Assembly (NCBI GenBank): GCA_025839675.1
Contig: CP104013.1
Location: 3,105,121 to 3,169,120, forward strand
Direction: 5' to 3'
Length of the DNA stretch: 64,000 bases
From: Candidatus Lokiarchaeum ossiferum
GTDB taxonomy: Archaea; Asgardarchaeota; Lokiarchaeia; Sigyniarchaeales; Promethearchaeaceae
Shown: piece by piece, positions 1 through 64,000 of the stretch
Layout of the letters: every line of letters starts with the position of its first letter
How positions within the stretch are numbered: position 1 is the first letter of the stretch
The notes under the pieces: generated by a model
What the model saw: the letters and a program-made list of their open reading frames with translations, nothing else
What the model was told of the DNA's origin: nothing
Database searches by the model: none
Translations under genes and position numbers: made by a program

Positions 1-180
1 TGTTGTTGCATCCTTCGTCTTTGTTGGCGATTCAATCCTTTTGTAGACGTTGCTCTTTGATTCATTGCGGCATTGCCTTGAGATCTTAGAGATTTACTCC
101 TTCTTTTCTTTTGCTGCATTGATTTTGGTAATTTTCCCATTGCTATCATTCTGTTATATTTAGATTATTTATAAAAAAAA

Positions 181-687
181 TTAATTCTTAAGTTTTATTG
201 AATTAACACCTTTTCGTACTTTAACAGCGCATCCACTATTACTTGAAAGAATCAAATTCACCGGAGCATTCAATTTACCAATCGCTAGTAGTTCATCCGA
301 TTCGTCAACTACAAAGACTTCATCACCAATTTTAAGATTTTTATCAAGCAATTCAACATGCTGAGAGAAGACAGATTTACCTTGTCTAATAAAATCTGCT
401 ACATCATGTTGTACTTGGATTCGGTTATTTGGATTTGGAATTTTTTTTAAAATTCTAAGAGCTGCATAAAGTGTGAGTGAAAAAGTTCCGAAAGGAGATC
501 TATAAGTAGATTGTAATTCTCCTTGATAGAATATTTGCTTCACTTTACCAGTTCTTCTAGAAAACTTGATGACCATATCTTCAAAAGGTTCTAAAAATAA
601 ATCAGCAATATTTTCACTGAATTGGTAGCTGAAAATTTGATGTAAAACATGAAATAATTGAGCTTTAGATAAAGATTGCATCTTCAT
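181..687 (-). CDS. PUA-domain protein, possibly a Nip7-like ribosome biogenesis factor (N-terminal pre-PUA plus C-terminal PUA)
   Basis: 168-aa ORF. The C-terminal segment FVVDESDELLAIGKL...GCAVKV resembles PUA beta-strands, and the size matches archaeal Nip7. Confidence 0.4.
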   Translation of the reverse strand: MKMQSLSKAQLFHVLHQIFSYQFSENIADLFLEPFEDMVIKFSRRTGKVKQIFYQGELQSTYRSPFGTFSLTLYAALRILKKIPNPNNRIQVQHDVADFIRQGKSVFSQHVELLDKNLKIGDEVFVVDESDELLAIGKLNAPVNLILSSNSGCAVKVRKGVNSIKLKN

Positions 688-758
688 ATTAGTTTCACCG
701 CCGACGAAAGCATAAATGTCAGAAGTACAATAAAATCAATTAAAGAAATAAAAAAAAT

Positions 759-1985
759 TTATGCATATAGAGTAAATCTATCATGAGTCTTTTTTGATCC
801 TTTAACAACTTTTGTTATTGCTTTTTTGAAATCGGTCACAAGAATTGTGTCAGATTCCCTACGGATTGCAAACATTCCAGCTTCCATTACAATTGCTTTA
901 ATTTCCGCACCAGTTGCCCCCTCAGTAGCAGATAAAAATTGTTTGAAATTCTGAGCTTTTTTCTCAATATTCATATTTCTAGTGTGGATATGAAAGATTT
1001 GGAGTCTAGCGTCTTCATTGGGAGGAGGAAACTCGATCAATCGATCAAATCTACCTGGTCTCAATAAAGCAGGATCCAATATATCTGGACGATTAGTAGC
1101 ACCAATTATACGAACATCACCCCTATTATTAAAACCATCAAGTTCGCTAAGAAGTTGCATTAAGGTTCTTTGAACTTCTCTATCACCAGAGGTTGCAACT
1201 TGTAGTCTTTTTGAACCAATCGCATCAAGTTCATCAATGAAAATTATGGCTGGTGTTTTCTGGCGAGCCATATCAAACAACTCACGTACCATTCGAGCAC
1301 CTTCTCCGATAAATTTTTGAACTAATTCACTACCAATAATTCTGATGAAAGTCGCATTAGTTGCATTTGCTACTGCTTTTGCGATCATTGTTTTTCCAGT
1401 TCCAGGACTTCCAAACAATAAAATTCCTTTTGGAGGGGAGACTCCAACTTTTTTGAATATTTCTGGTTTTAATAAAGGAAGCTCCACCGTTTCTCGAACT
1501 TCTTGCAATTGATCTTCTAATCCACCAATATCATCATAAGTGTATTCTGATGGTTTTTCTTCAATTTCCATTACTTGCACCATAGGATCAACTACACTTG
1601 GCAGACGTTCCATTACTGAAAAAGTTCTTTGATTTAATGCAACACGATCGTTTACTTTCAAAGTCTCAAAATCTACTTTGCGAGCAATATTAACAATAAA
1701 AGAAGGTCCTGAACTTGATTTTACAACTGCACGCTTATCAGGAAGTAAATCAGTTAAATTTGCAGAAATCAAAGGAGGTTGACGTAGTCGATCTAATTCT
1801 TGCCTTAAATTTGCCAAATCTCTTTGACTTGATAGAAGTTCTCGCTCTAATTTTGACTTGGTGGATTCCAAATTTCTTAAACGTCGTTCCAAGTGTCTCG
1901 TATAAGTTATGAGGTAATTCGAATCTTTTTCTTTCTCAATTGGTATGTTTGAATCTTTATCCTTTTCAATAGCCATCCTTTTCAA
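759..1985 (-). CDS. pan: Proteasome-activating nucleotidase PAN (AAA+ ATPase)
   Basis: N-terminal coiled coil, Walker A GSPGTGKT, Walker B IIFIDELDA, AAA second region of homology; about 400 aa, typical for PAN. Confidence 0.9.
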   Translation of the reverse strand: MKRMAIEKDKDSNIPIEKEKDSNYLITYTRHLERRLRNLESTKSKLERELLSSQRDLANLRQELDRLRQPPLISANLTDLLPDKRAVVKSSSGPSFIVNIARKVDFETLKVNDRVALNQRTFSVMERLPSVVDPMVQVMEIEEKPSEYTYDDIGGLEDQLQEVRETVELPLLKPEIFKKVGVSPPKGILLFGSPGTGKTMIAKAVANATNATFIRIIGSELVQKFIGEGARMVRELFDMARQKTPAIIFIDELDAIGSKRLQVATSGDREVQRTLMQLLSELDGFNNRGDVRIIGATNRPDILDPALLRPGRFDRLIEFPPPNEDARLQIFHIHTRNMNIEKKAQNFKQFLSATEGATGAEIKAIVMEAGMFAIRRESDTILVTDFKKAITKVVKGSKKTHDRFTLYA

Positions 1986-2683
1986 CTCTATTGGAATTTT
2001 TCACTTTTCTCATGCATTTTTTTTGTTGTTCCTAATATGTCTAAGATAATCTGAGTTTATATAATTTCTTTTGGAAAAAATCTCAATCTTCTTGGAATAA
2101 AAAAGAATTATATCTTTTGTTTAAAATCTTTTTACTATTTGTTAGTTGAATTATTTTTGATGAACTAGAGGGATTTTTCTTGAGCTTTAAAATTTATGTA
2201 AAAATTAGATTTACGTGAGAAAAAAGGCTATCTCAGAAATAAACGCATAAAAAAAGATTGTGGGAAGTTCCACTTGAAATTCTTTTTAATGAAGAACAAT
2301 TAAAACAATTTTTTATTAAATTAACTTGTTCTCTTCTTTTCCGTGATGAAAACAACCTTCGAACAGTTGAGTTGCAACATTTTACATTATCAGTATGATT
2401 GTTACCTTACTAGATTTATGGCCAGAAGATAGTATTTTCATTTTAAGATCAAAAGGCAAATTGATGGAAACTGCAATTGCAAAATCATGCAAGAAGTTAT
2501 TTATAGTTGAACAAATAATGAGGTCGCACCTTTTATATAAGAAGTATATATAAGATTAGAATTGAAGAATGTTTGGATTAATAGAGGAAATCCTTATTAT
2601 TGATTTAAAGAAGATAAGAATTTATATTCCAAATTAATTAAGAATGGATTACTACGTTAGAAATATAATCTTCTAATCACATT

Positions 2684-2947
2684 CTAATAAGAAATAAATT
2701 CATACAACGAAATATTCTTTTTTTCGAGTCTATGAAATTGAGTTAATTCTTGTTCAGTAGTGATTATTTCATAATCACGAATTGAGAAATTATAGTCCAT
2801 TATAATAATAAATTGATGGGAACATACAGTTCCACTTTTGATAGGGAATTTAAGCAAGGAACCTGCATCAAAATTAAAAATATCATCTGAAAGAGTGATT
2901 CTCCGGGATTTAGAACAAACCGGACATATTATTCTAACTTTACGCAT
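2684..2947 (-). CDS. Small putative zinc-ribbon protein (hypothetical)
   Basis: 87-aa ORF with a CPVC...C.H cysteine pattern. Weak support, and it sits in an AT-rich intergenic region next to the rRNA. Confidence 0.2.
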   Translation of the reverse strand: MRKVRIICPVCSKSRRITLSDDIFNFDAGSLLKFPIKSGTVCSHQFIIIMDYNFSIRDYEIITTEQELTQFHRLEKKNISLYEFISY

Positions 2948-3139
2948 TTTTAGATCAATTATTTTTCAAAATTTTAATTTTAAATTTCTATATTTTTTAT
3001 CAATAAAAATATATGAACCAATATCAAAAGTAGTAAAATCAGCCCATGGCAAAGTCCTGTTGTACCAATTGTATTAGCTCTGTATGAAATCCGGTTCCTT
3101 GGCTGATTCAAAGCCAGGGTCCATATGTTCCTTTTCCAG

Positions 3140-6330
<3,191 letters not shown>

Positions 6331-7134
6331 ACGAACCCTGATTACTTATCTGAGACGAATTGTCTCGAACGGTCTTCATACTACTTCGTAGGTTATCAAA
6401 ATCGTTGGGAGACTTTTGATAACCTGGAATTTTAATACAATAATTAATTGTTTTTGACTTAATATGCATTTCACGATCTAGTTACTTTGCATATATGTGT
6501 CGGTACAACATGTTATCCGAATTGAATGCTAATTGTAGTTCAAAAAGTAGAAGTGTACAAATTTAACACGAACATTGGATCACTTTAACCTGATCAGATG
6601 TTACAAAACGAATAAGACTTTGCCATGGGACCAATGTTCATGCGTAAACGCATGCTGAACGGAGATTCGCCCGGATATTCCGACTATTCCAATCAAACTG
6701 AGTGGTGTTCTGTAACAGAACCAATAATCAGACCGATGCCTCAACGTTCCCATATCAACACGAGATCGATGTTTTTGGCTTGTTGTCGGTCAAAACATCG
6801 TCGCACTTTTGATATGCTTTTGAGATTAGATCGAGTTTGATAACTAAATCTAAGATAATAAGAGGTCTCTAATATTTAAAGTTAATGTCGCTTCTGAAGT
6901 AAAGTTTATATTAAATGCAGCTAACTTTGATTCCCGAAACATTAGATTTAAACATTTGCTCGTAATAATATTAAATCGAAACTTGTAATTATTGAATGTA
7001 TTAAAGTCATGGAATGATAAAAAAAAATGTGCAATTTATTAGATTTTTTTTAAAGAAGATTATCAAACAATACTCAGATATGAATCCTTGAACTACCAAA
7101 AAAATAAGTTCAAATATAGCTAAAGTGACATTCC

Positions 7135-8478
7135 ATGAAAAATCCATTTAGTACCAAAATAATAAGAGAAAAAATAATAATTTATTTAGATTTATCCAGT
7201 AAAGTTATATCAAAGAAAAATTTACTCAAAAACATCAATTCGTTTGTAATTGCTAAATTTGAATCAAATCCTCATCATGATTTTAGCATTTTTTACTTTA
7301 AAGAGGGTGGAGAACCTGTTATTCAAGATGGATTAATTTCATCAAAAAGTGTCAAACAAGCAATTGAAATTGCATATGATGAAAGATCTAATACTTCAAA
7401 TTACTTTGAAAATGGACTTTTCTTTTGTTTAAGTGGCATTGCTTCTTCATTTTTAGCTCAAGCAATCACTTTTAGGATAATAGTTTTTTCAGATTTACCA
7501 AGCGAAAAAAATACTCAATATATGGATGCATTGATGAACTTAGTCGAAACTGTTCGTACATTTCCAACTTTCATCGATATTATAAGAATTGGAGATGAAA
7601 GATTATATTCTGATGATGTTAAATTACGAATAATTACAACACTTACAAATGGTGGTTTATTTTATATTAATTCAGCAAAAAACTTAAAAGAAGCACTTGC
7701 AGGTTTAGTTCATAATAAAATTCTTCCAGATTTAAGATCTGAAGGAGGTCAATCTATTTCAGATCAACATAAATTGTATTACATGGATCTTTCCTTGGAA
7801 TTAAATCAACCTCCAATCCATCAACGATTGAAGTTAAAATGCAATTTGTGTGAAGATGGATTATGCCAGTATTGCAATAATTCGAGTGATCTCTTGAAAA
7901 CATGTCCTTCATGCGGAATAGCTTTACATGAATGTTGTTCTGCTTTGTATTCATGGAATTATAATATCGGAATGAAAAATATATTTCGCTGTCCTAGTTG
8001 TGGCAGTTTAATTAGATTGGATGAAAAAACAGTATATCGAGTGAATGGAGTAGAATTTCTCAATGAAATTGGAGAAAATACGAAAGAAAAAACTTTAGAA
8101 CCGGAGGAAATTGAGGAAAGTTGGAAACCTGAATCAATTCAAAAACCAAAACCGATCAAAATACCGAGTTCTATCGGAAGACAAACTAGCAATCACGAAA
8201 CAAAAAGAAAACCCTTAAAAACTAAAATGGGGTTATTTGGACCACGACCTGTGCCGTCAAATCGTGATGTTGAATTCAATCCAACAATAGAAAATAAAGA
8301 TGATAGCTTGATAAAACCTGAACCACAAAAAAAAATAACAGTAGCAGAATTGCGATTGAGAAGAGAAAAGAGAAGAGAATCAACCAAATCACAAGTAGTC
8401 GTGTGCCCAGTGTGTTCTTCTTATGCTAAACCAGGAACTGTCAAATGTCCAAAATGTGGATGTCCTATTAGATCTTAA
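7135..8478 (+). CDS. von Willebrand factor A (vWA) domain protein with a C-terminal cluster of zinc fingers (RING/PHD-like cross-brace plus terminal zinc ribbon). The architecture recalls Ssl1/p44 or Rpn10-type proteins.
   Basis: N-terminus IIIYLDLSS...is like vWA beta1 with a MIDAS-like DxSxS context. The C-terminus has CNLCEDGLCQYC...CPSCGIALHECC...CPSCG and a final CPVC...CPKCGC. A low-complexity K/P/E linker separates them. Confidence 0.55.
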   Translation: MKNPFSTKIIREKIIIYLDLSSKVISKKNLLKNINSFVIAKFESNPHHDFSIFYFKEGGEPVIQDGLISSKSVKQAIEIAYDERSNTSNYFENGLFFCLSGIASSFLAQAITFRIIVFSDLPSEKNTQYMDALMNLVETVRTFPTFIDIIRIGDERLYSDDVKLRIITTLTNGGLFYINSAKNLKEALAGLVHNKILPDLRSEGGQSISDQHKLYYMDLSLELNQPPIHQRLKLKCNLCEDGLCQYCNNSSDLLKTCPSCGIALHECCSALYSWNYNIGMKNIFRCPSCGSLIRLDEKTVYRVNGVEFLNEIGENTKEKTLEPEEIEESWKPESIQKPKPIKIPSSIGRQTSNHETKRKPLKTKMGLFGPRPVPSNRDVEFNPTIENKDDSLIKPEPQKKITVAELRLRREKRRESTKSQVVVCPVCSSYAKPGTVKCPKCGCPIRS

Positions 8479-8520
8479 ATACTAAATTGTAGGAAAAAAG
8501 TACTTTTCTTTTTGTTATTT

Positions 8521-9264
8521 CTATACATCGTAGGTTCCTTGAGATATCTCATATATTTTAAAAGAATTTTCACATTGAGCACATTTTAATGTAGTAGAAT
8601 CATTTGGACTAACGCTACCTGGAAATGAGAATCCCAAACCTTTTAAAAACAACGAATCACACTTTTCGCAACGAAAACACAAATAGCCTTGATTTTTTTC
8701 TTTATAATAGTTAATGATTTCATTATCGGTCATTCCAGTTGAACCAAAAGAATAACTGCCGTTTAAATCATATTTTGAAGCCATGTAAAATGCATCTTCT
8801 CCATCTCGATAATAATGACCAATAATTCTGATTCGTTCGAATCTATGAAGCTTCTCGTAAAGAAATATCGCCCCAGCATTGGACACTCTAACTTCTAAGA
8901 CATACTCTGAAATATTATATTTTGTAACAATTTCCATGCTTCTTTCAAGTAAGGCATTCGCAACACCAATCCGGCGAAATTCAGATAAAACAGCCAAAGA
9001 TACAAGATGGGCTTTTTTTACATAATCCAATCCAAATGAGGAAGGACCACGTTCAATTCTCCACATAATATAGCCAATTATTTTCTTTGGATCATCTTCC
9101 AGATAAGCAAGTTGGAAAGAATCTGGATACCGTTCGAGAATTTGTTCATAGAAGAATAAAGGATAATTTTCAGGAAGAGTTGTTTCATTCACATCCATAA
9201 CTAAGGAAATATCATCAGAAGTACATGGTCTCAAAGAGAACTTCGTATTATTCACTGCAGACAT
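8521..9264 (-). CDS. GNAT N-acetyltransferase (Ard1/NatA-like N-terminal acetyltransferase) with a C-terminal zinc ribbon
   Basis: GNAT motif A, RRIGVANALLE, within a roughly 160-aa core. The C-terminal tail carries CFRCEKC...CAQCENSF. Confidence 0.7.
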   Translation of the reverse strand: MSAVNNTKFSLRPCTSDDISLVMDVNETTLPENYPLFFYEQILERYPDSFQLAYLEDDPKKIIGYIMWRIERGPSSFGLDYVKKAHLVSLAVLSEFRRIGVANALLERSMEIVTKYNISEYVLEVRVSNAGAIFLYEKLHRFERIRIIGHYYRDGEDAFYMASKYDLNGSYSFGSTGMTDNEIINYYKEKNQGYLCFRCEKCDSLFLKGLGFSFPGSVSPNDSTTLKCAQCENSFKIYEISQGTYDV

Positions 9265-9317
9265 AGTTTTATTACCATTTTATTTATTTTATTTGAGGTT
9301 TGTTGTCAATCGGGATG

Positions 9318-10094
9318 CTAAATTTTGGATTGTAAATATTGGATCATATGAATCAGTGATTGATCAAGATTTTTCTTCTGATTAAAGTTATTTTTTATAC
9401 CTTTAATTTTTTCAGCTTTCATTTTTTTCATTGAACGTGCGATATTTACCATTTTAGGAATGCATCGAATTAAATTATCAACAATTGTAATATGAGATTT
9501 TTGGGCAGTTCTACTTAAAGGATTCAAATCAATAGCGATGACTTTCTTTCCACTCTCGATCAAAGCTTCAGCACGATCTCCATCTTCAAGTGGGATCAGA
9601 ACGACATCTGCAGAAAAAATCCCATCCGGATCCACAATTCGCCGATTGGAAGAAAGATTGTTTAATTTAACAGATACTTTTTCATTTAAACCCAATATTT
9701 TATCAGCACCATTATCTCGCAAAATTTGCTCAATAGCATTTAAACGACCAGGGGCTTGATAAAATAAGTTAATTTCTAGTAAAGATCCAGTTTCATTTGA
9801 AAAATCAACAATTTCTTTAGGAATAAGTGCGGCAACATTCCCATTTACACTGATTACTGGATGTTTAGCAGACAATATCATTGCAACTGCTGCTTCCATT
9901 GCGTTTTCTGCAGCGTCTGTGGTAGTTTCCCCAAGAATATAATCGTAAGCCTCCCCCCTACCATGTGCACATAATCCGGAAGGAGTGACTATCTTTTTTT
10001 CCATACCGTCAACTAGTACATGGCGATAATGGAGACTTTGTGCTCTAGGATGATCCTCGGGTATCGTTGGATTGTTTTTATTATTGGACATCAT
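9318..10094 (-). CDS. Archaeal 4-phosphopantoate--beta-alanine ligase (phosphopantothenate synthetase, COG1701-like)
   Basis: The conserved GLCAHGRGEAYDY segment and the roughly 250-aa size fit the archaeal phosphopantothenate synthetase family. Other CoA-pathway genes in the window (panB, panE, pantoate kinase) support the call. Confidence 0.5.
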   Translation of the reverse strand: MMSNNKNNPTIPEDHPRAQSLHYRHVLVDGMEKKIVTPSGLCAHGRGEAYDYILGETTTDAAENAMEAAVAMILSAKHPVISVNGNVAALIPKEIVDFSNETGSLLEINLFYQAPGRLNAIEQILRDNGADKILGLNEKVSVKLNNLSSNRRIVDPDGIFSADVVLIPLEDGDRAEALIESGKKVIAIDLNPLSRTAQKSHITIVDNLIRCIPKMVNIARSMKKMKAEKIKGIKNNFNQKKNLDQSLIHMIQYLQSKI

Positions 10095-10269
10095 TTATCC
10101 ACCTAAAATTAACTTTTTCATTGCAAGTTAAGAATTAAATTTTTATAAACAGATAATTGTTAAAAGAAAATTTCGGATTTGAAATTAATTAAAACTACAA
10201 TTTAAAAACATAAAGTTGAAAAAATTTGCACAACTCATTTTATTATAAAAAAATCAACGAGAGTTTATT

Positions 10270-11538
10270 ATGTCCACAAAATCAAAAAAAGAAGATGATT
10301 CCTATAAACGATATGTTTTAAAAAAAAATTTAGATATCCTGAAAAATAAAAAAGGATTTCATACTGGACTAATCTCGCTATTAATCCCACCTTCCCGAAA
10401 AGTTCACGATGTGATGAGTTATTTGAAGAACGAAGTTAGTGAAAGTTCTAATATTAAATCAAAAGGGAATAGAAAAAATGTAATGGATAGTATCAGTGCT
10501 TTAATGGGCAGATTGCGACTTATAAAATCCTTTCCACCCAATGGATTAGCAATGTATTCTGGTCAGATTCCTGAAGATGGAAAACCTGGGACAGAACAGA
10601 GCGAATTATATATGATAGAGCCCACCGAACCTCTAACAACTTTTAAATATTATTGTTCTTCGGAATTCTTAATAGATCCTTTACTCGATATGATCCGAGA
10701 GAAGGGGACTTATGGAATTGTAAATATTGAAAATAAGGAAGCTGCAGTTGGTTATATCAGTGGTTCAAAACTAGTAATTTCGAAAACTTTCACATCCGGA
10801 GTTCATAGTAAACATAAAGCAGGAGGACAATCTCAACGCAGGTTAGAACGATTAATTGAAGAGGGCGCTCAAGCTTTCTATAAACACGTTTCGGAATTTG
10901 TCAATTCTGTGTTTGTTGATATAGAAGATCTTGAAGGAATTTATGTTTCTGGAGCTGGAATGAGTAAGGAAAAATTTGTCAATAAGGGGGATCTGGATTA
11001 CCGTTTGAAAGACAAAGTTCTCGGATTTGTTGATGTAAGCTATTCAGGAGAAGCAGGAATTAGAGAAACAGTAATTAAAATTCAAGATAAGTTACAAGAT
11101 CTCCAGTATATTAAAGAAAAAAAAATCTTCAATCAATTTATGAAGGAAATTGTTAAAGATACAGGTAAAGTCACCTATGGAGAAGTGGAAGTACGCAAAG
11201 CATTGATCGCAGGAGCCATAGATGTTCTTCTTATGTCAGAAAAATTGAATAAAACAAGATTGACTGTGAGTTGCACCCAATGTGGCCAAGAAAATTTGGT
11301 TACAATAGATCCTAGTGAGGTAGATTCCTTTTATGAACAAATTCGAATCAGTCAATGTCCATCATGTCAATCAAATCAGAATTCAGTTTCCAGTGAGGTA
11401 GATTTAATTGAAGATCTTGGTGCAATTGCTGAAGAACAAGGAACCAAAATTATGATGATGTCAACTGATACTGAAGAAGGTACTACATTATTTCAAACAT
11501 TTGGAGGAATAGCTGCATTATTGCGCTTTGTAATGTAA
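10270..11538 (+). CDS. prf1: Peptide chain release factor aRF1 (eRF1 homologue)
   Basis: NIKS motif (NIKSKGN), GGQ motif (KAGGQSQRR), three-domain length of 422 aa. The C-terminal domain carries a CxxC...CxxC insertion. Confidence 0.9.
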   Translation: MSTKSKKEDDSYKRYVLKKNLDILKNKKGFHTGLISLLIPPSRKVHDVMSYLKNEVSESSNIKSKGNRKNVMDSISALMGRLRLIKSFPPNGLAMYSGQIPEDGKPGTEQSELYMIEPTEPLTTFKYYCSSEFLIDPLLDMIREKGTYGIVNIENKEAAVGYISGSKLVISKTFTSGVHSKHKAGGQSQRRLERLIEEGAQAFYKHVSEFVNSVFVDIEDLEGIYVSGAGMSKEKFVNKGDLDYRLKDKVLGFVDVSYSGEAGIRETVIKIQDKLQDLQYIKEKKIFNQFMKEIVKDTGKVTYGEVEVRKALIAGAIDVLLMSEKLNKTRLTVSCTQCGQENLVTIDPSEVDSFYEQIRISQCPSCQSNQNSVSSEVDLIEDLGAIAEEQGTKIMMMSTDTEEGTTLFQTFGGIAALLRFVM

Positions 11539-11552
11539 TTTTTTTCTACTCA

Positions 11553-12545
11553 TCATTCAATAAAAAATGGTCCTTTATCACAAATTTTTAAAATTTGAAG
11601 AGCAACAATGGAACTAAACCGCATGAATTCTTTTTTAACTGCTTCTACTTCACTTGAGTGACAGATACAAAAAACAGATTTCCCTAACATATTCATACTT
11701 GCACCAAAATGTGAAATCTGATTTAGAGCAGAGATTAAAGATTTTAGGTCCATTAAATTGAGGCGTTCTAAAAGCTGGGTTTCTATTAGAAACTTTTTAC
11801 AGACAAACATATAATTTAATAAAGAAAAATCCGCTTTCATCCTTTTCATTGCTTTTCTTCCTTTCAAATGAATTAGTTGTTTGTAATTTGTGTCAGTTAA
11901 TATAAACCTGGTTGAAATGGGCCCAAATGAACCAACTACGATACGAATTCCTGACGGAATCTCAATTTTTTGCATATTAAAAGGAAATCCTGGTTGTAAA
12001 GATATACTTAATCCACCAACAAATTGCCCTCCAACAGTACCTAATCCAGTATGATTCATTACTTCAGCAATATGAGCATATTTTCCGAGTTCATCATTAG
12101 ATAATCCCAATTTATACAACTTATTTAAACCAAAAGTGATTCCCAAGGCTCCGGCACCACTTGAACCATAGCCAGAACCTTGAGGCAAATCAAAAGTGTG
12201 ATATACTATCAGCGAATCCGTACCATTTAGGTATGATTTCATCAATTCTATAGCACTTCGAGAAGTATTAGCTTTTGATGTGCAATCAATTCCATCAATG
12301 AAAATAGAATATTGCATCTTATTAGGAATTGGATGAGATTCAGAGTACTTCTGTCGAATGATAACAGTTTTTCCAAAAGCATTTAAAGCGGGACCGCCCC
12401 CACGAGAACCAATCTTGACAAAATCATCTGAATTTCTATATTCGTGTTGATTAGATGGATCTTGCATCTGAAAAAAACCAGAAATTCGAAGAGGTACCCA
12501 AACTTCTACTCTATTTGATGAAGATTTTATTTTGGTTGAATTCAT
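11553..12545 (-). CDS. GHMP-family kinase, probably archaeal pantoate kinase (COG1829)
   Basis: GHMP motif LPQGSGYGSSGAGALG. The archaeal CoA-pathway context (phosphopantothenate synthetase two genes away, panB and panE in the window) supports pantoate kinase. Confidence 0.55.
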   Translation of the reverse strand: MNSTKIKSSSNRVEVWVPLRISGFFQMQDPSNQHEYRNSDDFVKIGSRGGGPALNAFGKTVIIRQKYSESHPIPNKMQYSIFIDGIDCTSKANTSRSAIELMKSYLNGTDSLIVYHTFDLPQGSGYGSSGAGALGITFGLNKLYKLGLSNDELGKYAHIAEVMNHTGLGTVGGQFVGGLSISLQPGFPFNMQKIEIPSGIRIVVGSFGPISTRFILTDTNYKQLIHLKGRKAMKRMKADFSLLNYMFVCKKFLIETQLLERLNLMDLKSLISALNQISHFGASMNMLGKSVFCICHSSEVEAVKKEFMRFSSIVALQILKICDKGPFFIE

Positions 12546-12613
12546 ATCGTCAAAGAAAAGTATCTGGGAACAAAAAAGAATATTTTCAATCCGAACATCC
12601 TTAAATTTATATC

Positions 12614-13330
12614 ATGTCTAATAAACGCATCTTGTTAAAAGTCGGTGGATCATTGCTTTTTGATAAAAACTTAGAAATTCGTGAAGAAATCGTTAAAAAT
12701 TTTGCGCAAATATTAAAAAACGCAAAATCTGTTGTTTCAGTAGTAGTTGGCGGAGGAAAAATTGCACGTACATATATTAATGCAGCACGTGCACTTGATG
12801 CTGGGGAATCTCTCTGTGATACTTTTGGTATCGAAGTTTCTCGTCTCAATGCAAGGCTTTTGATAGCTGCTTTGGAGGATAAAGCATACCCTGAACCTAT
12901 AACTAACTTAAAAGAAGCTCGATCTTCAACACTCTGGAATAAAATCTTAGTAGCAGGAGGATTTGTCCCAGGACAAAGCACAACATCAGTTACTTTTGAA
13001 ATGGCAGAAGCTTTGAAAGCAACTGATGTTTTAATTCTTACAAATGTTGATGGAATATACGATAAAGACCCAAATAAATTTCCAACTGCTTCTAAATTTG
13101 ACGAAATTGGTATCAAAAAATTAGAAGAGGTGATTTATGGGGAAGGGGGCAGTTCCCAATCAGCAGCGGGTGAATACCGCATTTTTGATGCAGTGTCTTT
13201 ACAAATTTTAAAACGAAGTCGTTTAGCTGTCAGACTCATCAATGGGGAAAAATTCGAAGAATTAAAACAGCTATTAGTTGAGGAAGACTTTGAGAATCTC
13301 ATTGGCACCAAAATCCTCCACTCCTTATAA
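12614..13330 (+). CDS. pyrH: UMP kinase, archaeal type (amino-acid kinase family)
   Basis: KVGGSLL N-terminal motif and VVVGGGKIAR...DTFGIEVSRLNARLLIAAL, typical of UMPK. Isopentenyl phosphate kinase is the alternative. Confidence 0.65.
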   Translation: MSNKRILLKVGGSLLFDKNLEIREEIVKNFAQILKNAKSVVSVVVGGGKIARTYINAARALDAGESLCDTFGIEVSRLNARLLIAALEDKAYPEPITNLKEARSSTLWNKILVAGGFVPGQSTTSVTFEMAEALKATDVLILTNVDGIYDKDPNKFPTASKFDEIGIKKLEEVIYGEGGSSQSAAGEYRIFDAVSLQILKRSRLAVRLINGEKFEELKQLLVEEDFENLIGTKILHSL

Positions 13331-13415
13331 CTACGAAAGGGATCATTTCAGAAAAAATAAAAACAATGGAACTTTAATTACCATAAGTTTATTTAAACGC
13401 AATTTTTTTTCATTT

Positions 13416-13549
13416 GCAGGGATAGCCAAGCCTGGTCAATCTCCTATAGGCGCAAAAAATTTAGCGTCACACTCTTTTGGAGGACTATCGGCGCTGGACT
13501 CAAGATCCAGTCCTGTAGGGGTACGTGCGTTCGAATCGCACTCCCTGCA
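13416..13549 (+). tRNA. tRNA-Leu (anticodon CAA) with a roughly 50-nt non-canonical intron in the D-loop (about 13440 to 13489)
   Basis: Acceptor GCAGGGA/TCCCTGC, D-arm GCC-AAGCCTGGTCAA[insert]GGC, anticodon stem-loop CTGGA-CTCAAGA-TCCAG, long variable arm, T-arm GTGCG-TTCGAAT-CGCAC, discriminator A. CCA is not encoded. Confidence 0.75.
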
Positions 13550-13636
13550 CTTATTTTTAAAACATTAAACATCTCTCTAAAAATTTTGAAATAGGTACTA
13601 AAAAAAACTTATAAAACAGTAGGGACGAAGAATTGA

Positions 13637-13975
13637 TCAAAGAAATCCTCGAACTTTTTTAAAGAAAAATATTAATTCTACAACAGCAGGATGCTCAGAA
13701 TTTAATCTAACCATTCTTGGTGGGCTCTGAGCATGGGTTTCAATTATCTTCTCCTCAACAAAATCATTTTGCAATAGCTGATCTAAAATCCTTTTTCCAC
13801 TACTTTTTGCAACTTTTGCTTGTGAAGCAATATTAGAAAAATTCCTCCACAAAGTTTTGCCTTCAATTTGTTCTTCCAAGGCATTTCTCAGCAAAATTTC
13901 GAGAATTTTAATATTCACACTGCTTCCAAATAGCTTTGTCAAGTAAAATGACGATTTGCGGGATGGGTGACTCAT
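13637..13975 (-). CDS. Putative winged-helix DNA-binding protein (hypothetical)
   Basis: 112-aa ORF. The IKILEILL...segment looks like an HTH recognition helix. Weak. Confidence 0.3.
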   Translation of the reverse strand: MSHPSRKSSFYLTKLFGSSVNIKILEILLRNALEEQIEGKTLWRNFSNIASQAKVAKSSGKRILDQLLQNDFVEEKIIETHAQSPPRMVRLNSEHPAVVELIFFFKKVRGFL

Positions 13976-14015
13976 AAATATTGTCTCGATCAGAAAATTA
14001 AAAAAAATTTTCCTT

Positions 14016-14258
14016 TTATCCTAGGAGTCGAGGGACGACTAGCATGGTAAATATCATAACAACGACTAACACAACAATCTGAATTGTGCTGGATCGACCT
14101 TTCTTTTTATCTGCGCTAGAATACTTTTCTTTACAATCTTGGGTACAAAAATCCCTATCCATAGGAACAGCTCTTCCACATACCATACAATGTTTATGTT
14201 CATCATATTTGCGTGATTTTAGCGATTCTTTCCAAGTTTTATTCTTTAATTCGGGCAT
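14016..14258 (-). CDS. Small zinc-ribbon membrane protein (DUF2116-like)
   Basis: CMVCGRAVPMDRDFCTQDC zinc ribbon followed by one hydrophobic C-terminal TM helix. Confidence 0.4.
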   Translation of the reverse strand: MPELKNKTWKESLKSRKYDEHKHCMVCGRAVPMDRDFCTQDCKEKYSSADKKKGRSSTIQIVVLVVVMIFTMLVVPRLLG

Positions 14259-14359
14259 TTATTTTCAAAAGTCTAAGGTTATGATATTTTTTTAACTTTC
14301 AGATAATGAATAATCTTGAAAATGAATTTTTAATATAGACCGATCATTTTACTTTTATA

Positions 14360-14743
14360 ATGTCAATTAATATTTCAGGAGAAGGAATGGCAATTTTTGA
14401 AAATTTCGTTGTAAAAGCAACTTTTGTCTCCCTAAACAATAGCTATCTACTTATGGTTACGGATCAAGAACAATTTGGCATAGGAACCGTGACCTTATCT
14501 AGTCCACCAACGGAATTTGGAACTAAAGCCACTAGTTCCCCATTTAATATCTTTGGAATGAAAAATTCAATGCTTTCCAACGCAATTGGGAGAAATGCGA
14601 GTAAACATCTAAAAAAACCTGTACTATCTTTAGTTTTATTGGTAGAAAAAGACTTTAAGCAAGAAATTATCATTAAAACCACAATGGAAGCGGTAAATAA
14701 GGCCATTGAAGATGTAATAAGCAAAGGAAATAATAAAATTTAA
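14360..14743 (+). CDS. Hypothetical protein
   Basis: 127-aa ORF with no recognisable motif. Its stop overlaps the stop of the convergent gene. Confidence 0.3.
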   Translation: MSINISGEGMAIFENFVVKATFVSLNNSYLLMVTDQEQFGIGTVTLSSPPTEFGTKATSSPFNIFGMKNSMLSNAIGRNASKHLKKPVLSLVLLVEKDFKQEIIIKTTMEAVNKAIEDVISKGNNKI

Positions 14744-15321
14744 CCATTGAAATATTCTTTTTTGTTGATAAACGGAATTAAAGCCATTTGAACACCTTGT
14801 CGCGTGATATCGGTTCTAGTTATGCGCCCTTGACTATAGAATCCTATTGCACCTTCTTTATGTTTAATATTTTTGTCACCTGACAATTGTCCCATAACAT
14901 CTCCTAATTCTATTTGGGGGTTATCTAACAATAATTTGACCACTTTCGGAGGAAAATCCAAGCCTGATCCAGATGAAAGTGAGAGTCTATCTTCAGAGTT
15001 CACAATAGCGCAGAATTGAAAGTCTAAATAACCAGATATAGATGATGGTATTGGAACAAATCCCGCTTCAATCCCTACAGCAAATATTTCATTATGGAAG
15101 CTAAACTCAGACAAATAATCTTTTTTAGCTTCTTGCATCACATTTTTTGCACGATTAATTGCACCTTGAGTTACCTTTTCCAGACCAATGGGTTGATCTG
15201 CAACATTGGATTTTACCTTTATCCCGACGACTTTAATTGATTCTTGAGGAAAAGCATGTTCAAATTCGATTTTGGTTGCATTAATTTTGACAGGATTAGT
15301 AGACCCTACAAAGACCAACAT
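14740..15321 (-). CDS. Non-canonical purine NTP phosphatase (inosine/xanthosine triphosphatase, YjjX/Mj0226 family)
   Basis: N-terminus VFVGSTNPVKINA resembles the YjjX-family GSxNPxK signature; about 190 aa. Confidence 0.55.
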   Translation of the reverse strand: MLVFVGSTNPVKINATKIEFEHAFPQESIKVVGIKVKSNVADQPIGLEKVTQGAINRAKNVMQEAKKDYLSEFSFHNEIFAVGIEAGFVPIPSSISGYLDFQFCAIVNSEDRLSLSSGSGLDFPPKVVKLLLDNPQIELGDVMGQLSGDKNIKHKEGAIGFYSQGRITRTDITRQGVQMALIPFINKKEYFNG

Positions 15322-15367
15322 TTTTTCTAACCTCAGGAAAAGTATAAAAAGAACAAAATTAATACAA

Positions 15368-15895
15368 TTACTCTACTTGTTGAGCATAGTATATTAACCA
15401 TTTGCTCATAGCAGTGAACATTGGTTCAATATTAAGGTTTAGCTTGGAAGAACACATCACATTCATCAAACAACTGGCACTTTCCGCATATTGCTCTGCA
15501 ACATTAATATCTACTTCGTGGTTTTCTAAATCATACTTATTCCCAACTAGAGTAATTGGAACCATCCCAGCATTTTCTCGAATTATCCGTAACCATTCAG
15601 GAATTTCTTCAAATGTCGCATAATCAGTGACATCATAACAGATAAATGCCCCACTGGCCCCACGACAATAATCACCTAATAAAAAGCGAAATCGTTCTTC
15701 ACCAGCAAAATCCCAAAGTTGCATTCTTACGTGCTCGCCTGTATCTAACGAAACATCTTTCACGCTAAATTGAGCTCCAATGGTCATTTTATGATCTTCA
15801 ATAAACGACCCAGTTACATATCGTTCAATTAAGGCAGTCTTTCCAACTCCCCCAGCACCCGCGACTACAACTTTAAAGATCCAATTTGACGACAC
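15368..15895 (-). CDS. Rab-like (Ras-superfamily) small GTPase
   Basis: G1 GAGGVGKT, switch I TIGAQF, G3 WDFAGEERFR, YDVTD, G4 VGNKYDL. The near-colinear match to eukaryotic Rab core motifs suggests an Asgard-type eukaryotic signature protein. No C-terminal prenylation cysteines. Confidence 0.85.
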   Translation of the reverse strand: MSSNWIFKVVVAGAGGVGKTALIERYVTGSFIEDHKMTIGAQFSVKDVSLDTGEHVRMQLWDFAGEERFRFLLGDYCRGASGAFICYDVTDYATFEEIPEWLRIIRENAGMVPITLVGNKYDLENHEVDINVAEQYAESASCLMNVMCSSKLNLNIEPMFTAMSKWLIYYAQQVE

Positions 15896-15970
15896 TTTTA
15901 TATCACTTCAGACATCTATTCGAGAAAAATATTAACTAATAGTTTTAACATTTGTTTGGCTAAATAGTTT

Positions 15971-18175
15971 TCATCCTTGATCAGTCATATTTAAATCATC
16001 AATAAGCTTCTTTCCCATTTGAAAAAGTGGACAGTGCGTCACACAATTTTTGCAACTGGTACACTTTTCAGTATCAATTTTAATATTAATATCATTCAAT
16101 TTGATAGCTTTTACTGGACATATACTGATACAAGTTTTGCACTGATTACAATAAATTGCACGTAAAACTGAAGTGGTTATAAGTTTAAAGAATTGTCCAT
16201 AGGAAAATTGCTGATTCGGAACTAAAAGGAAAAAACTTCCATCCGGAAATAGATTCAAACGATAAGATTCTTTTTTAAACTGTGAACTAATAGAGATGAC
16301 ATTCAGATCAGAATCAAATTCATAATCTTTGGTCACTGCAGGTAAAATATTGTTTAGAATATTTAGATCAATCGGTTGGGAGAATTTGCCCTTCATAGAA
16401 TACCCCGATTGTAAACAAGGAGAAAATCCCTTCGTTATATCCAAATGAAGGGGCATAGAAGGATCCGCTCCAGTATAATCCAATTGGATATTATGCTCTT
16501 CGACAATATTTTTCCATTGAGGACTTAAACGTTTGAATCGCCAGAGTCCCATGCTGATCCATTCTTGAGGAAGTTTATATTTAAAAGCATAATCCTCCAA
16601 ATAACTAAACCAACGAGCATACATTTGAGGGTGAGATGACTTTAAAAGATTGAAAGAAGCAAGATTTGCCGCGGGGCAGAGATAACAACCTAAACGTTCA
16701 TGTCCTTCAAAATATAATGGATTACTTGGTACTTCAATTCTTTCCAGAGTATCTGGATGAATTACAGGGTCGAATAAGACAAATAGCCAGAGAAGTAATG
16801 CATTCCAGGTTTTTATGGGTGTTGCTGCGATTTGGAGTGGAATAAAAGAATTCACGTAGACTAGCTTGGATTGAGCCCTAGTAAGGGATTCATATTGTCG
16901 TTGTCCTAAAAATGTGAGAACTTTCTCACCATTATATATGGTATTAATGATCTCAGTAATTTGTTGAGCCTTTAGACTATGGCAACAATATCGATAATCC
17001 CTCCCCGGAGGCCCGAAAGAGTCAACAATCTTCCAAAAAGTATCTGAGGCATCTTTAATTATTAATTTATCATCCATTCCTAATGCTTTTGCAACTTGGA
17101 AGATATTTTCTTCTACTTCAGGTAATTCTAAACCAGTATTTGCAAAAAATATCTTGAAATTCGGTCCTAAAACCTTCCAGGCGAGTAATAATGTTGCTAA
17201 ACTATCTTTTCCACCCGAATACGCAACAGCAACTGGTTTACTTATCTGATTTAGAGTTTTTGAAATAAACGATGTAGCCTTGGATATTTCCCGAAGTATT
17301 CCTGAAGCATTTGCTTCATGAGTTTTCTTCAAATTCTGGAAAATATATTCTAAAAATTCATCTTTATTAACAATTAGAGCCTCAGTTTTCATCACAGATT
17401 CAGGGGATATATTATTAAAAGGGTGAAAAAACTCATATGGGAAACAAGATCCGTTTTTTTTATAAGCCTTATTTTTTGCTATACTTCCATAATTCTCTTT
17501 CACCATGGATTTAAGGAGAGTAGAATCTTCTCGCGCAATACCTATCGCAACACACATTGATTTATCAATTTCTACAGAATCATTCTTTATTATTAAGACA
17601 TAATCATCTTTTCTAATCGAAGGTGAGACAAAACTTACTCCTGGCGCGAGAATTGATTTCCCAGTCTGAATAAAGGGTAATGCATCTTCTTTTACCCAGA
17701 TTTGTTGAGTTTTAGGAATGCACAATTTTGTTTGGAGAAAAAAAATCAAATCTCCACCAGCAACCCGAGGCTGAAATTCAAACATCTGAGTGACAATATT
17801 GAATATAAGTAATCCGATTACAACACCGTTCAATACAACTTCATCCGTTCGATCTAAGCCCCCAATTCGGCTTAAAAGAACAATTTGATTCTCGGAGAAC
17901 AGTGCTGATCCAACCCCTTTTCCATATTGACGATTAACCGTTTCTTGTAATATTGCATAATCCTTCCAAAATGCGGGACGAACATCTCCAGGAGGTGAAA
18001 TTTTAACCTTAATCCCTTGATTACCACAGAGACCACAAGCATGGTGATCTAATAGGGGTAAATTGCATTTTGAACACCAAAATAGAGATACTTTACCAAG
18101 ATAGGGGATTTTCATTCTCCCTTTACGTTTTTTCCGGGGATAGTTTGGACGTGCTGAATTATTTCGAGAACCCAT
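15971..18175 (-). CDS. Multi-domain protein: N-terminal zinc ribbon plus PUA-like domain, PP-loop ATP pyrophosphatase (PAPS-reductase-like), and C-terminal 2x[4Fe-4S] ferredoxin domain
   Basis: PP-loop AYSGGKDSLATL. C-terminal CNQCKTCISICP...CTSCKNCVTHCP. N-terminal CSKCN..CGLCGN. Confidence 0.65.
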   Translation of the reverse strand: MGSRNNSARPNYPRKKRKGRMKIPYLGKVSLFWCSKCNLPLLDHHACGLCGNQGIKVKISPPGDVRPAFWKDYAILQETVNRQYGKGVGSALFSENQIVLLSRIGGLDRTDEVVLNGVVIGLLIFNIVTQMFEFQPRVAGGDLIFFLQTKLCIPKTQQIWVKEDALPFIQTGKSILAPGVSFVSPSIRKDDYVLIIKNDSVEIDKSMCVAIGIAREDSTLLKSMVKENYGSIAKNKAYKKNGSCFPYEFFHPFNNISPESVMKTEALIVNKDEFLEYIFQNLKKTHEANASGILREISKATSFISKTLNQISKPVAVAYSGGKDSLATLLLAWKVLGPNFKIFFANTGLELPEVEENIFQVAKALGMDDKLIIKDASDTFWKIVDSFGPPGRDYRYCCHSLKAQQITEIINTIYNGEKVLTFLGQRQYESLTRAQSKLVYVNSFIPLQIAATPIKTWNALLLWLFVLFDPVIHPDTLERIEVPSNPLYFEGHERLGCYLCPAANLASFNLLKSSHPQMYARWFSYLEDYAFKYKLPQEWISMGLWRFKRLSPQWKNIVEEHNIQLDYTGADPSMPLHLDITKGFSPCLQSGYSMKGKFSQPIDLNILNNILPAVTKDYEFDSDLNVISISSQFKKESYRLNLFPDGSFFLLVPNQQFSYGQFFKLITTSVLRAIYCNQCKTCISICPVKAIKLNDINIKIDTEKCTSCKNCVTHCPLFQMGKKLIDDLNMTDQG

Positions 18176-18292
18176 AATAATATTATAGAAAAAACGCCAA
18201 GAGAAAAAAAATTAATCATTTTACACCATAACATTTTTTTTTGGACTGAAAATTCTTCATTTCAAGTTGAAGTTTTTTAGAAAAAGACTGAA

Positions 18293-19558
18293 TCAAACCA
18301 AATAAAATTGTATTTTTTCGTCTTTTAGCAACCTTATAGCAGTTTTTTGCAAAATTTCTCGAAAAGCGGTCCATGTATAGATTCGGATCAGTCTTAAATG
18401 CCCCTTAAATTGATTAAAAAAAAGGGAATAATCCTCCAACTTAACTGGCTTTTTCTCACCATTTGATAATCGTTTAAAAGCATAAATCTCGTTTGGTCTG
18501 GTTTGACTGATATGATTATAGGGAACATTGGGACTACTGGGGAGATCAATATAAATATCTGCGACCGCAATACCAGAGGCTTCAGATAAAGCATTTTTCA
18601 ATTTTTGCTCTTGAAGATTGAATTCTGACATTTCTATACGGGTTTCAAAACATAATTTTAGTAATTCTCGTCGTTTAATCTTATTCATGAGTATTTTGGA
18701 TTGAGGATGATTTATCAATTCGGTCCACAAAGTGTAATCATCCCACTTAGTGTAATCATCCGGAGTTTTAAATTTGAGTAACCCTAGTTCCCGATTAAGC
18801 GTTTTAAACCCTTCTGCAAGCATTAATTGAACCGCTCGGCACGTTTTATGAAAATAAATAGTCCGAAAAGAACTGATTCGTGAAAGCAAGAACCCTTCCA
18901 ATGCAATTAATGCAGAGATGTCTACACCCAAAAATCCTTCATCCACTTCATCTATGGAGATTAATAAACGGTCCACATCAACAGGTCTTCCTTTTGTCCC
19001 ACAATGATAATTATCACGTAGGAGATAATCCATCGAGTCGACATTGACTGCGCTGGTTATAACTTGACTTAATAATGAACCTTTGGTATAGGCTCTCTCT
19101 TGCATTTTTCCCGTGGCTATATGAGCTATATAATCTTTCTCAAAGCTTAAATCCGAGAGTGTATCACCCAATTCAGAATCTTTAATGATCCAATCAGTAA
19201 AATCTTCATGATCCTTGCCTTGTTCTACCAGTACACTTTCAAAATTATGTGAAAATGGTCCATGGCCTAAATCATGTAACAAGGAGCCGACGATGCAGTC
19301 ATTAATGTCATCCGTTGTTAGCTCAACATTATGTAAATCCCGCATATTTCTCATTAAGCGTTGAGCTAGTGCAGCAACACCTAAACTATGTTCAAAACGA
19401 GTATGATTAGCCCCTGGAAATACATGATTTGTTCCAGAAAGTTGACGAATCCTCATTAACCTTTGAACCTCTTTTGAATCCACAATTTTTTGGATAATAC
19501 TCGGAAAAAGGACAAATCCATGAATTGGATCATTGATTTTGAGGATTTTATTCATCAC
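18293..19558 (-). CDS. HD-domain phosphohydrolase (dGTPase/SAMHD1-like dNTP triphosphohydrolase)
   Basis: HTRFEHSLGV...LLHDLGHGPFSH HD motif. The 421-aa length fits the dNTPase family. Confidence 0.8.
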   Translation of the reverse strand: MMNKILKINDPIHGFVLFPSIIQKIVDSKEVQRLMRIRQLSGTNHVFPGANHTRFEHSLGVAALAQRLMRNMRDLHNVELTTDDINDCIVGSLLHDLGHGPFSHNFESVLVEQGKDHEDFTDWIIKDSELGDTLSDLSFEKDYIAHIATGKMQERAYTKGSLLSQVITSAVNVDSMDYLLRDNYHCGTKGRPVDVDRLLISIDEVDEGFLGVDISALIALEGFLLSRISSFRTIYFHKTCRAVQLMLAEGFKTLNRELGLLKFKTPDDYTKWDDYTLWTELINHPQSKILMNKIKRRELLKLCFETRIEMSEFNLQEQKLKNALSEASGIAVADIYIDLPSSPNVPYNHISQTRPNEIYAFKRLSNGEKKPVKLEDYSLFFNQFKGHLRLIRIYTWTAFREILQKTAIRLLKDEKIQFYLV

Positions 19559-19705
19559 TATTCTCTATGTAAATTTGTTACTTCATTTCTTATATACCTA
19601 TACGTTTTTTATTTTGATGTAATGATTCGATCACATTTTCGAAGTTCAGAGATACAAAAAAGTGTTAAATGTTCAAGGTTAAATATAATATTAAGTGGTT
19701 TTTTC

Positions 19706-20161
19706 ATGGCAGTTGAAGAGCATAATTTCATTTATAAAGTTTATTTTAAAGGTATCAAAAAACATGATCACGATCTTATCAATTTAACCTTTCTCAATGA
19801 CGCTTCGGAAGTGTTTTTAGAGAATTTTCCAAATTTTCTTCTTTTAATTAATGAGAAAAGTCGAAAAAAGTTAGCCCACTCCTTCAGTAATATTCAAGAA
19901 ATCATTCCTATGGGCAATGCTTCCAAAGTTGATATCACCCAATTTATTGCCGTCCTATACACCGAAAAGAATCTGGATGGACAGAATCTTAAGCAGGGCA
20001 TTTTAATCGGAAAAATAAAAGATGGACGTTACAAACTTTTGGGAGCATGGCCTCGAATTGTCCAAGAAAATAAAATCCGGGAAAAAACAGATTATAAACT
20101 TAAATTACAAGAAATTATTGAGAAAGAATCAAATTTTACCGATATCTTGATTATCATGTAA
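19706..20161 (+). CDS. Hypothetical protein, possibly longin/roadblock/sedlin-like fold. Start set at an internal Met to avoid a divergent overlap.
   Basis: The upstream part of the 223-aa ORF overlaps the 5' end of the HD hydrolase. The MAVEEHNFIYKVYFKG... segment loosely resembles a sedlin/longin N-terminus. Confidence 0.25.
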   Translation: MAVEEHNFIYKVYFKGIKKHDHDLINLTFLNDASEVFLENFPNFLLLINEKSRKKLAHSFSNIQEIIPMGNASKVDITQFIAVLYTEKNLDGQNLKQGILIGKIKDGRYKLLGAWPRIVQENKIREKTDYKLKLQEIIEKESNFTDILIIM

Positions 20162-20518
20162 TATTTGCACATTTGCATCTATTTGTGGCAAATTAGGTTT
20201 TTTCCGGTCATTTCAAGCGATTTCACGCACTATCAAAATGTCAAGTGTCCACATCGTGTGGTTTTCGATCCAAAAATTCTTCATCTCGTGAAACCCCCTA
20301 AAACCCCCCTTGGACCAGTTACTCGGAAAAATTTGTTCCCACTTGCGATCCCCTCTTTTTCACCTCGATCGCAAAATTTTTCTTTTACCCCTTCTTGTTA
20401 TAGTTAATAATCGGATGGTCATTCTTGATTTCACCCTCTGTTTTCTTCTCCCTTCATTCGGGTGAATCGGTGAATTTACCCTCCGAACTTATTCTACACT
20501 CAAGGAGAACGAAAACAT

Positions 20519-20668
20519 ATGGTATATGTCTGCGCTAGCAAAGATTGTCAACGAACTGTCACCCAAGAAAATCTCAACCAATTACCTGGGATTAAGTGTC
20601 CTCACTGCGGATATCGTATCTTGTTCAAGAAACGTCCGCAGGTTATAAAACGCGTAAAAGCAGTTTAA
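20519..20668 (+). CDS. rpoP: DNA-directed RNA polymerase subunit P (RpoP/Rpb12 homologue), 49 aa, absent from the ORF track
   Basis: MVYVCASKDCQRTV...IKCPHCGYRILFKKRP: C4 zinc ribbon with the characteristic CxxCGxRIL(F/Y)KxRP ending. Confidence 0.55.
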   Translation: MVYVCASKDCQRTVTQENLNQLPGIKCPHCGYRILFKKRPQVIKRVKAV

Positions 20669-21061
20669 AATTTTTTTTACCTTTTTGGAAATCCAGATGC
20701 ATTAATCACCCTAAATCCAAGTAGAACTGACTTGAGAACTCTATGTTCACTGAAAATTTGGTTCAATTTCTTCGGTGAGGATTATAAAATAATATAAAGG
20801 GTGCTTTAGATCGGGGGTTTCTTAGCTCGGCAAGGAATTTTCGCAGTTAGTTGAAAATGTGAAGAGTTGGCTAGCATGTGGAGTTAATCTAATGTAGCAT
20901 GATTTAGTATCACGATAATTTTCTGAACGGTGGCCGCAAATGGAAATGTGTTGTCACATTGGTTTTGTGCCTTCCATAAATAATGCGTACCGTAGAAAAA
21001 TTTGAACGAGCAAAAATATATTGATCCATTTACAAAGGCAAATAAAATTTGGAAAAAAGGT

Positions 21062-22009
21062 TTATTCAAGAGGATTCATAGTTATATTGAGATGTTTAAT
21101 CAATTCCTTATATCTATTACGGACTGTTACTTCAGTAATATTAGCAACACGAGCAATTTCTTTTTGAGTTTTTCGCTCCCCATGTTGAAAAGCAGCCACA
21201 TATATAGAAGCAGCAGCTAAACCACAAGGATCTTTACCAGAAGTTATTCCTCGACGGGAAGCTTCTTTCAAGATCTTGATGGCACTTAGTTGAGATTGCG
21301 TTGAAACTTTCAAGTCATTAGCAAACCTAGAAATAAATCTTGTTGGAGTCGCAGTAGGAATTTTGAGTTTTAATTCCCGTAAAATCAATCGATAACACCG
21401 CCCTAATTCCCGACGATTGATGCGAGAATTTTTTGCGAATTCATCTAAAGTTCTCGGTATTCGAGCAATACGACAAGCCGCATATATAGAACCTGCAATC
21501 ATTGCTTCAATAGAGCGCCCCCGAATCAATTTCATATCAATAGTTCGACGATATATTAAGGCTGCAGTTTCTTTATGGATTTTGGCAATTCCAATTTGTG
21601 AACAAAGGCGATCTAATTCACTCATTGCAAAAGCTAGATTTCGATCGATTGAAGAATGAATTCGCATTCGTACTTGCCATTTACGAAGACGATAAGCTTG
21701 CGCTCTTCGTTTAGGAGATAATTTATTGCCAAAGGCATCCCGATCTCGCCAATCAATAATAGTTGACAATCCTTTATCATGTATTGATAGTGAAGAAGGA
21801 GCCCCAACCCGTGATTTTTTATTCATATCTGCAGAATTGAACGCACGCCATTCTGCCCCTTGATCAATTGCATTTGATTCTAAAATCAATCCACAACTAC
21901 TACAGATCAAATCCCCCCGGCATTGATCTGACAATAAATTGAAGGAACCACATTCTGGACAATTGTCATTTACGTCGTCTAAGCAACGATTTTTTCTTTC
22001 GATATCCAT
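21062..22009 (-). CDS. tfb: Transcription initiation factor TFB (TFIIB homologue)
   Basis: N-terminal zinc ribbon CPECGS...CSSCGLIL, B-reader/linker, and two cyclin-fold repeats. The ORF-track start at 22069 adds a 20-aa hydrophobic extension, so Met at 22009 is preferred. Confidence 0.9.
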   Translation of the reverse strand: MDIERKNRCLDDVNDNCPECGSFNLLSDQCRGDLICSSCGLILESNAIDQGAEWRAFNSADMNKKSRVGAPSSLSIHDKGLSTIIDWRDRDAFGNKLSPKRRAQAYRLRKWQVRMRIHSSIDRNLAFAMSELDRLCSQIGIAKIHKETAALIYRRTIDMKLIRGRSIEAMIAGSIYAACRIARIPRTLDEFAKNSRINRRELGRCYRLILRELKLKIPTATPTRFISRFANDLKVSTQSQLSAIKILKEASRRGITSGKDPCGLAAASIYVAAFQHGERKTQKEIARVANITEVTVRNRYKELIKHLNITMNPLE

Positions 22010-22130
22010 TTCAATAACTAAACGGAAAAAGATCTGACATATAAAATTTGTAGAAAAAATACCCGCCATTATGAATTAATAGAAAAATTCTCCGCCGATT
22101 TATGGAAAAAACTTAAATTGTTTAGGATAA

Positions 22131-22868
22131 TTATTGTTCAATTTTTTTTGGACGAGTATGCTTTTCTTCCATTTTCTTTATCCCCTCTTTTTTTAACATT
22201 GATTCCAGAGCATCAGGTTTAATGGGAAATTTTAAGGGATTAATTACAAATGATAAATTCACGATAAATAAAATTGTTAAAACTATTATGGTAATTCCAA
22301 AAATGAAGGCTAAATTTTCAAGCCAAAATGAACCTGACTCACTTGAAGTGCTTCCAGCTATTTCAGGAATTAACCCAACGACAAGTGTTAGCACCATGAT
22401 CACAATTAGCAACCCCAATAAAAGAAGATTCATTAGACCAAATCGCCACATCTTGGAAGTATTGGAAATTCGAGAGCGATATGGATGAGAATTTTCAAAA
22501 TTCTTAAAAAGTAGGACGCGATTACGAATACCTTGGAGTAAGAATATGTTTTTCAACAGGTGTTTGAACTTATAGGCTCCAAGATTTTGATAATGCTCTT
22601 GAATAAATTTTTTTACCGAATTTAATTCAGAAGTTGGATCTTCACTTATTAAATTAGAAAGAACAAATATATTGGGATTTAAAAACCTATTAACAATTCT
22701 TTCATACAAGATGTCAGATTGAAATTGGTTATAAGAAAGGCTATAAGGACCTCGATATAGATAGAGTCGCTTATTATCTGAATTGGAAATCAGAATGATA
22801 TCTTCAGGTGAAACCGTGTCCACAGATAGAATTTCATCTTCAGTAATTTTATATAAATTCAAAACCAT
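22131..22868 (-). CDS. Membrane protein with a possible N-terminal gelsolin-like domain, two TM helices and a Lys-rich C-terminal tail
   Basis: The N-terminal ~95 aa (DIILISNSDNKRLYLYRGPYSLSYNQ...) resembles the gelsolin repeat core (DsYIvL...l.iw.G..ss..E pattern). Two clear hydrophobic helices lie around residues 150 to 215. Confidence 0.3.
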   Translation of the reverse strand: MVLNLYKITEDEILSVDTVSPEDIILISNSDNKRLYLYRGPYSLSYNQFQSDILYERIVNRFLNPNIFVLSNLISEDPTSELNSVKKFIQEHYQNLGAYKFKHLLKNIFLLQGIRNRVLLFKNFENSHPYRSRISNTSKMWRFGLMNLLLLGLLIVIMVLTLVVGLIPEIAGSTSSESGSFWLENLAFIFGITIIVLTILFIVNLSFVINPLKFPIKPDALESMLKKEGIKKMEEKHTRPKKIEQ

Positions 22869-22949
22869 CTTGAATATAAATTCATCAATTCCTCAGATAA
22901 AATTTTCGTTTACCAAAAGGGAGTGAAAGTGAAAAAAAAGATTATATTT

Positions 22950-23573
22950 TTAAAAACCAAAAACTTGACGAAAATCGCTGTAGGCTTTGCTCAACTTTGC
23001 GAGTACAGTAGGATCGTTTTGGTCAAGATAATATTGAATATAACCAGATAAACCATTAGGATCTTTTATCCATGATAGGAATCCTTCAATCTCTTGTTTT
23101 ACTGCTGAATCCCCTCCACCACTCGCACTTGCACCAACAACTTCGGCATCATCATATTTCCCCAACTGTGCATTAGGATCAAGATAAGTTCCACCTTCCT
23201 TCATTTGATTAGCAGCTCTTACAACATCAACGTAAGCGCTTTTCCCATCGACGCCAGGGGGAGCATATCCAAGAACATAATATCTATCATTTTCATCTAA
23301 AGAGGCAGCTCCAAGAAGGAAGGATCTCTCTTTAAAATTGACTCCAGAAAAATATTCATCTGTATTCAATAAAAGAGAATACTTTATATCTTGAAATTTT
23401 ACAAATTGACCGTGCGCTAACCACTTTTTTATACATTGTGCAATATCACTCGGCTCTACCGACCAATTTGATGAAATATATACAATTTCTCCATCCTTTC
23501 GAGCCACAACAGCGGCAATGACAATTCCCTTGTTAAATAATTCGTTTATAATTCCTTCAAAATCGATTGGCAT
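22950..23573 (-). CDS. Profilin-like (or roadblock/LC7-like) alpha/beta protein with an acidic/Gly C-terminal extension
   Basis: GIVIAAVVARKDGEIVYISSNW resembles the profilin AAI.g.DGsvWA.S motif. Later ...RYYVLGYAPPGVDGKSAYVDVV... resembles the profilin C-terminal sheet and helix. Adjacency to the gelsolin-like candidate is suggestive. Confidence 0.35.
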   Translation of the reverse strand: MPIDFEGIINELFNKGIVIAAVVARKDGEIVYISSNWSVEPSDIAQCIKKWLAHGQFVKFQDIKYSLLLNTDEYFSGVNFKERSFLLGAASLDENDRYYVLGYAPPGVDGKSAYVDVVRAANQMKEGGTYLDPNAQLGKYDDAEVVGASASGGGDSAVKQEIEGFLSWIKDPNGLSGYIQYYLDQNDPTVLAKLSKAYSDFRQVFGF

Positions 23574-23611
23574 TTTCTAACGATCTCCGTATTTCCGACT
23601 TAATCTCCTAT

Positions 23612-24115
23612 TTAATTAATTCGCTTTCTCCTTAATAAATTTTCAAATTTTTTTTTATCGTTGGGATCTTTCGTCTTTAAAATAAACCGATCTTGAAGAG
23701 TATCCAGCTTATTTTTGGTTTTATATTGACCAATATCCATGTTTGGAGCTTGCGAAAGATTCTGGTCATCCCATGAAATTAAATCAAGTACTTGATTAAA
23801 AAAATTATCATGGCGATCATCTTGTTTAACAAGTTTTTTTATGTGTAATTCTAATGCTGATTCCGAATCAAGAATTCTTCCACACACTGGACAAGTAAAG
23901 GTAATTTTTTCCAAAGATTTTAACTTATGATCCTGATAAGTTTCTTTCACTTCAAATTTCTTACGCTGTTTAGCAGGACAATGATGAGGAAAGGGTCGTC
24001 CATATATGGGTAAATCAAAAAAGATTTTTGCACCTTTTGTACTTTCCCAAAATAGAACCGATTGGCCACATTTCCGACATTTAGTAGGGAAAGACCGGAG
24101 TTTTATATGTTTCAT
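23612..24115 (-). CDS. Zinc-finger protein (hypothetical)
   Basis: CRKCGQ...HHC and a C2H2-like CPVCGRILDSESALELHIKK. The start was moved to MKHIKLRSF to drop a low-complexity Phe/Asn-rich leader. Confidence 0.4.
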   Translation of the reverse strand: MKHIKLRSFPTKCRKCGQSVLFWESTKGAKIFFDLPIYGRPFPHHCPAKQRKKFEVKETYQDHKLKSLEKITFTCPVCGRILDSESALELHIKKLVKQDDRHDNFFNQVLDLISWDDQNLSQAPNMDIGQYKTKNKLDTLQDRFILKTKDPNDKKKFENLLRRKRIN

Positions 24116-24231
24116 GATCTTATAACCATAAAAGAAATGTAAGTTATCATAAGAAGTACGATGAAAAAAATTTTTATCAAATAAAAAGAAACAATAATTC
24201 AAGTTGTAAAAGTGGAAGTTTAATAAAACCA

Positions 24232-24852
24232 ATGTCAAAAAAAACCATCTCGATCAACAGTGTTTTATGGAAGCGAATGAACGCGTTAAAAAATGAATTG
24301 AATGAAAATTCAAAAAAAGTATATCATTGGAATGATACAATTGAACATATTTTAAACCACTACACAAATAATAAAGAACAGTTGAAGGAGAAAAAAAACG
24401 CAATACCAACACCACCGCAAAAATCCATAAGAAAACCTTCGAAACCATCTTTACCTCCATTGAATATATCGATACCTGCTCCAAAATTACCCAACTTAAC
24501 CAAAAAAGGGAAGAATCCCATAATGTCAAAAGAAAATCTGAATTTAAGTATACCAGCACCTCCAAAAAAAAAAGCAATTGTTTTGGATGTCAGCCCTGAA
24601 AAATTGGAGGAATTAGCAAAAAAAGAAACAAAAGATACACGTTATATCATGATTGAATGCCAAATCTGTGGGAACATCCCAATTTTAATGCCAGTACCAA
24701 AAGCTCTAGTCCTAGATGCAAAGGAACCTGTTGTGGATGTATCATATATTCACGGCGATCCTCAACATGTTATTGTTGCACAGTTAGATCATGATTTTCA
24801 AGTTCGACGAAGAAGAGCCAGTTGGGTAGTGTACGAGAAAGATTACAAGTAA
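24232..24852 (+). CDS. Hypothetical Lys/Pro-rich protein with a C-terminal CxxC/His cluster
   Basis: 206-aa ORF with low-complexity P/K repeats and CQICGN...HGDPQH. Confidence 0.35.
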   Translation: MSKKTISINSVLWKRMNALKNELNENSKKVYHWNDTIEHILNHYTNNKEQLKEKKNAIPTPPQKSIRKPSKPSLPPLNISIPAPKLPNLTKKGKNPIMSKENLNLSIPAPPKKKAIVLDVSPEKLEELAKKETKDTRYIMIECQICGNIPILMPVPKALVLDAKEPVVDVSYIHGDPQHVIVAQLDHDFQVRRRRASWVVYEKDYK

Positions 24853-24856
24853 ATTT

Positions 24857-25840
24857 CTATTTTTGGGAAAATTCTTTCCCTTTAATTAGGGCGGTTAATA
24901 GTCCATTTATCGGAGTTGGAACCCCGAGTTTTTTTCCCAAGATAACTATTTTTCCATTCAAAAACTCAATTTCGGTGGGGTTGCGTCGTATAAAATCCTG
25001 CAACATACTATTTTTATTTGCCGAGGTGGCATGAATAACATTATAAACATCCTGAAGATAATAGTTTTCATTTTGCAACTGCACTCCGAGTAGTTTAGCG
25101 ACATTGATTGCTTCTTGAACTGCCATTTCACAATATTGGGTAAGTTCATTCACTTGGATTATTGATCCATTAGCGAGACCAGTTAAAGCACCAATCGCAT
25201 TAATGCCAATATTGATAAATGCTTTTTTCCATATTTCTGCGTGAGAATTCGTTGCAATGGTGGTTGGTATTCCAGCAGAATTTAATGCATCTACGAAATT
25301 TTTCATCTCCTTTGCTATTGAATGTGCTTCATCTGTGGAATTTGGATACCAAGGGCTAAGAAAAGTTTTACCTGCACCGCGATGTTCAACAGTACCATTA
25401 CTAGATAAATAAGCACCATTTGAAGTAATCAACCGATAAATATGCATGTTTGGATAATGAGTATAAACAACTTCCTCATTGCCAAGTCCATTTTGTAAAA
25501 GAACTAGAGATTTCATTTTTGATAAGAGAGGTTTATACACTATACAAATGGAATCCAGATCGTAGGATTTTGCAGAAATTATACATAAATTTGGGAGATT
25601 TGATTCATCTACCTTTAATAATTTTTCAAGGGGCGAGGCAAGGGCAAAATTTTCTACTTCGTGAATCGTTTTTCCAATATCCTGTAGCTTTAATTTATGT
25701 TTTAATAAATAATTAGAAGTTTTTTTATCAGTATAAACCAATACTTGATTTCCTGACAAAGCAAGTTTTGCCCCAAAAAAAGATCCTATGCTACCCGCCC
25801 CTATAATTAAAAATTTCATATTCATTATATCCTTAACCAA
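24857..25840 (-). CDS. panE: 2-dehydropantoate 2-reductase (ketopantoate reductase, ApbA/PanE family)
   Basis: N-terminal Rossmann motif KFLIIGAGSIGSFFGAKLA; 327 aa. Pantothenate-pathway context (panB nearby). Confidence 0.7.
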   Translation of the reverse strand: MVKDIMNMKFLIIGAGSIGSFFGAKLALSGNQVLVYTDKKTSNYLLKHKLKLQDIGKTIHEVENFALASPLEKLLKVDESNLPNLCIISAKSYDLDSICIVYKPLLSKMKSLVLLQNGLGNEEVVYTHYPNMHIYRLITSNGAYLSSNGTVEHRGAGKTFLSPWYPNSTDEAHSIAKEMKNFVDALNSAGIPTTIATNSHAEIWKKAFINIGINAIGALTGLANGSIIQVNELTQYCEMAVQEAINVAKLLGVQLQNENYYLQDVYNVIHATSANKNSMLQDFIRRNPTEIEFLNGKIVILGKKLGVPTPINGLLTALIKGKEFSQK

Positions 25841-25849
25841 GATTCTTTA

Positions 25850-26818
25850 TTAATCTTTAAACCATCTATCAAGTTTCTGATTTTGTTTTTGCACATGAGA
25901 TAATTTTTGAGTTGCTTTCCTTGTTTTCTTTGAGGTAAATTTCTCAGAAAACAGCAAATTTACAACCTCTTGATCCTTAATTGGTTTCAGATTCATCTCA
26001 GGCAAAATATCCATAGCATTTTTTACAGCATATCCGCTGAAGTGATTGTTAAAATACCCTACATGAGTAATCCGAGGATTTTGAGAATAAACTTCATTTA
26101 ACTCAGATGCCCAATGAGCTAATTCTTCGTGAGAAAAATTGTAATTCCACCAAGGTTTCTTTCCGTATCCATGAAAGCGGAGATAAAAAAGGTCTTTTCG
26201 TGTAATTTCCATTACCGGTGGAAGGAGAGGTTCAACAACAGCACAATAGGCTACATTATACTTGCGAAGAAGTTCAAATGTTTTTTCCTTCATCCATGAT
26301 TTATGACGGAATTCTACCACTGGACGGAATGATTCCTTAGTAAATGAGGATCCACATAGTTCTTTTCCTTTTGTTTCTCGCCATTCATTCCAATAATTTA
26401 AAAACGATTCCAAATTATGAGAAAAATTTAACTCCGAAAACGTAGGAGGAAGTTGGATGAGATGGGCCAATAATTTACTTTCTTTTTCAAGGGGAAGCAT
26501 GTTTGTGAGATAGAGATGTAAATCCTCTATCATCTCTTGCTTTTGCAAACTCAATTTTGCCCTATGAGTGACCGTCTGCGGTAATTTTGCACTAAATTTA
26601 AATGTTTTCGGTGTTTTTTGACACCAATTCAAAACTGTTTTTTTAGAAGGGATATGATAAAAGCTGGAATCTATTTCAACTGTTGGCAATATTTGGGAAT
26701 AATATTCGAGAAATTGGGATGCAACTAAGTGATCTGGATAGAAAATACCTTTCCAATCATCTTTATAGCTCCATCCGCATGTCCCAATTAAAAATTGTGC
26801 TGGTGGTTCCAAACTCAT
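25850..26818 (-). CDS. DUF72-family protein (UPF0759)
   Basis: IGTCGWSYKDDWKGIFYP...LEYYSQILPTVEIDSSFY matches the conserved DUF72 N-terminal signature. Confidence 0.7.
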   Translation of the reverse strand: MSLEPPAQFLIGTCGWSYKDDWKGIFYPDHLVASQFLEYYSQILPTVEIDSSFYHIPSKKTVLNWCQKTPKTFKFSAKLPQTVTHRAKLSLQKQEMIEDLHLYLTNMLPLEKESKLLAHLIQLPPTFSELNFSHNLESFLNYWNEWRETKGKELCGSSFTKESFRPVVEFRHKSWMKEKTFELLRKYNVAYCAVVEPLLPPVMEITRKDLFYLRFHGYGKKPWWNYNFSHEELAHWASELNEVYSQNPRITHVGYFNNHFSGYAVKNAMDILPEMNLKPIKDQEVVNLLFSEKFTSKKTRKATQKLSHVQKQNQKLDRWFKD

Positions 26819-26873
26819 CTCTAGGTCACTTAAACAAATATTTTATTAAAAAGGTGGAGAGAGACTTAAAAAA

Positions 26874-27812
26874 TTAATTTCCATATATCTTTCCTAAATC
26901 TTTTTCTTGAGTTTTGGAATGATGTTGGGATTTTGTTTTGGAATGACGAATCACTTTAGGATTATTTGCTAGACTGGTTTTAAACATTTGATATTCATCA
27001 GCTTCAATGGAAAAACTATGATTTTGAGTGGGAAATTGAGTAGATTTTACGTCAGCAATATATTGAGAAGTTGAATTTACAAGAATATCCCAAATTTTGG
27101 CGTATTGTTTTACAAATCTAAAAGGTTTTGTCTCGGAAAAACCCAACATATCTTGAGCTACAAGAACTTGTCCATCACACCCCACTCCAGCACCAATTCC
27201 GATGGTAGGTATGTTAATATGCTTTGAGATCTCTTGGGCAACTTGCCAAGGGACCATTTCTAATACAATTGCGAATACACCCGCTTCTTCCAAAATTAAG
27301 GCATCTTCAACGAGTCGTTCTGCGGCCATAGCATTCTTTCCCTGGAGTTTGAAACCTCCTAATTGATGCATATATTGAGGTGTTAGACCAATATGACCCA
27401 TAACTGCGATACCACATTCTGTCATCATTTTGATGCTCTTGGCTCGTTCCCTTCCCCCTTCTAGTTTTACAGCGTCAGCACGCCCTTCTTTAATAAAACG
27501 TCCAGCATTCCGGACCGCATCTTCAGGTAAGGCGAAACTCATAAATGGCATATCAGCTATCACCATGGTTCTTTTGGCTGCACGGGAAACGGCTTGAGTA
27601 TGTCGAATTACGTCTTCCATTGTTACATGAAGGGTTGAATCTTCTCCATAAATGACCATCCCCATAGAATCACCCACAAGCAAGGCGTCAATTCCAGCGG
27701 AATCAAAAGCTCGAGCCATGCTATAATCATATGCAGTTAGCATTGTTATTTTTTCATTATTTTCTTTCATGGAAAGGAAATCAAGGGTAGAAATTTTTTT
27801 CATAGGAACCAC
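26874..27812 (-). CDS. panB: 3-methyl-2-oxobutanoate hydroxymethyltransferase (ketopantoate hydroxymethyltransferase) with a Lys/His-rich C-terminal tail
   Basis: LTAYDYSMARAFDSAGIDALLVGDSMGMV... is colinear with the PanB TIM-barrel. Confidence 0.85.
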   Translation of the reverse strand: MVPMKKISTLDFLSMKENNEKITMLTAYDYSMARAFDSAGIDALLVGDSMGMVIYGEDSTLHVTMEDVIRHTQAVSRAAKRTMVIADMPFMSFALPEDAVRNAGRFIKEGRADAVKLEGGRERAKSIKMMTECGIAVMGHIGLTPQYMHQLGGFKLQGKNAMAAERLVEDALILEEAGVFAIVLEMVPWQVAQEISKHINIPTIGIGAGVGCDGQVLVAQDMLGFSETKPFRFVKQYAKIWDILVNSTSQYIADVKSTQFPTQNHSFSIEADEYQMFKTSLANNPKVIRHSKTKSQHHSKTQEKDLGKIYGN

Positions 27813-28237
27813 TAATAACTAAATACTTTTGCACTCAGAGCTTTTTCATAATTCAGACTTGTATAATTCGGACTAGTATATACTAAAATAATTGCAACCA
27901 TTTTATTCATCGAGGTGCAAAATATGATATCACGATGTTATAACCAATATTAAATTATTTATCTATTAATTCAATAGATCAATTCATTTCATAAATAGTA
28001 GTATTTTTGTCGATTTTTGTCAATGATCGTGCAACATATTTTTAAATAGTAATATCTATCGTATTTTGTCGATTAATGTCAGATTTTATTTTTCATTCCA
28101 AAGATCAAATTTTTTTGTTAAATAATACTATTTGGCGGTTTTTATCGGTTTTATTCGCAATTAGATTCAAAATTACACCTTAATTAAAATAGATAAAATA
28201 GTAATATTTAGCGATTAAGACGTTTTTTGTCGTTGCT

Positions 28238-28615
28238 TTATTTAAGAACCTTTGACCATATAAAAAAATCAGAATCAAGTAAATCTTCTATTTCAAATTG
28301 ATTCAACGCCAGAGCTATTTTATGCGCTAACAAATGCTTGCAGAAATGAAAACTTTTTTTCCGATAAATAGATGTCAATAAAAAGGATTGACATTGACAA
28401 AATATATCTGGATAAATGACATATTTACGTTTAGCACCCTGAACAGTCCACATTTCTAAATTGGAGGGGAAAAAAGTATGTTTTTTGATTTTTGGGCCAC
28501 TTTTTTGTAGAAATTCAAGCGCTTTATAGAAAAGTTTCCCATATTCCTCTTCAAATTCCTTAATGAGTGAGGCGGTTAATTTCCCTTCTTTCATTAATCT
28601 TGAAAAAATATCCAT
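28238..28615 (-). CDS. SWIM zinc-finger protein
   Basis: CQCQSF...(12)...CKHLLAH matches the SWIM CxCxnCxH pattern. Confidence 0.4.
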   Translation of the reverse strand: MDIFSRLMKEGKLTASLIKEFEEEYGKLFYKALEFLQKSGPKIKKHTFFPSNLEMWTVQGAKRKYVIYPDIFCQCQSFLLTSIYRKKSFHFCKHLLAHKIALALNQFEIEDLLDSDFFIWSKVLK

Positions 28616-28729
28616 TAGTAATTAACCATATTTTTTTGTTGATTTAAAGTTATAAAATTAGGCAGTATTTTCAAATAAATTTACTAAACCATCAAAACAA
28701 TTTTAGAAAAAATAATTTCAAATTATGAT

Positions 28730-29212
28730 TCAACAAATCTTCAATTGGTAATTTTGTTTTCCTGCAATACATTTATCAAGAAAAGAAGCGAGCATCTCGA
28801 TCTCAACCCCATTTTTCCCTATTACAAATTGTCGTAAATTTTTTGGAGCTGTAATAGTTATTTGATATGAAGAACCAATTGATTCCATGTCAATTTTCAA
28901 TTCCTTAATATTGACATACCAATTTTTGATTAATTGAGAGAGATTCTGAGAGAATTTAATCAATCTAACATGGTACATTGTTCTATAACGCCGACTTTTA
29001 AGGTAATAATGCCATTGACGGTTTGCTCGGTCAAACTTATCGGGATCAATGAAAACAAAAAGCCGATCTTCATAGATATGAACAAATTTAAGTTTAGTTT
29101 TGATTTTGTTTTCAATAAATTGAATCCAACCGAGATGATTGTTTGTATAAAATATTTTAAAATTGATGACGTGAATTCGATCAAGATCAAGGCTTATAGC
29201 TGTAGGAAGCAT
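28730..29212 (-). CDS. Hypothetical protein with a possible C-terminal KH-like motif
   Basis: FVIGKNGVEIEML resembles a KH GxxG loop. Preferred over the overlapping plus-strand ORF (28934 to 29383), which runs into the GT gene start. Confidence 0.3.
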   Translation of the reverse strand: MLPTAISLDLDRIHVINFKIFYTNNHLGWIQFIENKIKTKLKFVHIYEDRLFVFIDPDKFDRANRQWHYYLKSRRYRTMYHVRLIKFSQNLSQLIKNWYVNIKELKIDMESIGSSYQITITAPKNLRQFVIGKNGVEIEMLASFLDKCIAGKQNYQLKIC

Positions 29213-29276
29213 GAATTTTTTTTCAAAAGCACAAATAAAAAATCCGATAAAAAATTTACAAAGATAGATTATTTCG

Positions 29277-30596
29277 ATGAAAATTTTAATGTTTCCAACA
29301 AGATTTTATCCTGCCATTTCTGGAGGAGATTTTTACCTAGAACGATTAGGTCGCGAATTGAAAAGGAAACAACTGCAAAATAATCAAGTTCAATTCATTA
29401 CAACAGACGCGATTGATTTTGCAGGTTTAAAAGGAAAGGGGAAAATCGTTGCTCCAAACCATAGATTTTTTTCTCGATATAAGAATTTGCAGATCAAACG
29501 GTATCGGACTCATCCCTTGGAAAGAATGGTTCAAGAAAAATCGGAGGAAGAGCAAGAATTATACGAATTATGCCATAAAATGTTAAAATTATCTTCTGAA
29601 ACTATTGAACCCTTAATGGATAATGGTCCAATAATACCAGAATTAAATCAATTTCTCCTTAATAATAACCAAAATAAATCGATACTATACAATTTCAAGC
29701 CAGAAATCATGCATTGTACCTATTTACCATATACAACTCTTCTATATTGCTTGCTCTTAGGGAAAAAGATGAAAATTCCAACTTGTGTGACTCCATTTTT
29801 ACATGAGAATAATTTTCGATATAAAAACCAGGAATTATATAAAATTCTTGATCAATTTGATGCAATCTTAGCATGTACAAATCATGAAAAGATGATCATG
29901 ATCAAAAATGGAGTTTTGGAAGAAAAAATCCATGTTCTTCCAATGGGTGTAGATTCAAAACGATTTCAACAGGATCATAAAAAATTGGTTCGCAGATTGT
30001 ATTCGATTGAGAATCCTGTGGTATTATTCTGTGGTTATAAGAACTATGAAAAAGGAGCATTAACACTCCTAAATACAATTCCTTTAATTATTAAGGAAAA
30101 TTCGGCGATATCATTCATATTTATTGGACCTCCTACAACAGCTTTTAATTATACAGTTAAGAAAATTAAATCGAAATATCCCGCAGCTCAAATTCTTAAT
30201 TTAACACCAGAAAATCTTACCGGAATTTATGATAAAAAGAAAATCGGAGCTTTTCAACTGGCCAAAGTTTTCTGTATGCCCAGCCGATCAGATGCCTATG
30301 GAATTGTCTTTTTGGAATCTTGGGCAAGTGGCACACCCGTTATTGCTGCGAACATCCCTGCTATGCATGAAGTCATTGATAATCAAGAAGACGGAATACT
30401 AGTAGAATTTGATAATCCCAAGGCTCTAAAGAAAATTATTCTTGATCTTATAAATAATCCAGAAAAAGCCCAAACGATGGGTAAAAAAGGACAAAATAAA
30501 GTGGAAGAACAAAATCGCTGGGACATAATTGCCAAGCAAACTTTGAAAATATATCAAAAATTAATCAACTCAAGGGAACTCAATGAAAACAACTAA
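29277..30596 (+). CDS. Glycosyltransferase family 4 (GT-B fold, group 1)
   Basis: C-terminal FLESWASGTPVIAANIPAMHEVI...GILVE matches the GT4 EX7E-type motif region. Confidence 0.8.
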   Translation: MKILMFPTRFYPAISGGDFYLERLGRELKRKQLQNNQVQFITTDAIDFAGLKGKGKIVAPNHRFFSRYKNLQIKRYRTHPLERMVQEKSEEEQELYELCHKMLKLSSETIEPLMDNGPIIPELNQFLLNNNQNKSILYNFKPEIMHCTYLPYTTLLYCLLLGKKMKIPTCVTPFLHENNFRYKNQELYKILDQFDAILACTNHEKMIMIKNGVLEEKIHVLPMGVDSKRFQQDHKKLVRRLYSIENPVVLFCGYKNYEKGALTLLNTIPLIIKENSAISFIFIGPPTTAFNYTVKKIKSKYPAAQILNLTPENLTGIYDKKKIGAFQLAKVFCMPSRSDAYGIVFLESWASGTPVIAANIPAMHEVIDNQEDGILVEFDNPKALKKIILDLINNPEKAQTMGKKGQNKVEEQNRWDIIAKQTLKIYQKLINSRELNENN

Positions 30597-31833
30597 AAAT
30601 GCCCTCTACGGAAACAAATTTGTTAATATTCGAGAAAACATCCTCCATCTCGGGAAATTTCAAATTCAAGATATTATAAGCAAAAAAAAGACCCCATCCT
30701 TTGTATTCCTCTTAGATAAACTACGTGCTAATATTAAACAAATCTCATGGTGTTTTTCTGAAGTTTTTCCGAAAGCCCAAGGATTTTATTCCATGAAAGC
30801 CAATTTCTTTTCTCCTATCATAGAAACTGTTAAAAATGCAGATTTTGGGGCTGAAATTGTTGGAATTCCAGAATTCAACTCGTTAAAAAAAATAAATTTT
30901 CCAATGGATAAAATTATTGCAGGTGGACCTTACTTACCAGATGATTTTCTCAAAGAATTAGTCAAACATAAAGTAGGATATATTGTAGTTTATGATCTTG
31001 AAGATTTGTTAAGAATCCAAAATGAAATTACAAATAAAAACAAGGATGTTTCATATATTCAAAAAATATTGGTAAGATTCCAATCCCCAAAATATACTGG
31101 ACGTCAAGGGATTGCCTTAAATAAGCAGAATTTATTGAATTTAAAAGAAATTGTTGATAATTCACCGAATATTTTGATGAAAGGTATATTATCGCATATG
31201 GGTACCCGGATGAAAACCCTCGAGAATTTTCAAAAGAATATTGCATTTATTATAAAGACAGTGAATGATCTGAAGCAAATCGCTCGAATTTCAACCGAGA
31301 TTATTGATATGGGAGGTGGATTTCCAAATGCAGACACTTTAAAGAAAAATCAACTTCTCTCAATATTGGAACAGCTTAAGAAAGAATTAATTATTGGAAA
31401 TTGTGCTCACTGTCAAATTTTTTATGAACCTGGGAGATTTTTGGTTGGAGATATCGGTTTTTGTTTGACGAAAGTGTACAAATATGATGAAGCTACAGCA
31501 ACAGCATTTTTAGAAATTGGAAATAATATGATTCCTAAATTTATGAAATCCGCATTACGTTTCTACAATGCCTCGAGAATTTATGAAAAACCTAATAAGC
31601 CTATTGATTTCATGGGAATAATCCCATCAGATCAAGATATTTTGATAAAAAATTATAATTTTACCAGAAATATAGCAGCGGATGACATTATAGTTATTGC
31701 AAATGTAGGGGCATATGCATTAACATGGTCTACCCGATTTCCATATATTTTACCTTCAATTTTGTTTATTGATGGAAATGACATTGAGATATTTCATGAT
31801 AATGCTGTCCAATCCGATTTTTCTATTCACTAG
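30583..31833 (+). CDS. PLP-dependent decarboxylase of the Orn/DAP/Arg decarboxylase family (alanine-racemase-like fold III)
   Basis: FYSMKANF (PLP-binding Lys in the YAxKAN motif); about 416 aa. Overlaps the upstream GT gene by 14 nt, suggesting an operon. Confidence 0.55.
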   Translation: MKTTKNALYGNKFVNIRENILHLGKFQIQDIISKKKTPSFVFLLDKLRANIKQISWCFSEVFPKAQGFYSMKANFFSPIIETVKNADFGAEIVGIPEFNSLKKINFPMDKIIAGGPYLPDDFLKELVKHKVGYIVVYDLEDLLRIQNEITNKNKDVSYIQKILVRFQSPKYTGRQGIALNKQNLLNLKEIVDNSPNILMKGILSHMGTRMKTLENFQKNIAFIIKTVNDLKQIARISTEIIDMGGGFPNADTLKKNQLLSILEQLKKELIIGNCAHCQIFYEPGRFLVGDIGFCLTKVYKYDEATATAFLEIGNNMIPKFMKSALRFYNASRIYEKPNKPIDFMGIIPSDQDILIKNYNFTRNIAADDIIVIANVGAYALTWSTRFPYILPSILFIDGNDIEIFHDNAVQSDFSIH

Positions 31834-31932
31834 TTTTTTCTCGAAAAGGTAATATCACGATATTATCACTAATAATAATCTAATTCTTCCATCCTCATTG
31901 TATATAGATCGGAATTAGGATCGGATTAAACA

Positions 31933-33075
31933 ATGAAACGAATTCTTTCTCATGTTGAAATACCAAAACAATCACGAGCTCCATTCTCTTCACAGCAACC
32001 AGGAATTGGACAAGCAAATATTATTATAATTGGATGTGGTGGTGCTGGGAATAATACTGTTGATCGCCTCATGAAAATTGGAATCCGAGGAGCTCGTTGC
32101 ATAGCGATCAATACCGATCAACAACATCTAAATGCAATCCAGGCTCATGAAAGACTCTTGATTGGAAAAAACCTCACACGCGGTTTAGGCGCGGGAGGAC
32201 AACCGGACATTGGTCGATCTGCTGCAGAAGAATCTCAAAATGATCTTACAGGATTGCTTAGAAAAGGGGATTTAGTATTTATCACTTGTGGGATGGGAGG
32301 AGGTACGGGTACAGGAAGTGCACCGATTGTTGCTGAAATAGCAAAAAATAATGGTGCTATCGTAGTCGGAGTTATCACGATGCCTTTTGAAGCGGAAATG
32401 GGAAGAATTCAAAAAGCAAAAGAAGGTGTTAAGATTCTTCGAAATTTTGTAGATACTCTTGTTATGATCGATAATAACCGTCTCCTTGAAATAGCTGCAG
32501 ATCTACCTATTACAGAAGCTTTTAGCTTAGCAGATGAAGTTTTGGCCACAATGGTTAAAGGAATTACTGAGACTATATCACTTCCCTCGTTGATCAATTT
32601 AGATTATGCGGATATTCGAACAATCCTTACATCTGGAGGGGTAGCAATCGTGGGGATTGGAGAAGGTGATGATCCCCAACATCGAATTGAAGAAGCAATT
32701 GATGATGCGTTAAATTCACCTCTCTTAGAATTTGATATTTCAGGAGCTCAAGGTGCTCTTATTCATGTCACAGGTGGTGATGATCTTACTTTGGTAGAAA
32801 CAACAAAAGTTGCAAATTTAGTGACTGAACGAATGGATCCTAACGCAATGGTGATTTGGGGAGCGCGGGTCGATCCAAATATGACTGGAGCAGTAAGGGT
32901 CATGTTATTAATAACGGGTGTAAAATCGTCTCAGTTGTTAGGGAATTCAAATAACAGATTTTTATCAACGGATTTTGCAGGCAAATCTGGGAGAACCAGA
33001 CCAAATTTAGCAGATGAGTTTTTCAATATAAGTGAAATCCGCTCAATTAATGAAGAAAATTTAAATTTATTTTAA
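31933..33075 (+). CDS. ftsZ: Cell division GTPase FtsZ
   Basis: IGCGGAGNN, tubulin signature [20 protein letters not shown]. Confidence 0.9.
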
Positions 33076-33085
33076 CCCAAAAAAA

Positions 33086-33667
33086 TTATAATGTAGGTTT
33101 CCAGATTTTTGTAAAGTCTTCTTGTTTCTTTTTCTGATGTTCATATTGTAAATAAGCTAAAACAGTTTTATGAGCAGAACCTTGGATAATCATATTTATC
33201 CCTTTTTTAGCAATTTTAATGGAATCAAATTCCCCAATTAATGCCAAATGCTTCTTATATATGGAAAGAAACACTCCGCTAAACTGTTCAATAGAATTTC
33301 GGATTTTTCCATGGTCACCAATTATTCTCCCTTTGATTCTCTTCAATCGTTTTTCTGAATGGCCTAAAATACTTTCCAGATCAATAACTTCTAATATATT
33401 TTCACTATCGAGTAATTTTAATGCTTTATCAGGGTTAAAACCAAAATTAATTGCTTCTAAAATATGATTTGTTGTATAAACCCGCACACCAGATGCATCG
33501 AGTTCATTTTGTCCATCCTTCGAAGAAGCTTCGGGATCTACTTCAATATGATAATCCCCTGATGTACTATCTATTGTGATTTTGGTACCAGTGAGTTGTT
33601 CAATCTTTTTTTTTGTATCCCCATTTTTTCCAATTGCTATTGGTAACCTACCCAAATCAAATGACAT
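33086..33667 (-). CDS. Two-KH-domain RNA-binding protein (archaeal Dim2/Pno1 homologue)
   Basis: Two KH GxxG loops, IAIGKNGDTKKKIE and RIIGDHGKIRNSIE. Lies immediately upstream of a RIO kinase, as in conserved archaeal arrangements. Confidence 0.7.
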   Translation of the reverse strand: MSFDLGRLPIAIGKNGDTKKKIEQLTGTKITIDSTSGDYHIEVDPEASSKDGQNELDASGVRVYTTNHILEAINFGFNPDKALKLLDSENILEVIDLESILGHSEKRLKRIKGRIIGDHGKIRNSIEQFSGVFLSIYKKHLALIGEFDSIKIAKKGINMIIQGSAHKTVLAYLQYEHQKKKQEDFTKIWKPTL

Positions 33668-33734
33668 TACGACAATATATGAAACAAATATTAAATTTTT
33701 TTTGATTAAAATAGAAATTTGAAAGAAAACAAAA

Positions 33735-34523
33735 TTAAGATTCTGAAAGAATTTCTTGAACTAATGTGTTCACATCAGGAAGATCCGATTTGGAAACAAA
33801 TTGCTCAAAATATTTAAGCACATTAATTATATCTCGCTTTAGAAAAACTGGTGCATTATAATGATAGACTGAAACTGCTTGAGAAACGTCAATAATTATT
33901 GGTTCACCCTTAAAATATAAAATATTAAAAGCACTTAAATCCCCATGAACTAAATGGGCTTCAATGTACATTTTTTTAATTTGATTTATAACAAAATCGA
34001 GGGTTTTTTTTGGATCCTCCAAATGATTAACATCTTTAAGTCGTGGAGCAGGAGAACCATTTGATTCTCCAATAAATTCCATTACCAAAAGATTATCTCG
34101 ATTAATCAATGGCTTGGGTACAATAATTCCATGTCGTTCCATTTGTTTTAAATTTTTAAGTTCCTTTTTACACCAAGTATAAATTATTTTGTGTGTTGAA
34201 GTTCCGATTTTCTTGAATCTAGGATCTCCGATTATATAGTTCTTCATCCATTTGGTATTTTGAGGATCGATTTTATAGATTTTGACTGCGAGAGGAATAT
34301 TTTCTTCACCCAAGGCAAAATATACGTTTGCTTCTTTTCCAGCAGATATGATTCCAACAAATTCTTGGATTATTCCTTTTGCCATCATTTTATTCAAGTT
34401 AATTGAAGTGTAACTGTCGAAAACACCACCAAAAGCAGAATGTTCTTCCGTTTTCCTTTTTGTTTTTTCTCGTTGTTTATCTTGTTTTCGATCCATTCGA
34501 TCTTGAATTTTTTCGTTATCCAT
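33735..34523 (-). CDS. rio1: RIO-type serine/threonine protein kinase (Rio1-like, no N-terminal wHTH)
   Basis: AGKEANVY (ATP-binding), LVHGDLSAFNILY catalytic loop, IIDVSQAV metal-binding loop. The start was set at an internal Met to avoid overlapping the Nmd3 stop. Confidence 0.8.
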   Translation of the reverse strand: MDNEKIQDRMDRKQDKQREKTKRKTEEHSAFGGVFDSYTSINLNKMMAKGIIQEFVGIISAGKEANVYFALGEENIPLAVKIYKIDPQNTKWMKNYIIGDPRFKKIGTSTHKIIYTWCKKELKNLKQMERHGIIVPKPLINRDNLLVMEFIGESNGSPAPRLKDVNHLEDPKKTLDFVINQIKKMYIEAHLVHGDLSAFNILYFKGEPIIIDVSQAVSVYHYNAPVFLKRDIINVLKYFEQFVSKSDLPDVNTLVQEILSES

Positions 34524-34530
34524 CTTAAAT

Positions 34531-35460
34531 TCATTCCTCGTCGATGAGAGTCCACTTCTTTTTCTGAAAGATATCATAATTCACTTGTGTTACTTTACCG
34601 CCATCTTCAGTTTGTAAAACCACTTTATTTCGAGTTATTTTTTTTACTATATAATCCATTTGTTCTATTTTTATACGATCCTTAGGAACTACTGGCAAAA
34701 GCCGAAGAAGTGTTGTCAATCGGTAAAGGTCAGATCCTTTTTCTTGATCTACTCCAATCAGTTTCTTGGAAATTTTAATTTCAAAATGATATTTTCCTCT
34801 TAATTTTGCAATTAAAACTCTTGCCATCGCATTGGTACTAACCATCAAGTCAAATCCATTTATAGTATAAGATATTTTTGAGATGTAATTTTGAATCCTT
34901 TGAAAATTCTCAGTATCTTCAATTTTTTTGCATTCAAACATTAGCTCATCTAACTTTAATTTATCTCTCGGACTTTGGATCCGAATTTGAACGATCGCAT
35001 CAAATCTACCCCCTTTCTTTTTGGCACAATAGGGACAGTGAATCTCTTTTCTTCTGATTCTTATGGACTCTTCAGCAGTATTAATTACATCATTAGAACT
35101 GGTGCGTACAACTAAATTAATATCAAAATCTTTATGGATATCTAATTCTTGTTCAAAAAACAATTCATAATTTCGATTATGTTTCTTTTCCAGAGGAATA
35201 AAAATTCGTTCATACAAAATTCTAGTTAGAAAATCAATAGCAGGTTCATCATTTGGTTGATAACACCATTCAAATTCTTGATCATCTTTTTTTAAAGAGA
35301 ATGCTTTGCAATGAACGCATTGTCGAAGTTGAATTTTTCCGGGTAGGTTTGATTCGATAGGCTTTTTGCCCGTGCACTTTTCACAAATAAAGCCTTCATA
35401 TATTTTATCGGTGGCAGTAAACCTATTACCACATTTTGAACAAAATCTGCGCAACTTCAT
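34531..35460 (-). CDS. Nmd3-family protein (archaeal homologue of the 60S export adaptor)
   Basis: N-terminal 4x CxxC zinc-binding domain (CSKCGN, CEKC, CVHC, CPYC) and about 300 aa. Confidence 0.5.
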   Translation of the reverse strand: MKLRRFCSKCGNRFTATDKIYEGFICEKCTGKKPIESNLPGKIQLRQCVHCKAFSLKKDDQEFEWCYQPNDEPAIDFLTRILYERIFIPLEKKHNRNYELFFEQELDIHKDFDINLVVRTSSNDVINTAEESIRIRRKEIHCPYCAKKKGGRFDAIVQIRIQSPRDKLKLDELMFECKKIEDTENFQRIQNYISKISYTINGFDLMVSTNAMARVLIAKLRGKYHFEIKISKKLIGVDQEKGSDLYRLTTLLRLLPVVPKDRIKIEQMDYIVKKITRNKVVLQTEDGGKVTQVNYDIFQKKKWTLIDEE

Positions 35461-35487
35461 ATTGATAACCTCTAGGGGAGAATTTTT

Positions 35488-35799
35488 TTAAAATAAAAAT
35501 TTGATTGCAATGGGAACCTCATCAACTGCTATTATTCCATCTTTATGAATAATCTCTTTTTCAATTAAGGCATCTATAATGTTTTTTCCAACAACATTGA
35601 AATTGCTGGCCTTTTTCAATACTTTAACTGCCTCTTCTTGTGATACAAGTTGATCTTTAAAAAAAACTTCTGAAACATTGAAGCGAAATTTGTCTTTTTC
35701 TAATATCTTTCCTAAACAGTCTTCATCGCAGACTCCAACAACAATATTATCAAAACGTGAATGTATTTTTAAATAGCAATTCATAAATAAAACGCTCAT
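35488..35799 (-). CDS. DUF424-family small protein
   Basis: 103-aa ORF with VGVCDEDCLGK...VSEVFF...VGKNIID; the pattern is typical of the archaeal DUF424 family. Confidence 0.45.
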   Translation of the reverse strand: MSVLFMNCYLKIHSRFDNIVVGVCDEDCLGKILEKDKFRFNVSEVFFKDQLVSQEEAVKVLKKASNFNVVGKNIIDALIEKEIIHKDGIIAVDEVPIAIKFLF

Positions 35800-35818
35800 T
35801 AAGTAAATAAAGAAAAAA

Positions 35819-36232
35819 TTAAAGCTTCACAGGATGTCGGGTTCCACAAGCTTGACAAACTAGTAAATGTACCCTTCCTTCTTTGACAATAACAGTATCT
35901 GGTTTTCCACAAGTCTCGCAGATTACATATTTTTCACAATAATTTTTAATCAACCGATTTATTGTGTTAAGCTTTTGTTTTCCTTTCAAAATTGCTTTAT
36001 TTCCTTTTATTCCACCAGCAGTTCCAACTTCTTGTAAAATATTTTTGATAAAATGTTTTTCATCCCGTTTTATACTATCTACTACTTCTTTGAAATTAAG
36101 AAGGATTGTATTTTTACCTTCATATTCCAATCTTGCAATAGGAATCTTCCATCGATCAGTTTCATGGAATCCACTGGGGATTTTTGCAAAAGCTCGGTCG
36201 AGTAATTTTAAATATTCTTCATCCTCTGACAT
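35819..36232 (-). CDS. eif2b: Translation initiation factor aIF2 beta subunit
   Basis: C-terminal zinc ribbon CETCGKPDT...CQACG; preceding helix-turn region LLDRAFAKIP...FIKNILQEVGT. Confidence 0.8.
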   Translation of the reverse strand: MSEDEEYLKLLDRAFAKIPSGFHETDRWKIPIARLEYEGKNTILLNFKEVVDSIKRDEKHFIKNILQEVGTAGGIKGNKAILKGKQKLNTINRLIKNYCEKYVICETCGKPDTVIVKEGRVHLLVCQACGTRHPVKL

Positions 36233-36290
36233 TACTATAATAAATATATAATCAGCAAAAAAATTTTCTATTTCTAGTTAAGGTTTTTTT

Positions 36291-37127
36291 TTAGTAGGAA
36301 GAATAGTGCCCAGGTTGACTTTTATAAATTCGAACATCTTGAGATAATTGTTCTAAGATCGATTGTAAATGATTTATCTCTATGGAAAAATGCTCAGCGA
36401 TTTGCTTTATTGACACTCCATCGCCAGAATCTTGTTTCAATATATAATCAACAATTTGATCATTTTGATCTAGATTATCAAATACAGCAGATTCATTTGA
36501 CTTCGTTATAACTTGATCCCTAACTGGATTAATTTTCATTGGAGGGGGTGATTGAGATTCAAATTCTTGAATATTTGGAATGGTTTTTTCTTCCGTAGGA
36601 TTAAAATCAAAATCAGTAAAATCATTTTGGGGAGACTTAGATATTTCAAAACTTTGGTCTAATTTTCTTTTTCTCAAAACTTCAAGGTTGTGATAGATTA
36701 AATTGTTCGGATCTTTAATTTTCCGCACAAATTCGGCAGTAACCGCAACATTACTCTTATAAAATCGTACGATTCCTACAAAATCAATTAAATCTCCCTT
36801 CAACAAATGATCATACTCATTTTGTTCGATGCCCCAGATAGTTCCCCACAATTGGCCTGTTCCATCGTCAATTTGAAATGATAAACGAGAATTAGATTCA
36901 AAAGACTCAGCTAAAAAAGAATCTTCCGAATTCTGTTCCACAACCTCTTTTTTATTGATCAAGGTTCCACACAATCTTACCCTCTTTAAATTTCCGTACC
37001 TGGTAGAAAGTATCTTCTCCTCATCATTCCATTGGCCTTCAATTAAATCACCAATGAATGTTCTTTTTGCAGGATGTCGTTTGAACTTCGTATTGGAAGG
37101 AGCGTTATTGTAACTCATAGAAATCAT
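36291..37127 (-). CDS. RPA-like OB-fold protein with a C-terminal winged-helix (RPA32/Stn1-like architecture)
   Basis: OB-fold signature RVRLCGTLIN...FQIDDGTGQLWGTIWG. C-terminal DYILKQDSGDGVSIKQIAEHFSIEINHLQSILEQL resembles a wH domain. Confidence 0.45.
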   Translation of the reverse strand: MISMSYNNAPSNTKFKRHPAKRTFIGDLIEGQWNDEEKILSTRYGNLKRVRLCGTLINKKEVVEQNSEDSFLAESFESNSRLSFQIDDGTGQLWGTIWGIEQNEYDHLLKGDLIDFVGIVRFYKSNVAVTAEFVRKIKDPNNLIYHNLEVLRKRKLDQSFEISKSPQNDFTDFDFNPTEEKTIPNIQEFESQSPPPMKINPVRDQVITKSNESAVFDNLDQNDQIVDYILKQDSGDGVSIKQIAEHFSIEINHLQSILEQLSQDVRIYKSQPGHYSSY

Positions 37128-37271
37128 AATTTTTGTTAATATGTCTATTAGAATATAGGATAATAAAAAGAAATATATTTCCCCAAAAATACCTTTACTT
37201 GCCTTTTAGCTTAAACATTGCTGAGTTATGCGATGATGTAATGTGAACTCATAAGGCAACAATAAAGAAAT

Positions 37272-37381
37272 TGGTAGCGGGAGGAGGATTTGAACCACCC
37301 GATCTCAGGGTTATGAGCCCTGCAGCCTAGACCAGATTTGACTTATAAAGTGAAACACCTTATAATCTAGCCCATCCCGCT
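37272..37381 (-). tRNA. Initiator tRNA-Met (CAT) with a roughly 35-nt insertion (putative non-canonical intron) in the D-arm; CCA encoded
   Basis: The reverse complement reads AGCGGGA-TG-GGCTAG[ATTATAAGGTGTTTCACTTTATAAGTCAAATCTGGT]CTAGGC-TG-CAGGG-CTCATAA-CCCTG-AGATC-GGTGG-TTCAAAT-CCTCC-TCCCGCT-A-CCA. The A1:U72 pair and AGCGGG start are typical of archaeal tRNAi. Exact intron borders are unresolved. Confidence 0.7.
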
Positions 37382-37521
37382 TTGGTATTTATCCAAAGAT
37401 ATTTTAATGAATTAAGCACATCTAAAAAGATTTACGGTTAGTTGGGATCAAAGATGTAACCTTTAAATTCATTTTATTTTACAAGAAGAATTTTCTTAAT
37501 TCATCTTTCCTTGCTTAAGTC

Positions 37522-39648
37522 ATGGGATTTGATATTCTTGGATTTATTGTTGAAGTAATTAGAAATCCACTGTTCATAATATCTATAGTATTTTGGGCGA
37601 TTGCATTTGTTTTAGTGAAATTTTTAGGGAAGAAGAAGGAAAATGCATCAATTTTCTTTCCATTTTTAGCATTATTCAGATTTAGGTTTTTCAATAAATT
37701 ATTCAAAAAAATAGCTCAAAAAAATCGAAAATTGTGGAGAGCTTGGTGGAATATAGGTGTTATTGTCTCTTTCTTGCTTATGTGCTATGCTCTTTATTTC
37801 TTCGTATCCAATTTCTTCCATCTAATCATAGATCCGCAACCTGAAAATGCAATTATGCCTTTAATTCCAGGTGTCACAATTTCTCTTCCCCAATTTCAGG
37901 TTTTGATTCTTCCAATTCTGTTAACTATGACAGTTCATGAGTTTTCTCATGCAATTGCTGCTGAAAACGATGATGTGAATGTTAAATCAGCAGGTATTAT
38001 GGGAGCAGGTCTATTTTTCATAATTCTTTATGGTGCTTTTGTGGAAGTTGATGAATTCCAATTATATTCAAGAACTTTTTCGAGTAAAACTCGATTGAGG
38101 GTTGCGGCAGCGGGAGTTTGGACCAATGTTGTCTGGGCAGGATTAGCTTTTCTCTTAATTAGTTCATTTCCGCAAATTATGAACTTAAGTTATGAATCAG
38201 CTTCTTTCCAAGTTACAGCAGTGGTCCCAGCCCAAATGGGAGGATTTAATGAGGAAAATTTAGAGGTTGGGGACATTGTATACAAAATCAATGGAACAAC
38301 TGTTGATTCAAATAATGCAGCAAGTTTGACAGATATTTTAAGTAATCGCACAGCACTCCAAGTCTCAGCAGAGGATGTTCTCCTGTTAACATGTTATAAT
38401 GCCGAAAACAGGAGCTTTTATGACAAAGAAGTGGTATTAGGATTTCGACCTTTTATTGGTTTCGATTATCAATTTTATAATAATACTGCCATTAACATTA
38501 CTTCTATCAATCCTTCTCTTAATGGTGGAAATAATGAAGGATTAATACCAGTCAACACGATTATTACAAAAATAGGAAACAATACATTAAATAATGCTAG
38601 CGGAATTACGTTAGAAAATATTTTGATTCAGAGAAAACCAAATTATAAGTTAAATTTAACATCAAATACGAATGAAATTTATGAAATAAATGTAAATTAT
38701 TTTCCAGCCGCTCCAGGAGCTCATGTTTTTCACGACATATATACCGGATTGAATTTATCAAAAGTTGATAATTTTTCACTAAATGTAACTAATGTTTTCA
38801 AAAATGTTACAGAATCTGGAAATAATGAAGGAAATATTCCAGAAAGGGTAATTATCAAAAAAATTAATGGAATTTCTTTAAATCTAACTGAATATTCTTT
38901 CAAGGAATTTGTAAAAACATTCATCAACCCTGAAGTGGGCGATATTTTAATTTTTACAGATAATGAAGGACAAAATTATTCAATAAATACCTCAGAAATC
39001 CCAGTAATTCCAGTTTTTATAGGATTAACTTCAGAAACATACTGGATTCCTAAAAATGGGATTGGAAGACTATTTGGGGGATTATTCCCAATTGAACTAT
39101 ATACTTTTCTTTACTATACTTTTCTTATAATGTTTAGCTTAGCAATATTTAATCTTTTACCAACAACTATATTTGATGGTGGACGATTGGTAAAGGAAAT
39201 AATCAATCTAATATTTGGAACTAAGGATTATAATCTTAATGCTCGAAAAAGATTACATTATGAATATAGTGAAAAAGATCAAAAACAACACTTAATGACT
39301 CAAGGAATTCATCATGTTATTGGTGTGAGAGAATTAATTCCATTGAATGACGAAGAAAATAAGAAGGATATTAATTTAGAAGATGAAAGTACCTTTGAAT
39401 TGCGCGAATTAGAATACCAGCCTCATGATACTTCAACTGATGGTTTTATTGATACTATTGAAATAAAATCATATAAAGATCTGAAAAATAAAAGTTTAAT
39501 TGAAGTTGAAATCGAATATGAACAAGATCTCAAAGAACCCATCAAGAAAAAAGTTTATAAAAGTATCTCATGGGCAATTGGGATAATATTGTTAGCAAGT
39601 CTTGCAATTTCAACAATAAAATTCAATAAAACTCTTTTTTGGTTATAA
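37522..39648 (+). CDS. Site-2 protease (M50 family intramembrane metalloprotease) with a very large Asn-rich extracytoplasmic insert
   Basis: HEFSHAIAA (HExxH in a TM helix) and FNLLPTTIFDGGRL (LDG motif). There are multiple TM helices at both ends and about 350 aa of N/T/S-rich insert with many N-x-S/T sequons. Confidence 0.7.
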   Translation: MGFDILGFIVEVIRNPLFIISIVFWAIAFVLVKFLGKKKENASIFFPFLALFRFRFFNKLFKKIAQKNRKLWRAWWNIGVIVSFLLMCYALYFFVSNFFHLIIDPQPENAIMPLIPGVTISLPQFQVLILPILLTMTVHEFSHAIAAENDDVNVKSAGIMGAGLFFIILYGAFVEVDEFQLYSRTFSSKTRLRVAAAGVWTNVVWAGLAFLLISSFPQIMNLSYESASFQVTAVVPAQMGGFNEENLEVGDIVYKINGTTVDSNNAASLTDILSNRTALQVSAEDVLLLTCYNAENRSFYDKEVVLGFRPFIGFDYQFYNNTAINITSINPSLNGGNNEGLIPVNTIITKIGNNTLNNASGITLENILIQRKPNYKLNLTSNTNEIYEINVNYFPAAPGAHVFHDIYTGLNLSKVDNFSLNVTNVFKNVTESGNNEGNIPERVIIKKINGISLNLTEYSFKEFVKTFINPEVGDILIFTDNEGQNYSINTSEIPVIPVFIGLTSETYWIPKNGIGRLFGGLFPIELYTFLYYTFLIMFSLAIFNLLPTTIFDGGRLVKEIINLIFGTKDYNLNARKRLHYEYSEKDQKQHLMTQGIHHVIGVRELIPLNDEENKKDINLEDESTFELRELEYQPHDTSTDGFIDTIEIKSYKDLKNKSLIEVEIEYEQDLKEPIKKKVYKSISWAIGIILLASLAISTIKFNKTLFWL

Positions 39649-39661
39649 TTGAGGAGATAAT

Positions 39662-40630
39662 ATGAAGTGTCAATATTGTTCAAAACCAGCGGTGTATCAT
39701 CGAAAAATTTCAAATGAAACGGTTTGTAAGGAACATTTTTGCACTACGATTGAAAACAAAATACGTAAAACTGTTAGAAAGTACAATATGTTCAGCCCAA
39801 CGGAAAAAATAGTTGTGGGCGTTTCTGGAGGAAAAGATTCTTTAGTTTTACTTTATAATGTAATGAAACTACAACAAAGATATCATCAATCGCCTCCCAT
39901 TGAAGCAATATTAATTGACGAAGGCATTGAGGGATATCGCTACGAAAGTACTGAAATTGCAAAACAAATGTGTAGAATTTGGAATGTAAAGCTTCATATT
40001 GTCAAATTTAAGGAAAATTTTGGCAAATCACTGGATGAAATAATTCCTAAATTACCCAATTTGAAGATAAATGCATGTACAATCTGTGGCACAGTAAGAA
40101 GACATCTTTTAAATAAAAAAGCAAAATCTCTACAAGCAGACAAACTTGCAATTGGACATAATCTGGATGATCAAACTGAAACATTCCTTCAAAATATTGT
40201 TCGAAATGATCTAAAAAGGATTTTACAGCATCCTCCGAATGGGAATATTACTGATCCAGATTCATTTTTTATTCCAAGAGTCAAACCCCTTATGCAAGTA
40301 CCAGAAGCGGAAATAAGTCGTTATTGTTACTACATGGATATACCTATTCAAACCACACCTTGTCCTTATGTTGAGAAATTTTTCATTCTCAGGAAAGAAA
40401 TTCAAAATTTCATTAATGCATTGGAAGATCAAAGTGCTGAAATTAAATACAACCTACTGAAAATGAATGAAAAAATTATTGATCATACAAAAATTGAAAT
40501 TGATCAAGATACTTCTTTTGATCCCCATGACCACCGTAATTTTTGTATCAAATGTAAAAGTCCATGCGGAGAAAAAAGGAAATTATGCTATTTTTGTGAA
40601 TTGAAAGAAAGTTTAAATTGCAACATCTAA
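39662..40630 (+). CDS. tRNA 2-thiolation PP-loop ATPase (NcsA/Ncs6/TtuA family)
   Basis: N-terminal zinc finger CQYC...CKEHFC, PP-loop VGVSGGKDS, central CTICG..RR, C-terminal CIKCKSPCG...CYFCE. Confidence 0.7.
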   Translation: MKCQYCSKPAVYHRKISNETVCKEHFCTTIENKIRKTVRKYNMFSPTEKIVVGVSGGKDSLVLLYNVMKLQQRYHQSPPIEAILIDEGIEGYRYESTEIAKQMCRIWNVKLHIVKFKENFGKSLDEIIPKLPNLKINACTICGTVRRHLLNKKAKSLQADKLAIGHNLDDQTETFLQNIVRNDLKRILQHPPNGNITDPDSFFIPRVKPLMQVPEAEISRYCYYMDIPIQTTPCPYVEKFFILRKEIQNFINALEDQSAEIKYNLLKMNEKIIDHTKIEIDQDTSFDPHDHRNFCIKCKSPCGEKRKLCYFCELKESLNCNI

Positions 40631-41181
40631 TCCGTAGGGATCGGAGCATTGTTATTATCTAAACCTAGGCCTTTCTTGCAAATTGGACAAGAATGACGCA
40701 TATTAATCCATTCTAAAAGATGATCTGAATGAGCTTTCGAATTACATAATGGACAAGCTAATACTTCATCAAATATCTTGATTCCTTTTCCGCAAACCGA
40801 ACATTTTAGAGATTCTTTGCTATTAATTTTGATTGTAGATTTCCCTGCATCAAGGCCAATATCTTGAGCGGTGTCTTCAGTAGGGATGATTAATCGAATT
40901 TCCCCATCCTTAGCACTTTTTTGAACACAAAACACTGTTCCTCGCATTCCATCAGTTCTATTCCCAATCCATTTTACGGTTCCCGCAAAAATTCCTTTCC
41001 CATCTTTTCCAACAGCTAGCTTCAAATTATTATTTTCCATAACGTATGTCTGTATTACTTTCGTTGCTTGTATGCCTTCTATTGTAGATGATATAGCTTG
41101 AATGAGATCCTTTGAACCTTTAAAAACTAAAGGTTTTATGTTCATCATACCTTGTTTAGATTTCTTCGCCATCGAGATCAA
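40627..41181 (-). CDS. Hypothetical protein with a C-terminal RING-like/treble-clef zinc finger
   Basis: CSVCGKGIKIFDEVLACPLCNSKAHSDHLLEWINMRHSCPICKK gives C-x2-C-x12-C-x2-C-x4-H-x2-H-x10-C-x2-C. The ...H..H...W.....CP.C part recalls RING-H2. Confidence 0.35.
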   Translation of the reverse strand: MISMAKKSKQGMMNIKPLVFKGSKDLIQAISSTIEGIQATKVIQTYVMENNNLKLAVGKDGKGIFAGTVKWIGNRTDGMRGTVFCVQKSAKDGEIRLIIPTEDTAQDIGLDAGKSTIKINSKESLKCSVCGKGIKIFDEVLACPLCNSKAHSDHLLEWINMRHSCPICKKGLGLDNNNAPIPTD

Positions 41182-41379
41182 CTTTGATTTTTCTATGTGT
41201 TTTACTATTACTCTTTATCCTAAAAAAAATTCGCTTATTGTTTTGGAACTTCTTGTTTTTCATAATTTTCACAAAGAAAAAAAAAATTTTCTTAGGTTCA
41301 TTTTTTAGAAGAAATTGATTATAGAACTTTTTAAATCACAAGAACAATTACTTTTTAATTAGAAGTGAAATAGTGATTA

Positions 41380-43128
41380 GTGAAAAAAATGGATTTTGAA
41401 GAAACAATTCAGAAAATTATTGAAAAAACAGGTCGCGCTCGAAATGACATAAAGAAATTAATCCAAGAACAAATTGAAGAATTAAGTGGATTAATTGATG
41501 AAGAGGGAGCAATTGTAATCGTCGCAAAAAATTTAGGAATCGATTTAAAATCAAATCAAGAAGCAGCGAATATGGAAGTTGATCAAAAAATTATTGATTT
41601 AAAACCACGAATGAATGCAAACACTGTGGGAAGAATTGTTGAAATTGAAGACATTCGTAAATTTAATAAAAAAGATGGAAGTCAAGGTGTTTTGTTACCT
41701 TTTATTATTGAAGATACTTCCAACATGATCCGGTGCCTGGCATGGGGAGAAAATCATGCCCAGATTTTACAAGAAAATGGATTTTCTTCGGGCGAAATAG
41801 TGAGAATAGTAAATGGGTTTATTAAAGAGGGAAGAACTGGTGCTCTTGAAATTCATATCGGCGGAAAAAGCAGAATTCAACTTCAACCAGACAATGTAGA
41901 TTATAAATTGATTCCTGATGGGAAGAATTCATCCAAAATTTCTATAACCCCTCTTGGAAAAATTTCCATAAAAATGCCTTATGTAAATATTCAAGGAATT
42001 GTAAGTTCGATATTTCCGCCGAAAGAATTCTCACGAAAGGATGGAAGCAAAGGAAAACGTGCTTCAATTGCTATATCAGAAAATGAGAATAGTGTTTACA
42101 TAACCTTCTGGGGAGATCATTGTGAGAAAATTAATGATATTGTCGAAGGTCATACAGTTCAGATCACTAGACTTACTCCGAAACCAAATTATAAAGATAA
42201 TTCAAAAATAGATCTGACAGCAACCTCGAATACTACTATTATAATCCAAAATGGAGGTAATATTAATCATTCTTCAGCTAAGCCTAATGCCCAACCAGGC
42301 CAGATCATTACTATTCAAGAATTAAATACTAAAGGAGGCTTTGGATCTATCGAAGGAAAAATTCAAGATATTGATGATATTAAAACCATTAATCTACGTG
42401 ATGGATCTCAAAAAAATATTTTAAAATTTGTTTTAGCAGATAAAACTGATGCAATAAGGGTCAATGTGTGGGGTGAAAAAATTCCCGAAACACCTCTCAA
42501 AGTTGGAGATGTCTTGAGTATTGAAAGTCTTATGGCAAAAATTAATTCCTATTCAAATCAAATGGAAGCGACTCTTACTCGAAACGGAGTAATTACTCAA
42601 ATAGATAAAATTATTGAGACTAATAAGACCATTGCGCCAATTGCTTCAAAAAATGCTTTTCAAAAACTTGATCGGAAGAATATTGAAGATATAACAGAAC
42701 CGGAATTTTATGAATTCAAAGGATCAATAATAAAGGAAATTAATCGGATCACGACATATTCAGCCTGTTCAACGTGTAATCGGAAATATGAAAACTGTAA
42801 ATGTGATAATCCAGGAGATCAGGTTAATAGAATGATAATAAATTTGCTTCTGGATGATGAAAGTAGCACAATTCGAGCAACATTAATGGGAGAACGTGCT
42901 GAAAAGTTCATTGGAGAAAAGACAGATCGAATTGTGGAACTCCAAGAAGGAGGGGAATTAGAATCCTTCTTAAAAGAACGAAATAAAAGTTTAGTGGGCA
43001 AAGAATTTGTCTTTCGGGGAAAAGCAAGATTTTCCAATTATTCTGAAAGTTATGAAATAAGCATCAATTCTTTTGAAGAATTAAATGTCGAAATGGAAGC
43101 ATCTAGAATTCTTAGCTTGTTGGAATGA
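41380..43128 (+). CDS. rpa: Replication protein A large subunit (multi-OB-fold ssDNA-binding protein with a C4 zinc motif)
   Basis: Several repeated OB-fold modules (GRIVEIEDIRKF..., VNIQGIVSSIFPPKEF..., GSIEGKIQDIDDIKT...) and CSTCNRKYENCKCDN zinc ribbon in the last OB. Confidence 0.7.
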   Translation: MKKMDFEETIQKIIEKTGRARNDIKKLIQEQIEELSGLIDEEGAIVIVAKNLGIDLKSNQEAANMEVDQKIIDLKPRMNANTVGRIVEIEDIRKFNKKDGSQGVLLPFIIEDTSNMIRCLAWGENHAQILQENGFSSGEIVRIVNGFIKEGRTGALEIHIGGKSRIQLQPDNVDYKLIPDGKNSSKISITPLGKISIKMPYVNIQGIVSSIFPPKEFSRKDGSKGKRASIAISENENSVYITFWGDHCEKINDIVEGHTVQITRLTPKPNYKDNSKIDLTATSNTTIIIQNGGNINHSSAKPNAQPGQIITIQELNTKGGFGSIEGKIQDIDDIKTINLRDGSQKNILKFVLADKTDAIRVNVWGEKIPETPLKVGDVLSIESLMAKINSYSNQMEATLTRNGVITQIDKIIETNKTIAPIASKNAFQKLDRKNIEDITEPEFYEFKGSIIKEINRITTYSACSTCNRKYENCKCDNPGDQVNRMIINLLLDDESSTIRATLMGERAEKFIGEKTDRIVELQEGGELESFLKERNKSLVGKEFVFRGKARFSNYSESYEISINSFEELNVEMEASRILSLLE

Positions 43129-43193
43129 ATTTTTTTTTTAAGTTTCTATTCTCCATTAATTTAAATAGTCGGATTTAGGGAAATACAATAGAA

Positions 43194-43844
43194 ATGGAAG
43201 AACAACGTTTGAATATGGTTTCCCAATTGCAATCGAGAAAAATATTAGAGTCAAAAATGATAATTGAAGCCATGAAGAAGGTTCCACGACATCTTTTTGT
43301 TCCCTTAAATATGAAAAATAGGGCCTACGAAGATAATCCCTTACAAATTGATTGTGGACAAACGATTTCTGCCCCACATATGAATGCAATGATGTGTGAA
43401 TATCTACAAATAGAAAAAGGACAAAAAATTTTAGAAATAGGTACTGGATCAGGATATCATTGTGCCCTCTTAGCTGAAATAGTTGGAAATAAGGGAAAAA
43501 TATATTCGATCGAGCGAGTTCCACGTTTAGCCAAGAAAGCTTCAAAAGTATTACGAGTACTAAATTACGACAATATTGAAATCATTACAGGTGATGGTTC
43601 ATGTGGTCACCAAATAGAGGCACCTTATGACAGAATACTGGTAACCGCAGCAAGCCCTCAAATTCCCGAAATTCTTATTCAACAATTAAGTGAAAATGGA
43701 GGAATTATGTGTATTCCAACTGGAAAACAACGCTGGATTCAAGATCTATTAGTAATCAAAAGACATGAACATTCAATTGAAAAGAAGTGCGTTTCTAAAG
43801 TCATTTTTGTCCCTTTAATTGGGAAATTTGGATTCAAAGAATAA
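43194..43844 (+). CDS. pcm: Protein-L-isoaspartate O-methyltransferase
   Basis: VPRHLFVP, GQTISAPHM, SAM motif KILEIGTGSGY; 216 aa. Confidence 0.9.
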   Translation: MEEQRLNMVSQLQSRKILESKMIIEAMKKVPRHLFVPLNMKNRAYEDNPLQIDCGQTISAPHMNAMMCEYLQIEKGQKILEIGTGSGYHCALLAEIVGNKGKIYSIERVPRLAKKASKVLRVLNYDNIEIITGDGSCGHQIEAPYDRILVTAASPQIPEILIQQLSENGGIMCIPTGKQRWIQDLLVIKRHEHSIEKKCVSKVIFVPLIGKFGFKE

Positions 43845-43865
43845 ACTTGTTGATAAACTATATAT

Positions 43866-44543
43866 TTAATTTTCTGGTTCTATATCGATAAACTCAATTA
43901 GACTCAGAATATTCTTTAATATCTCATCCCGGTCAATATTTGACTCAGCAACTAATAATTTTTGCACATTAGCTCGAGTTTCAGGATGTTTTGGATTGTT
44001 TTCACAAGCAGGACCTTTAATCAAACTCAATTCATATAGCCCAACTTTTTGGCTGATTTTAATAATGTCCAACTTGTCAAAACCGATAAGTGGACGAACC
44101 ACAGGAACTTCTTTATTAATTTGATGAACCGCATATAAATTATCTAAGGTCTGGGAAGCCTGCTCTCCTAAAATATCACCATTCACAATCATCGAAGCTT
44201 TATAAAAATGAGTTAAATATACTGCGGTATGAATCATGGTCCGCTTGCAAATAACGCATGTTAACTTCGGTTCGCATTTCTCTTTAAAAACTTCAACTAT
44301 CGCATCATAATCCACAAAGTGTAAACGCATCTTTCGTTTGGTTAATTCAACCAATTTTTTTCCGATCTGAATTATTTTTTCTTTATTTAAGTTCCTATTT
44401 TCTTTGCCATTAAGAAATGAAAGTCCAAAACAATTATACCCTTGTTTCATGATAAGATAGGAAGCGATGGGGCTATCTAATCCAGTGGATAATAAAGACA
44501 CAAAAGAAGGAGATATATCGAGAAAATCAGTTTCAGAAAGCAT
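43866..44543 (-). CDS. ThiI-like PP-loop ATPase domain protein (stand-alone ThiI C-terminal domain, with a degenerate SGG to STG motif)
   Basis: LLSTGLDSPIASYL aligns with the ThiI SGGxDSPVA PP-loop. No THUMP domain is present. Confidence 0.45.
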   Translation of the reverse strand: MLSETDFLDISPSFVSLLSTGLDSPIASYLIMKQGYNCFGLSFLNGKENRNLNKEKIIQIGKKLVELTKRKMRLHFVDYDAIVEVFKEKCEPKLTCVICKRTMIHTAVYLTHFYKASMIVNGDILGEQASQTLDNLYAVHQINKEVPVVRPLIGFDKLDIIKISQKVGLYELSLIKGPACENNPKHPETRANVQKLLVAESNIDRDEILKNILSLIEFIDIEPEN

Positions 44544-44760
44544 GATCCAATGTGTATAGCTTTGTAATGTAAATCAAATTTTCGATTTAGGTTTAAAAGT
44601 CATTATCTGATCTATGGATTTTCATTTTACACGAAAAGATCCAAGATATTATCTACGTATTTTATTCATATTATGTTCGTGACAATCCCATTGATTAGAA
44701 AAAATTTGTTGTGGATTAATTAAGAAACCCTACAAGAAACTACGATCAAAGCATATCACG

Positions 44761-45630
44761 ATGTTATCAGTTTATAGATATGATCCATTTTTGATCAGAA
44801 TTGTTGGTGTTATGGTGACCCCCATGCAAAACTTCCGCCTCATACAACTAGATGAACTTAACCCTTCTTCCCTTAATCACCCATTATGCATTATTGGCAT
44901 GCCCGGTATTGCAGACATTGGTAAATTTGCAGTTGATCAACTTATTGGTATTTTCAAAGCAAGAAAATATTGTGAAATTATTTTCAACGATTATCCCGCT
45001 GGGGCGATTGTTGACGAAAGTCTTTTATCCACACCCAAAGCAGAAATTCTCTATTACTTGGATCCAAAAAAGAAACAAGATTTAATTTTAATTACAGCTG
45101 ATGCTCAAGCAATGTCGCCTCGTGGTATCTATGAAATTTCAGATTATATTGCAACATTAATCCACCAATTAGGAGTAGTCAAAATCTTGGCATTAGGGGC
45201 TTATCCAATTAAGAACGCAAAAGCTGAACAAGGAAGTATCTACATCACATCCACAGAAACTAAATATATTGACCAATTTTCGAATTCAGGTGAAGCAAAG
45301 AAAGTTAGTAAAGGAGTCATTATTGGATCCAATGGATTAATTCCCACCTTGGCAAAAGCTCGTTTTGGCATGGAAGGTATTGTTCTTTTAGCGGAAACAG
45401 ATAATTCTGCTATAATGAATGAAAATATCACAGATTTACAAGCATCAATTCATTTACTCGAATTAGTTGGGAAGCACTTCAATCTACCAATAAAAAATAA
45501 TTTCAGTGAAAATCGAATAACAGAAATTTCTAAAGATTTAGAAACGAAAAGAAAGCAATTGGAAGAAGAATTGGAAACTATTCAACCTCATGTAGAGCTG
45601 GCAGATGTAGATAAATCTCTATACATTTAA
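44761..45630 (+). CDS. PAC2-family protein (proteasome assembly chaperone-like, COG1938)
   Basis: LCIIGMPGIADIGKFAVDQLI N-terminal motif resembles the PAC2 family. The true start is probably an internal Met. Confidence 0.45.
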   Translation: MLSVYRYDPFLIRIVGVMVTPMQNFRLIQLDELNPSSLNHPLCIIGMPGIADIGKFAVDQLIGIFKARKYCEIIFNDYPAGAIVDESLLSTPKAEILYYLDPKKKQDLILITADAQAMSPRGIYEISDYIATLIHQLGVVKILALGAYPIKNAKAEQGSIYITSTETKYIDQFSNSGEAKKVSKGVIIGSNGLIPTLAKARFGMEGIVLLAETDNSAIMNENITDLQASIHLLELVGKHFNLPIKNNFSENRITEISKDLETKRKQLEEELETIQPHVELADVDKSLYI

Positions 45631-45660
45631 TTTTCATTTAATTATGAAAAAAAAATAAAA

Positions 45661-46635
45661 CTACAATGGATACTTTTTTTGAAAATTTTGTTCATATCTT
45701 GCCTTAGCAGATGATGAGGTATAATTCTGAGTTTGCGGTCCTAAAGTTTCAACAGAAAATGAAGATAAAGTGGCACCCATTTGGCATGCTTCTAAAATGG
45801 AACAGTCATTAGCTATACCAACTAATAAACCCGCTCGAAAAGCATCTCCAGCCCCAGTCGTATCTAACACCTTCGAAGGTTTACAAATGCCAACATGAAT
45901 GATTTCCTCATCGAAGAAACAATCGGAACCTTTATTGCCTTTTGTTATTATAACTCTAGAATTTATTTTCAATAAATCCTCGATTGACATATTTAATTTC
46001 TCAAGAATCATGTTGACTTCAAATTCGTTCCCAATCAGCATATAAGCGAGTGGGATCACTTCTTCAAGCATTTCTTTAGAAAAAGCGGGCGTTACCTGCC
46101 CTGGATCAAAGATAAAAGGTATCTCAAGCGACTTCAATTCTTTTGCCCATCCCATCATAGCCATAACATTATCTGGACTTACTGATGCAATCTTTATCCC
46201 CGAATTTGTTATATTCTTCTTTTTCAAATTGATTTCGGGACATTTTTTCATTGCTCCTTCATGAAAAATAATCATTTGATTGTGATTCTCATCATTCACA
46301 ATATAACATGAAGCAGTAAATAAATCAGAATGAATATTTCCTCTGAAAATTAATGAGGGAAATCTCTCCATATGTTTTTGATAGCCTAAATCAATGAAAT
46401 CTTTACCTACAGAAGTGATAACTTGCACTGGACTGTCCAATTGTGCAATATTATATGAAATATTACCTGAGGTACCTCCAAAATTTATTTTCTTTGAATG
46501 TGGCATTACTGCGAGATTAAACACTTTTTTCTCTGGATCTGAAGTCAAATTCTTATTCAAATCCCCTCCGAAATCCATTATATAATCATAGGCAATAGAT
46601 CCTAATACAAGAATATCTTTATTACTCATAATCAC
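45661..46635 (-). CDS. PfkB-family carbohydrate/nucleoside kinase (ribokinase-like)
   Basis: N-terminal ILVLGSIAYDY; C-terminal DTTGAGDAFRAGLL (PfkB signature 2). Confidence 0.8.
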   Translation of the reverse strand: MIMSNKDILVLGSIAYDYIMDFGGDLNKNLTSDPEKKVFNLAVMPHSKKINFGGTSGNISYNIAQLDSPVQVITSVGKDFIDLGYQKHMERFPSLIFRGNIHSDLFTASCYIVNDENHNQMIIFHEGAMKKCPEINLKKKNITNSGIKIASVSPDNVMAMMGWAKELKSLEIPFIFDPGQVTPAFSKEMLEEVIPLAYMLIGNEFEVNMILEKLNMSIEDLLKINSRVIITKGNKGSDCFFDEEIIHVGICKPSKVLDTTGAGDAFRAGLLVGIANDCSILEACQMGATLSSFSVETLGPQTQNYTSSSAKARYEQNFQKKYPL

Positions 46636-46734
46636 ATTGGTTTAACCGATCCAAAAAAAAAAGGTTTTAGAATCCAAACAAAAAGGAACTGAAAAAGTAT
46701 CAATTGTTGATGAACAAGGCTAGTTTCCCTTCAA

Positions 46735-46855
46735 TGAATACGTAAATTTAAAGGTCCCGCATGAACAGCGGACCAATATGGTCCGTAAAAGAAAGTACCC
46801 CGGAACGGGGCGAAATCAAGGTGATGTGACCATCACCATCCAAAAAGACAAAATA
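46735..46855. ncRNA. Candidate structured RNA or leader element: a GC-rich island with four consecutive hairpins, two of them mutually exclusive
   Basis: ggtcccgc-atgaaca-gcggacc / ggacc-aatat-ggtcc share the middle ggacc arm. These are followed by ccccg-gaa-cgggg and ggtgatg-tgacc-atcacc. The surrounding intergenic DNA is AT-rich. Lies about 100 to 220 nt upstream of the PfkB kinase start on the minus strand. Confidence 0.25.
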
Positions 46856-47120
46856 AAATTCATGCGGAGACCAATATTCTAATAAATTCAAAGAATATAA
46901 ATTCTGAGATTATTCATGATAGGTTTAACCCCGTTATTTTGTTATGGATTACAAGAAATAGATCGAAAATTCAATTATGTCGGTCACCCTTATTTACCTT
47001 CCATCGGATTTAAAACAAAATCAATTCAAAATTTTAAGATATAATTAATATCTCGCAGGAAAGATCAGTATTTCTATTAACAATTTCCCAATACATGAAA
47101 AGAAAAAGAAAAAAAATACC

Positions 47121-47624
47121 TTAACTATAATCGTAGATAAATCCAACAGGGAGTTTGATCCCTAATAATCGTATATATAAGGTTAATTGTCCCCGATGAT
47201 GCACAACTTCTTCCTGAATTGTCATCAAGGCTTGGATTCCAGCTAATTTGAATCCATGCCAACAATGGAAGGTAATTTCTTGCTGCAATTTGTCTTCTGT
47301 CAACGATTCAAGTGTTTCGTGGAAGTAAGTCTTTATTTTCTTTATATAATCTTTAATTTGATCCAGTGTAGCACCTGTTTTTGGGGTTGGAATTTCTGCA
47401 AAATCTTCATTTTCCAATTTCCCTTTTCGTACTGCTTTCGAATAGGCAAATACCATCTCATACATATGTGCCACCAATTCCCCTAAAGATAGAGAGCTTT
47501 CATCCCCACAGGGTTTAAAATTCACAGCATCTTCAGAAATTTTGGTCAGTAGTTTATCGACGACTTTCATTTGGTTGTTTAACAAATGTAATAATGTTCC
47601 CTTAACGCTCTGTAATTGCGACAT
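47121..47624 (-). CDS. DinB/YfiT-like four-helix-bundle protein (putative metal-dependent hydrolase)
   Basis: 167 aa with conserved His positions (ELVAHMYEM...HCWHG...VHHRGQ) typical of the DinB_2 family. Confidence 0.4.
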   Translation of the reverse strand: MSQLQSVKGTLLHLLNNQMKVVDKLLTKISEDAVNFKPCGDESSLSLGELVAHMYEMVFAYSKAVRKGKLENEDFAEIPTPKTGATLDQIKDYIKKIKTYFHETLESLTEDKLQQEITFHCWHGFKLAGIQALMTIQEEVVHHRGQLTLYIRLLGIKLPVGFIYDYS

Positions 47625-47691
47625 ACATTAAATAGAACATATCCTATATTTAAGACTTGGTGGATGAAAATTTATCAGATCCCAAAAAGAA

Positions 47692-48207
47692 TTGAAATTT
47701 TTTTTCATGAAATTAATATACTTTTACACTTGTTATTCTATCATGACCAATCCAGCAGTGGTACGCAAAATCAATCCTGATGAACTGGACCAATTATTGG
47801 AGCTCTACTCCTATTTTCCCTCAAACGTTGAACCCCTACCCTCTCCCGATATTATTCAAGTAACATGGAATTCCATCATGGTCAATCCACATCTTCATTA
47901 TTTCGTTGTTGAATATGATAATAAGCTCGTTTCAACTTGCAACTTAGCCATCATCCCGAATTTAACTCATGGAGTCCGACCATTGGGTCTTATAGAAAAT
48001 GTCGTCACCGCTAAAGCCTATGAAAATCATGGGTTTGGGCAAAAGGTGCTCCACTATGCCAAAAAATGGGCTAAAAAACATCGCTGCCATAAAGTGGTCT
48101 TACTCACTGGTTCCAAACAGCCGCGGACTTTAAAATTTTATGAAAAAGCAGGATTTCAACGAGGGATAAAAACAGGGTTTGTCTCCACATTAGATGATGT
48201 CGTGTAA
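47692..48207 (+). CDS. GNAT family N-acetyltransferase
   Basis: Motif A HGFGQKVLHYAKKWA. C-terminal KFYEKAGF. Confidence 0.8.
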   Translation: MKFFFMKLIYFYTCYSIMTNPAVVRKINPDELDQLLELYSYFPSNVEPLPSPDIIQVTWNSIMVNPHLHYFVVEYDNKLVSTCNLAIIPNLTHGVRPLGLIENVVTAKAYENHGFGQKVLHYAKKWAKKHRCHKVVLLTGSKQPRTLKFYEKAGFQRGIKTGFVSTLDDVV

Positions 48208-48228
48208 TTCCCCAGAAATACAAATCAT

Positions 48229-48570
48229 CTATTTTTGATCTCTCGATGAATAGATAATAAATCCTTTCTTGCGCAATATATCAAACCCTATTTTTTTATA
48301 CATTTTATGAGCTCGTTCATTGGCTGATCCTGACAACAGCATTACCTCGGTACACTTTTTATCCCAGGCAAAGTTCAAAGCATGATTCACTATGGCCTTC
48401 CCGTAACCGTTGCGACGATAATCTCTATGGATCACCACATGTTCAAGAAACCCATAACCATCCCCACCCCGAATGAAAGAGGGTGTTATGGTCAAAATAA
48501 AAGAAGCAATTATTTTCTTATCTTCTTCTCCAATGAAATAGGTAATACACGGGCTTTTCTGTACTTGATC
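48229..48570 (-). pseudogene. GNAT acetyltransferase, apparently disrupted (in-frame TGA within a region coding GNAT-like sequence)
   Basis: The annotated ORF starts at a TTG. In the same frame upstream, ...QENLEIWDQVQKSPCITYFIGEEDKKIIASFILTITPSF... continues GNAT-like sequence after a TGA stop, and no plausible Met is present. Confidence 0.4.
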
Positions 48571-48768
48571 CCAGATCTCTAAATTTTCTTGTCATTTAAT
48601 AGTGGGAAATTTTCTTGGCTTGCATAATGATGATAAAGCGGAATTAATTTTCCGATTTCATCCTCGTTGATTTTTCGTATCTCCACACCAACTTTCCTCT
48701 GGTATCACTAATGATATTAAATTAAGAAATAACCTTGTTTTCAAAGGGAATTAAAAGGAAAGAGAAAT

Positions 48769-48827
48769 GGCGCAGGTGTCAGGGATCGAACCTGCGACCT
48801 GCCGATTAACAGCCGACCGCTCTACCG
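48769..48827 (-). tRNA. Partial tRNA-Asn(GTT)-like gene: 3' portion only (D-stem 3' strand through acceptor 3' strand plus CCA). No 5' half found adjacent.
   Basis: The reverse complement reads GGTAGAGC-G-GTCGG-CTGTTAA-TCGGC-AGGTC-GCAGG-TTCGATC-CCTGA-CACCTGC-G-CCA. Upstream sequence lacks the acceptor 5' strand and D-stem. Confidence 0.5.
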
Positions 48828-48966
48828 AAGATGTACCATATGCACTCAAATACATAATTCTTAACACCAAAATTCCTAGAAAATTGCTTGGCGTAAGATT
48901 TCGAGTATAATCCTTCTCTATGATAAAGTTTTAATTAATCAAAAACTCAAAAAAAAAAGAAAAAAA

Positions 48967-51900
48967 TTAAACAATTTCAATCCAAAAAGCTTTTGTTCCA
49001 TGATAATCTATGGTGAAAGTCTTAGCAAATAAGTCGGTGTCCGAAGGAATAAATGTCTCAAATTTTAAAGAAAATGATTCTCCTTCTTCAAATTTTAATT
49101 GAGATTCAAATTTAAGAGTTATCGGCCCAACAGGAATTGTGGTCCAAGCACCATAGTTTCGATTATACTCATGATCATTCACCATTTCAATTTCCCAAGG
49201 ATTATTTGGTAATAACTCCTCAGTTATACCGATTTGTTCACGTTGAGAGTAATATTGAGATCTGGGATCAAAAGTAATCCCTGGATAATCTGTATTGAAT
49301 TCACCTAAGAATTTTCTGAAGCGAAGGATTTCTTTGCTAGGATCTTGCTCCAAAATAATCCTTTGATAAGCGTGAACAGAATTGGCATCTTCGTATTTGT
49401 ATCCTATTCCTTTAACGTTTCCCCAATATTCAATTCCAACTATCACATCTTCTTCAATATTAAGGATAGGATTTTTAACAGTGAATGAGACTTTTTCTAA
49501 TTCCCCTAATTCAACATCAATACCTGCACCTCCTGTATCTTTAGATCCAATAGAAACACCGGCTTTTAGTTCAATTTTTTTTGTAGAAAAAGATGTTAAA
49601 CCTGGTGTTATATCCCAATCCAAATTAATCCCATTTGGAGATGTTGGAATATAGATTCGATATTCTGGAATGACAATCTTTTCAGAAGATATCAAATCCA
49701 CCGAATTTTCAACTGCCTTTCCAAGTTTTATGTTATCCATATAGACTTGGAAGGAAGCATCATTAGTATTACTTGTATAGATTTCGAGTTCCGTTACATC
49801 CCACATTTCAGTGCTGGCACGAGGTTCATCAGCGATCTTCACACCATCAACCCAAGCTTGCCATTGATTATTATCCATATCCATTAGTAAATCGATTTTA
49901 TACATGCGATTTGATTCTGGCAAACAATAAATATCATCAGGACCAATATAACTGTTGCCATATACATCATTAGTGACCGAAAGAACGTTTTCTGGAAAAT
50001 CACCATAAGTTTGGTGCAAACTTAATCTAATATAATCTTCGTAGGAAACAATATCATTATCTTTGAAAATGATTGTAAAATCTGGAATGCCAGTGTATCC
50101 GATTTCAAATGTGAAAAGATATTTTCCATAATTATCCATTTCAATATCTTTACTAATTTTCACTTTTTTATTATTTAAAATTCCTCCAGTACTGGAATCT
50201 ACAAATTCTATAACCCTTCCATAATAATCAGTTATTGGAGAAATTATAACATTAACAGAACAATCTGTTCCTTCAGAAATAGTATAACCAGAAGGATTTG
50301 TTCCAATACCTGCATTCTCATAATTATCCGTAACAGGGTATCCAGCATCCTTTGGATTAGAAAAATACAACTTGATCTCGTCATCATCAGTAAACCCATC
50401 ACTATCAGTATCTTCTAATCCAGGATTCGTAGTAAGTTCATAATGCTCATATCCGTCATTATATGTATCACCATCAGAATCTGGATTTGTAGGATTAAGG
50501 TTCACATAACCTTCATATTCATAGATGCCAGTAGCTTCAGAGCTTAAATCATCTCGTACAAAATCTAATTCTTGCTTATCAGTCAATCCATCAAAATCTG
50601 AATCAATTTCTGAGGGATTAGAATAATATGTTTTGTAGAATTTTGGTCGAGAATTTGGATCTGAATAAATTAAATCATATCCAGTTACTTCTTCGCTATC
50701 AGTTAAACCATCTTCATCTTTATCTGCTAAAGCATTCAAAGGATTTGTATTGTATACTAAAACTTCATCTCCATCAGATATACCATCATTATCTGAATCA
50801 GAATCACTTGGAGATAAATCATCTAACCTAGAATAATGAGCTTCATAGTTTCCATCCCATATATTAAACCAATTATAAGAATATTCTTCATAATTGGACA
50901 AATCATCATTATCAGTATCCCTATCCACATTTGGAAGATGGAAATAGCTTCTGTATCCTTCAGAAGATACTCCTAACCCATCAATTCCAAAATTCATAGC
51001 ATCATATCCACTATGTGTGTACATCCCAAGCGAGTTGATGTAGGAATAAGAAAGAACTGGAATATCACTTCCCACTTTTTGACCATCAATCCAAGCATCA
51101 ACTTGATTATTGCTGAAATCTAATTCAATGTGAACTTGATACCATTGATTCAATTGATAATCAAGAATTGGAATCCAAGTTCCTGTATCTCGTCTAATTC
51201 CAAGATGACCACCCCAGATTGGCATGTAAAATGGTTGTCCTGATCCGTGAAAAGTTAGATATGCATATCCATTTGATGAAGGCGATGGAGAATACCACCA
51301 GAAGTCAATAGAATCACCATCCTGACTCATAGTATTAAAACTGACAGAAGCGGTTGGACTTGTTGTTGGTGTGTTTCCTTGGGCAAGATATAATGCATTG
51401 GGATGATTTTCAATATTTTTAATTGTTGCAGTTGCTGTTCCAGGATTATAAGTCCACTCTTGCCAATTTGTGGTTCCAATTATTTTGAAGCTTTCAATAT
51501 CGGGATGATTTGAAAATGCTTCATACCCTTGGGAGGAAACTCCTAAACTATCAAATCCAAAATTCATTTTTTGTTCAGTACCCTGTGTATACATGAAAAT
51601 ATTGTCAATTTCAGAATATGGAAGCACTGGAATATCTGATAGAGTTTTTATTCCATTTGCCCATAAATCCACTTCATTATTTGTGAAGTCAAATTCAACG
51701 TGCATATGATACCAGGTTGACCATTCAAAATTGAAATATTCCCATGCACTTGTATCCTTTCTTATTCCAAAATGATTTGACCATATTGGGAAGTAAAAGG
51801 GCCGTGAACTCCCATCTTGCAAGCAAATATATGCATAACCAATCGTATCGGAAGAAGGAGAATACCACCAAAAATCAATATAATCATTATCTTGATTCAC

Positions 51901-53325
51901 CGCAGGAAAAGACACAGCTACAGTTGGACTAGTTATTGAATTAACATGATCTTCTTGGGAAAGATAGAGAGAAGTCGGATGATCTCCAATATTCGTAATA
52001 GTAGCAACTTCCGTCCCAGATTGAATATTAAAATCATTCCATTCAATACTATTTTCAACAAAGAAGCTATCAATCGTATAATGATTATTATAAGCTATAT
52101 ACCCTTCAGAAGACACACCCAGAGCATCAAAGCCAAAATTGGTATCACCAAGATCACTGTGGATATACATATTGATGGAATTAATGAAGGAGTAATCTAG
52201 GACTGAAACATCAACAAGTGATTTTTCCCCATCAACCCATAAATCCACTTCATTATTCGTAAAATCAAATTCAACATGCACATGATACCACGTTGAATAA
52301 TCAAAATTGAAGTAGTTACTCCAGCTTCCAGAACTATCGCGAATTCCAAAGTGATTAGCCCATATAGGAAAGTAGAAGGGTTGTCCTGTATCTTGTTTAA
52401 ATGTAATATATGCGTACCCATCGGAACCAACTGAAGGCGAAAACCACCAAAAGTCAAGATAATCTTGATCGTCATTCAATGTATTGAAATTAATGGATGC
52501 TGATGGATTAGTGGTTACTGGATCTTCTTGAGATAAATAGAGTGCATTATAGCGGCCATCAATATCAGTCAATACCGCTAATTCTGAACCTTGAGATATA
52601 CTCCAGCGGTTCCAATCGATGCACTCACTTTGATCATATCCTATCCCACTACCATCCATAGGATTTAGAGGATTTAAATTATTGATATATTCCCATCCAT
52701 CAGGCATTCCATCTTGATCTGTATCCATATTGTTGGGATCTGTTCCCAAAGTATTCGTTTCGAGCCAATCATTTAACCCATCATTATCAGTATCATCAAC
52801 AAGATAAACGTAAATCGACTCAATTCTTTTTCCTGTTAAGTAAAAGCATTCTTCCCCATCAGCATATTCGGGAGAATCACCTAAGGATTGAATGTGTCCA
52901 CGATATCGGATTTGATATTTATACTCAGGACAGTTTACTAGTCGAATTGCAAATTTTTCAATCTGTAGTGCCTGTCCTCTTGTTCCAGCATAATTTCCAT
53001 CACTTATCCACTGTGTCCACCCATTTCCTTGAATATATACTTTGTATTCAATGTCACAATCAAATGTATTGTCTACAATACTTAATTGAATCCCTTCTAA
53101 TCTTTTTGCAATACCTTTATGACCAACCCATTGGTGGTCAGTTCCAACAATATCCCCATAGGATTGTTGATGAACCAAAACGGATAAAATTTGGCTACTA
53201 ACGTTTGGTACGTTCAACTCCCTTTGAGATTCTTCTTGATCCTCTGTAAATCCAAATTCTCCAGAATTGGATAGAGTTAGGCTAAGAAGAAGTAAAAATG
53301 CAATATATTTTTGTTGATTTTTCAT
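48967..53325 (-). CDS. Giant secreted or surface protein (1452 aa): signal peptide, thrombospondin type-3-like Ca-binding repeats, three tandem ~190-aa lectin/ConA-like repeats, C-terminal beta-rich domain
   Basis: N-terminus MKNQQKYIAFLLLLSLTLS is signal-like. Repeats DFWW(F/Y)SPS...GYAY...PFYFPIW.NHFGIR...WYH.H.EFDF.NNEVD occur three times (about nt 50913 to 52617). Asp-rich DxDxDG motifs are present (DTDNDGLNDWLE, DSDNDGISDGDE, DSDGDTYNDGYE, DTDSDGFTDDDE). Confidence 0.8.
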   Translation of the reverse strand: MKNQQKYIAFLLLLSLTLSNSGEFGFTEDQEESQRELNVPNVSSQILSVLVHQQSYGDIVGTDHQWVGHKGIAKRLEGIQLSIVDNTFDCDIEYKVYIQGNGWTQWISDGNYAGTRGQALQIEKFAIRLVNCPEYKYQIRYRGHIQSLGDSPEYADGEECFYLTGKRIESIYVYLVDDTDNDGLNDWLETNTLGTDPNNMDTDQDGMPDGWEYINNLNPLNPMDGSGIGYDQSECIDWNRWSISQGSELAVLTDIDGRYNALYLSQEDPVTTNPSASINFNTLNDDQDYLDFWWFSPSVGSDGYAYITFKQDTGQPFYFPIWANHFGIRDSSGSWSNYFNFDYSTWYHVHVEFDFTNNEVDLWVDGEKSLVDVSVLDYSFINSINMYIHSDLGDTNFGFDALGVSSEGYIAYNNHYTIDSFFVENSIEWNDFNIQSGTEVATITNIGDHPTSLYLSQEDHVNSITSPTVAVSFPAVNQDNDYIDFWWYSPSSDTIGYAYICLQDGSSRPFYFPIWSNHFGIRKDTSAWEYFNFEWSTWYHMHVEFDFTNNEVDLWANGIKTLSDIPVLPYSEIDNIFMYTQGTEQKMNFGFDSLGVSSQGYEAFSNHPDIESFKIIGTTNWQEWTYNPGTATATIKNIENHPNALYLAQGNTPTTSPTASVSFNTMSQDGDSIDFWWYSPSPSSNGYAYLTFHGSGQPFYMPIWGGHLGIRRDTGTWIPILDYQLNQWYQVHIELDFSNNQVDAWIDGQKVGSDIPVLSYSYINSLGMYTHSGYDAMNFGIDGLGVSSEGYRSYFHLPNVDRDTDNDDLSNYEEYSYNWFNIWDGNYEAHYSRLDDLSPSDSDSDNDGISDGDEVLVYNTNPLNALADKDEDGLTDSEEVTGYDLIYSDPNSRPKFYKTYYSNPSEIDSDFDGLTDKQELDFVRDDLSSEATGIYEYEGYVNLNPTNPDSDGDTYNDGYEHYELTTNPGLEDTDSDGFTDDDEIKLYFSNPKDAGYPVTDNYENAGIGTNPSGYTISEGTDCSVNVIISPITDYYGRVIEFVDSSTGGILNNKKVKISKDIEMDNYGKYLFTFEIGYTGIPDFTIIFKDNDIVSYEDYIRLSLHQTYGDFPENVLSVTNDVYGNSYIGPDDIYCLPESNRMYKIDLLMDMDNNQWQAWVDGVKIADEPRASTEMWDVTELEIYTSNTNDASFQVYMDNIKLGKAVENSVDLISSEKIVIPEYRIYIPTSPNGINLDWDITPGLTSFSTKKIELKAGVSIGSKDTGGAGIDVELGELEKVSFTVKNPILNIEEDVIVGIEYWGNVKGIGYKYEDANSVHAYQRIILEQDPSKEILRFRKFLGEFNTDYPGITFDPRSQYYSQREQIGITEELLPNNPWEIEMVNDHEYNRNYGAWTTIPVGPITLKFESQLKFEEGESFSLKFETFIPSDTDLFAKTFTIDYHGTKAFWIEIV

Positions 53326-53794
53326 TTTATAACTTCCAGATCAAATTATTCTGACTTAAGACAAATTTTCCTCTAAACTAAAAATCACTAATTGTGTAAA
53401 ACCCCTACCATATGAAAAAGTCGCACAAATTTTTCGGATCATGAGCTAAAATTACTCTCGAAAAAAGACTTTTTGATTTTTGGATCAAATTACTGATTTT
53501 TTTACTATCTGTCCAAATCTGAACATTACTAATATAGTTAAAGAGGTATTTAAACTGCACGTTGTTAGTAAAACGCTATGATTTTTATTGAATAAATATT
53601 TAAAATAAACTTATTCCTATAATTCATTAATTACTTCAATTTTTTACCTTTTCAACAAATTTAAACTATTTATGTTACAAGTCATAATTCCACATTCAAT
53701 TCCCTGTACTTGTAAAATAATTTAGTGTTCAAGCTTCCAATTCTAACTCAAACATTAAATTATGCTCGGATGATAGGACTTAACTTGAAAAAAA

Positions 53795-56014
53795 TTACTT
53801 TAACTTCAGTTTAATATTGTCAATTAATTTTTCTTTGATAAATCCCTCTTCTCGAATTAATCGAAAATATTGCCCTTCCTCAAATTTAAACCCAAATTGA
53901 TCCCCACACTCCATGAAAACTTTGTGGCGCAATACCTTCCCAGGAAAATGTTTCCACTCTTCACCACTGGCAACTATTTCCTGTATTCGGTCTGAATATT
54001 TTGCAAACTGTTTGAGATAATACGGTTTATCTACAGATATATGACATTTTTCGCTGGTTAGTATATTCACAGTATTAAGAAAATTATCCAGCAATTCATT
54101 TTCCGATGTTGTACCACCCTTGATTCCCTCGATTATCGGTTTTATTAACTCTTTTTTTTCATCCTCCGAAAATACCTTTGGAAACTCCTCGAAAAAGAAT
54201 TTCAACTTCTTTGTCATCTTCATTGTCTCATCGATAGAAGTTTTGATTAGATTAGACACCTTTTCAAGGGTAATCTCTTCCTCTGAATCTGGATTGGATC
54301 TTTCAATAAGTTCTTTGAGTAGCTCAGGATTGAGGTATAAATTTTCGATTTCCCGCACTGGGAGTAGTACAATTTTATCTCGGATTTCTTTTGCCTTCTT
54401 ATTGCGAATTTCCTTATTACCTTCATCATTATCCAAAATAATGAGAAATTTGAAGTTTTTATTGGTAAAATTCTCTATCAACTGTGCATTTGCCCAATAA
54501 TGTAAATCTCGTTTGCCTCCTAACGGTTGTAGTATGATTCTTTGCTCTTCTAAAATTTCCGGAATTGCTTGTTTGAAAAACTCTACATCATCCTTTCCTT
54601 CCACCAATATCATCCCATTATTCATGAGATAATCTGAAGGTTTGATGCCTAAATCTTCAAAAACTTGTGGTATATTTTCTGCTTTTTCATTATATACATG
54701 AGTTATTTTATCACTTCGTTTTACCCTATGAATGCTCCATCCCTTTTTCATACTATCCAAGAAATATGGTGAATGAGTAGTAATTAAAACTTGAAATCGG
54801 CTCAAATTTTCCTCGATTATTGATAGGAGTATTTTTTGCAAATCAGGATGTATAAAAAGTTCCGGTTCTTCAATTAACAGCAATCCATTTTCTTTTGTTT
54901 CTAATATTGCAACTAAAATTGTTACCAATTGCTGAATCCCCTTCCCCAATTTGTCAAAAGTAAGTTTGTACTCTAAATCTTCTTCTAATACATAAGGAAT
55001 TGTCAAGGGATATTTCTCAATAGGAATGTTTGTTTCTGGGTAATAATCAATATTATAAAGAGAATAATCTGGTTGATGTAAAAAATTTTGATTGATCTCT
55101 TTAATATTAGGATACAATTTGCTCAGATAGTGGTTGAGTTTTTCTAATTTTTCTTTCTCATTTGTGTTATAGCTAAGAATTTTTAGTGGGACATTTTCTC
55201 CATCATATTCAAAATGAAAAGGCTTTGTAGAAGCCTCCACCTTATAGAATGGTAGGAATGAACGATCTTCAACTACCATATTCATCTTGGAATAGAAATC
55301 TATAATCGGTGATAAGAAAAAGTGCAATAAAGGATTGCTATGAACTCGTTTATCAAAAATGGATCTATTATTCAGAAGTTGATTGCCAGGATTCGGAAAT
55401 CCAGTATTGAAAATCGAATTTGGAAAAAAATGCCATTCAAATGAATTACTATTAGCAATGAGTTTTTTCCTTGGTTTGCTAAGTTCCATGTTTCTAATAG
55501 AATATTCATGTCCTACTGAAGTCCTATCCACAAAATTATAGGAAATCAGTCCATTTTTGAAAGTAACTCTTCTAATAAAAATTTCATAACTTGACCCAGG
55601 AGCTACTTCAAATTCATATACAATATTTTCAAATGCCTCCTCTAATAATATCGATTCCTCAGGGTTGAATCGATTATCTTTGAAAAATTTAAATAATTTT
55701 GGGTTTTTCAAGTAGTCTTTTGAATGTTCCCTAAATAGCCTTGATGCTTGATCACGAAAATATTCCAAAATCTTTGATCTATCAAATTTGAATTCTAAAT
55801 TTATCTTTACCGGATGCTTCTGGGAATTGAACTTAATCAATTTTTTATCTAAAAGCTTCCCCGACCTTATACTCTTTAAAATTTTAAATAAATTGCTTTT
55901 CCCTGAATTATTAGGTCCAATTATAACGCCTAAATCCCCAATATTCTCGAATACTTGGTGATCGAAACTTAGCAGATTGAATATTTCTATTCGATGCAAC
56001 CGCGAAATTGTCAT
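53795..56014 (-). CDS. OLD-family nuclease: N-terminal ABC-type ATPase plus C-terminal TOPRIM domain (class 1 OLD / Gabija GajA-like)
   Basis: Walker A GPNNSGKS, Walker B LLLIEEPELFIHP, H-loop ITTHSPYF. TOPRIM MILVEGKDDVEFF and ILDNDEGNKE (DxD). Confidence 0.8.
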   Translation of the reverse strand: MTISRLHRIEIFNLLSFDHQVFENIGDLGVIIGPNNSGKSNLFKILKSIRSGKLLDKKLIKFNSQKHPVKINLEFKFDRSKILEYFRDQASRLFREHSKDYLKNPKLFKFFKDNRFNPEESILLEEAFENIVYEFEVAPGSSYEIFIRRVTFKNGLISYNFVDRTSVGHEYSIRNMELSKPRKKLIANSNSFEWHFFPNSIFNTGFPNPGNQLLNNRSIFDKRVHSNPLLHFFLSPIIDFYSKMNMVVEDRSFLPFYKVEASTKPFHFEYDGENVPLKILSYNTNEKEKLEKLNHYLSKLYPNIKEINQNFLHQPDYSLYNIDYYPETNIPIEKYPLTIPYVLEEDLEYKLTFDKLGKGIQQLVTILVAILETKENGLLLIEEPELFIHPDLQKILLSIIEENLSRFQVLITTHSPYFLDSMKKGWSIHRVKRSDKITHVYNEKAENIPQVFEDLGIKPSDYLMNNGMILVEGKDDVEFFKQAIPEILEEQRIILQPLGGKRDLHYWANAQLIENFTNKNFKFLIILDNDEGNKEIRNKKAKEIRDKIVLLPVREIENLYLNPELLKELIERSNPDSEEEITLEKVSNLIKTSIDETMKMTKKLKFFFEEFPKVFSEDEKKELIKPIIEGIKGGTTSENELLDNFLNTVNILTSEKCHISVDKPYYLKQFAKYSDRIQEIVASGEEWKHFPGKVLRHKVFMECGDQFGFKFEEGQYFRLIREEGFIKEKLIDNIKLKLK

Positions 56015-56114
56015 ATATTATTAGTTTTGGACAAAGGTGTAGTTAAATTTTTAGATTAAAACTCAATTTCCTTTAAACTTTGATAAGGAAAAAAAAAACA
56101 CGTATATAATTAAA

Positions 56115-56420
56115 TCAATATCCATATTTTTGCATGATATCAGTAATATCTCTTCCATAGTATTTCACGTAGGCCACAATTCGCCCATAGGTATCAATCG
56201 CCACTTGTTTAATGGTAACCAAAGATCCTACAGGTATTAAAGAGGATAATATTCTTTTTGCTTTGAAATAACCAGATTCTCCCTTTTCAGGTGTGTTAAT
56301 ATTAGCAATTCGAACATATTTATTACCCGTTATAATGAAAGTATCTCCATCTACAATCGCAGCTACTTTTTTTCGATATATATTTGATGTTGGGTATTTC
56401 TTCGAAATTGAAGATGTCAT
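56115..56420 (-). CDS. Staphylococcal-nuclease (SNase/thermonuclease)-like protein, short form
   Basis: VDGDTF...VRIANINTPE...YGRIVAYV follows the SNase OB-fold motifs. Overlaps the upstream gene by 4 nt (ATGA). Confidence 0.6.
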   Translation of the reverse strand: MTSSISKKYPTSNIYRKKVAAIVDGDTFIITGNKYVRIANINTPEKGESGYFKAKRILSSLIPVGSLVTIKQVAIDTYGRIVAYVKYYGRDITDIMQKYGY

Positions 56421-57049
56421 ATTTTATCACCTCCATCCAAACTCCTAAGATATGTTTTAAATTGATTTTCTGAAAGCGCAAAGCAGTTATTAGAATTGTG
56501 ATACTTGTTAATATCTAGCAACCGCTCGTCAGTATAAAAGGAACCACTGCAAATGGCATAAAACTGCCCAGATTCATTTGATTCCGAATTTTCAAACAAG
56601 CGAACAATATTTTGCATCCTACTTGATTGAGAACCTCCACTCCCATCTGAATGAAATCGAACAAAATAGGACCTCTTTCCTTTAATTTTACATGAAAGAT
56701 GAATTGAACTTGATTTTACATTCAATCGCTTTTTTGTGATCTTTCCGTCTGTAATGTAGAGTCTTGGAGTTCTCCAATGAGTGATCAAATTTGAAATAAA
56801 AGTCTGGTTGGTCAGATATTTCGTAAATTCCCTCAGATAAGTATTTCCTCGCTTCAAATTTAGGTCCTTACTTACGCATATTGCAGCGAATAATTTATCT
56901 TCAAGAAATTTCTGTTCTATATCCTTAATTGGAATTCCCGTACGGTCATGTAACCGGATAAGCTGTTTTACCTTATGGCCCTTCATAATTCTCTTCCGAA
57001 TTATGGAGATTTGCGTGGTGACGTCCTTTCTAATCTGAAATTGGTACAT
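56417..57049 (-). CDS. Hypothetical protein co-transcribed with the SNase-like and OLD nuclease genes
   Basis: 210-aa basic protein with no recognisable motif. Shows translational coupling (4-nt overlap) to the SNase-like gene. Confidence 0.4.
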   Translation of the reverse strand: MYQFQIRKDVTTQISIIRKRIMKGHKVKQLIRLHDRTGIPIKDIEQKFLEDKLFAAICVSKDLNLKRGNTYLREFTKYLTNQTFISNLITHWRTPRLYITDGKITKKRLNVKSSSIHLSCKIKGKRSYFVRFHSDGSGGSQSSRMQNIVRLFENSESNESGQFYAICSGSFYTDERLLDINKYHNSNNCFALSENQFKTYLRSLDGGDKI

Positions 57050-57288
57050 TAATTAATTACTTCCTTTACTGAGTGGTGGTTTGTGTGTGACAGAATCAAT
57101 CCTTCGAGTAAGCTATTTGATCAATCTACGTTGACTTACGCGCGCGATCGTTACCCGTTACAATAACGAAGGTCACACGCGTATTTAAATCAAGGTATTT
57201 ATAGAGAAGTACCCTTCCTCAACCGACAAAAATTCAAAAATTTCACTGTTGGATAGAAAAACACGCAAGAATTCCAATATTTCATAAT

Positions 57289-58161
57289 GTGAATATTTTT
57301 AATATTTCACTCGTACTGTTAATATTGTTAGTGAAAAAAAAAATGAATTCCTTAGATTTAGTTGAAGAACGAAATATTTTAGTCGTTCCAATCGGTTTAG
57401 AAAATGAGCGGGTTGTTAAAAGCTGCCAAATTTACCCTGTGAACGTCATTTATCTCTTGAAGAGTAACTTTGAATCTAATTCTGATCATAAGGAAAAAAA
57501 CTCATCCCAATGGGGAATAGAACAATACTCAAAAACAATTGCATCTGAAGTCATTAAGAAATTTGAAAATACTTTTTTTGAAATTCAACCAAAAAATTGC
57601 CATCTCGGCTCCCTCCCGAGCACAATTTCTATTTTAAATGACATCTATGAAATTGAACAGAAAAAGGGAAAATTGAACAAAATTTACATCAATATCTCCA
57701 CCGCATCCAAATTATTCGCAATTGGGGCCTATATTTTTGCCTCTCAATTCCCCGATATATGCAAACTTTTCTATTTGGCCACAAATAATTATCTTCTCTT
57801 GGAACACTTGAAATCGGAAAAAGGGGATTTAGAAAAATTAAAAACGGAATTTAGAAAATTTGGTCTAACAAAAGGACCTTTCAAAGTTGTGAACATCCCA
57901 ATTCTGAAATCGGACCCTTTTTCAACCGATGAAAAACGATTGATCAATTATTTAGCCCAATTTGACCACATCAATTCGATAAAAGAAATATTGGAAAATC
58001 TCAAAAAGGATACCAACGCTAAAGAAAGAATGAATCTTCGCAGATCCCTTGAAAAACTCGAGAAAAACAATTTGCTGATACTAAAAAAAAGTGGAAAATC
58101 GGTTCAGGTTCTTATATCTGATGAATTGAAACAGCTCGCTGGCTCCTTTATACTGGAGTAG
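57289..58161 (+). CDS. Putative CARF-like (Rossmann) N-terminal domain plus C-terminal winged-helix regulator (Csa3-like architecture)
   Basis: ILVVPIGLENERVV (beta1 plus Gly loop) and NISTASK (a CARF dvTgGtK-like motif). C-terminal INYLAQFDHINSIKEILENL...NNLLILKKSGKSVQV resembles a wHTH. Confidence 0.3.
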   Translation: MNIFNISLVLLILLVKKKMNSLDLVEERNILVVPIGLENERVVKSCQIYPVNVIYLLKSNFESNSDHKEKNSSQWGIEQYSKTIASEVIKKFENTFFEIQPKNCHLGSLPSTISILNDIYEIEQKKGKLNKIYINISTASKLFAIGAYIFASQFPDICKLFYLATNNYLLLEHLKSEKGDLEKLKTEFRKFGLTKGPFKVVNIPILKSDPFSTDEKRLINYLAQFDHINSIKEILENLKKDTNAKERMNLRRSLEKLEKNNLLILKKSGKSVQVLISDELKQLAGSFILE

Positions 58162-58200
58162 CTTATATTCCGCTGTAATTCTTATACGATTCATTCAATT

Positions 58201-59241
58201 TTAAAATAATATCGCAATCACAATCGCCAAAATGGACAGGACCAACTCAATGCGCCATTTCGAAGTTTCTTTCCTATATTTCCGTTTCTCCATTGCATTT
58301 TCAATTCCATCAATGAAATTCTTCAACTCTTCTACCACTTGATCTGGTTCTTGGTTCTGTTTCGAATTGAAATGATATATATACCATGTTTTAACCTTCC
58401 CAAAAATCGCTTTCCATTCGTGTAGCTTTTCCAGTGAAAATATTTCATCATGTAAATCAATCGATATTTCATTCAGCTCTTCCTTATCAAACCCGGTCCC
58501 ATAATATAACTCAATCCATTTTCCATTATTTTGCTTGATTGTTTCAACTATCTCTTCGGAAGGTATCTTTTGTGTAAAAATTTGTCGATATTCTTCAACA
58601 AGATCATTTTCTTTTTCATAAACCCTTAATAAGATAAGATTCTTCGCATTCTCCAAGTTATTAAAGCAAAAAGTGAAATAATTCCTAAAAACTGCACAGA
58701 TATTCACTAGTACGAATACTATAAGACTTATATAAACAAATAGTAGATAATGGTCTTGAGTTTTGATTACAGCATAGTATCCAAAGGCTATAGTGCCTAT
58801 ACTGATAAAAATACTGAAAAGCGTTGAAAAAAAGAGAATATTATGATTCTTATCCTTCCTTAAAAAACTGGTTGAATATTTCAAAATCTGTATTTCCCTT
58901 TCTATTGTTTGTTTTGTATCCTTCGTATTCTTCTTGTCGAAATAATCTAAAAAATCTGAGAGAAATTCATAATTTTTTTCAGTATCCTCGACATTATATG
59001 GTAGTTCTTTCTTTGAAATCCAATAAGAAATTAAAATCCTAAGAAAAATTATAATGACGAATGTCCAAATTATTAATCCTTGCTCGTTTTCATCGAAAGA
59101 TCCTAATATTAAGATCATGCAAAAAATAATTCCATTAATTATTCTGGTTCCTGGAATTTCTGACTTAAATGTGGAGACTTTTTCTTCATATTCCCCGAGA
59201 ATTTTCAAAATATCATTTTTATTTATCTTTTTTTGATTCAT
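58201..59241 (-). CDS. Multi-pass membrane protein (about 5 TM) with a cytoplasmic acidic domain; hypothetical
   Basis: Hydrophobic helices at about aa 33 to 53, 57 to 77, 131 to 151, 157 to 177 and 322 to 344. No catalytic motif recognised. Confidence 0.45.
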   Translation of the reverse strand: MNQKKINKNDILKILGEYEEKVSTFKSEIPGTRIINGIIFCMILILGSFDENEQGLIIWTFVIIIFLRILISYWISKKELPYNVEDTEKNYEFLSDFLDYFDKKNTKDTKQTIEREIQILKYSTSFLRKDKNHNILFFSTLFSIFISIGTIAFGYYAVIKTQDHYLLFVYISLIVFVLVNICAVFRNYFTFCFNNLENAKNLILLRVYEKENDLVEEYRQIFTQKIPSEEIVETIKQNNGKWIELYYGTGFDKEELNEISIDLHDEIFSLEKLHEWKAIFGKVKTWYIYHFNSKQNQEPDQVVEELKNFIDGIENAMEKRKYRKETSKWRIELVLSILAIVIAILF

Positions 59242-59737
59242 CTTATTAAATTAATTGGATTATTATGGATTTTAAGCCATTTATTAGGACTTTAATACAT
59301 TCCATCATTTCTCGATTTATATATGGATAATCAAATTTTTTGAAATCCATTAGAACCGAATGTGTGAGATTTTTTTTATTTTAAATGATTAAAATAGTTC
59401 TAATCAGTAATTTTAGAAAAAAGTCATGGAAACGACCAATTGACAATCAATCGCAAAGTAAATCAATCATGAATTTTAAGAAGAGGCTAAAAGCGCAAAT
59501 GGAAGACTAATAGACTTATAATTAAATGATAACCAATTTTTTTTTTTATTTTCGATTATTAAATGATTCTACTTATTTTTTTTAATCAAGATGGAAAGCA
59601 TGTGGGTGCACAATTTTTTAATCCAAATTTTTTTTTACAAATCTATAATTTTCATTAGTAAAATTGTGTCTATTAGTTTGATTTGAAACATAGGACTGAT
59701 TGATTTAAAATTTGATTCAAATACTTGGGTTTTTGAT

Positions 59738-60421
59738 ATGAAAAAAAAAATATTTGCATATTATCGGATTTCAACTGAGAAACAAAAAAAAAAGAATACT
59801 CAGGAAAATCAGAAAATTGCAATTTATAATTTTGTTGAAGGTTTAGACGTTGAAATTGTGAATGAATTTGAAGATTTGGGTATTTCAGGGGCAGATAATG
59901 ACCGCCCACAATTCAATCTAATGCTTTCTAAATTGAATGAAGTAGAAGGATTAGTAATCTATGATTTAGACCGATTAACGAGAGATTTTGAAATGGGAGT
60001 AAACTTAATGTTTATGTTGAAAAATTCAAAAAAATCTTTGTATATTGCTCGAACCAAAGATATCAAAGATTTTTCAGATGATTCCGAGCAATTAATGACC
60101 ATTATCAAATCATGGGTTTCTGCACTTGAACGAAAGAAAATTAAAGAAAGACAAAAAATAGGAATTCAACGATATAAAGAAACAAAAGGTCGTTGGGGTA
60201 GAAAGAAATCCTTTGGAAAATATAAAAATCCAGAACAATTTTGGAAAAACTATGATATCTATAGAGATTTGGGTATTTCCAAGACATCCTGTGCAAAATT
60301 ATTAGGTGTCTCTCGTTCAACGATGAATAGACGGATAGAAGAACGTGAAATAAATAAGTCGAAAATCAAAACTACCCCAATTAATAACAAAATCAAAGAA
60401 TGGAGCGAACCAAAACTTTAA
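59738..60421 (+). CDS. Small serine recombinase (resolvase/invertase type): catalytic domain plus C-terminal HTH
   Basis: IFAYYRISTEKQ (catalytic Ser motif), DRLTRD, C-terminal HTH ISKTSCAKLLGVSRSTMNRRIE. Confidence 0.8.
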   Translation: MKKKIFAYYRISTEKQKKKNTQENQKIAIYNFVEGLDVEIVNEFEDLGISGADNDRPQFNLMLSKLNEVEGLVIYDLDRLTRDFEMGVNLMFMLKNSKKSLYIARTKDIKDFSDDSEQLMTIIKSWVSALERKKIKERQKIGIQRYKETKGRWGRKKSFGKYKNPEQFWKNYDIYRDLGISKTSCAKLLGVSRSTMNRRIEEREINKSKIKTTPINNKIKEWSEPKL

Positions 60422-60688
60422 AGGAAGTTTTTTTTATAAATTACTCTAATAATCGCTATATCGAAGAATCGAAGAAAAATTGAAATGTTAACGGTAAATT
60501 GAGCTTCCAGAGTGGCTTTTTCTAATTTCTGTCGGCTAATTTTTAAAGTAAAAGGATGAATAACACCTAAGCCCACCGGCCAAGGTGTTATAGAAGAAAG
60601 CCCACCGGCCATCTCCATGTTATTAATCTTCAAGAAAGTATTTAAAGATCACCATACATGTTTTTTATAGGTTTATTTAAAATCAAAA

Positions 60689-61477
60689 ATGATTAGAATG
60701 ATTATTGCATATCTTGACGAAACTGGAGATCCTGTCTATCGAAGGGGTGGCCCTAAATGGTTTGGTATAACTGCCGCAATCTTTCATGATTCAAAATTAC
60801 TTGATGGAATAAATGTGATGAAGTCATTCAATCAAAGTAAATCCGAAGAATATGACTGTGATTTTGAAATACATGCAAGGGAATTTTCCAGCTCGAAAAA
60901 AGAACCTTATAATGCAATGAAAGTTGAAGAAAAAATAGAATTATTTACAGAATGCTTACATACTGTCAAAAATACTGGTGCTTCAATTTGCGGTGTGTTT
61001 GTTGATAAAGTTAAGCATAGTTATTGGCATGGTAAATATGATTTTTTAAAAAATGTAGTTATGAACCTATTTGAAAGGATAGGTAGATATCAGATTGCAA
61101 ATTATCCTAATGAAGCCATTCTGATATTATATGACCAACCTTCTGCCCATTTAAGACCAATTATTAAACAATATTTCAAAGAAAGATTAGAAGTCGGTTC
61201 AAGATATGTCAAACCTGCGTTTTTCTTGAAAGAAATCTTATATGTTGAATCTAAATTTCATCAACCTATTCAAATAGCAGATTTAACAGGATATATTGTA
61301 AGAAGATTGATAGAAAAACGTATAGATGGTACATTTTCCAGTTTTCTAAAGTATGTTGATGACTTGTATAAAATAATTCGACCAATGTTAGATTTCAATC
61401 CAACAACAAAAGAAATATATGGGGCAGGAATTAAAATTATTGAAAGTAATGACAGGAAATATTATGGACGTTTCTGA
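60689..61477 (+). CDS. DUF3800-family protein
   Basis: Hallmark N-terminal IAYLDETGD and C-terminal PIQIADLTGYIV motifs of DUF3800. Confidence 0.7.
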   Translation: MIRMIIAYLDETGDPVYRRGGPKWFGITAAIFHDSKLLDGINVMKSFNQSKSEEYDCDFEIHAREFSSSKKEPYNAMKVEEKIELFTECLHTVKNTGASICGVFVDKVKHSYWHGKYDFLKNVVMNLFERIGRYQIANYPNEAILILYDQPSAHLRPIIKQYFKERLEVGSRYVKPAFFLKEILYVESKFHQPIQIADLTGYIVRRLIEKRIDGTFSSFLKYVDDLYKIIRPMLDFNPTTKEIYGAGIKIIESNDRKYYGRF

Positions 61478-61513
61478 ACAGAGTGTTTGCTTAACCAAAT
61501 ATGAAAATACCTT

Positions 61514-61870
61514 TTATGGATCCAAAAATTTTCTTTTTCGGTTATTTGCCGTTATTTTCTTATAATTCTCAGTAGTTTCTCTTACGTTATCTATTCCAGT
61601 ATCAATTAAGATTTGTTCAAATTTGCTACTTAAATTTTTGAATTTTATTGCATTATCAGCATAAGAATCAATATATTCATCAGGTTTTTTTTCAGGTTCT
61701 TTATTAAGGAATTTTAATAAGGAATATGATTTTGCCCCATGTTCAGCAGACAATTGGGCTTTGTGGTCGAGTTCTTCATATTTATCATAAGTAGCCGCAA
61801 AAATTGCATATAATTCAATTAAATCTAAAGGAATATTTAAAATTGGCATTTCATCTTCTTCAAAAGACAT
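61514..61870 (-). CDS. Hypothetical acidic protein
   Basis: 118-aa ORF convergent with the DUF3800 gene; no motif recognised. Confidence 0.35.
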   Translation of the reverse strand: MSFEEDEMPILNIPLDLIELYAIFAATYDKYEELDHKAQLSAEHGAKSYSLLKFLNKEPEKKPDEYIDSYADNAIKFKNLSSKFEQILIDTGIDNVRETTENYKKITANNRKRKFLDP

Positions 61871-62036
61871 AATTGCATTAAAAAAATAACGGATAAAAAG
61901 TTTAGTTCTTTTTTTCGGTTCCGATTATCTGGTATACGGTTCCGAACCCTTTAGAAATAGTTAATTTGTCATCCTTCTTCAGAAAATATCTACTAATGTC
62001 GGTTCCGAATTGATTTTGCTAATAAATGGGACCGAA

Positions 62037-62063
62037 ATTAGCGAGATTAGCGAGATTAGCGAG
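62037..62063. repeat. Perfect tandem repeat 3 x ATTAGCGAG (9-mer), next to four copies of a GG(T/A)(T)CCGA(A)TT motif at 61916 to 62036
   Basis: Read directly: attagcgag attagcgag attagcgag. The upstream tcggttccgaatt motif occurs twice, plus ggttccgattat and gggaccgaaatt. Confidence 0.8.
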
Positions 62064-63052
62064 TATTTCAGACAATAAGGTGATTTCATCACCCCACGTG
62101 ATATTTTTTCTTGGATTGATTCTAAGAATCGCAAATATGGACAGAAAATAGAAAAAACCCCTATTGGGTGATATGTTCAGTTTTCAAGCAAATCCCTTCC
62201 GCCGCGACACTTTCCTTTTTATCCTAAAAATCGAGAAGAGCTTAATTCTATTAACAAGAATTTAATTTCGAGCGTAAAGTCTGTTTAAATTCCTCAAATT
62301 TTTCGGTTACTCATTTTTTGCCAATTATTTCTCTTTTATTTAAAAAATAAACTTGATTGCTCAATTTATTATGCCATTTTAGAATAAGTATAAATGATAT
62401 TTATATCTACATATAAACTGAATTTATACATATCTATATATTATGTTTATTATTGAATGAAATTGGATAATTATATAAGACTTAATTTAATTATAATATA
62501 TTAGAGACGATTAATTTTTCTGACTCTTTTCTAGGTGAATATAAATGTTAAAAAAAGAAAAAAAATTGCAAAGAAAGAAGCTCAGTGCATTTAAAAATAT
62601 TAAAGAACTTCTAAAACGAATACTAGCTTATATCGTGTTAAAAAAACTGATTTCCATAATAGAATTGGTTTTGCTTTAAACCATTTGTGTGAGTTTTTTT
62701 TTTTTTTTTTTTAATAATTTTTTCTAAATTTTTATTTCTGTCTTAAAAAATTAAAGTGAATTGCTACATTATTGGCTATACCAGTGTTTTATCATAAGAA
62801 TCCACTATGTCGACTCAATCATATCCTAATTTTCCTAAAATTTGACCCAAAAGCATTTTATCAAATCTAAAGTATTTCAAAATGATTATGCTATTCATAT
62901 TGACCAAAATCAAATCCCCTTCAGTTTTATAATCGAGCTTGAATTTGATAATCAATATATGACACATGTTGGATAATCTGAGATTTGAACAAATTTGTAG
63001 TTACATATTGCTTGTGATTAATGATTGTTGGGACCAAGTAACTTTTACAATA

Positions 63053-63083
63053 GAAAGAGGAAATGGCACAGGTGACATGGACC
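63053..63083. repeat. Imperfect direct-repeat copy of the tRNA-Asn 3' end plus flank (partner at 48758 to 48793); candidate att-like boundary
   Basis: GAAAGAGGAAATGGCACAGGTGACATGGACC versus GAAAGAG-AAATGGCGCAGGTGTCAGGGATCGAACC at 48758; about 26 of 29 aligned positions match, same orientation. Confidence 0.45.
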
Positions 63084-63217
63084 TAACTCGCTGATTACAC
63101 TATATCTATACGTAGACGTTTCATTTTCAAAAATAATTTGTAGGACGAATCCATCATTTCATGCATTGACTCCCTTAATCAAAACTATAAATACACATCC
63201 TAACAATTACCTATTAG

Positions 63218-63748
63218 GTGTTTGAAATTCCGAAAGATGATCTCAATCAAGAAAAAGTCGACTACTTAAAAACCGTCTTCTCCCACAATCGCAGTATGAT
63301 CCAACTTGCAGACAACAAAGCCAGCATTTTAATCCGAATTATTGTAGTTATCCTCCCAATTATTTTTGGAATCGATTCCTACTTAACTACAATTACTCTC
63401 CATAATAGCCTAAAAACCTTTCAATATGTTAGCTTTATCATTTGTATGGTTACCTTCATCATTTCATTCTTCTTATCGACAGGTGTTCTAATGGCTCGAT
63501 TTGCTGAATATGATGATCATATCTTCTTTTCAAATATTGAAAAAGATTCCCTTGAAGATTATCAAAATATTATTGAAGAAATGGATGATTATGTCATTTT
63601 TGAAGATTATATCAAAGAAAATTATGCAATTGCCAAAATCAATAAAAAAAAGTATCAATGCTACAATATTTCCTTTTGGTTCCTTAATGCTGCGGTACTT
63701 TTATTGGTAATTCGATATATCTTATTGTTTACTTACCTTTTTTATTAA
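63218..63748 (+). CDS. Small membrane protein with 3 predicted TM helices and an acidic central loop (hypothetical; possible effector-like)
   Basis: Hydrophobic helices at about aa 36 to 58 and 68 to 92, and a C-terminal one at about 150 to 172. N-terminal MIQLADNKAS motif. Confidence 0.45.
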   Translation: MFEIPKDDLNQEKVDYLKTVFSHNRSMIQLADNKASILIRIIVVILPIIFGIDSYLTTITLHNSLKTFQYVSFIICMVTFIISFFLSTGVLMARFAEYDDHIFFSNIEKDSLEDYQNIIEEMDDYVIFEDYIKENYAIAKINKKKYQCYNISFWFLNAAVLLLVIRYILLFTYLFY

Positions 63749-64000
63749 ATCTCAATTAAATTTTCTTTTTTTATGTCTCTCTCCCACTATACGCAAATAT
63801 CTTGTAATTTTTCAATTCTTGAAAATTTGACTTCATTTTCCGAAAATATGAACAACAATAAAACGGAGGTTCAATTTCCTCACAATTATCTTTCTTTTCC
63901 TTGGATAGTTGAAAGAAAACATCGTACCCAATGCAAATCGTGATTTTTTCTTTAAAAGAAGCATGCTTTTTTCCAATGGATTCTAATCTCTTCGCTGCTA

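What the first reader, a model, noticed from the sequence alone, without database searches (positions are those of the whole stretch)
48967..53325. 1452-aa secreted protein with three tandem lectin-like repeats and thrombospondin-type Ca-binding repeats
There is a signal peptide and Asp-rich DxDxDG calcium-binding motifs on both sides of three highly similar ~190-aa repeats (DFWWxSPS...PFYFPIW.NHFGIR...WYHxHxEFDF.NNEVD). No membrane anchor is present. This looks like a large adhesin or S-layer-associated carbohydrate-binding protein. The near-identical tandem repeats are recombination-prone and unusual for this genome.
Basis: seen in the sequence. Interest (0 to 1): 0.55.

Follow-up and report, generated by a model that had tools for sequence, protein, structure and literature searches.

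The report
Secreted multi-lectin-fold protein of Lokiarchaeum
This gene of the cultured Asgard archaeon Lokiarchaeum ossiferum encodes a large secreted, calcium-repeat-rich protein with four lectin-fold domains and a bacterial-type cell-surface-binding module, most likely a sugar-binding adhesin, and it is made of known parts apart from an orphan C-terminal domain and a near-total lack of N-glycosylation sites.

Summary

There is an N-terminal ChW triplet, a Gram-positive cell-surface-binding module. There is a fourth, divergent lectin-fold domain. There is a 247-aa C-terminal domain with no detectable relatives. And the protein holds 1 N-x-S/T sequon where 16 are expected.

The best reading is a secreted, Ca2+-stiffened, multivalent glycan-binding (adhesin-like) protein. 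This is inferred from folds and domain associations, not shown. S-layer association is unsupported. It is a new member of a known kind and of moderate interest.

The parts
48967..53325 (-). Whole gene: 1452-aa ORF plus TAA stop. It is identical to NEF87_002675 of Ca. Lokiarchaeum ossiferum.
53263..53325 (-). Signal peptide, aa 1-21 (MKNQQK / YIAFLLLLSLTL / SNS, then G22). There is no lipobox and no class III motif.
   Evidence: Read from the sequence. It is the only hydrophobic segment. No signal-peptide predictor was available.
53203..53205 (-). Asn41, the only N-x-S/T sequon in the protein (NVS). It lies in the acidic linker before the ChW module.
52798..53190 (-). ChW (clostridial hydrophobic W) triplet, aa 46-176. 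Only the middle unit keeps the canonical G-W, and the flanking units are degenerate.
   Evidence: Pfam PF07538 scores 66.7 bits on the isolated region and 39.7 bits on the whole protein.
52621..52797 (-). First TSP3-type calcium-binding block, aa 177-235, with 2 units (D178, D201).
   Evidence: Most database hits map to this block and the second TSP3 block.
52051..52620 (-). LamG/ConA-like repeat R1, aa 236-425.
51475..52050 (-). LamG/ConA-like repeat R2, aa 426-617. This is the modelled copy.
50926..51474 (-). LamG/ConA-like repeat R3, aa 618-800.
   Evidence: The Pfam PF22585 best stretch is aa 717-755.
50329..50925 (-). Second TSP3-type calcium-binding block, aa 801-999, with 6 units (803, 843, 868, 908, 949, 972). 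It is 27% Asp+Glu and has no Cys.
49711..50328 (-). Fourth, divergent LamG/ConA-like domain R4, aa 1000-1205.
   Evidence: It is the fourth stretch matched by the repeat profile in the protein itself. hhalign against the family alignment gives probability 95.9%, E 5.8e-9 over 163 columns. phmmer to other family members reaches 5e-10.
48970..49710 (-). Orphan C-terminal domain, aa 1206-1452. It looks beta-rich, and its fold and function are undetermined.
   Evidence: No Pfam match and no PHROG match. PDB sequence search gives only E about 0.03. No match in phages or plasmids, in metagenome or viral contigs, or among collected proteins. It is not a LamG copy. The AF2 single-sequence model has pLDDT 33.
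48940..48966 (-). T-rich tract (TTTTTTTCTTTTTTTTTTGAGTTTTTG) immediately after the stop codon, a likely archaeal terminator.
   Evidence: Read from the sequence. Function is inferred.

Best explanation
The gene encodes a secreted, strongly acidic, modular extracellular protein of Ca. Lokiarchaeum ossiferum. After signal-peptide cleavage it consists of a ChW triplet, two TSP3 calcium-binding units, three tandem ConA/LamG-fold domains, six more TSP3 units, a fourth divergent ConA/LamG-fold domain and an orphan 247-aa C-terminal domain.

The most likely mechanism is multivalent glycan binding. The four lectin-fold domains would each contribute a low-affinity carbohydrate site. The Ca2+-loaded TSP3 blocks would act as rigid acidic spacers that hold these domains apart. 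The ChW triplet or the orphan C-terminal domain would hold the protein non-covalently on a cell surface, either its own or that of a partner organism. That makes it an adhesin-like or matrix-binding protein.

What is shown: the domain composition, the fold of the repeat, secretion-type features, purifying selection on the repeats, and specific avoidance of N-glycosylation sequons. What is inferred: carbohydrate as the ligand, Ca2+ binding, surface retention, and a role in cell-cell or cell-matrix contact.
For: The ORF is intact and identical to NEF87_002675, and the identical gene is found in assemblies of three sequencing runs. It has signal-peptide features and no other hydrophobic segment, with 234 Asp+Glu against 78 Lys+Arg.

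Pfam hits above cut-off are ChW, TSP3_bac and Sialidase-like_CBM, and there are eight TSP3-like DxDxDGxxDxxE units.

An exhaustive profile search finds only distant relatives of the repeat, best E 7e-17. These carry PF22585 or Laminin_G_3. They come from Promethearchaeota MAGs and from bacterial proteins named 'sugar-binding protein', 'glycosyl hydrolase' and 'beta-glucuronidase', where the domain sits beside CBM9 or NPCBM-associated domains. That is the usual setting for a carbohydrate-binding module.

dN/dS between repeats is 0.22-0.40, so all three copies are maintained. An unrelated protein, P0127, has the same layout of signal peptide, three LamG-fold domains and TSP3 repeats.

ChW modules mediate non-covalent cell-surface attachment in Gram-positive bacteria and are thought to act as triplets (PMC6700490, PMC5817068). 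L. ossiferum has no ordered S-layer but has many unidentified protruding surface proteins (PMC9834061).

Against: A single repeat scanned alone falls below the Pfam cut-off, at 12.9 bits. No membrane anchor or known archaeal sorting signal is present, so surface retention is conjecture. The ChW ligand is unknown even in bacteria (PMC5817068), and archaea lack peptidoglycan.

The C-terminal 17% of the protein is completely unexplained and could carry the real activity. Expression is not demonstrated, and the locus tag does not appear in the searchable literature.
Confidence: 0.55

Rival explanations
1. The ConA-fold repeats are catalytic (polysaccharide lyase or glycanase modules) rather than binding modules, and the protein is a secreted polysaccharide-degrading enzyme.
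Confidence: 0.1
2. It is a released toxin or effector. The lectin-fold domains and the ChW triplet would target it to another cell's surface, as in the receptor-binding half of clostridial neurotoxins, and the orphan C-terminal domain would be the active module, for example a pore former.
Against: No toxin family is detected in Pfam, NCBIfam, PADLOC-adjacent searches or PHROGs. The only PDB sequence similarity is to staphylococcal superantigen-like proteins at E about 0.03, to one set of near-identical sequences over 82 residues, which is not significant. Amphipathic hairpins occur in any beta-sandwich. No immunity-like gene is evident next to it.
Confidence: 0.08
3. It is a structural coat or matrix component that acts through protein-protein contacts, with LamG-type domains as protein-binding modules and no specific glycan ligand.
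For: From general knowledge, LamG/ConA-like domains often bind proteins, as in the neurexin and laminin LG domains and in NTNH binding to BoNT. L. ossiferum shows abundant unidentified surface densities, some of which connect protrusions (PMC9834061). No sugar-binding residues were identified here.
Against: The domain's bacterial relatives sit in glycoside hydrolases and sugar-binding proteins. No ortholog exists in other Asgard genomes or metagenomes, which is unexpected for a core structural coat protein.
Confidence: 0.2
4. It is a decaying or non-functional gene, a pseudogene remnant or a spurious ORF.
For: It is a singleton with no ortholog. It lies at the edge of a variable island next to a frameshifted GNAT copy.
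Against: A 4.36-kb uninterrupted ORF in AT-rich DNA is very unlikely to arise by chance. dN/dS is 0.22-0.40 between repeats. Sequon avoidance is highly specific and implies selection on the exported protein. One repeat gives a confident fold prediction.
Confidence: 0.02

Closest known systems
Sialidase-like CBM (Pfam PF22585) and Laminin_G_3 (PF13385) domains of the ConA-like lectin/glucanase superfamily, for example the accessory beta-sandwich of Bacteroides thetaiotaomicron BT_1020 (PDB 5MQR/5MQS) and of the Akkermansia muciniphila sialidase Am1547 (8HLS)
   Different: Sequence identity is only 14-18%. An isolated repeat falls below the Pfam cut-off. Here the domain is not attached to any enzyme but occurs as 3+1 copies between TSP3 blocks. 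As far as I know, no ligand is established for the matched accessory domains.
Bacterial TSP3-repeat surface proteins (PF18884), including the many Asgard and marine-bacterial TSP3 proteins recovered and the Myxococcus adhesin CglD
   Same: They share DxDxDGxxDxxE calcium-binding units in runs, and they are secreted modular proteins. Most of the 132 non-self hits at E <= 0.001 share this part, and none reaches the core of the repeats, most of R4 or the C-terminal domain.
   Different: The CglD model scores 40.9 bits against a cut-off of 400 and covers only the TSP3 region, so this is not a CglD. The partner domains differ from every hit.
Thrombospondin signature domain (type 3 calcium-binding 'wire' packed against a C-terminal L-lectin-like sandwich)
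   Same: A run of type-3-like Ca-binding repeats (aa 801-999) is followed directly by a ConA-like beta-sandwich (R4, aa 1000-1205). This is the same order of module types; the comparison rests on general knowledge of thrombospondin structure.
   Different: No TSP_C domain is detected at E <= 1. The TSP3 block has no cysteines, whereas eukaryotic type 3 repeats are disulfide-bonded. There are no EGF or coiled-coil modules. This is a resemblance in layout, not membership.
ChW (PF07538) cell-surface-binding modules of Clostridia, lactococci and phage endolysins
   Same: The HMM match is clearly above cut-off. There are three units, as in the proposed functional triplets (PMC5817068). It shows 34-38% identity to Clostridia ChW arrays.
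   Different: The host is an archaeon without peptidoglycan. Two of the three units have lost the conserved G-W. The module is N-terminal and is fused to lectin-fold domains rather than to a hydrolase.
Receptor-binding HCN domains of clostridial neurotoxins and NTNH
   Different: The similarity is at fold level only, with 12-16% identity. There is no translocation or protease domain, and no HCC trefoil.

Membership tests
ConA-like lectin/glucanase superfamily (PF22585 Sialidase-like_CBM / LamG-like) | Significant match to a family profile | tested here: met
   The whole protein scores 38.2 bits against a cut-off of 27, in two stretches. R2 alone scores only 12.9 bits. However, the repeat profile retrieves proteins that carry PF22585 or PF13385.
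ConA-like lectin/glucanase superfamily (PF22585 Sialidase-like_CBM / LamG-like) | Two-sheet beta-sandwich jelly-roll fold | tested here: met
ConA-like lectin/glucanase superfamily (PF22585 Sialidase-like_CBM / LamG-like) | Carbohydrate binding, i.e. a functional lectin or CBM | not testable with these tools
   This needs glycan arrays or ITC. The only support is by association: relatives occur in glycoside hydrolases and sugar-binding proteins.
Bacterial TSP3 repeat (PF18884) | Profile match above cut-off and the DxDxDGxxDxxE motif | tested here: met
   46.7 bits against a cut-off of 25. Eight motif instances, at aa 178, 201, 803, 843, 868, 908, 949 and 972.
Bacterial TSP3 repeat (PF18884) | Ca2+ binding | not testable with these tools
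   Inferred from motif conservation only.
ChW repeat (PF07538) | Profile match above cut-off | tested here: met
   39.7 bits on the whole protein and 66.7 bits on the isolated region, against a cut-off of 22.
ChW repeat (PF07538) | Conserved G-W dipeptide in each unit, with units grouped in threes | tested here: inconclusive
   Three units align, but only unit b (aa 89-135) keeps G-W. Pfam calls two stretches.
ChW repeat (PF07538) | Non-covalent binding to a cell-wall component | not testable with these tools
   The ligand is unknown even in bacteria (PMC5817068).
Thrombospondin signature domain | TSP_C lectin-like domain and disulfide-bonded type 3 repeats | tested here: not met
   There is no TSP_C hit at E <= 1 and no cysteines in aa 801-999.
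CglD gliding-motility adhesin (NF033765) | Equivalog score at or above the cut-off over the full length | tested here: not met
   40.9 bits against a cut-off of 400, covering only aa 795-967.
Archaeal S-layer or archaeosortase-anchored surface protein | C-terminal transmembrane or sorting signal (PGF-CTERM type), or a known S-layer domain, typically with many sequons | tested here: not met
   There is no C-terminal hydrophobic segment and no such NCBIfam or Pfam hit. One sequon is present against 16 expected. The organism lacks an ordered S-layer (PMC9834061).
Sec-type secreted protein | N-terminal signal peptide with n, h and c regions | tested here: met
   Judged by inspection and hydropathy only. 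No dedicated predictor was available, and cleavage after S21 is inferred.
Aerolysin/ETX-MTX2-type pore-forming toxin (considered for aa 1206-1452) | Profile match or aerolysin-like fold | tested here: inconclusive
   No Pfam hit at E <= 10. The AF2 model is unusable at pLDDT 33, so the fold could not be tested.

The most novel reading that the evidence does not exclude
The protein is one of the unidentified 'complex surface proteins' seen by cryo-ET on Lokiarchaeum. In this reading it is a lectin-type cell-cell contact factor that binds surface glycans of syntrophic partners, or the archaeon's own N-glycans. It would use a bacterial-derived ChW triplet and four lectin-fold domains. It would have been purged of N-glycosylation sequons so that it does not become a ligand for itself. 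The orphan C-terminal domain would then be a new surface-attachment module.
Probability: 0.12. Interest if true: 0.7.

Novelty: new member of a known kind. Interest (0 to 1): 0.4.

Why it matters
Asgard archaea are the closest known relatives of eukaryotes. Models of eukaryogenesis depend on intimate cell-cell contacts made by their protrusions and by an unusual envelope that lacks an S-layer. None of the surface proteins of Lokiarchaeum has been identified at the molecular level (PMC9834061).

This gene is a concrete, testable candidate: a large secreted protein with four lectin-fold domains, calcium-binding spacers and a bacterial-type surface-binding module. Its near-total lack of N-glycosylation sites is unusual for an archaeal extracellular protein and suggests that glycan recognition matters for its function.

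If it is only another modular sugar-binding protein, it still adds a divergent LamG-like subfamily shared by Asgard MAGs and Paenibacillus glycosidases, and an orphan domain worth a structure.

Tried and rejected
Word-indexed homolog searches with the repeat alignment and with the C-terminal domain returned nothing, not even the parent protein. I treat these negatives as uninformative.

For the C-terminal part, scans of genome, metagenome and viral contigs found no tblastn-confirmed relative. The genome scan did not recover the source genome either, so that collection apparently lacks it.

Single-sequence AF2 of aa 1206-1452 failed at pLDDT 33, so no fold search was attempted on it. The afdb50 library was unavailable. 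PHROGs gave no hit, and tblastn against phages and plasmids gave none. hhalign shows the C-terminal domain is not a fifth LamG copy, at 0.5% probability.

I rejected the PDB similarity to staphylococcal superantigen-like exotoxins. It has E about 0.03 and matches one set of near-identical sequences, so it is not evidence. I rejected P0122, the second-best profile hit, as spurious because it is an Ig V-set protein. The GH16-like 'ExDxxE' idea for the WYHVHVEFDF strand was considered and dropped, because that strand is the conserved core motif of the fold.

I could not confirm the tRNA-like element downstream as a tRNA. ARAGORN at default settings, Rfam at E <= 1, and ARAGORN at 90% of its threshold all fail to call it. 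The locus tag was not found in the literature or in one supplement set.
Full report
**Observation.** The window is archaeal: it carries an archaeal LSU rRNA at 3137-6321 on the minus strand and has about 33% G+C. An uninterrupted 1452-aa ORF occupies exactly 48967..53325 on the minus strand. It is 100% identical to the hypothetical protein NEF87_002675 of Candidatus Lokiarchaeum ossiferum, encoded on a 6.04-Mb contig. The identical gene is also found on contigs assembled from three sequencing runs.

The N-terminus (MKNQQK-YIAFLLLLSLTL-SNS|G) has the layout of a Sec signal peptide. It is the only hydrophobic stretch: the best 19-residue Kyte-Doolittle mean is 1.4, and nothing comparable lies at the C-terminus. 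With the fuller DxDxDGxxDxxE pattern there are eight units, two at aa 178 and 201 and six between 803 and 972. Pfam recognises them as bacterial TSP3 repeats, at 46.7 bits against a cut-off of 25.

The three repeats are aa 236-425, 426-617 and 618-800, with pairwise E-values of 1e-64 to 1e-74.

They are 48-54% identical in protein and 61-63% identical in codon-aligned DNA. dS is 1.06-1.79, dN/dS is 0.22-0.40, and the longest shared exact words are 22, 14 and 11 nt. Tandem Repeats Finder reports no array. These are ancient internal duplications kept under purifying selection. They are not near-identical, recombination-prone copies.

**What the repeats are.** A profile of the three copies was searched exhaustively against 1.84 billion representative proteins. 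It found only distant relatives: the best has E 7e-17, ten reach 1e-10, and 92 reach 1e-3. It also matched four stretches in the protein itself. The fourth is aa 1000-1205, confirmed by hhalign against the family alignment (95.9% probability, E 5.8e-9, 163 columns) and by phmmer to other members (down to 5e-10).

The relatives carry Pfam Sialidase-like_CBM (PF22585) and Laminin_G_3 domains. They share the signature (E/D)FWW...WYH.x.(E/D)FD...(Y/V)D.W(I/V)DG...DA(L/I)G(Y/V)S. Those with names are hypothetical proteins of Promethearchaeota/Lokiarchaeota MAGs, plus Paenibacillus proteins called 'sugar-binding protein' and 'glycosyl hydrolase' and a metagenomic 'beta-glucuronidase'. In some relatives the domain sits next to CBM9 or NPCBM-associated modules.

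**Other parts.** The N-terminal region, aa 46-176, is a ChW (clostridial hydrophobic W) module. It scores 66.7 bits when scanned alone. It has three units, of which only the middle one keeps the G-W dipeptide, and its best matches are Clostridia proteins at 34-38% identity. ChW modules mediate non-covalent cell-surface attachment in Gram-positive bacteria and phage endolysins and are proposed to act in triplets. Their ligand is unknown (PMC6700490, PMC5817068).

The last 247 residues, aa 1206-1452, have no detectable relatives. There is no Pfam family even at E 10 and no PHROG. There is no significant PDB sequence match, the best being E about 0.03 to one group of staphylococcal superantigen-like proteins, which I do not count. 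There is no phage or plasmid match, no metagenome or viral contig match, and no match among the 216 proteins collected here. It is not another LamG copy. The single-sequence AlphaFold model is unusable at pLDDT 33. The fold and role of this domain remain open, and this is the main gap in the analysis.

Most of the other 132 whole-protein hits at E <= 0.001 overlap only the TSP3 blocks. A few match only the ChW region, and none reaches the core of the repeats, most of R4 or the C-terminal domain. The architecture as a whole is therefore a singleton in a 5.8-billion-sequence database.

**An unexpected feature.** The protein contains a single N-x-S/T sequon (N41, NVS) where 16.1 are expected from its composition. 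None of 2000-3000 shuffles had fewer than 5, z is -4.3, and Poisson P is about 2e-6. The bias is specific. The reversed motif, N-S/T, N-x-x-S/T, D-x-S/T, Q-x-S/T, N-x-A/G, N-x-D/E and N-x-hydrophobic are all at expectation. The four other N-x-S/T triplets are all N-P-S/T, which is not a sequon.

Seven of the eight segments have zero sequons against 1.0-2.8 expected each; the one real sequon is in the N-terminal segment. Even if R1-R3 are counted once, about 11 are expected.

Other ORFs in the window are at expectation, with 100 observed against 86 expected. The TSP3 proteins have a median O/E of 1.3, and the LamG-family relatives have a median of 1.2. Only two relatives are similarly depleted. 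One is P0127, which shares the layout of signal peptide, three LamG-fold domains and TSP3 repeats. The other is P0133, from a Promethearchaeota MAG.

N-glycosylation at N-x-S/T has been demonstrated in the related Asgard archaeon Promethearchaeum syntrophicum (PMC11284389). The simplest reading is that this protein is exposed to the glycosylation machinery and that glycosylating it is selected against. Why is unknown. Avoidance of self-recognition by a glycan-binding protein is one hypothesis.

**Context.** On the downstream side, at lower coordinates, lie housekeeping genes: PCMT, ThiI, PAC2, PfkB kinase, DinB and GNAT. On the upstream side lie an OLD/AriA-AriB-like ATPase-Toprim protein, a truncated SNase-like ORF, a CARF protein, a serine recombinase, DUF3800 and a PycTM-like effector. 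The gene therefore sits at the edge of a defence and mobile-type island, which fits its lack of orthologs.

A T-rich tract follows the stop codon. G+C is unremarkable at 0.33-0.36. Two Logan contigs of about 4.8 kb cover only this gene plus 140-280 nt on each side and end within 10 nt of each other downstream. This would fit transcript-derived assemblies, but the library type could not be checked.

**Mechanism.** The best-supported model is a secreted, Ca2+-stiffened, multivalent glycan-binding protein. Four lectin-fold domains are separated by TSP3 spacers, and surface attachment, if any, goes through the ChW triplet or the orphan C-terminal domain. The composition, the fold, the secretion features and the selection are shown. 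The ligand class, Ca2+ binding and localisation are inferred.

There are three main rivals. The repeats could be catalytic, as in the ConA-fold lyases and glucanases. The protein could be a targeted toxin or effector whose active part is the orphan domain. Or it could be a protein-binding coat component. None is excluded, and each is less well supported (see the rival explanations). S-layer association is not supported: L. ossiferum lacks an ordered S-layer and instead shows numerous unidentified surface proteins (PMC9834061).

**Novelty and verdict.** All recognisable modules belong to known families, and modular TSP3/LamG surface proteins are common in Asgard MAGs and marine bacteria. I therefore file it as a new member of a known kind. 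Three points go beyond routine. A bacterial ChW triplet occurs in an Asgard archaeon. The 247-aa C-terminal domain has no detectable relatives. And the avoidance of sequons is specific and strong. Interest is moderate. The protein is a reasonable experimental candidate for the unidentified surface structures of Lokiarchaeum, but nothing here demonstrates that role.

Noticed in passing
window 48967-53325 (-), whole protein; lone sequon at 53203-53205: There is strong and specific depletion of N-glycosylation sequons: 1 N-x-S/T against 16 expected (z -4.3, Poisson P about 2e-6). Control motifs are at expectation, and the four other N-x-S/T triplets are all N-P-S/T. Two of 91 relatives (P0127, P0133) are similarly depleted.
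   Followed up: partly
window 37522-39648 (+): This 708-aa M50-family peptidase ORF shows the opposite bias, with 19 sequons against 7 expected. It may be a heavily N-glycosylated membrane protein.
   Followed up: no
window 48768-48826 (-), about 140 nt downstream of the stop codon: This is a tRNA-like 3' segment with a GTT (Asn) anticodon arm, a GGTTCGATCC T-arm, an acceptor 3' strand and an encoded CCA, but no matching 5' acceptor or D-stem. ARAGORN at default settings and Rfam do not call it, and a relaxed ARAGORN run gives only a poor intron-containing call. It is a single copy in the window. It could be an integration scar at the island border or an unconventional tRNA.
   Followed up: partly
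window about 48230-48700 (-): This is a frameshifted second GNAT acetyltransferase copy, convergent with the intact GNAT at 47692-48207. tblastn gives two HSPs in different frames at 33-45% identity, with the break in a T/A run near 48590. The sequence is identical in an independent Logan assembly (L001), so a single-assembly error is unlikely.
   Followed up: partly
window 53795-64000: There is a defence and mobile-type gene run directly upstream: an OLD/AriA-AriB-like (PARIS-type) ATPase-Toprim fusion at 53795-56014, a truncated SNase-like ORF at 56115-56420, a CARF protein at 57289-58161, a serine recombinase at 59738-60421, DUF3800 at 60689-61477, and a PycTM-like (Pycsar effector) protein at 63218-63748. 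No Pycsar cyclase was identified among the ORFs scanned upstream of it.
   Followed up: partly
window 3137-6321 (-): The archaeal 23S rRNA gene is 3185 nt against a model length of 2987, with no SSU rRNA or tRNA nearby in the 64-kb window. The extra length may correspond to the expansion segments reported for L. ossiferum ribosomes (PMC9834061).
   Followed up: no
L002 1-31 and L003 1-29 (Logan contigs SRR32148623_3139 and SRR32148622_1971): Two ~4.8 kb contigs carry only this gene plus short flanks and end within 10 nt of each other at window 48688 and 48697. Their first ~30 nt do not match the window. They look like transcript-derived or graph-edge contigs, and the library type is unknown.
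   Followed up: partly
window 40627-41181 (-): This small ORF has a C-terminal RING-finger (zf-RING_2) hit at E 1e-4, just below the Pfam cut-off. It could be a eukaryote-signature-type protein typical of Asgard genomes.
   Followed up: no
tool behaviour: Word-indexed protein searches with sub-sequences of the protein, and the genome-contig scan, failed to recover the parent protein or genome. Negatives from those calls should not be read as absence.
   Followed up: yes

Follow-up and report, generated by a model that had tools for sequence, protein, structure and literature searches.

A twin-hairpin element beside a DUF3800 gene and a cassette-like serine recombinase element in a defence island of Candidatus Lokiarchaeum ossiferum

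A small serine recombinase and a DUF3800 protein of Candidatus Lokiarchaeum ossiferum (NEF87_002681 and NEF87_002683) are encoded on the same strand, separated by a 267-nt spacer, within the window, by which we mean the whole 64,000-nt stretch of DNA analysed here. Relatives of the two genes in other loci suggest, at about even chances, that the two are neighbours through cargo capture and belong to two separate movable units, rather than being partners. We propose that Lokiarchaeia have a small, cassette-like mobile element with swappable cargo, for which the recombinase serves as backbone gene. In strain B35 this cargo would include a self-contained DUF3800 module of 0.92 kb, made up of an RNase HII-like nuclease and a twin hairpin. 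The features of the locus are collected in Table 1.

Table 1. Positions in the window of the features of the recombinase element, the DUF3800 module and their surroundings.
Feature	Position	Strand	Remarks
Left edge and recombinase upstream region	59677..59737	+	palindrome AAATTTGATTCAAAT at ~59709-59723
Small serine recombinase, resolvase/invertase type	59738..60421	+	N-terminal catalytic domain and C-terminal HTH
Predicted twin-hairpin RNA, ~70 nt	60545..60618	-	divergent from DUF3800; conserved in four sequence types
T-rich tail of twin hairpin	60545-60561	-	
Hairpin B	60562-60589	-	part of twin hairpin
Hairpin A	60593-60616	-	part of twin hairpin
Near-symmetric TATA-like box TATTTAAAG	60639..60647	.	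between hairpins and DUF3800 gene
DUF3800 protein, RNase HII/HIII-like nuclease fold (modelled)	60698..61477	+	D7, E8, E57, H59, D146, Q192, D195 intact
118-aa ORF, second cargo gene of the proposed cassette	61514..61870	-	from the ORF list
R block, conserved noncoding end of element	61871..62201	+	homology to L009, L010, L016
PycTM	63218-63748		PADLOC 6e-22

The recombinase frame (59738-60421, plus strand, 227 aa) lies where it was first noted. It matches the Pfam Resolvase family (PF00239; E=3.3e-28, 99 bits against a cut-off of 23) and PHROG 125, "DNA invertase" (1e-36). In alignment, its YYRISTEKQ pairs with YARVSTSQQ of Tn3 resolvase, and S12 occupies the position of the Tn3 catalytic serine. 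Likewise, LDRLTRD is aligned to Tn3 LDRLGRD (the equivalents of D67, R68 and R71 of gamma-delta resolvase) and ALERKKIKER to Tn3 AQAERRRILER (gamma-delta E124 and R125), and residues 176-202 align with the HTH of the Tn3 and gamma-delta resolvases. Matches to HTH_8 and to Xre-like domains are weak and fall under the Pfam cut-offs. Residues Y8, R10, S12, R56, R79, R82 and R138 are unchanged in 17 relatives. The initial annotation, a small serine recombinase with YYRISTEKQ as its catalytic motif and a C-terminal HTH, therefore agrees with both the Pfam match and the Tn3 alignment, in which the catalytic serine motif is conserved. An IS607-family serine transposase was also considered. Members of that family carry a MerR-like HTH N-terminal to the catalytic domain and usually a tnpB gene. 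This assignment was ruled out, as the HTH here is C-terminal and the match to the NCBIfam IS607 model reaches 38.5 bits where the cut-off is 110; no TnpB-like ORF is found near the recombinase. In the phage collection, the recombinase has none but distant relatives among bacterial resolvases and invertases, with identities of 33% at most, and the DUF3800 protein has no relative there.

The DUF3800 frame, as first noted, extends from 60689 to 61477 on the plus strand (262 aa). Its start is likelier to be the ATG at 60698, giving 259 aa, since the homologs begin MI[IL]AYLDETG. Membership in the DUF3800 family, as initially annotated, is confirmed by a match to Pfam PF12686 (E=5.6e-11, 43.8 bits against a cut-off of 21) that covers profile positions 1-148 of 149, together with the fold and the motifs. 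The N-terminal DE motif corresponds to D7-E8 (LDETG) and the C-terminal QxxD to Q192-I-A-D195, the pair of motifs described for DUF3800 by Mestre et al. 2020 (PMC7736814), and D7, E57, H59, D146, Q192 and D195 are unchanged in 61 relatives. In a structure model built from 61 sequences, which replaced a 3-sequence model of pLDDT 49, the fold is like that of RNase H type 2 (HII/HIII), and the active-site D-E-D-D/QxxD set is complete. A PDB sequence search with the DUF3800 profile gave nothing meaningful.

The two genes do not travel together. Relatives of the DUF3800 protein at 80%, 57% and 32% identity occur in three other contexts, none with a serine recombinase, and recombinase relatives at 85%, 75% and 70% identity are found without DUF3800. 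The adjacency is thus not conserved in relatives of either gene, and the suggestion that the two belong together as a marker of the region is not supported. It might still be that they form a true strain-specific two-gene system, in which the nuclease aids recombination or the recombinase regulates the nuclease. The shared strand and the short distance would suit such a system, as would the fact that nucleic acids are the substrate of both proteins. Yet among the 3 DUF3800 relatives and at least 15 recombinase relatives the pairing is seen only in the organism's own sequence, and a different conserved noncoding element flanks each of the genes, which makes a two-gene system most improbable.

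The conserved partner of the recombinase lies at the far end of the element. Four Lokiarchaeia loci (the window, L009, L010 and L016) hold a cassette-like element of 2.1-2.5 kb with the recombinase at one end, a conserved noncoding block of about 0.3 kb, the R block, at the other, and variable cargo between. Comparison with L009, a strain-B36-like locus, places the boundaries directly. Homology starts abruptly at 59677, with unrelated sequence further left; the 61 nt before the recombinase start codon show one difference between the two loci, and the recombinase-side homology ends at 60404, 17 nt ahead of the stop. The window and L009 share only 59677-60404 and 61933-62201, and their cargo and both flanks are unrelated. 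L010 and L016, for their part, share the recombinase, a DUF4062-LRR cargo and the R block with 83% identity over 2.1 kb, and then diverge. The 118-aa ORF, which finds no match in Pfam, PADLOC, NCBIfam or PHROGs, is placed like the convergent cargo gene of L009, L010 and L016, yet it is unrelated to those genes. The family is a small one, with four loci whose cargo differs in three ways only. Contigs of recombinase relatives break 25-38 nt past the recombinase stop, and one short-read contig from this organism has its break at 62159, within the R block.

The R block is 87% identical to that of L009 overall and 97% over 62046-62201, where homology ends. It contains three exact copies of a 9-nt repeat, CGGTTCCGA, at 61916-24, 61937-45 and 62000-08, and this exact 9-mer occurs nowhere else in the 64 kb. 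The block also has a tandem repeat of 9 nt at 62033-62063 and, at 62079-62114, a hairpin with a T-run after it. The R blocks of all four loci can be aligned; L010 and L016 keep the layout with the repeat TTAG-N3-CTAA, and the half-sites co-vary with the recombinase lineage, TCGG..CCGA against TTAG..CTAA. It is tempting to propose that the three near-palindromic repeats are res-like binding or recombination sites of the recombinase. If so, the enzyme would act by resolving, excising or integrating the unit and not by flipping a promoter. Since the R-block repeats were not picked up as palindromes or inverted repeats by the repeat finder, we use the term "res-like" in a hypothetical sense only. 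In DNA this rich in AT, short-word BLAST comparisons of the element with the related loci carried too much noise to reveal crossover sites. Rfam scans of the window (at gathering thresholds and at E<=10) and of the related loci (at E<=1 or E<=0.1) matched neither the R block nor a 246-nt conserved flank segment, described below. No tRNA gene that could serve as integration target was found. The two ends of the element have no repeat in common and no empty insertion site was recovered; mobility is for this reason read from the comparison of different loci, in which the recombinase and the noncoding block have different cargo and flanks in other genomes. This comparison bears out the annotation of the region as mobile, and current mobility of the element would be consistent with it.

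The same annotation had also offered phase variation for the region, a suggestion that is unsupported because no inverted repeats indicate an invertible segment. A repeat search over 52-64 kb found no hix- or gix-like inverted repeats bounding a segment above chance, and alignment of the element ends gave best direct and inverted matches of 23 and 27, below the mean of the shuffled controls (28.7 +/- 3.2). An invertase that flips a segment or promoter, and so switches DUF3800 or nearby defence genes, might be read from the top PHROG and NCBIfam labels, "DNA invertase" and "Mpi master invertase family", although the latter scores 52 bits, far under its cut-off of 272. The orientation of the element is opposite in L010 and L016 relative to a 96%-identical 246-nt flank segment, found to one side of the element in one of these loci and to the other side in the other, and the first repeat of the R block has opposite orientations in L009 and in the window. 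Contig breaks at 62159 and, in relatives, just past the recombinase stop are at most indirect hints of two orientations in a population. However, L010 and L016 do not match in their remaining flanks, so theirs is not a simple in-place inversion, and DUF3800 keeps its own conserved promoter region in loci that have no recombinase. With no above-chance inverted pair around the gene or between the element ends, we consider an invertase switch very unlikely.

The surroundings support the view of a mobile locus in a defence island, as had been suggested of the region. From 53.8 to 64 kb the window is dense in defence genes, and the two genes have on their flanks PycTM, an OLD/AriAB-like ATPase and a CARF-like protein. 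The 1 kb upstream of PycTM contains no cyclase-sized ORF that could be the Pycsar pyrimidine cyclase, and the window stops 250 nt downstream of it. A preprint on the sister strain reports that Pycsar is clustered with Gabija in B35, that B36 is without both, and that defence and mobilome content differs between the strains. Such a setting raises the alternative that a much larger integrated element (the whole B35-specific defence island, or an old plasmid or provirus) uses the recombinase as its resolvase or integrase, with the cassette as no more than its best conserved remnant and DUF3800 as incidental cargo. More distant recombinase relatives, at 47-52% identity, do lie in virus- or plasmid-like gene arrays, one of them at the end of a 41-kb contig; the strain differences and the packing of defence genes would also fit, and the window, at 64 kb, stops short of the right border of the island. 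Against this, homology in both pairs of loci (window/L009 and L010/L016) cuts off sharply, on the upstream side of the recombinase within about 60-85 nt and on the other side where the R block ends, with unrelated DNA beyond, and no replication, partition or capsid genes adjoin the element in the window. We regard the larger element as unlikely, and continue with the small cassette-like unit and its cargo.

Within the cargo, the DUF3800 module has boundaries of its own, with DNA homology confined to 60559-61468. The 267-nt spacer contains a structured element that was absent from the initial annotation. This twin hairpin stands beside the DUF3800 promoter in each of four sequence types. In an alignment of these four types only, hand-fitted to the structure, 91% of the cells pair, and 8 pairs are changed on both sides, compared with 3.5 +/- 1.3 for shuffled alignments (0/500) and with 0-2 for slid controls. 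A strand bias is also seen: the minus strand, antisense to DUF3800, has 13 wobble pairs and the plus strand has 0, and RNAalifold gives -28.5 kcal/mol for the minus strand versus -17.7 for the plus. The fold of the single sequence has z=-4.4. Both hairpins share an invariant U.U/G.U/G-C core, and their loops are identical within a locus and different between loci. An ORF called over the twin hairpin is not conserved in relatives, and the hypothetical ORF annotated between recombinase and DUF3800 is probably not a gene.

We suggest that the twin hairpin is a small RNA of about 70 nt, transcribed from the minus strand, divergently from DUF3800, with the predicted ends given in Table 1. The proposed strand, and the idea of a stable RNA as such, draw on the wobble asymmetry, which comes from about six independent positions in only four sequence types. 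The TATA-like box is kept in the window, L001, L004 and L022, both in sequence and in its distance of some 20-24 nt to the base of hairpin A, and could be a shared or bidirectional promoter. The box, at about 22 nt from the twin hairpin, could also be taken as a sign that the hairpins act in cis, either as a terminator or insulator, protecting a toxic gene from read-through, or as paired palindromic operators for a dimeric regulator. T-rich tracts come after the hairpins, two-sided changes are shown by palindromic operators as well, and in two more distant DUF3800 loci (L053 and L054) hairpins directly follow the stop codon, the position of a terminator. Archaeal transcription termination, however, requires oligo-T tracts and not conserved hairpins. 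Nor would a DNA palindrome make all 13 asymmetric positions G.U on one strand. Finally, the invariant core, together with matched loops that are specific to each locus, persists across DUF3800 proteins that are only 32% identical, which points to specific recognition. A cis-acting element accordingly appears rather unlikely, if somewhat less so than the larger integrated element.

The motif is tightly tied to DUF3800. A covariance model of the twin hairpin matches at DUF3800 loci only in 194 kb. L053 and L054 have a similar twin hairpin, again better on the antisense strand; we call these hairpins analogous, not homologous, because the covariance model does not detect them. Rfam shows no match at E<=10 over 59200-63300, and the related loci give none at E<=1. 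Additional copies of the motif were likewise absent from pattern scans of the viral and genome collections (0 matches) or from protein-guided locus searches of the metagenome and viral collections, and a homolog search with protein P0027, made for the same purpose, returned only itself. A pattern scan of metagenomes gave 25 matches, which we rejected as chance: all are in high-GC coding repeats without DUF3800.

Returning to the small-RNA reading, the twin-hairpin RNA would be the cognate partner of a dimeric DUF3800 nuclease, binding the protein and restraining or directing it, and the two would form a protein-RNA defence or addiction module. That DUF3800 and its antisense twin-hairpin RNA constitute a minimal immune or addiction module with cognate loops, and that the recombinase and its res-like R block are an undescribed archaeal cassette platform which captures and shuffles defence genes in Lokiarchaeia, is a speculative proposal in its entirety, and as a whole rather unlikely. 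If true, the module would account for the long-unexplained link of DUF3800 genes with a dozen unrelated RNA motifs. Links between DUF3800 and many unrelated structured RNAs have been known since 2017, and the genes recur as accessories in retron and CRISPR loci, with no function known for the protein or the RNAs. The present example is compact, at 0.92 kb, and its RNA would be simple and well defined, having two hairpins whose core is invariant and whose matched loops vary. It occurs in a cultured Asgard archaeon for which two strain genomes are available, as well as proteomes, so that direct tests are possible. The recombinase element is a second, independent lead, a small unit with different defence-type genes in different Lokiarchaeia, and such a cassette may help explain why two strains of one species have only two defence systems in common.

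Among known systems, the recombinase has the same protein architecture and catalytic residues as Tn3/gamma-delta resolvase and the Hin and Gin invertases, although its identity to the solved enzymes is low and the phmmer E-values are weak (3e-6 to 4e-4). The three short repeated noncoding sites recall the three dimer-binding subsites of Tn3 res. In contrast to res, which lies directly upstream, the candidate sites are 1.5 kb downstream, beyond the cargo, and at 9-10 bp are shorter than classical resolvase subsites. Nor does the locus have a transposase, terminal inverted repeats or inverted crossover sites.

The DUF3800 module resembles Type III (ToxIN-like) toxin-antitoxin systems in that a tandemly duplicated structured RNA would sit beside a nuclease gene, in a compact mobile module in a defence context. 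The locus-specific sequence of the predicted RNA likewise suggests cognate pairing of protein and RNA. The differences are that the RNA predicted here comes from the strand opposite to the gene, whereas in those systems it lies upstream on the gene's own strand and has a terminator, that there are two hairpins rather than 2-6 pseudoknot repeats, and that DUF3800 has an RNase H fold in its model, unlike ToxN/Kid-like proteins.

In type VII retrons (Mestre et al. 2020, PMC7736814), where DUF3800 is fused with or adjacent to the reverse transcriptase, it acts as the effector domain; it is also an accessory in some Cas12 and Cas13 loci. As in those retrons, a candidate defence module would here combine an RNase H2-like DUF3800 domain with a structured noncoding RNA. 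The retron-linked DUF3800 is without the Q of QxxD (PMC7736814), whereas the protein here keeps Q192-x-x-D195, and no ORF from 53.8 to 64 kb encodes a reverse transcriptase. In particular, none is present over 5 kb to the left or over the 2.5 kb to the right that remain before the window ends.

There is a likeness, too, to the DUF3800 genes that Weinberg et al. 2017 found associated with 11 unrelated RNA motifs (PMC5737381). In DUF3800-I to -XI, drum and skipping-rope (PMC5737381; Rfam RF02969, RF02968 and others), a structured noncoding element is tightly linked to DUF3800, as it is here. Such elements can lie on either side of the gene and in either orientation, are often followed by a terminator-like tract, and do not have the character of a 5' UTR riboswitch. 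The twin hairpin is set apart from them by the Rfam 15 models, none of which matches it at E<=10, a comparison that covers those 2017 motifs deposited in Rfam. With its two tandem hairpins, which share a U.U/G.U core and have identical loops within a locus, and with its Asgard archaeal hosts, it is a new member of this known but unexplained class of DUF3800-associated RNA motifs.

ORF calling placed both genes exactly where the initial annotation had them, and their family assignments hold. The recombinase matches Pfam Resolvase (E = 3.3e-28) and PHROG 125 'DNA invertase' (1e-36), and the neighbouring protein matches PF12686 (5.6e-11, over the curated cut-off). In alignments to solved structures, the recombinase segments YYRISTEKQ, LDRLTRD, and ERKKIKER line up with Tn3 resolvase at its catalytic Ser/Arg/Asp/Glu residues, and the last 25 residues align with the resolvase HTH, as had been claimed for the C-terminus. 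All of 17 relatives keep residues Y8, R10, S12, R56, R79, R82, and R138 unchanged. Since homologs of the DUF3800 protein begin with MI[IL]AYLDETG, its true start is probably the ATG at 60698 rather than that at 60689. The window, which is DNA of Candidatus Lokiarchaeum ossiferum, is archaeal, as its LSU rRNA gene (3137-6321, minus strand) indicates. No SSU rRNA gene adjoins the latter, whose match is 3185 nt against a 2987-position model, so that insertions are possible; no tRNA genes were found in the 64 kb.

Features of the locus and of the distant DUF3800 loci L053 and L054
Feature	Position	Strand	Remarks
1452-aa protein, ChW + TSP3-type repeats	48967-53325	-	left border of defence island
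OLD-family ATPase	53795-56014	-	739 aa; DUF4435/Toprim-like C-terminus
SNase-like ORF, truncated, 101 aa, with overlapping 210-aa ORF	56115-57049	-	SNase-like ORF adjoins OLD-family ATPase; 210-aa ORF without assignment
CARF-like HFX_2341_N protein	57289-58161	+	2.5 kb from DUF3800 module
Serine recombinase ORF	59738-60421	+	227 aa; NEF87_002681
ORF over twin hairpins	60418-60633	-	64-71 aa; called as gene in public L. ossiferum assembly
Twin hairpin	60562-60616		in spacer between both genes
DUF3800 ORF	60689-61477	+	262 aa as called; NEF87_002683
R block	61871-62201		noncoding end of recombinase element
PycTM effector	63218-63748		PADLOC 6e-22
Distant-type twin hairpin	L053 880-940; L054 3798-3850		pairs better on strand antisense to DUF3800

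The two genes had been taken together as the mark of a mobile or phase-variable region. Judged from the loci compared, their pairing is not conserved, as no relative of either gene keeps the adjacency. Only three close DUF3800 relatives are present in a large protein database, and an exhaustive HMMER search added one more (E = 2e-53). The 80% relative (L001-L003) is flanked by a metallophosphatase gene on one side and a ParA gene on the other, and its island also contains TIR, NucS-like, and CARF-like genes; the 57% relative (L004-L008) belongs to an element that encodes a DUF87 ATPase and a tyrosine integrase; and the 32% relative comes from a short contig. No serine recombinase is near any of these three. 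Likewise, no DUF3800 gene adjoins the recombinase relatives at 85% (L009, an L. ossiferum genome taken as strain B36), 75% (L010), 70% (L016, Promethearchaeum sp.), or ~50% identity (L012-15, L048-52).

The recombinase has a conserved noncoding partner instead. In BLAST comparison with L009, the window has only two homologous blocks, 59677-60404 and 61933-62201. The first is the recombinase with 60 nt upstream, with a single difference in the 61 nt 5' of the start codon; the second is noncoding, with 97% identity over 62046-62201. The interval between them contains the DUF3800 region and a 118-aa minus-strand ORF in the window, and an unrelated 330-aa minus-strand ORF in L009; beyond the two blocks, the loci show no relatedness in their DNA. 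L010 and L016 have 2.1 kb in common at 83% identity. This shared stretch starts ~85 nt before the recombinase, takes in a convergent DUF4062-LRR gene, and finishes where a similar noncoding block ends. We therefore read the recombinase and the R block as the putative backbone of a small cassette-like mobile element with variable cargo. Counting against this reading, the two ends of the element have no repeat in common, and neither an empty site nor an excision product was seen among the loci compared.

The R blocks of the window, L009, L010, and L016 align, and each contains a short motif in triplicate; a hairpin (stem AUCA/UGAU) and a T-run come next. The motif is CGGTTCCGA in the window and L009, with three exact copies within 93 bp of the window and nowhere else in the 64 kb, and TTAG-N3-CTAA in L010 and L016; thus, both half-sites change jointly between the two lineages. 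We regard these repeats as candidate binding sites for the recombinase, though they fall short of classical res subsites in length and were not flagged as palindromes by the repeat finder. A short-read contig of L. ossiferum breaks off within the R block, at window position 62159, and all ten contigs with the P0014 relative end 25-38 nt past the recombinase stop; repeats or structural variants give rise to both kinds of break in assemblies. Within the R block, a 9-nt tandem repeat, CGAGATTAG (62033-62063, 3.4 copies), has about one copy fewer in L009, so its copy number varies between strains.

Further observations concern L010 and L016. L010 has a second, divergent resolvase gene (357-977, minus strand) and, ~170 nt past the element end, a second cluster of three repeats of the CGGTTCCGAA (window) type (3300-3360), a motif type other than that of its own element; tandem or nested elements may be present. 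A 246-nt segment, noncoding and GC-richer than its surroundings, is found on the right side of the L010 element (4044-4289) and, inverted, on the left side of the L016 element (1260-1505). It is 96% identical between the two, against only 83% for the adjacent element, and a 48-nt partial copy is present on the opposite side of the element in L016 (1373-1419 and 4849-4891). It matches no Rfam family or tRNA and could be an ncRNA gene of no known family or an integration target.

The 53.8-64 kb segment encodes an OLD/AriAB-like ATPase, an SNase-like ORF, a CARF-like protein, and a PycTM effector, and according to a 2026 preprint, two Pycsar systems cluster with Gabija in strain B35, and neither Pycsar nor Gabija is present in strain B36. 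Because of these genes and this strain difference, the region is a strain-variable defence island. The claim of mobility is supported, the recombinase and R block occurring in differing flanks with differing cargo. Phase variation is unsupported. The ATPase has AriAB of PARIS as its best PADLOC match (3.5e-28). No cyclase gene is visible upstream of PycTM, and the window ends 250 nt downstream of it; the ~1 kb of AT-rich DNA before it (within 62202-63748) has no ORF >50 aa and a 19-T run at 62694-62712. A giant repeat protein similar to that at the island's left border is encoded near the L009 recombinase (906-3602). In L001 and L003, a homolog of the CARF-like protein (L001 8704-9480; ~43%, tblastx) lies 3.2 kb away from the DUF3800 module; such proximity may be a defence-island coincidence or a loose functional link.

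The conserved companion of DUF3800 is a predicted RNA structure. The 267-nt spacer between the genes has two GC-rich copies of GCCCACCGGCC (2 matches vs 0.07 expected). In aligned upstream regions of the DUF3800 relatives, including the 32% relative, the part bearing GCCCACCGGCC is conserved and the remainder is not, and DNA homology between the window and L001 is confined to 60559-61468, that is, hairpins, promoter region, and ORF. Two hairpins stand side by side at each locus (four sequence types). In the minus-strand reading, a hairpin consists of an outer stem (3-10 bp) that differs in sequence by lineage, a U.U mismatch that is invariant, an inner stem of G.U, G-C, Y-R, and C-G, and a loop of 3-4 nt; loops are the same within a locus (GGUG/GGUG, AUCU/AUCU, GCU/GCU) and different between loci. 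In a structure-guided alignment, 91% of cells pair, and the predicted stems covary: two-sided changes occur at 8 pairs, against 3.5 +/- 1.3 in column shuffles (0/500 reach 8) and 0-2 with slid partners. The minus strand is the better reading, as 13/13 wobbles are G.U or U.G there and A.C mismatches on the plus strand, and RNAalifold gives -28.5 vs -17.7 kcal/mol; the single-sequence minus-strand fold has z = -4.4. A near-symmetric TATA-like box ~20-24 nt from the first hairpin (4/4 sequence types) and T-rich tracts after the second on the minus strand fit a predicted RNA of ~70 nt, divergent from DUF3800. No Rfam family matches, and a covariance model finds only DUF3800 loci in 194 kb. The ORF called over the hairpins is probably NEF87_002682, judging only from the gap in locus-tag numbering. 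As this ORF overlies the hairpins and has no counterpart called in other DUF3800 lineages, the gene call is most likely spurious.

More distant DUF3800 genes (~25% identity, L053 and L054) have a different twin hairpin directly 3' of the stop codon, one hairpin being a short stem capped by a UAG triloop and the other a long composite stem, UGGC..GCCA, with a U7 run in L053. It has no Rfam match, and the covariance model of the window-type hairpin does not link the two types; it may be a second undescribed DUF3800-associated motif.

From this anatomy, we infer that the recombinase would act on the R-block repeats to move or resolve the small cassette to which it belongs, with the DUF3800 module as cargo. 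The predicted antisense RNA would be the cognate partner of the DUF3800 nuclease, in the simplest form with each subunit of a dimer binding one hairpin, and would either hold the nuclease in an inactive state or guide it, until the complex is disturbed by infection.

The predicted fold of the DUF3800 protein agrees with the published assignment of DUF3800 as an RNase H-fold domain. DUF3800 is also described as the effector of type VII retrons (PMC7736814) and an accessory of some Cas12/Cas13 loci. The chief interest of the locus is the new RNA element, with the recombinase cassette second. A hairpin-linked DUF3800 agrees with Weinberg et al. 2017 (PMC5737381), who found 11 unrelated RNA motifs adjoining DUF3800 genes and proposed no function; to these known but unexplained structured RNAs, the twin hairpin adds a new one.

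Follow-up and report, generated by a model that had tools for sequence, protein, structure and literature searches.

A candidate operator array beside an AT-rich tract in a tRNA-Asn-linked defence island of Candidatus Lokiarchaeum ossiferum

Introduction

To our knowledge, the Asgard archaea lack a characterised replication origin, and hardly any of their cis-regulatory elements have been characterised either. Does a cluster of short repeats close to an exceptionally AT-rich tract mark such an origin, or something else? The question is raised by a locus in the chromosome of Candidatus Lokiarchaeum ossiferum, which we analysed within a 64-kb stretch (the window, to which all coordinates refer unless otherwise stated). 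A first reading of the bare letters (the sequence-only reading) took the locus for the replication origin of a plasmid or other element or, failing that, for an array bound by a partition or regulatory protein. The analyses below favour a control region bound by protein, rather than an origin, as the most likely identity of the repeats, because the repeats sit at a putative gene promoter in an island without replication genes.

Results

Three dyad sites and a tandem 9-mer

The repeats occupy the left part of a 1.35-kb ORF-free gap within an island of ∼15.9 kb. The motif CGGTTCCGA is present in three exact copies, all on the plus strand (at 61916, 61937 and 62000), and nowhere else in the window. 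Two of the three extend to the 10-bp TCGGTTCCGA, a 4+2+4 dyad (TCGG-TT-CCGA) with a symmetry expected in about 0.4% of random 10-mers; TCGGNNCCGA has two matches in the window against 0.29 expected. The sites so defined, to which no strand is assigned, are site 1 (61915-61924, TCGGTTCCGA, 14 bp upstream of a TATA-like box), site 2 (61936-61945, ACGGTTCCGA, 21 bp from site 1) and site 3 (61999-62008, TCGGTTCCGA, 63 bp from site 2). Every copy points the same way, at 21-84 bp from the others, and both spacings are multiples of 10.5 bp: the sites share one face of the helix. The flanks of the three exact sites are unrelated to one another; identity is thus restricted to the core and is not the product of recent duplication.

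The sequence-only reading had counted four copies of GG[TA]TCCGA(A)TT. Three of these stand, as exact copies of CGGTTCCGA, whereas the fourth is doubtful: GGGACCGA (62028-62035, no strand assigned), read from the sequence, is identical to GGTTCCGA at six of eight positions, lies out of helical phase, merges into the 9-bp tandem repeat described below and is not recovered at up to two mismatches to the dyad 10-mer. Taken literally, GG[TA]TCCGA(A)TT matches only two of the three sites and has an unrelated match at 34977. Inspection of the intermediate positions 61957 and 61978 revealed no decayed dyad copies; none with up to two mismatches lies to the right of the AT-rich tract as far as 63217, and degenerate copies are not enriched elsewhere in the window.

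The perfect threefold tandem repeat reported to follow the dyads is indeed there: ATTAGCGAG occurs three times exactly at 62037-62063, within a longer tract (62033-62063, no strand assigned) that TRF describes as 3.4 copies of CGAGATTAG with a period of 9. A search of the 64 kb for 9-mers with three or more exact, non-overlapping copies in a span of 130 bp finds only two, those of this locus; in 60 first-order Markov runs the mean number of such clusters was 0.1 per 64 kb and the maximum 1. The motifs are therefore commoner than chance, and on this point, which the sequence-only reading had named as one that could refute it, it survives. Between the array and a rightward promoter box (see below) the sequence also contains a perfect 6+3+6 palindrome, GGTGAT-TTC-ATCACC (62078-62092, no strand assigned), which forms a hairpin in computed folds.

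A search for the same iteron in other contigs had been proposed as a check; in public viral and metagenomic collections there is no relative among the matches listed. Both the viral collection (gap of N8-38) and the metagenome collection (gap of N9-13) gave GC-rich coding repeats among the matches listed, the sole AT-rich match listed being the end of a eukaryotic hAT transposon. Two copies of ATTAGCGAG have four matches in viral sequences, all unrelated, and blastn of the whole gap against plasmids and phages gave nothing meaningful.

A putative promoter and a small gene of a tiny family

The dyad-symmetric sites directly adjoin predicted core promoter elements. Between the TATA-like box, CTTTTTATCC (61891-61900, minus strand), and the ATG downstream, that of a 118-aa gene (61514-61870, minus strand), are 20 nt, the geometry of a leaderless transcript. 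The box recurs unchanged 300 bp to the right (62215-62224, plus strand), where it faces outward and may be a rightward promoter; it is followed by neither an ORF nor a structured RNA and has no evident product. CTTTTTATCC occurs three times in the window against 0.51 expected, a count reached in 1 of 100 shuffles. Archaeal promoter elements were assigned by eye, and both boxes are putative promoters.

The 118-aa gene (NCBI NEF87_002684, hypothetical protein; 100% match to a Ca. L. ossiferum protein) encodes an acidic protein with no match in Pfam, PHROG, NCBIfam or PADLOC. Searching PDB and Pfam with a profile gave nothing either. Its single-sequence structure model was poor and a model from a 3-sequence alignment was used: AF2 gave a pLDDT of 75.8 and three long helices, a predicted three-helix bundle. 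Neither RHH, HTH nor any other DNA-binding fold is present in the predicted structure, and comparison with PDB folds produced no significant match, only generic helical bundles.

The protein family is tiny, with only two distant homologues among 1.84 billion representatives. Neither offers an orthologous locus; the comparison with these is one of architecture, not of sequence. The first (P0003, 34% identity) is encoded on a mobile-element-like contig (L284) and has the box too, as CTTTTTATTT, 20 nt before its ATG, the same geometry as in Lokiarchaeum. Upstream are 440 bp packed with repeats (a 92-bp unit present twice, 2.2 copies of AAAAATCACA and families of 14-26 nt in two to three copies), unrelated in sequence to the Lokiarchaeum dyads. 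Upstream of the second (P0004), TTCCAGAAA occurs twice, 26 bp apart. L284, the only homologue context known, carries a D5_N/DUF5906 primase-helicase gene; the repeat-dense, AT-rich gap lies ∼2.5 kb from it with other genes between. The precomputed annotation of the homologues' neighbours contains no ParA, ParM or TubZ domain.

The AT-rich tract and the remainder of the gap

The AT-rich tract (62313-62762, no strand assigned) is 81.1% AT over 450 bp, with a best 200 bp of 84% and a peak of 87% over 100 bp (62397-62496); at all scales examined (100-450 bp) no other part of the window is as rich in AT. Its excess is modest: other intergenic stretches of this 66%-AT genome reach 76-78%. A degenerate period-23 repeat lies within it (62389-62450). 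The tract begins 247 bp past the last repeat of the array, and the spacer (62064-62309) averages 66% AT. Several details of the sequence-only reading need amending here: the tract does exceed 400 bp, but at about 81% AT rather than 85%; the distance from the repeats, given as about 300 bp, measures 247 bp; and the T17 run is a T19 run (62694-62712, plus strand). T19 is the longest homopolymer in the window (the next longest is 11) and possibly prone to slippage. The behaviour of archaeal RNA polymerase at oligo-T is established, and on that basis T19 is a candidate terminator or insulator for rightward transcription, which it would probably stop short of the gene for the Pycsar effector.

A 44-aa ORF (62545-62679, plus strand), whose end is 15 nt from the start of T19, has a basic N-terminus, a hydrophobic C-terminus and GGTGA 8 nt before its ATG. 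It has no called-gene record and no PHROG match, and is possibly a small gene or a product of chance. Six-frame translation of 61871-63217 gave no Pfam match at E ≤ 1, and a decayed gene in the gap was ruled out on this evidence. A structured RNA was rejected too: neither Rfam, even with a permissive threshold, nor the folding of both strands showed any signal, z-scores across the region falling between -1.0 and +0.5 (+0.5 for 62244-62320). Also discarded was CAAATCCCTTCCGCCGCG (62188-62208), which resembles a tRNA 3′-end, as an att remnant: its 35 exact matches in 185,579 species genomes are about the number expected by chance and none is inside a tRNA gene. At 62159/62172, 150 bp away from the repeat array, is a break that is reproducible among public assemblies.

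An acquired island at tRNA-Asn

The island is horizontally acquired and linked to tRNA-Asn. Its left boundary is a tRNA-Asn(GUU)-like fragment (48758-48843, minus strand) in which the anticodon arm, T arm and 3′ acceptor strand are intact and the 5′ part is non-pairing. A 47-nt block from this boundary (48758-48804) recurs 15.9 kb to the right, on a contig (L282) that extends past the window, at 2454-2500, equivalent to 64625-64671 of the window; the copies are identical at 46 of 47 positions (E = 7e-20). ARAGORN calls no tRNA at the left fragment, and with the Rfam tRNA model both copies remain below threshold, the degenerate copy scoring 17.2 bits and the right copy, which is cut by the contig end, 18.5 bits. 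The right-hand context was reached via a 42-aa ORF called by the Logan gene caller.

Within the island are genes for a PARIS/Gabija-like ATPase, a CARF protein, a DNA-invertase-like recombinase, a DUF3800 protein and Pycsar. The PycTM effector gene of Pycsar (63218-63748, plus strand) forms the right edge of the gap and has its own TATA box (TATAAATA, 63186-63193); its partner, a convergent cyclase gene, lies on L282, in the 674 bp past the window together with the right-hand tRNA copy. Pycsar and Gabija are listed for strain B35 and absent from B36 (preprint, bioRxiv 10.64898/2026.02.13.705702). The C-terminus of the CARF3-family protein (57289-58161) matches a winged helix only below threshold (E = 0.002; score 18.4 bits, cut-off 22.8 bits). 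The only recombinase of the island is a 227-aa DNA-invertase-like serine recombinase (phrog_125, E = 1e-36), 1.5 kb from the dyads. Neither the island ORFs nor the six-frame translation of the gap contains a tyrosine or SSV-type integrase. No relatives of the DUF3800 and recombinase genes were found among viral contigs.

Between the gap's AT-rich tract and the effector gene is an inner, degenerate copy of the boundary repeat (63053-63087, minus strand), comprising the tRNA-Asn 3′-end plus flank; about 30 nt align, with a core of 17/18 (E = 0.014). This copy is probably a scar, left at an inner att junction where one island module meets another, and its presence suggests that two modules have fused.

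The search for signals of replication

Among window ORFs of at least 300 aa none contains a Cdc6 domain, the sole AAA+ match being the proteasome ATPase PAN (759-1985). No significant inverted repeat pair surrounds the AT-rich tract. Cumulative GC skew falls steadily across the window; its rise at 59-62 kb (+0.26) is no greater than those at 37-40 and 41-44 kb, and only 2 kb of the window lie past the site.

Discussion

A proposed operator array

Our best explanation, to which we give slightly less than an even chance, is that the repeats form an array of operators that regulate in cis, with the AT-rich tract as junction or spacer DNA, both within an acquired defence island. The array would serve the divergent promoter of a mobile-element-derived module. 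Of the possibilities raised by the sequence-only reading, it is the last, an array for a regulatory protein, that fits best: the sites are dyad-symmetric, helix-phased and directly upstream of a putative promoter, and a distant homologue of the neighbouring gene has its own array. A dimeric, sequence-specific DNA-binding protein would recognise the three TCGG-TT-CCGA sites, all of which lie along one helical face, with the ATTAGCGAG triplet possibly a second kind of binding site. Binding just upstream of the BRE/TATA region would control leftward transcription of the leaderless 118-aa gene, and the same binding may also control the rightward promoter with its identical TATA-like box 300 bp off. 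The action could be switch-like, as at operator triplets between the divergent promoters of temperate elements. Candidates for this protein are the CARF3-family protein, with its weak winged-helix C-terminus, or another factor. The 450-bp AT-rich tract, ending in T19, would be non-coding filler at the seam of two island modules, and the Pycsar effector gene, past T19, would be driven by its own promoter. The length of the tract, its AT content and T19 are unusual, beyond the needs of a purely regulatory model.

Alternatives

It is possible that the locus is the active or relic origin of an integrative element, the repeats binding an initiator and the AT-rich tract unwinding. Direct repeats are clustered near the most AT-rich 100-450 bp of the window, 62313-62762 is AT-rich enough for an unwinding element, the locus is inside a tRNA-flanked island and the contig of one homologue encodes a primase-helicase and has a repeat-dense AT-rich gap; furthermore, replication from a defined origin has been documented for integrated elements of Asgard archaea (PMC8813620). 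Yet no Orc1/Cdc6, Rep, primase-helicase or MCM gene, and none for a partition NTPase, is found in the island, in the other scanned ORFs of the window or in the 674 bp beyond. The repeats are all on one side, with 247 bp of average composition before the AT-rich tract, and have a conserved core of 9-10 bp against the 17-22 bp of classical iterons; 61400-63300 contains neither a G-string (G5) nor an ORB-like core; the skew has no inflection beyond the normal noise of the window; and, on the homologue's contig, the distance and intervening genes separate the repeat gap from the primase-helicase gene. The origin is not supported as the leading interpretation, and we consider it quite unlikely; a relic origin, taken by itself, is improbable. 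The refutation that the sequence-only reading had proposed has a second half, a lack of replication or partition genes in association with the motifs in related elements; at the locus itself there are none, and half of that refutation holds. A small gene with an upstream repeat array that varies among homologues is the pattern of a centromere-binding protein and its site, and here too a small gene lies directly downstream of short repeats that differ in each homologue: the array could be a centromere-like partition site, or be bound by the 118-aa protein itself (ParR/parC- or omega-like, centromere-binding or autoregulatory). But no ParA, ParM or TubZ-type NTPase is encoded in any island ORF or beside the homologues in their annotation, and the predicted three-helix bundle lacks RHH or HTH and a significant structural match. 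We hold this very improbable.

Two further readings turn on how the DNA arose or is rearranged. The locus may be non-functional, decaying junction DNA in which the 9-bp triplet is a slippage microsatellite and the three 9-mers are leftovers of duplication or chance. The att-like scar, the want of ORFs and of Pfam signal in the gap, an island whose missing integrase suggests decay, and T19 with a tandem 9-mer, both typical of slippage, are all consistent with this. It is harder to reconcile with exact identity only in a dyad-symmetric core whose flanks have diverged, with sites in helical phase adjoining a conserved promoter box, with the very low probability of chance in the Markov simulation and with the analogous upstream arrays of the homologues, and we judge it unlikely. 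The dyads may otherwise be sites for the invertase-like serine recombinase, with TT as the crossover, or arm-type sites of a lost integrase or excisionase. The recombinase gene is near, the dyad has an asymmetric central dinucleotide and the reproducible assembly breaks are close to the array. Known res and hix/gix sites are 26-28 bp long, with two ∼12-bp inverted half-sites around a 2-bp crossover, and are located beside the recombinase gene or flank an invertible segment. In contrast, the symmetry here spans 10 bp only, with no 12-bp half-sites and asymmetric flanks; the copies are all direct and closely spaced; no inverted-repeat partner of at least 14 nt exists within the 11 kb at 53-64 kb, where an invertible segment was rejected for want of convincing inverted repeats; and the sites are apart from the recombinase gene and ∼1.05 kb from the att-like scar. 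This is the least probable of the readings, and we give it hardly any credence.

Comparison with known systems

Operator arrays are well known from temperate and mobile elements: examples are the OR1-3 triplet of lambda and, at viral promoters of SSV1, the tandem sites to which the repressor F55 binds. The Lokiarchaeum locus resembles these in having several short dyad sites within ∼100-150 bp, helix-phased and upstream of or between outward-facing promoter boxes, in its mobile-element-derived context and in the variation of site sequence among homologous modules. It differs in that the site is only 10 bp, no DNA-binding fold can be recognised in the product of the adjacent gene and the array is abutted by repeats of another type (the 9-bp tandem). 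Iteron-type plasmid origins consist of 17-22-bp direct repeats with an adjacent Rep gene and an abutting AT-rich region. Direct repeats ∼21 bp apart near an AT-rich tract are reminiscent of these; in contrast, the core is 9-10 rather than 17-22 bp, the three copies are unevenly spaced, there is no rep gene and the AT-rich tract is 247 bp away instead of abutting. Archaeal Orc1/Cdc6 origins have ORB or mini-ORB elements around a duplex unwinding element (PMC7776575, PMC7617429). An AT-rich tract with repeated dyad-containing elements nearby is common to both, but here there is no flanking inverted ORB pair, no G-string and no adjacent orc1/cdc6, and the repeats belong to a defence island that varies between strains. 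In Asgard archaea, genomic islands and integrated elements linked to tRNA genes have been described (PMC8813620, PMC11529989). The present island conforms to these in its 15.9 kb between direct repeats of a tRNA 3′-end and in the defence genes inside; it departs from them in its recombinase, a small invertase-like serine enzyme in place of a tyrosine or SSV-type integrase, and in its inner degenerate att copy, which suggests two fused modules.

Significance

One reading of larger consequence also deserves mention: the dyads, the 9-mer triplet and the AT/T19 tract may together act in cis in the replication or maintenance of an integrative element of Asgard archaea, as an origin or centromere either active or recently orphaned, with the 118-aa family as site-binding factor. 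We think this improbable; if true, it would define a new family of origin- or centromere-binding proteins with lineage-specific repeat arrays, common to this island and the primase-helicase element L284. Should the array be an operator and nothing more, it is regulation of an ordinary kind in an unusual organism. Even so, a clean and testable candidate protein-binding array in a cultured species is of some value. Also defined by this work are a tRNA-Asn-bounded island with a Pycsar pair, a Gabija/PARIS-like ATPase and an inner junction scar, and a small mobile-element-linked protein family that travels with its own upstream repeat array.

Repeats and AT-rich DNA in the longest intergenic gap

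The longest ORF-free gap in the window (61871–63217, 1,347 bp) contains two families of short repeats. The first, CGGTTCCGA, is present in exactly three copies (at 61916, 61937 and 62000) and nowhere else in the 64 kb; start-to-start spacings are 21 and 63 bp, and two of the three copies share the extended form TCGGTTCCGA, a 4+2+4 dyad with TT at its centre. Read directly from the sequence, the three copies have flanks that show no relation to one another, and no decayed copies stand at in-phase positions between copies 2 and 3. The sequence-only reading had counted four copies: three are exact, but the fourth, GGGACCGA (62028–62035), agrees at 6 of 8 positions and lies out of phase, and the iteron pattern taken literally matches only two of the sites. 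The perfect threefold tandem repeat it described is indeed there, as three exact copies of ATTAGCGAG at 62037–62063. No 9-mer of the whole window other than CGGTTCCGA and ATTAGCGAG reaches three exact copies inside 130 bp; with 0.1 such clusters expected from Markov simulations, the two are enriched beyond chance. Degenerate copies of either repeat are not enriched elsewhere in the window.

An AT-rich tract (62313–62762) begins 247 bp past the last repeat. It is the window maximum at all scales (81% AT over 450 bp, 84% over 200 bp and 87% over 100 bp), with other intergenic stretches, at 76–78%, only a few points lower. The earlier description of roughly 85% AT over more than 400 bp, some 300 bp downstream, overstated its composition. 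The T run reported as T17 is T19 (62694–62712), the longest homopolymer in the window. Given the unique 9-mer clusters, the AT extreme and this homopolymer, the features are real and non-random, although the original numbers needed correction.

The gap otherwise yields little: no Pfam family at E ≤ 1 in any frame, nothing credible in Rfam, nothing similar in plasmid and phage collections, and no segment with a stronger fold than its shuffled versions (z between −1.0 and +0.5). A 44-aa ORF (62545–62679), with GGTGA 8 nt 5′ of its ATG and a stop 15 nt before T19, is absent from recorded gene calls and may be a small gene or chance. Among Logan contigs, which here come from the culture's sequencing runs, one stops at 62159 (3 samples) and another begins at 62172 (2 samples); neither covers the intervening 12 nt, CCTATTGGGTGA, which lie about 100 bp right of the array. 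Most simply, the break may mark a short 12-nt polymorphism in the cultured population; it may also be an assembly artefact.

The repeats lie between two outward-facing promoter-like boxes

Immediately left of the gap, on the minus strand, is a gene for a 118-aa protein (61514–61870), identical (100%) to ‘hypothetical protein NEF87_002684 [Candidatus Lokiarchaeum ossiferum]’. Its 5′ region reads ...TCGGAACCGA-N14-CTTTTTATCC-N20-ATG, in which the TATA-like box CTTTTTATCC (61891–61900) is centred ∼26 nt before the start codon. This is the geometry of a leaderless archaeal transcript, and we infer a leaderless promoter for the gene. The CTTTTTATCC 10-mer has only three copies in the window, against 0.51 expected; a second, at 62215–62224 on the plus strand, faces away from the repeats. 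Two identical, outward-facing boxes ∼315 bp apart therefore enclose the 9-mer triplet, the dyads and, at 62078–62092, the perfect palindrome GGTGAT-TTC-ATCACC.

Among 1.84 billion representatives, scanned in full with HMMER, the 118-aa protein has just two homologues, with identities of 34–35%. One, P0003, is encoded on a 32-kb metagenomic contig of 27% GC (JGI contig Ga0392328_0000404), in a context that is mobile-element-like as judged from a D5_N/DUF5906 primase-helicase gene ∼3 kb upstream. Its gene carries CTTTTTATTT exactly 20 nt before the ATG, as does the 118-aa gene its box, and upstream of it (4559–5000 of that contig) is a ∼440 bp AT-rich gap packed with repeats: a 92-bp unit in two copies at 94%, the 10-bp tandem AAAAATCACA in 2.2 copies and several 14–26-nt families in two to three copies. 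These sequences are unrelated to the repeats in the window; the gap may be the control region or the origin of an as yet uncharacterised element that is AT-rich like Lokiarchaeal DNA. The second homologue, P0004, has TTCCAGAAA twice upstream, 26 bp apart. An arrangement of repeat array, TATA box and small acidic helical protein thus recurs with a different repeat sequence each time, as would be expected where a DNA-binding specificity and its sites evolve together.

Modelling of the 118-aa protein gives a bundle of three helices (pLDDT 75.8) that lacks an HTH or RHH. Neither structure nor profile searches produced a significant match, and the protein is therefore not evidently the binder. A candidate, purely by inference, is the CARF3-family protein of the surrounding island, whose C-terminal 82 residues match winged-helix models below threshold.

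The gap belongs to a tRNA-bounded defence island

The window (66% AT) is archaeal chromosome: housekeeping genes among the scanned ORFs include PAN, aRF1, TFB, FtsZ, NMD3 and RPA. An archaeal 23S rRNA gene (3137–6321) is present, with no 16S, 5S or tRNA gene detected across 64 kb (Rfam at gathering threshold; ARAGORN), so rRNA genes appear unlinked here. The intergenic stretch that separates the genes for a PfkB kinase and DinB holds a GC-rich element (46755–46870) of three hairpins enclosed by a 10-bp closing stem, CCCGCATGAA...TTCATGCGG. Its RNA fold is well below 200 shuffles (z = −5.2 on the plus strand, −6.0 on the minus) and Rfam, searched down to a permissive threshold, has nothing that matches; the element may be an ncRNA that has escaped annotation. 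Logan contigs break off inside this element, with contig ends at 46860 and 46838, one an end and the other a beginning.

The gap is followed on its right by a PycTM effector gene (63218–63748, plus strand; PADLOC E = 6e-22). This gene has a TATA box of its own ∼28 nt before a GTG start that directly follows an in-frame TAG. A public Logan contig (L282), identical to window 62172–64000 and extending to window-equivalent 64674, adds a minus-strand nucleotide cyclase (1600–2313, window-equivalent 63771–64484) that scores 25.5 bits with Guanylate_cyc, whose cut-off is 21.9 bits, and, convergent with PycTM, completes a Pycsar pair. In a 5.8-billion-protein database no entry matches PycTM at full length or the last 75 aa of the cyclase, and all that the Logan gene caller recovers of PycTM is an 85-aa C-terminal piece; with the PycTM start following a TAG, it looks as if public records either lack these two genes or mis-call them.

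L282 ends in the 3′ part of a tRNA on the minus strand (2454–2503, window-equivalent 64625–64674), running off the contig. A 47-nt block of this boundary recurs at 48758–48804 (46/47, E = 7e-20), within a tRNA-Asn(GUU)-like fragment (48758–48843) whose 5′ strand is now unpaired; a third, degenerate copy lies at 63053–63087 (core 17/18, E = 0.014). All three comprise the tRNA-Asn(GUU) 3′ end plus ∼10 nt of flank, and the outer pair of direct repeats places the array inside an island of ∼15.9 kb. The array and AT tract are 0.3–1.1 kb left of the inner, att-like scar, which parts the Pycsar module from the rest. No integrase gene was found in the island. In Asgard archaea, tRNA genes are integration sites for mobile elements and for CRISPR-Cas loci (PMC8813620), and a cluster of a Gabija operon and two Pycsar systems in strain B35 is lacking from strain B36 (bioRxiv 10.64898/2026.02.13.705702); the island fits both.

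Left of the gap, besides the 118-aa gene, are genes for a DUF3800 protein, a 346-aa membrane ORF, the CARF3-family protein, a 1,452-aa surface protein, a 227-aa serine recombinase (59738–60421) and a 739-aa ATPase-Toprim protein (53795–56014). The recombinase is closest to DNA invertases (phrog_125, E = 1e-36; Mpi family weak), with no convincing inverted repeats within 11 kb of it. The ATPase, a protein of AriAB/Old/GajA type, has a DUF4435/Toprim-like domain; in PADLOC its best models are AriAB/AriA (PARIS) and Old, with GajA lower. The operon that the preprint places beside the Pycsar systems is of the Gabija kind, and the system assignment of the ATPase may deserve a second look. On L157, a related contig, only 250 bp separate a PycTM homologue from the ATPase/DUF4435 gene pair ahead of it, without such repeats, and the Pycsar genes are co-directional where those here are convergent. 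This short, repeat-free spacer argues for assigning the long gap, repeats included, to the recombinase/DUF3800/118-aa module rather than to Pycsar.

Archaeal transcription terminates at oligo-T tracts, and on the plus strand T19 would be a putative stop for rightward transcripts, ahead of the att-like scar and PycTM. A 22-nt string, TGTGTGAG followed by a T run, is common to 62686–62707, at the T19 tract, and 59361–59382, upstream of the recombinase region (91% identity, E = 0.27); it may be a shared terminator-like element or chance.

An origin or an operator?

The sequence-only reading had proposed a plasmid or element replication origin, or a binding array for a partition or regulatory protein. 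Archaeal origins combine AT-rich unwinding elements with ORB sequences that carry a G-string, often in inverted pairs, and normally adjoin the orc1/cdc6 gene that acts on them (PMC7776575; PMC7617429). Only the AT-rich tract is common to these and the gap. Window ORFs of at least 300 aa contain no Cdc6, Rep, MCM or primase domain, and no island ORF matches a replication or partition family (Pfam, PADLOC, PHROGs, NCBIfam). All repeats lie on one side of the AT tract, 247 bp off; no G5 run and no ORB-like core occurs in 61400–63300; and cumulative GC skew falls steadily, a bump at 59–62 kb being no larger than two others in the window. Unlike a plasmid iteron origin, the gap has cores of 9–10 bp, lacks a rep gene and has an AT tract that does not abut its repeats. 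With no replicase in the island and the wrong geometry, an element origin, relic or active, is improbable.

Functionless debris of slippage or duplication is somewhat less improbable, though still unlikely, since conservation is confined to the core and the repeats show dyad symmetry, phasing and a promoter position. A centromere-like site would call for a partition NTPase, to which no island ORF shows a match; we rate such a site a poor prospect. Poorer still are recombination sites, the symmetry being too short, the orientation direct and partner repeats missing.

The regulatory part of that earlier proposal fits best. The most economical account, and one we put about level between right and wrong, is that a dimeric DNA-binding protein uses the repeats as its operator array at the divergent promoter of a mobile-element-derived module, lodged in a tRNA-Asn-linked defence island, in which the AT/T19 tract would serve as seam DNA and terminator.
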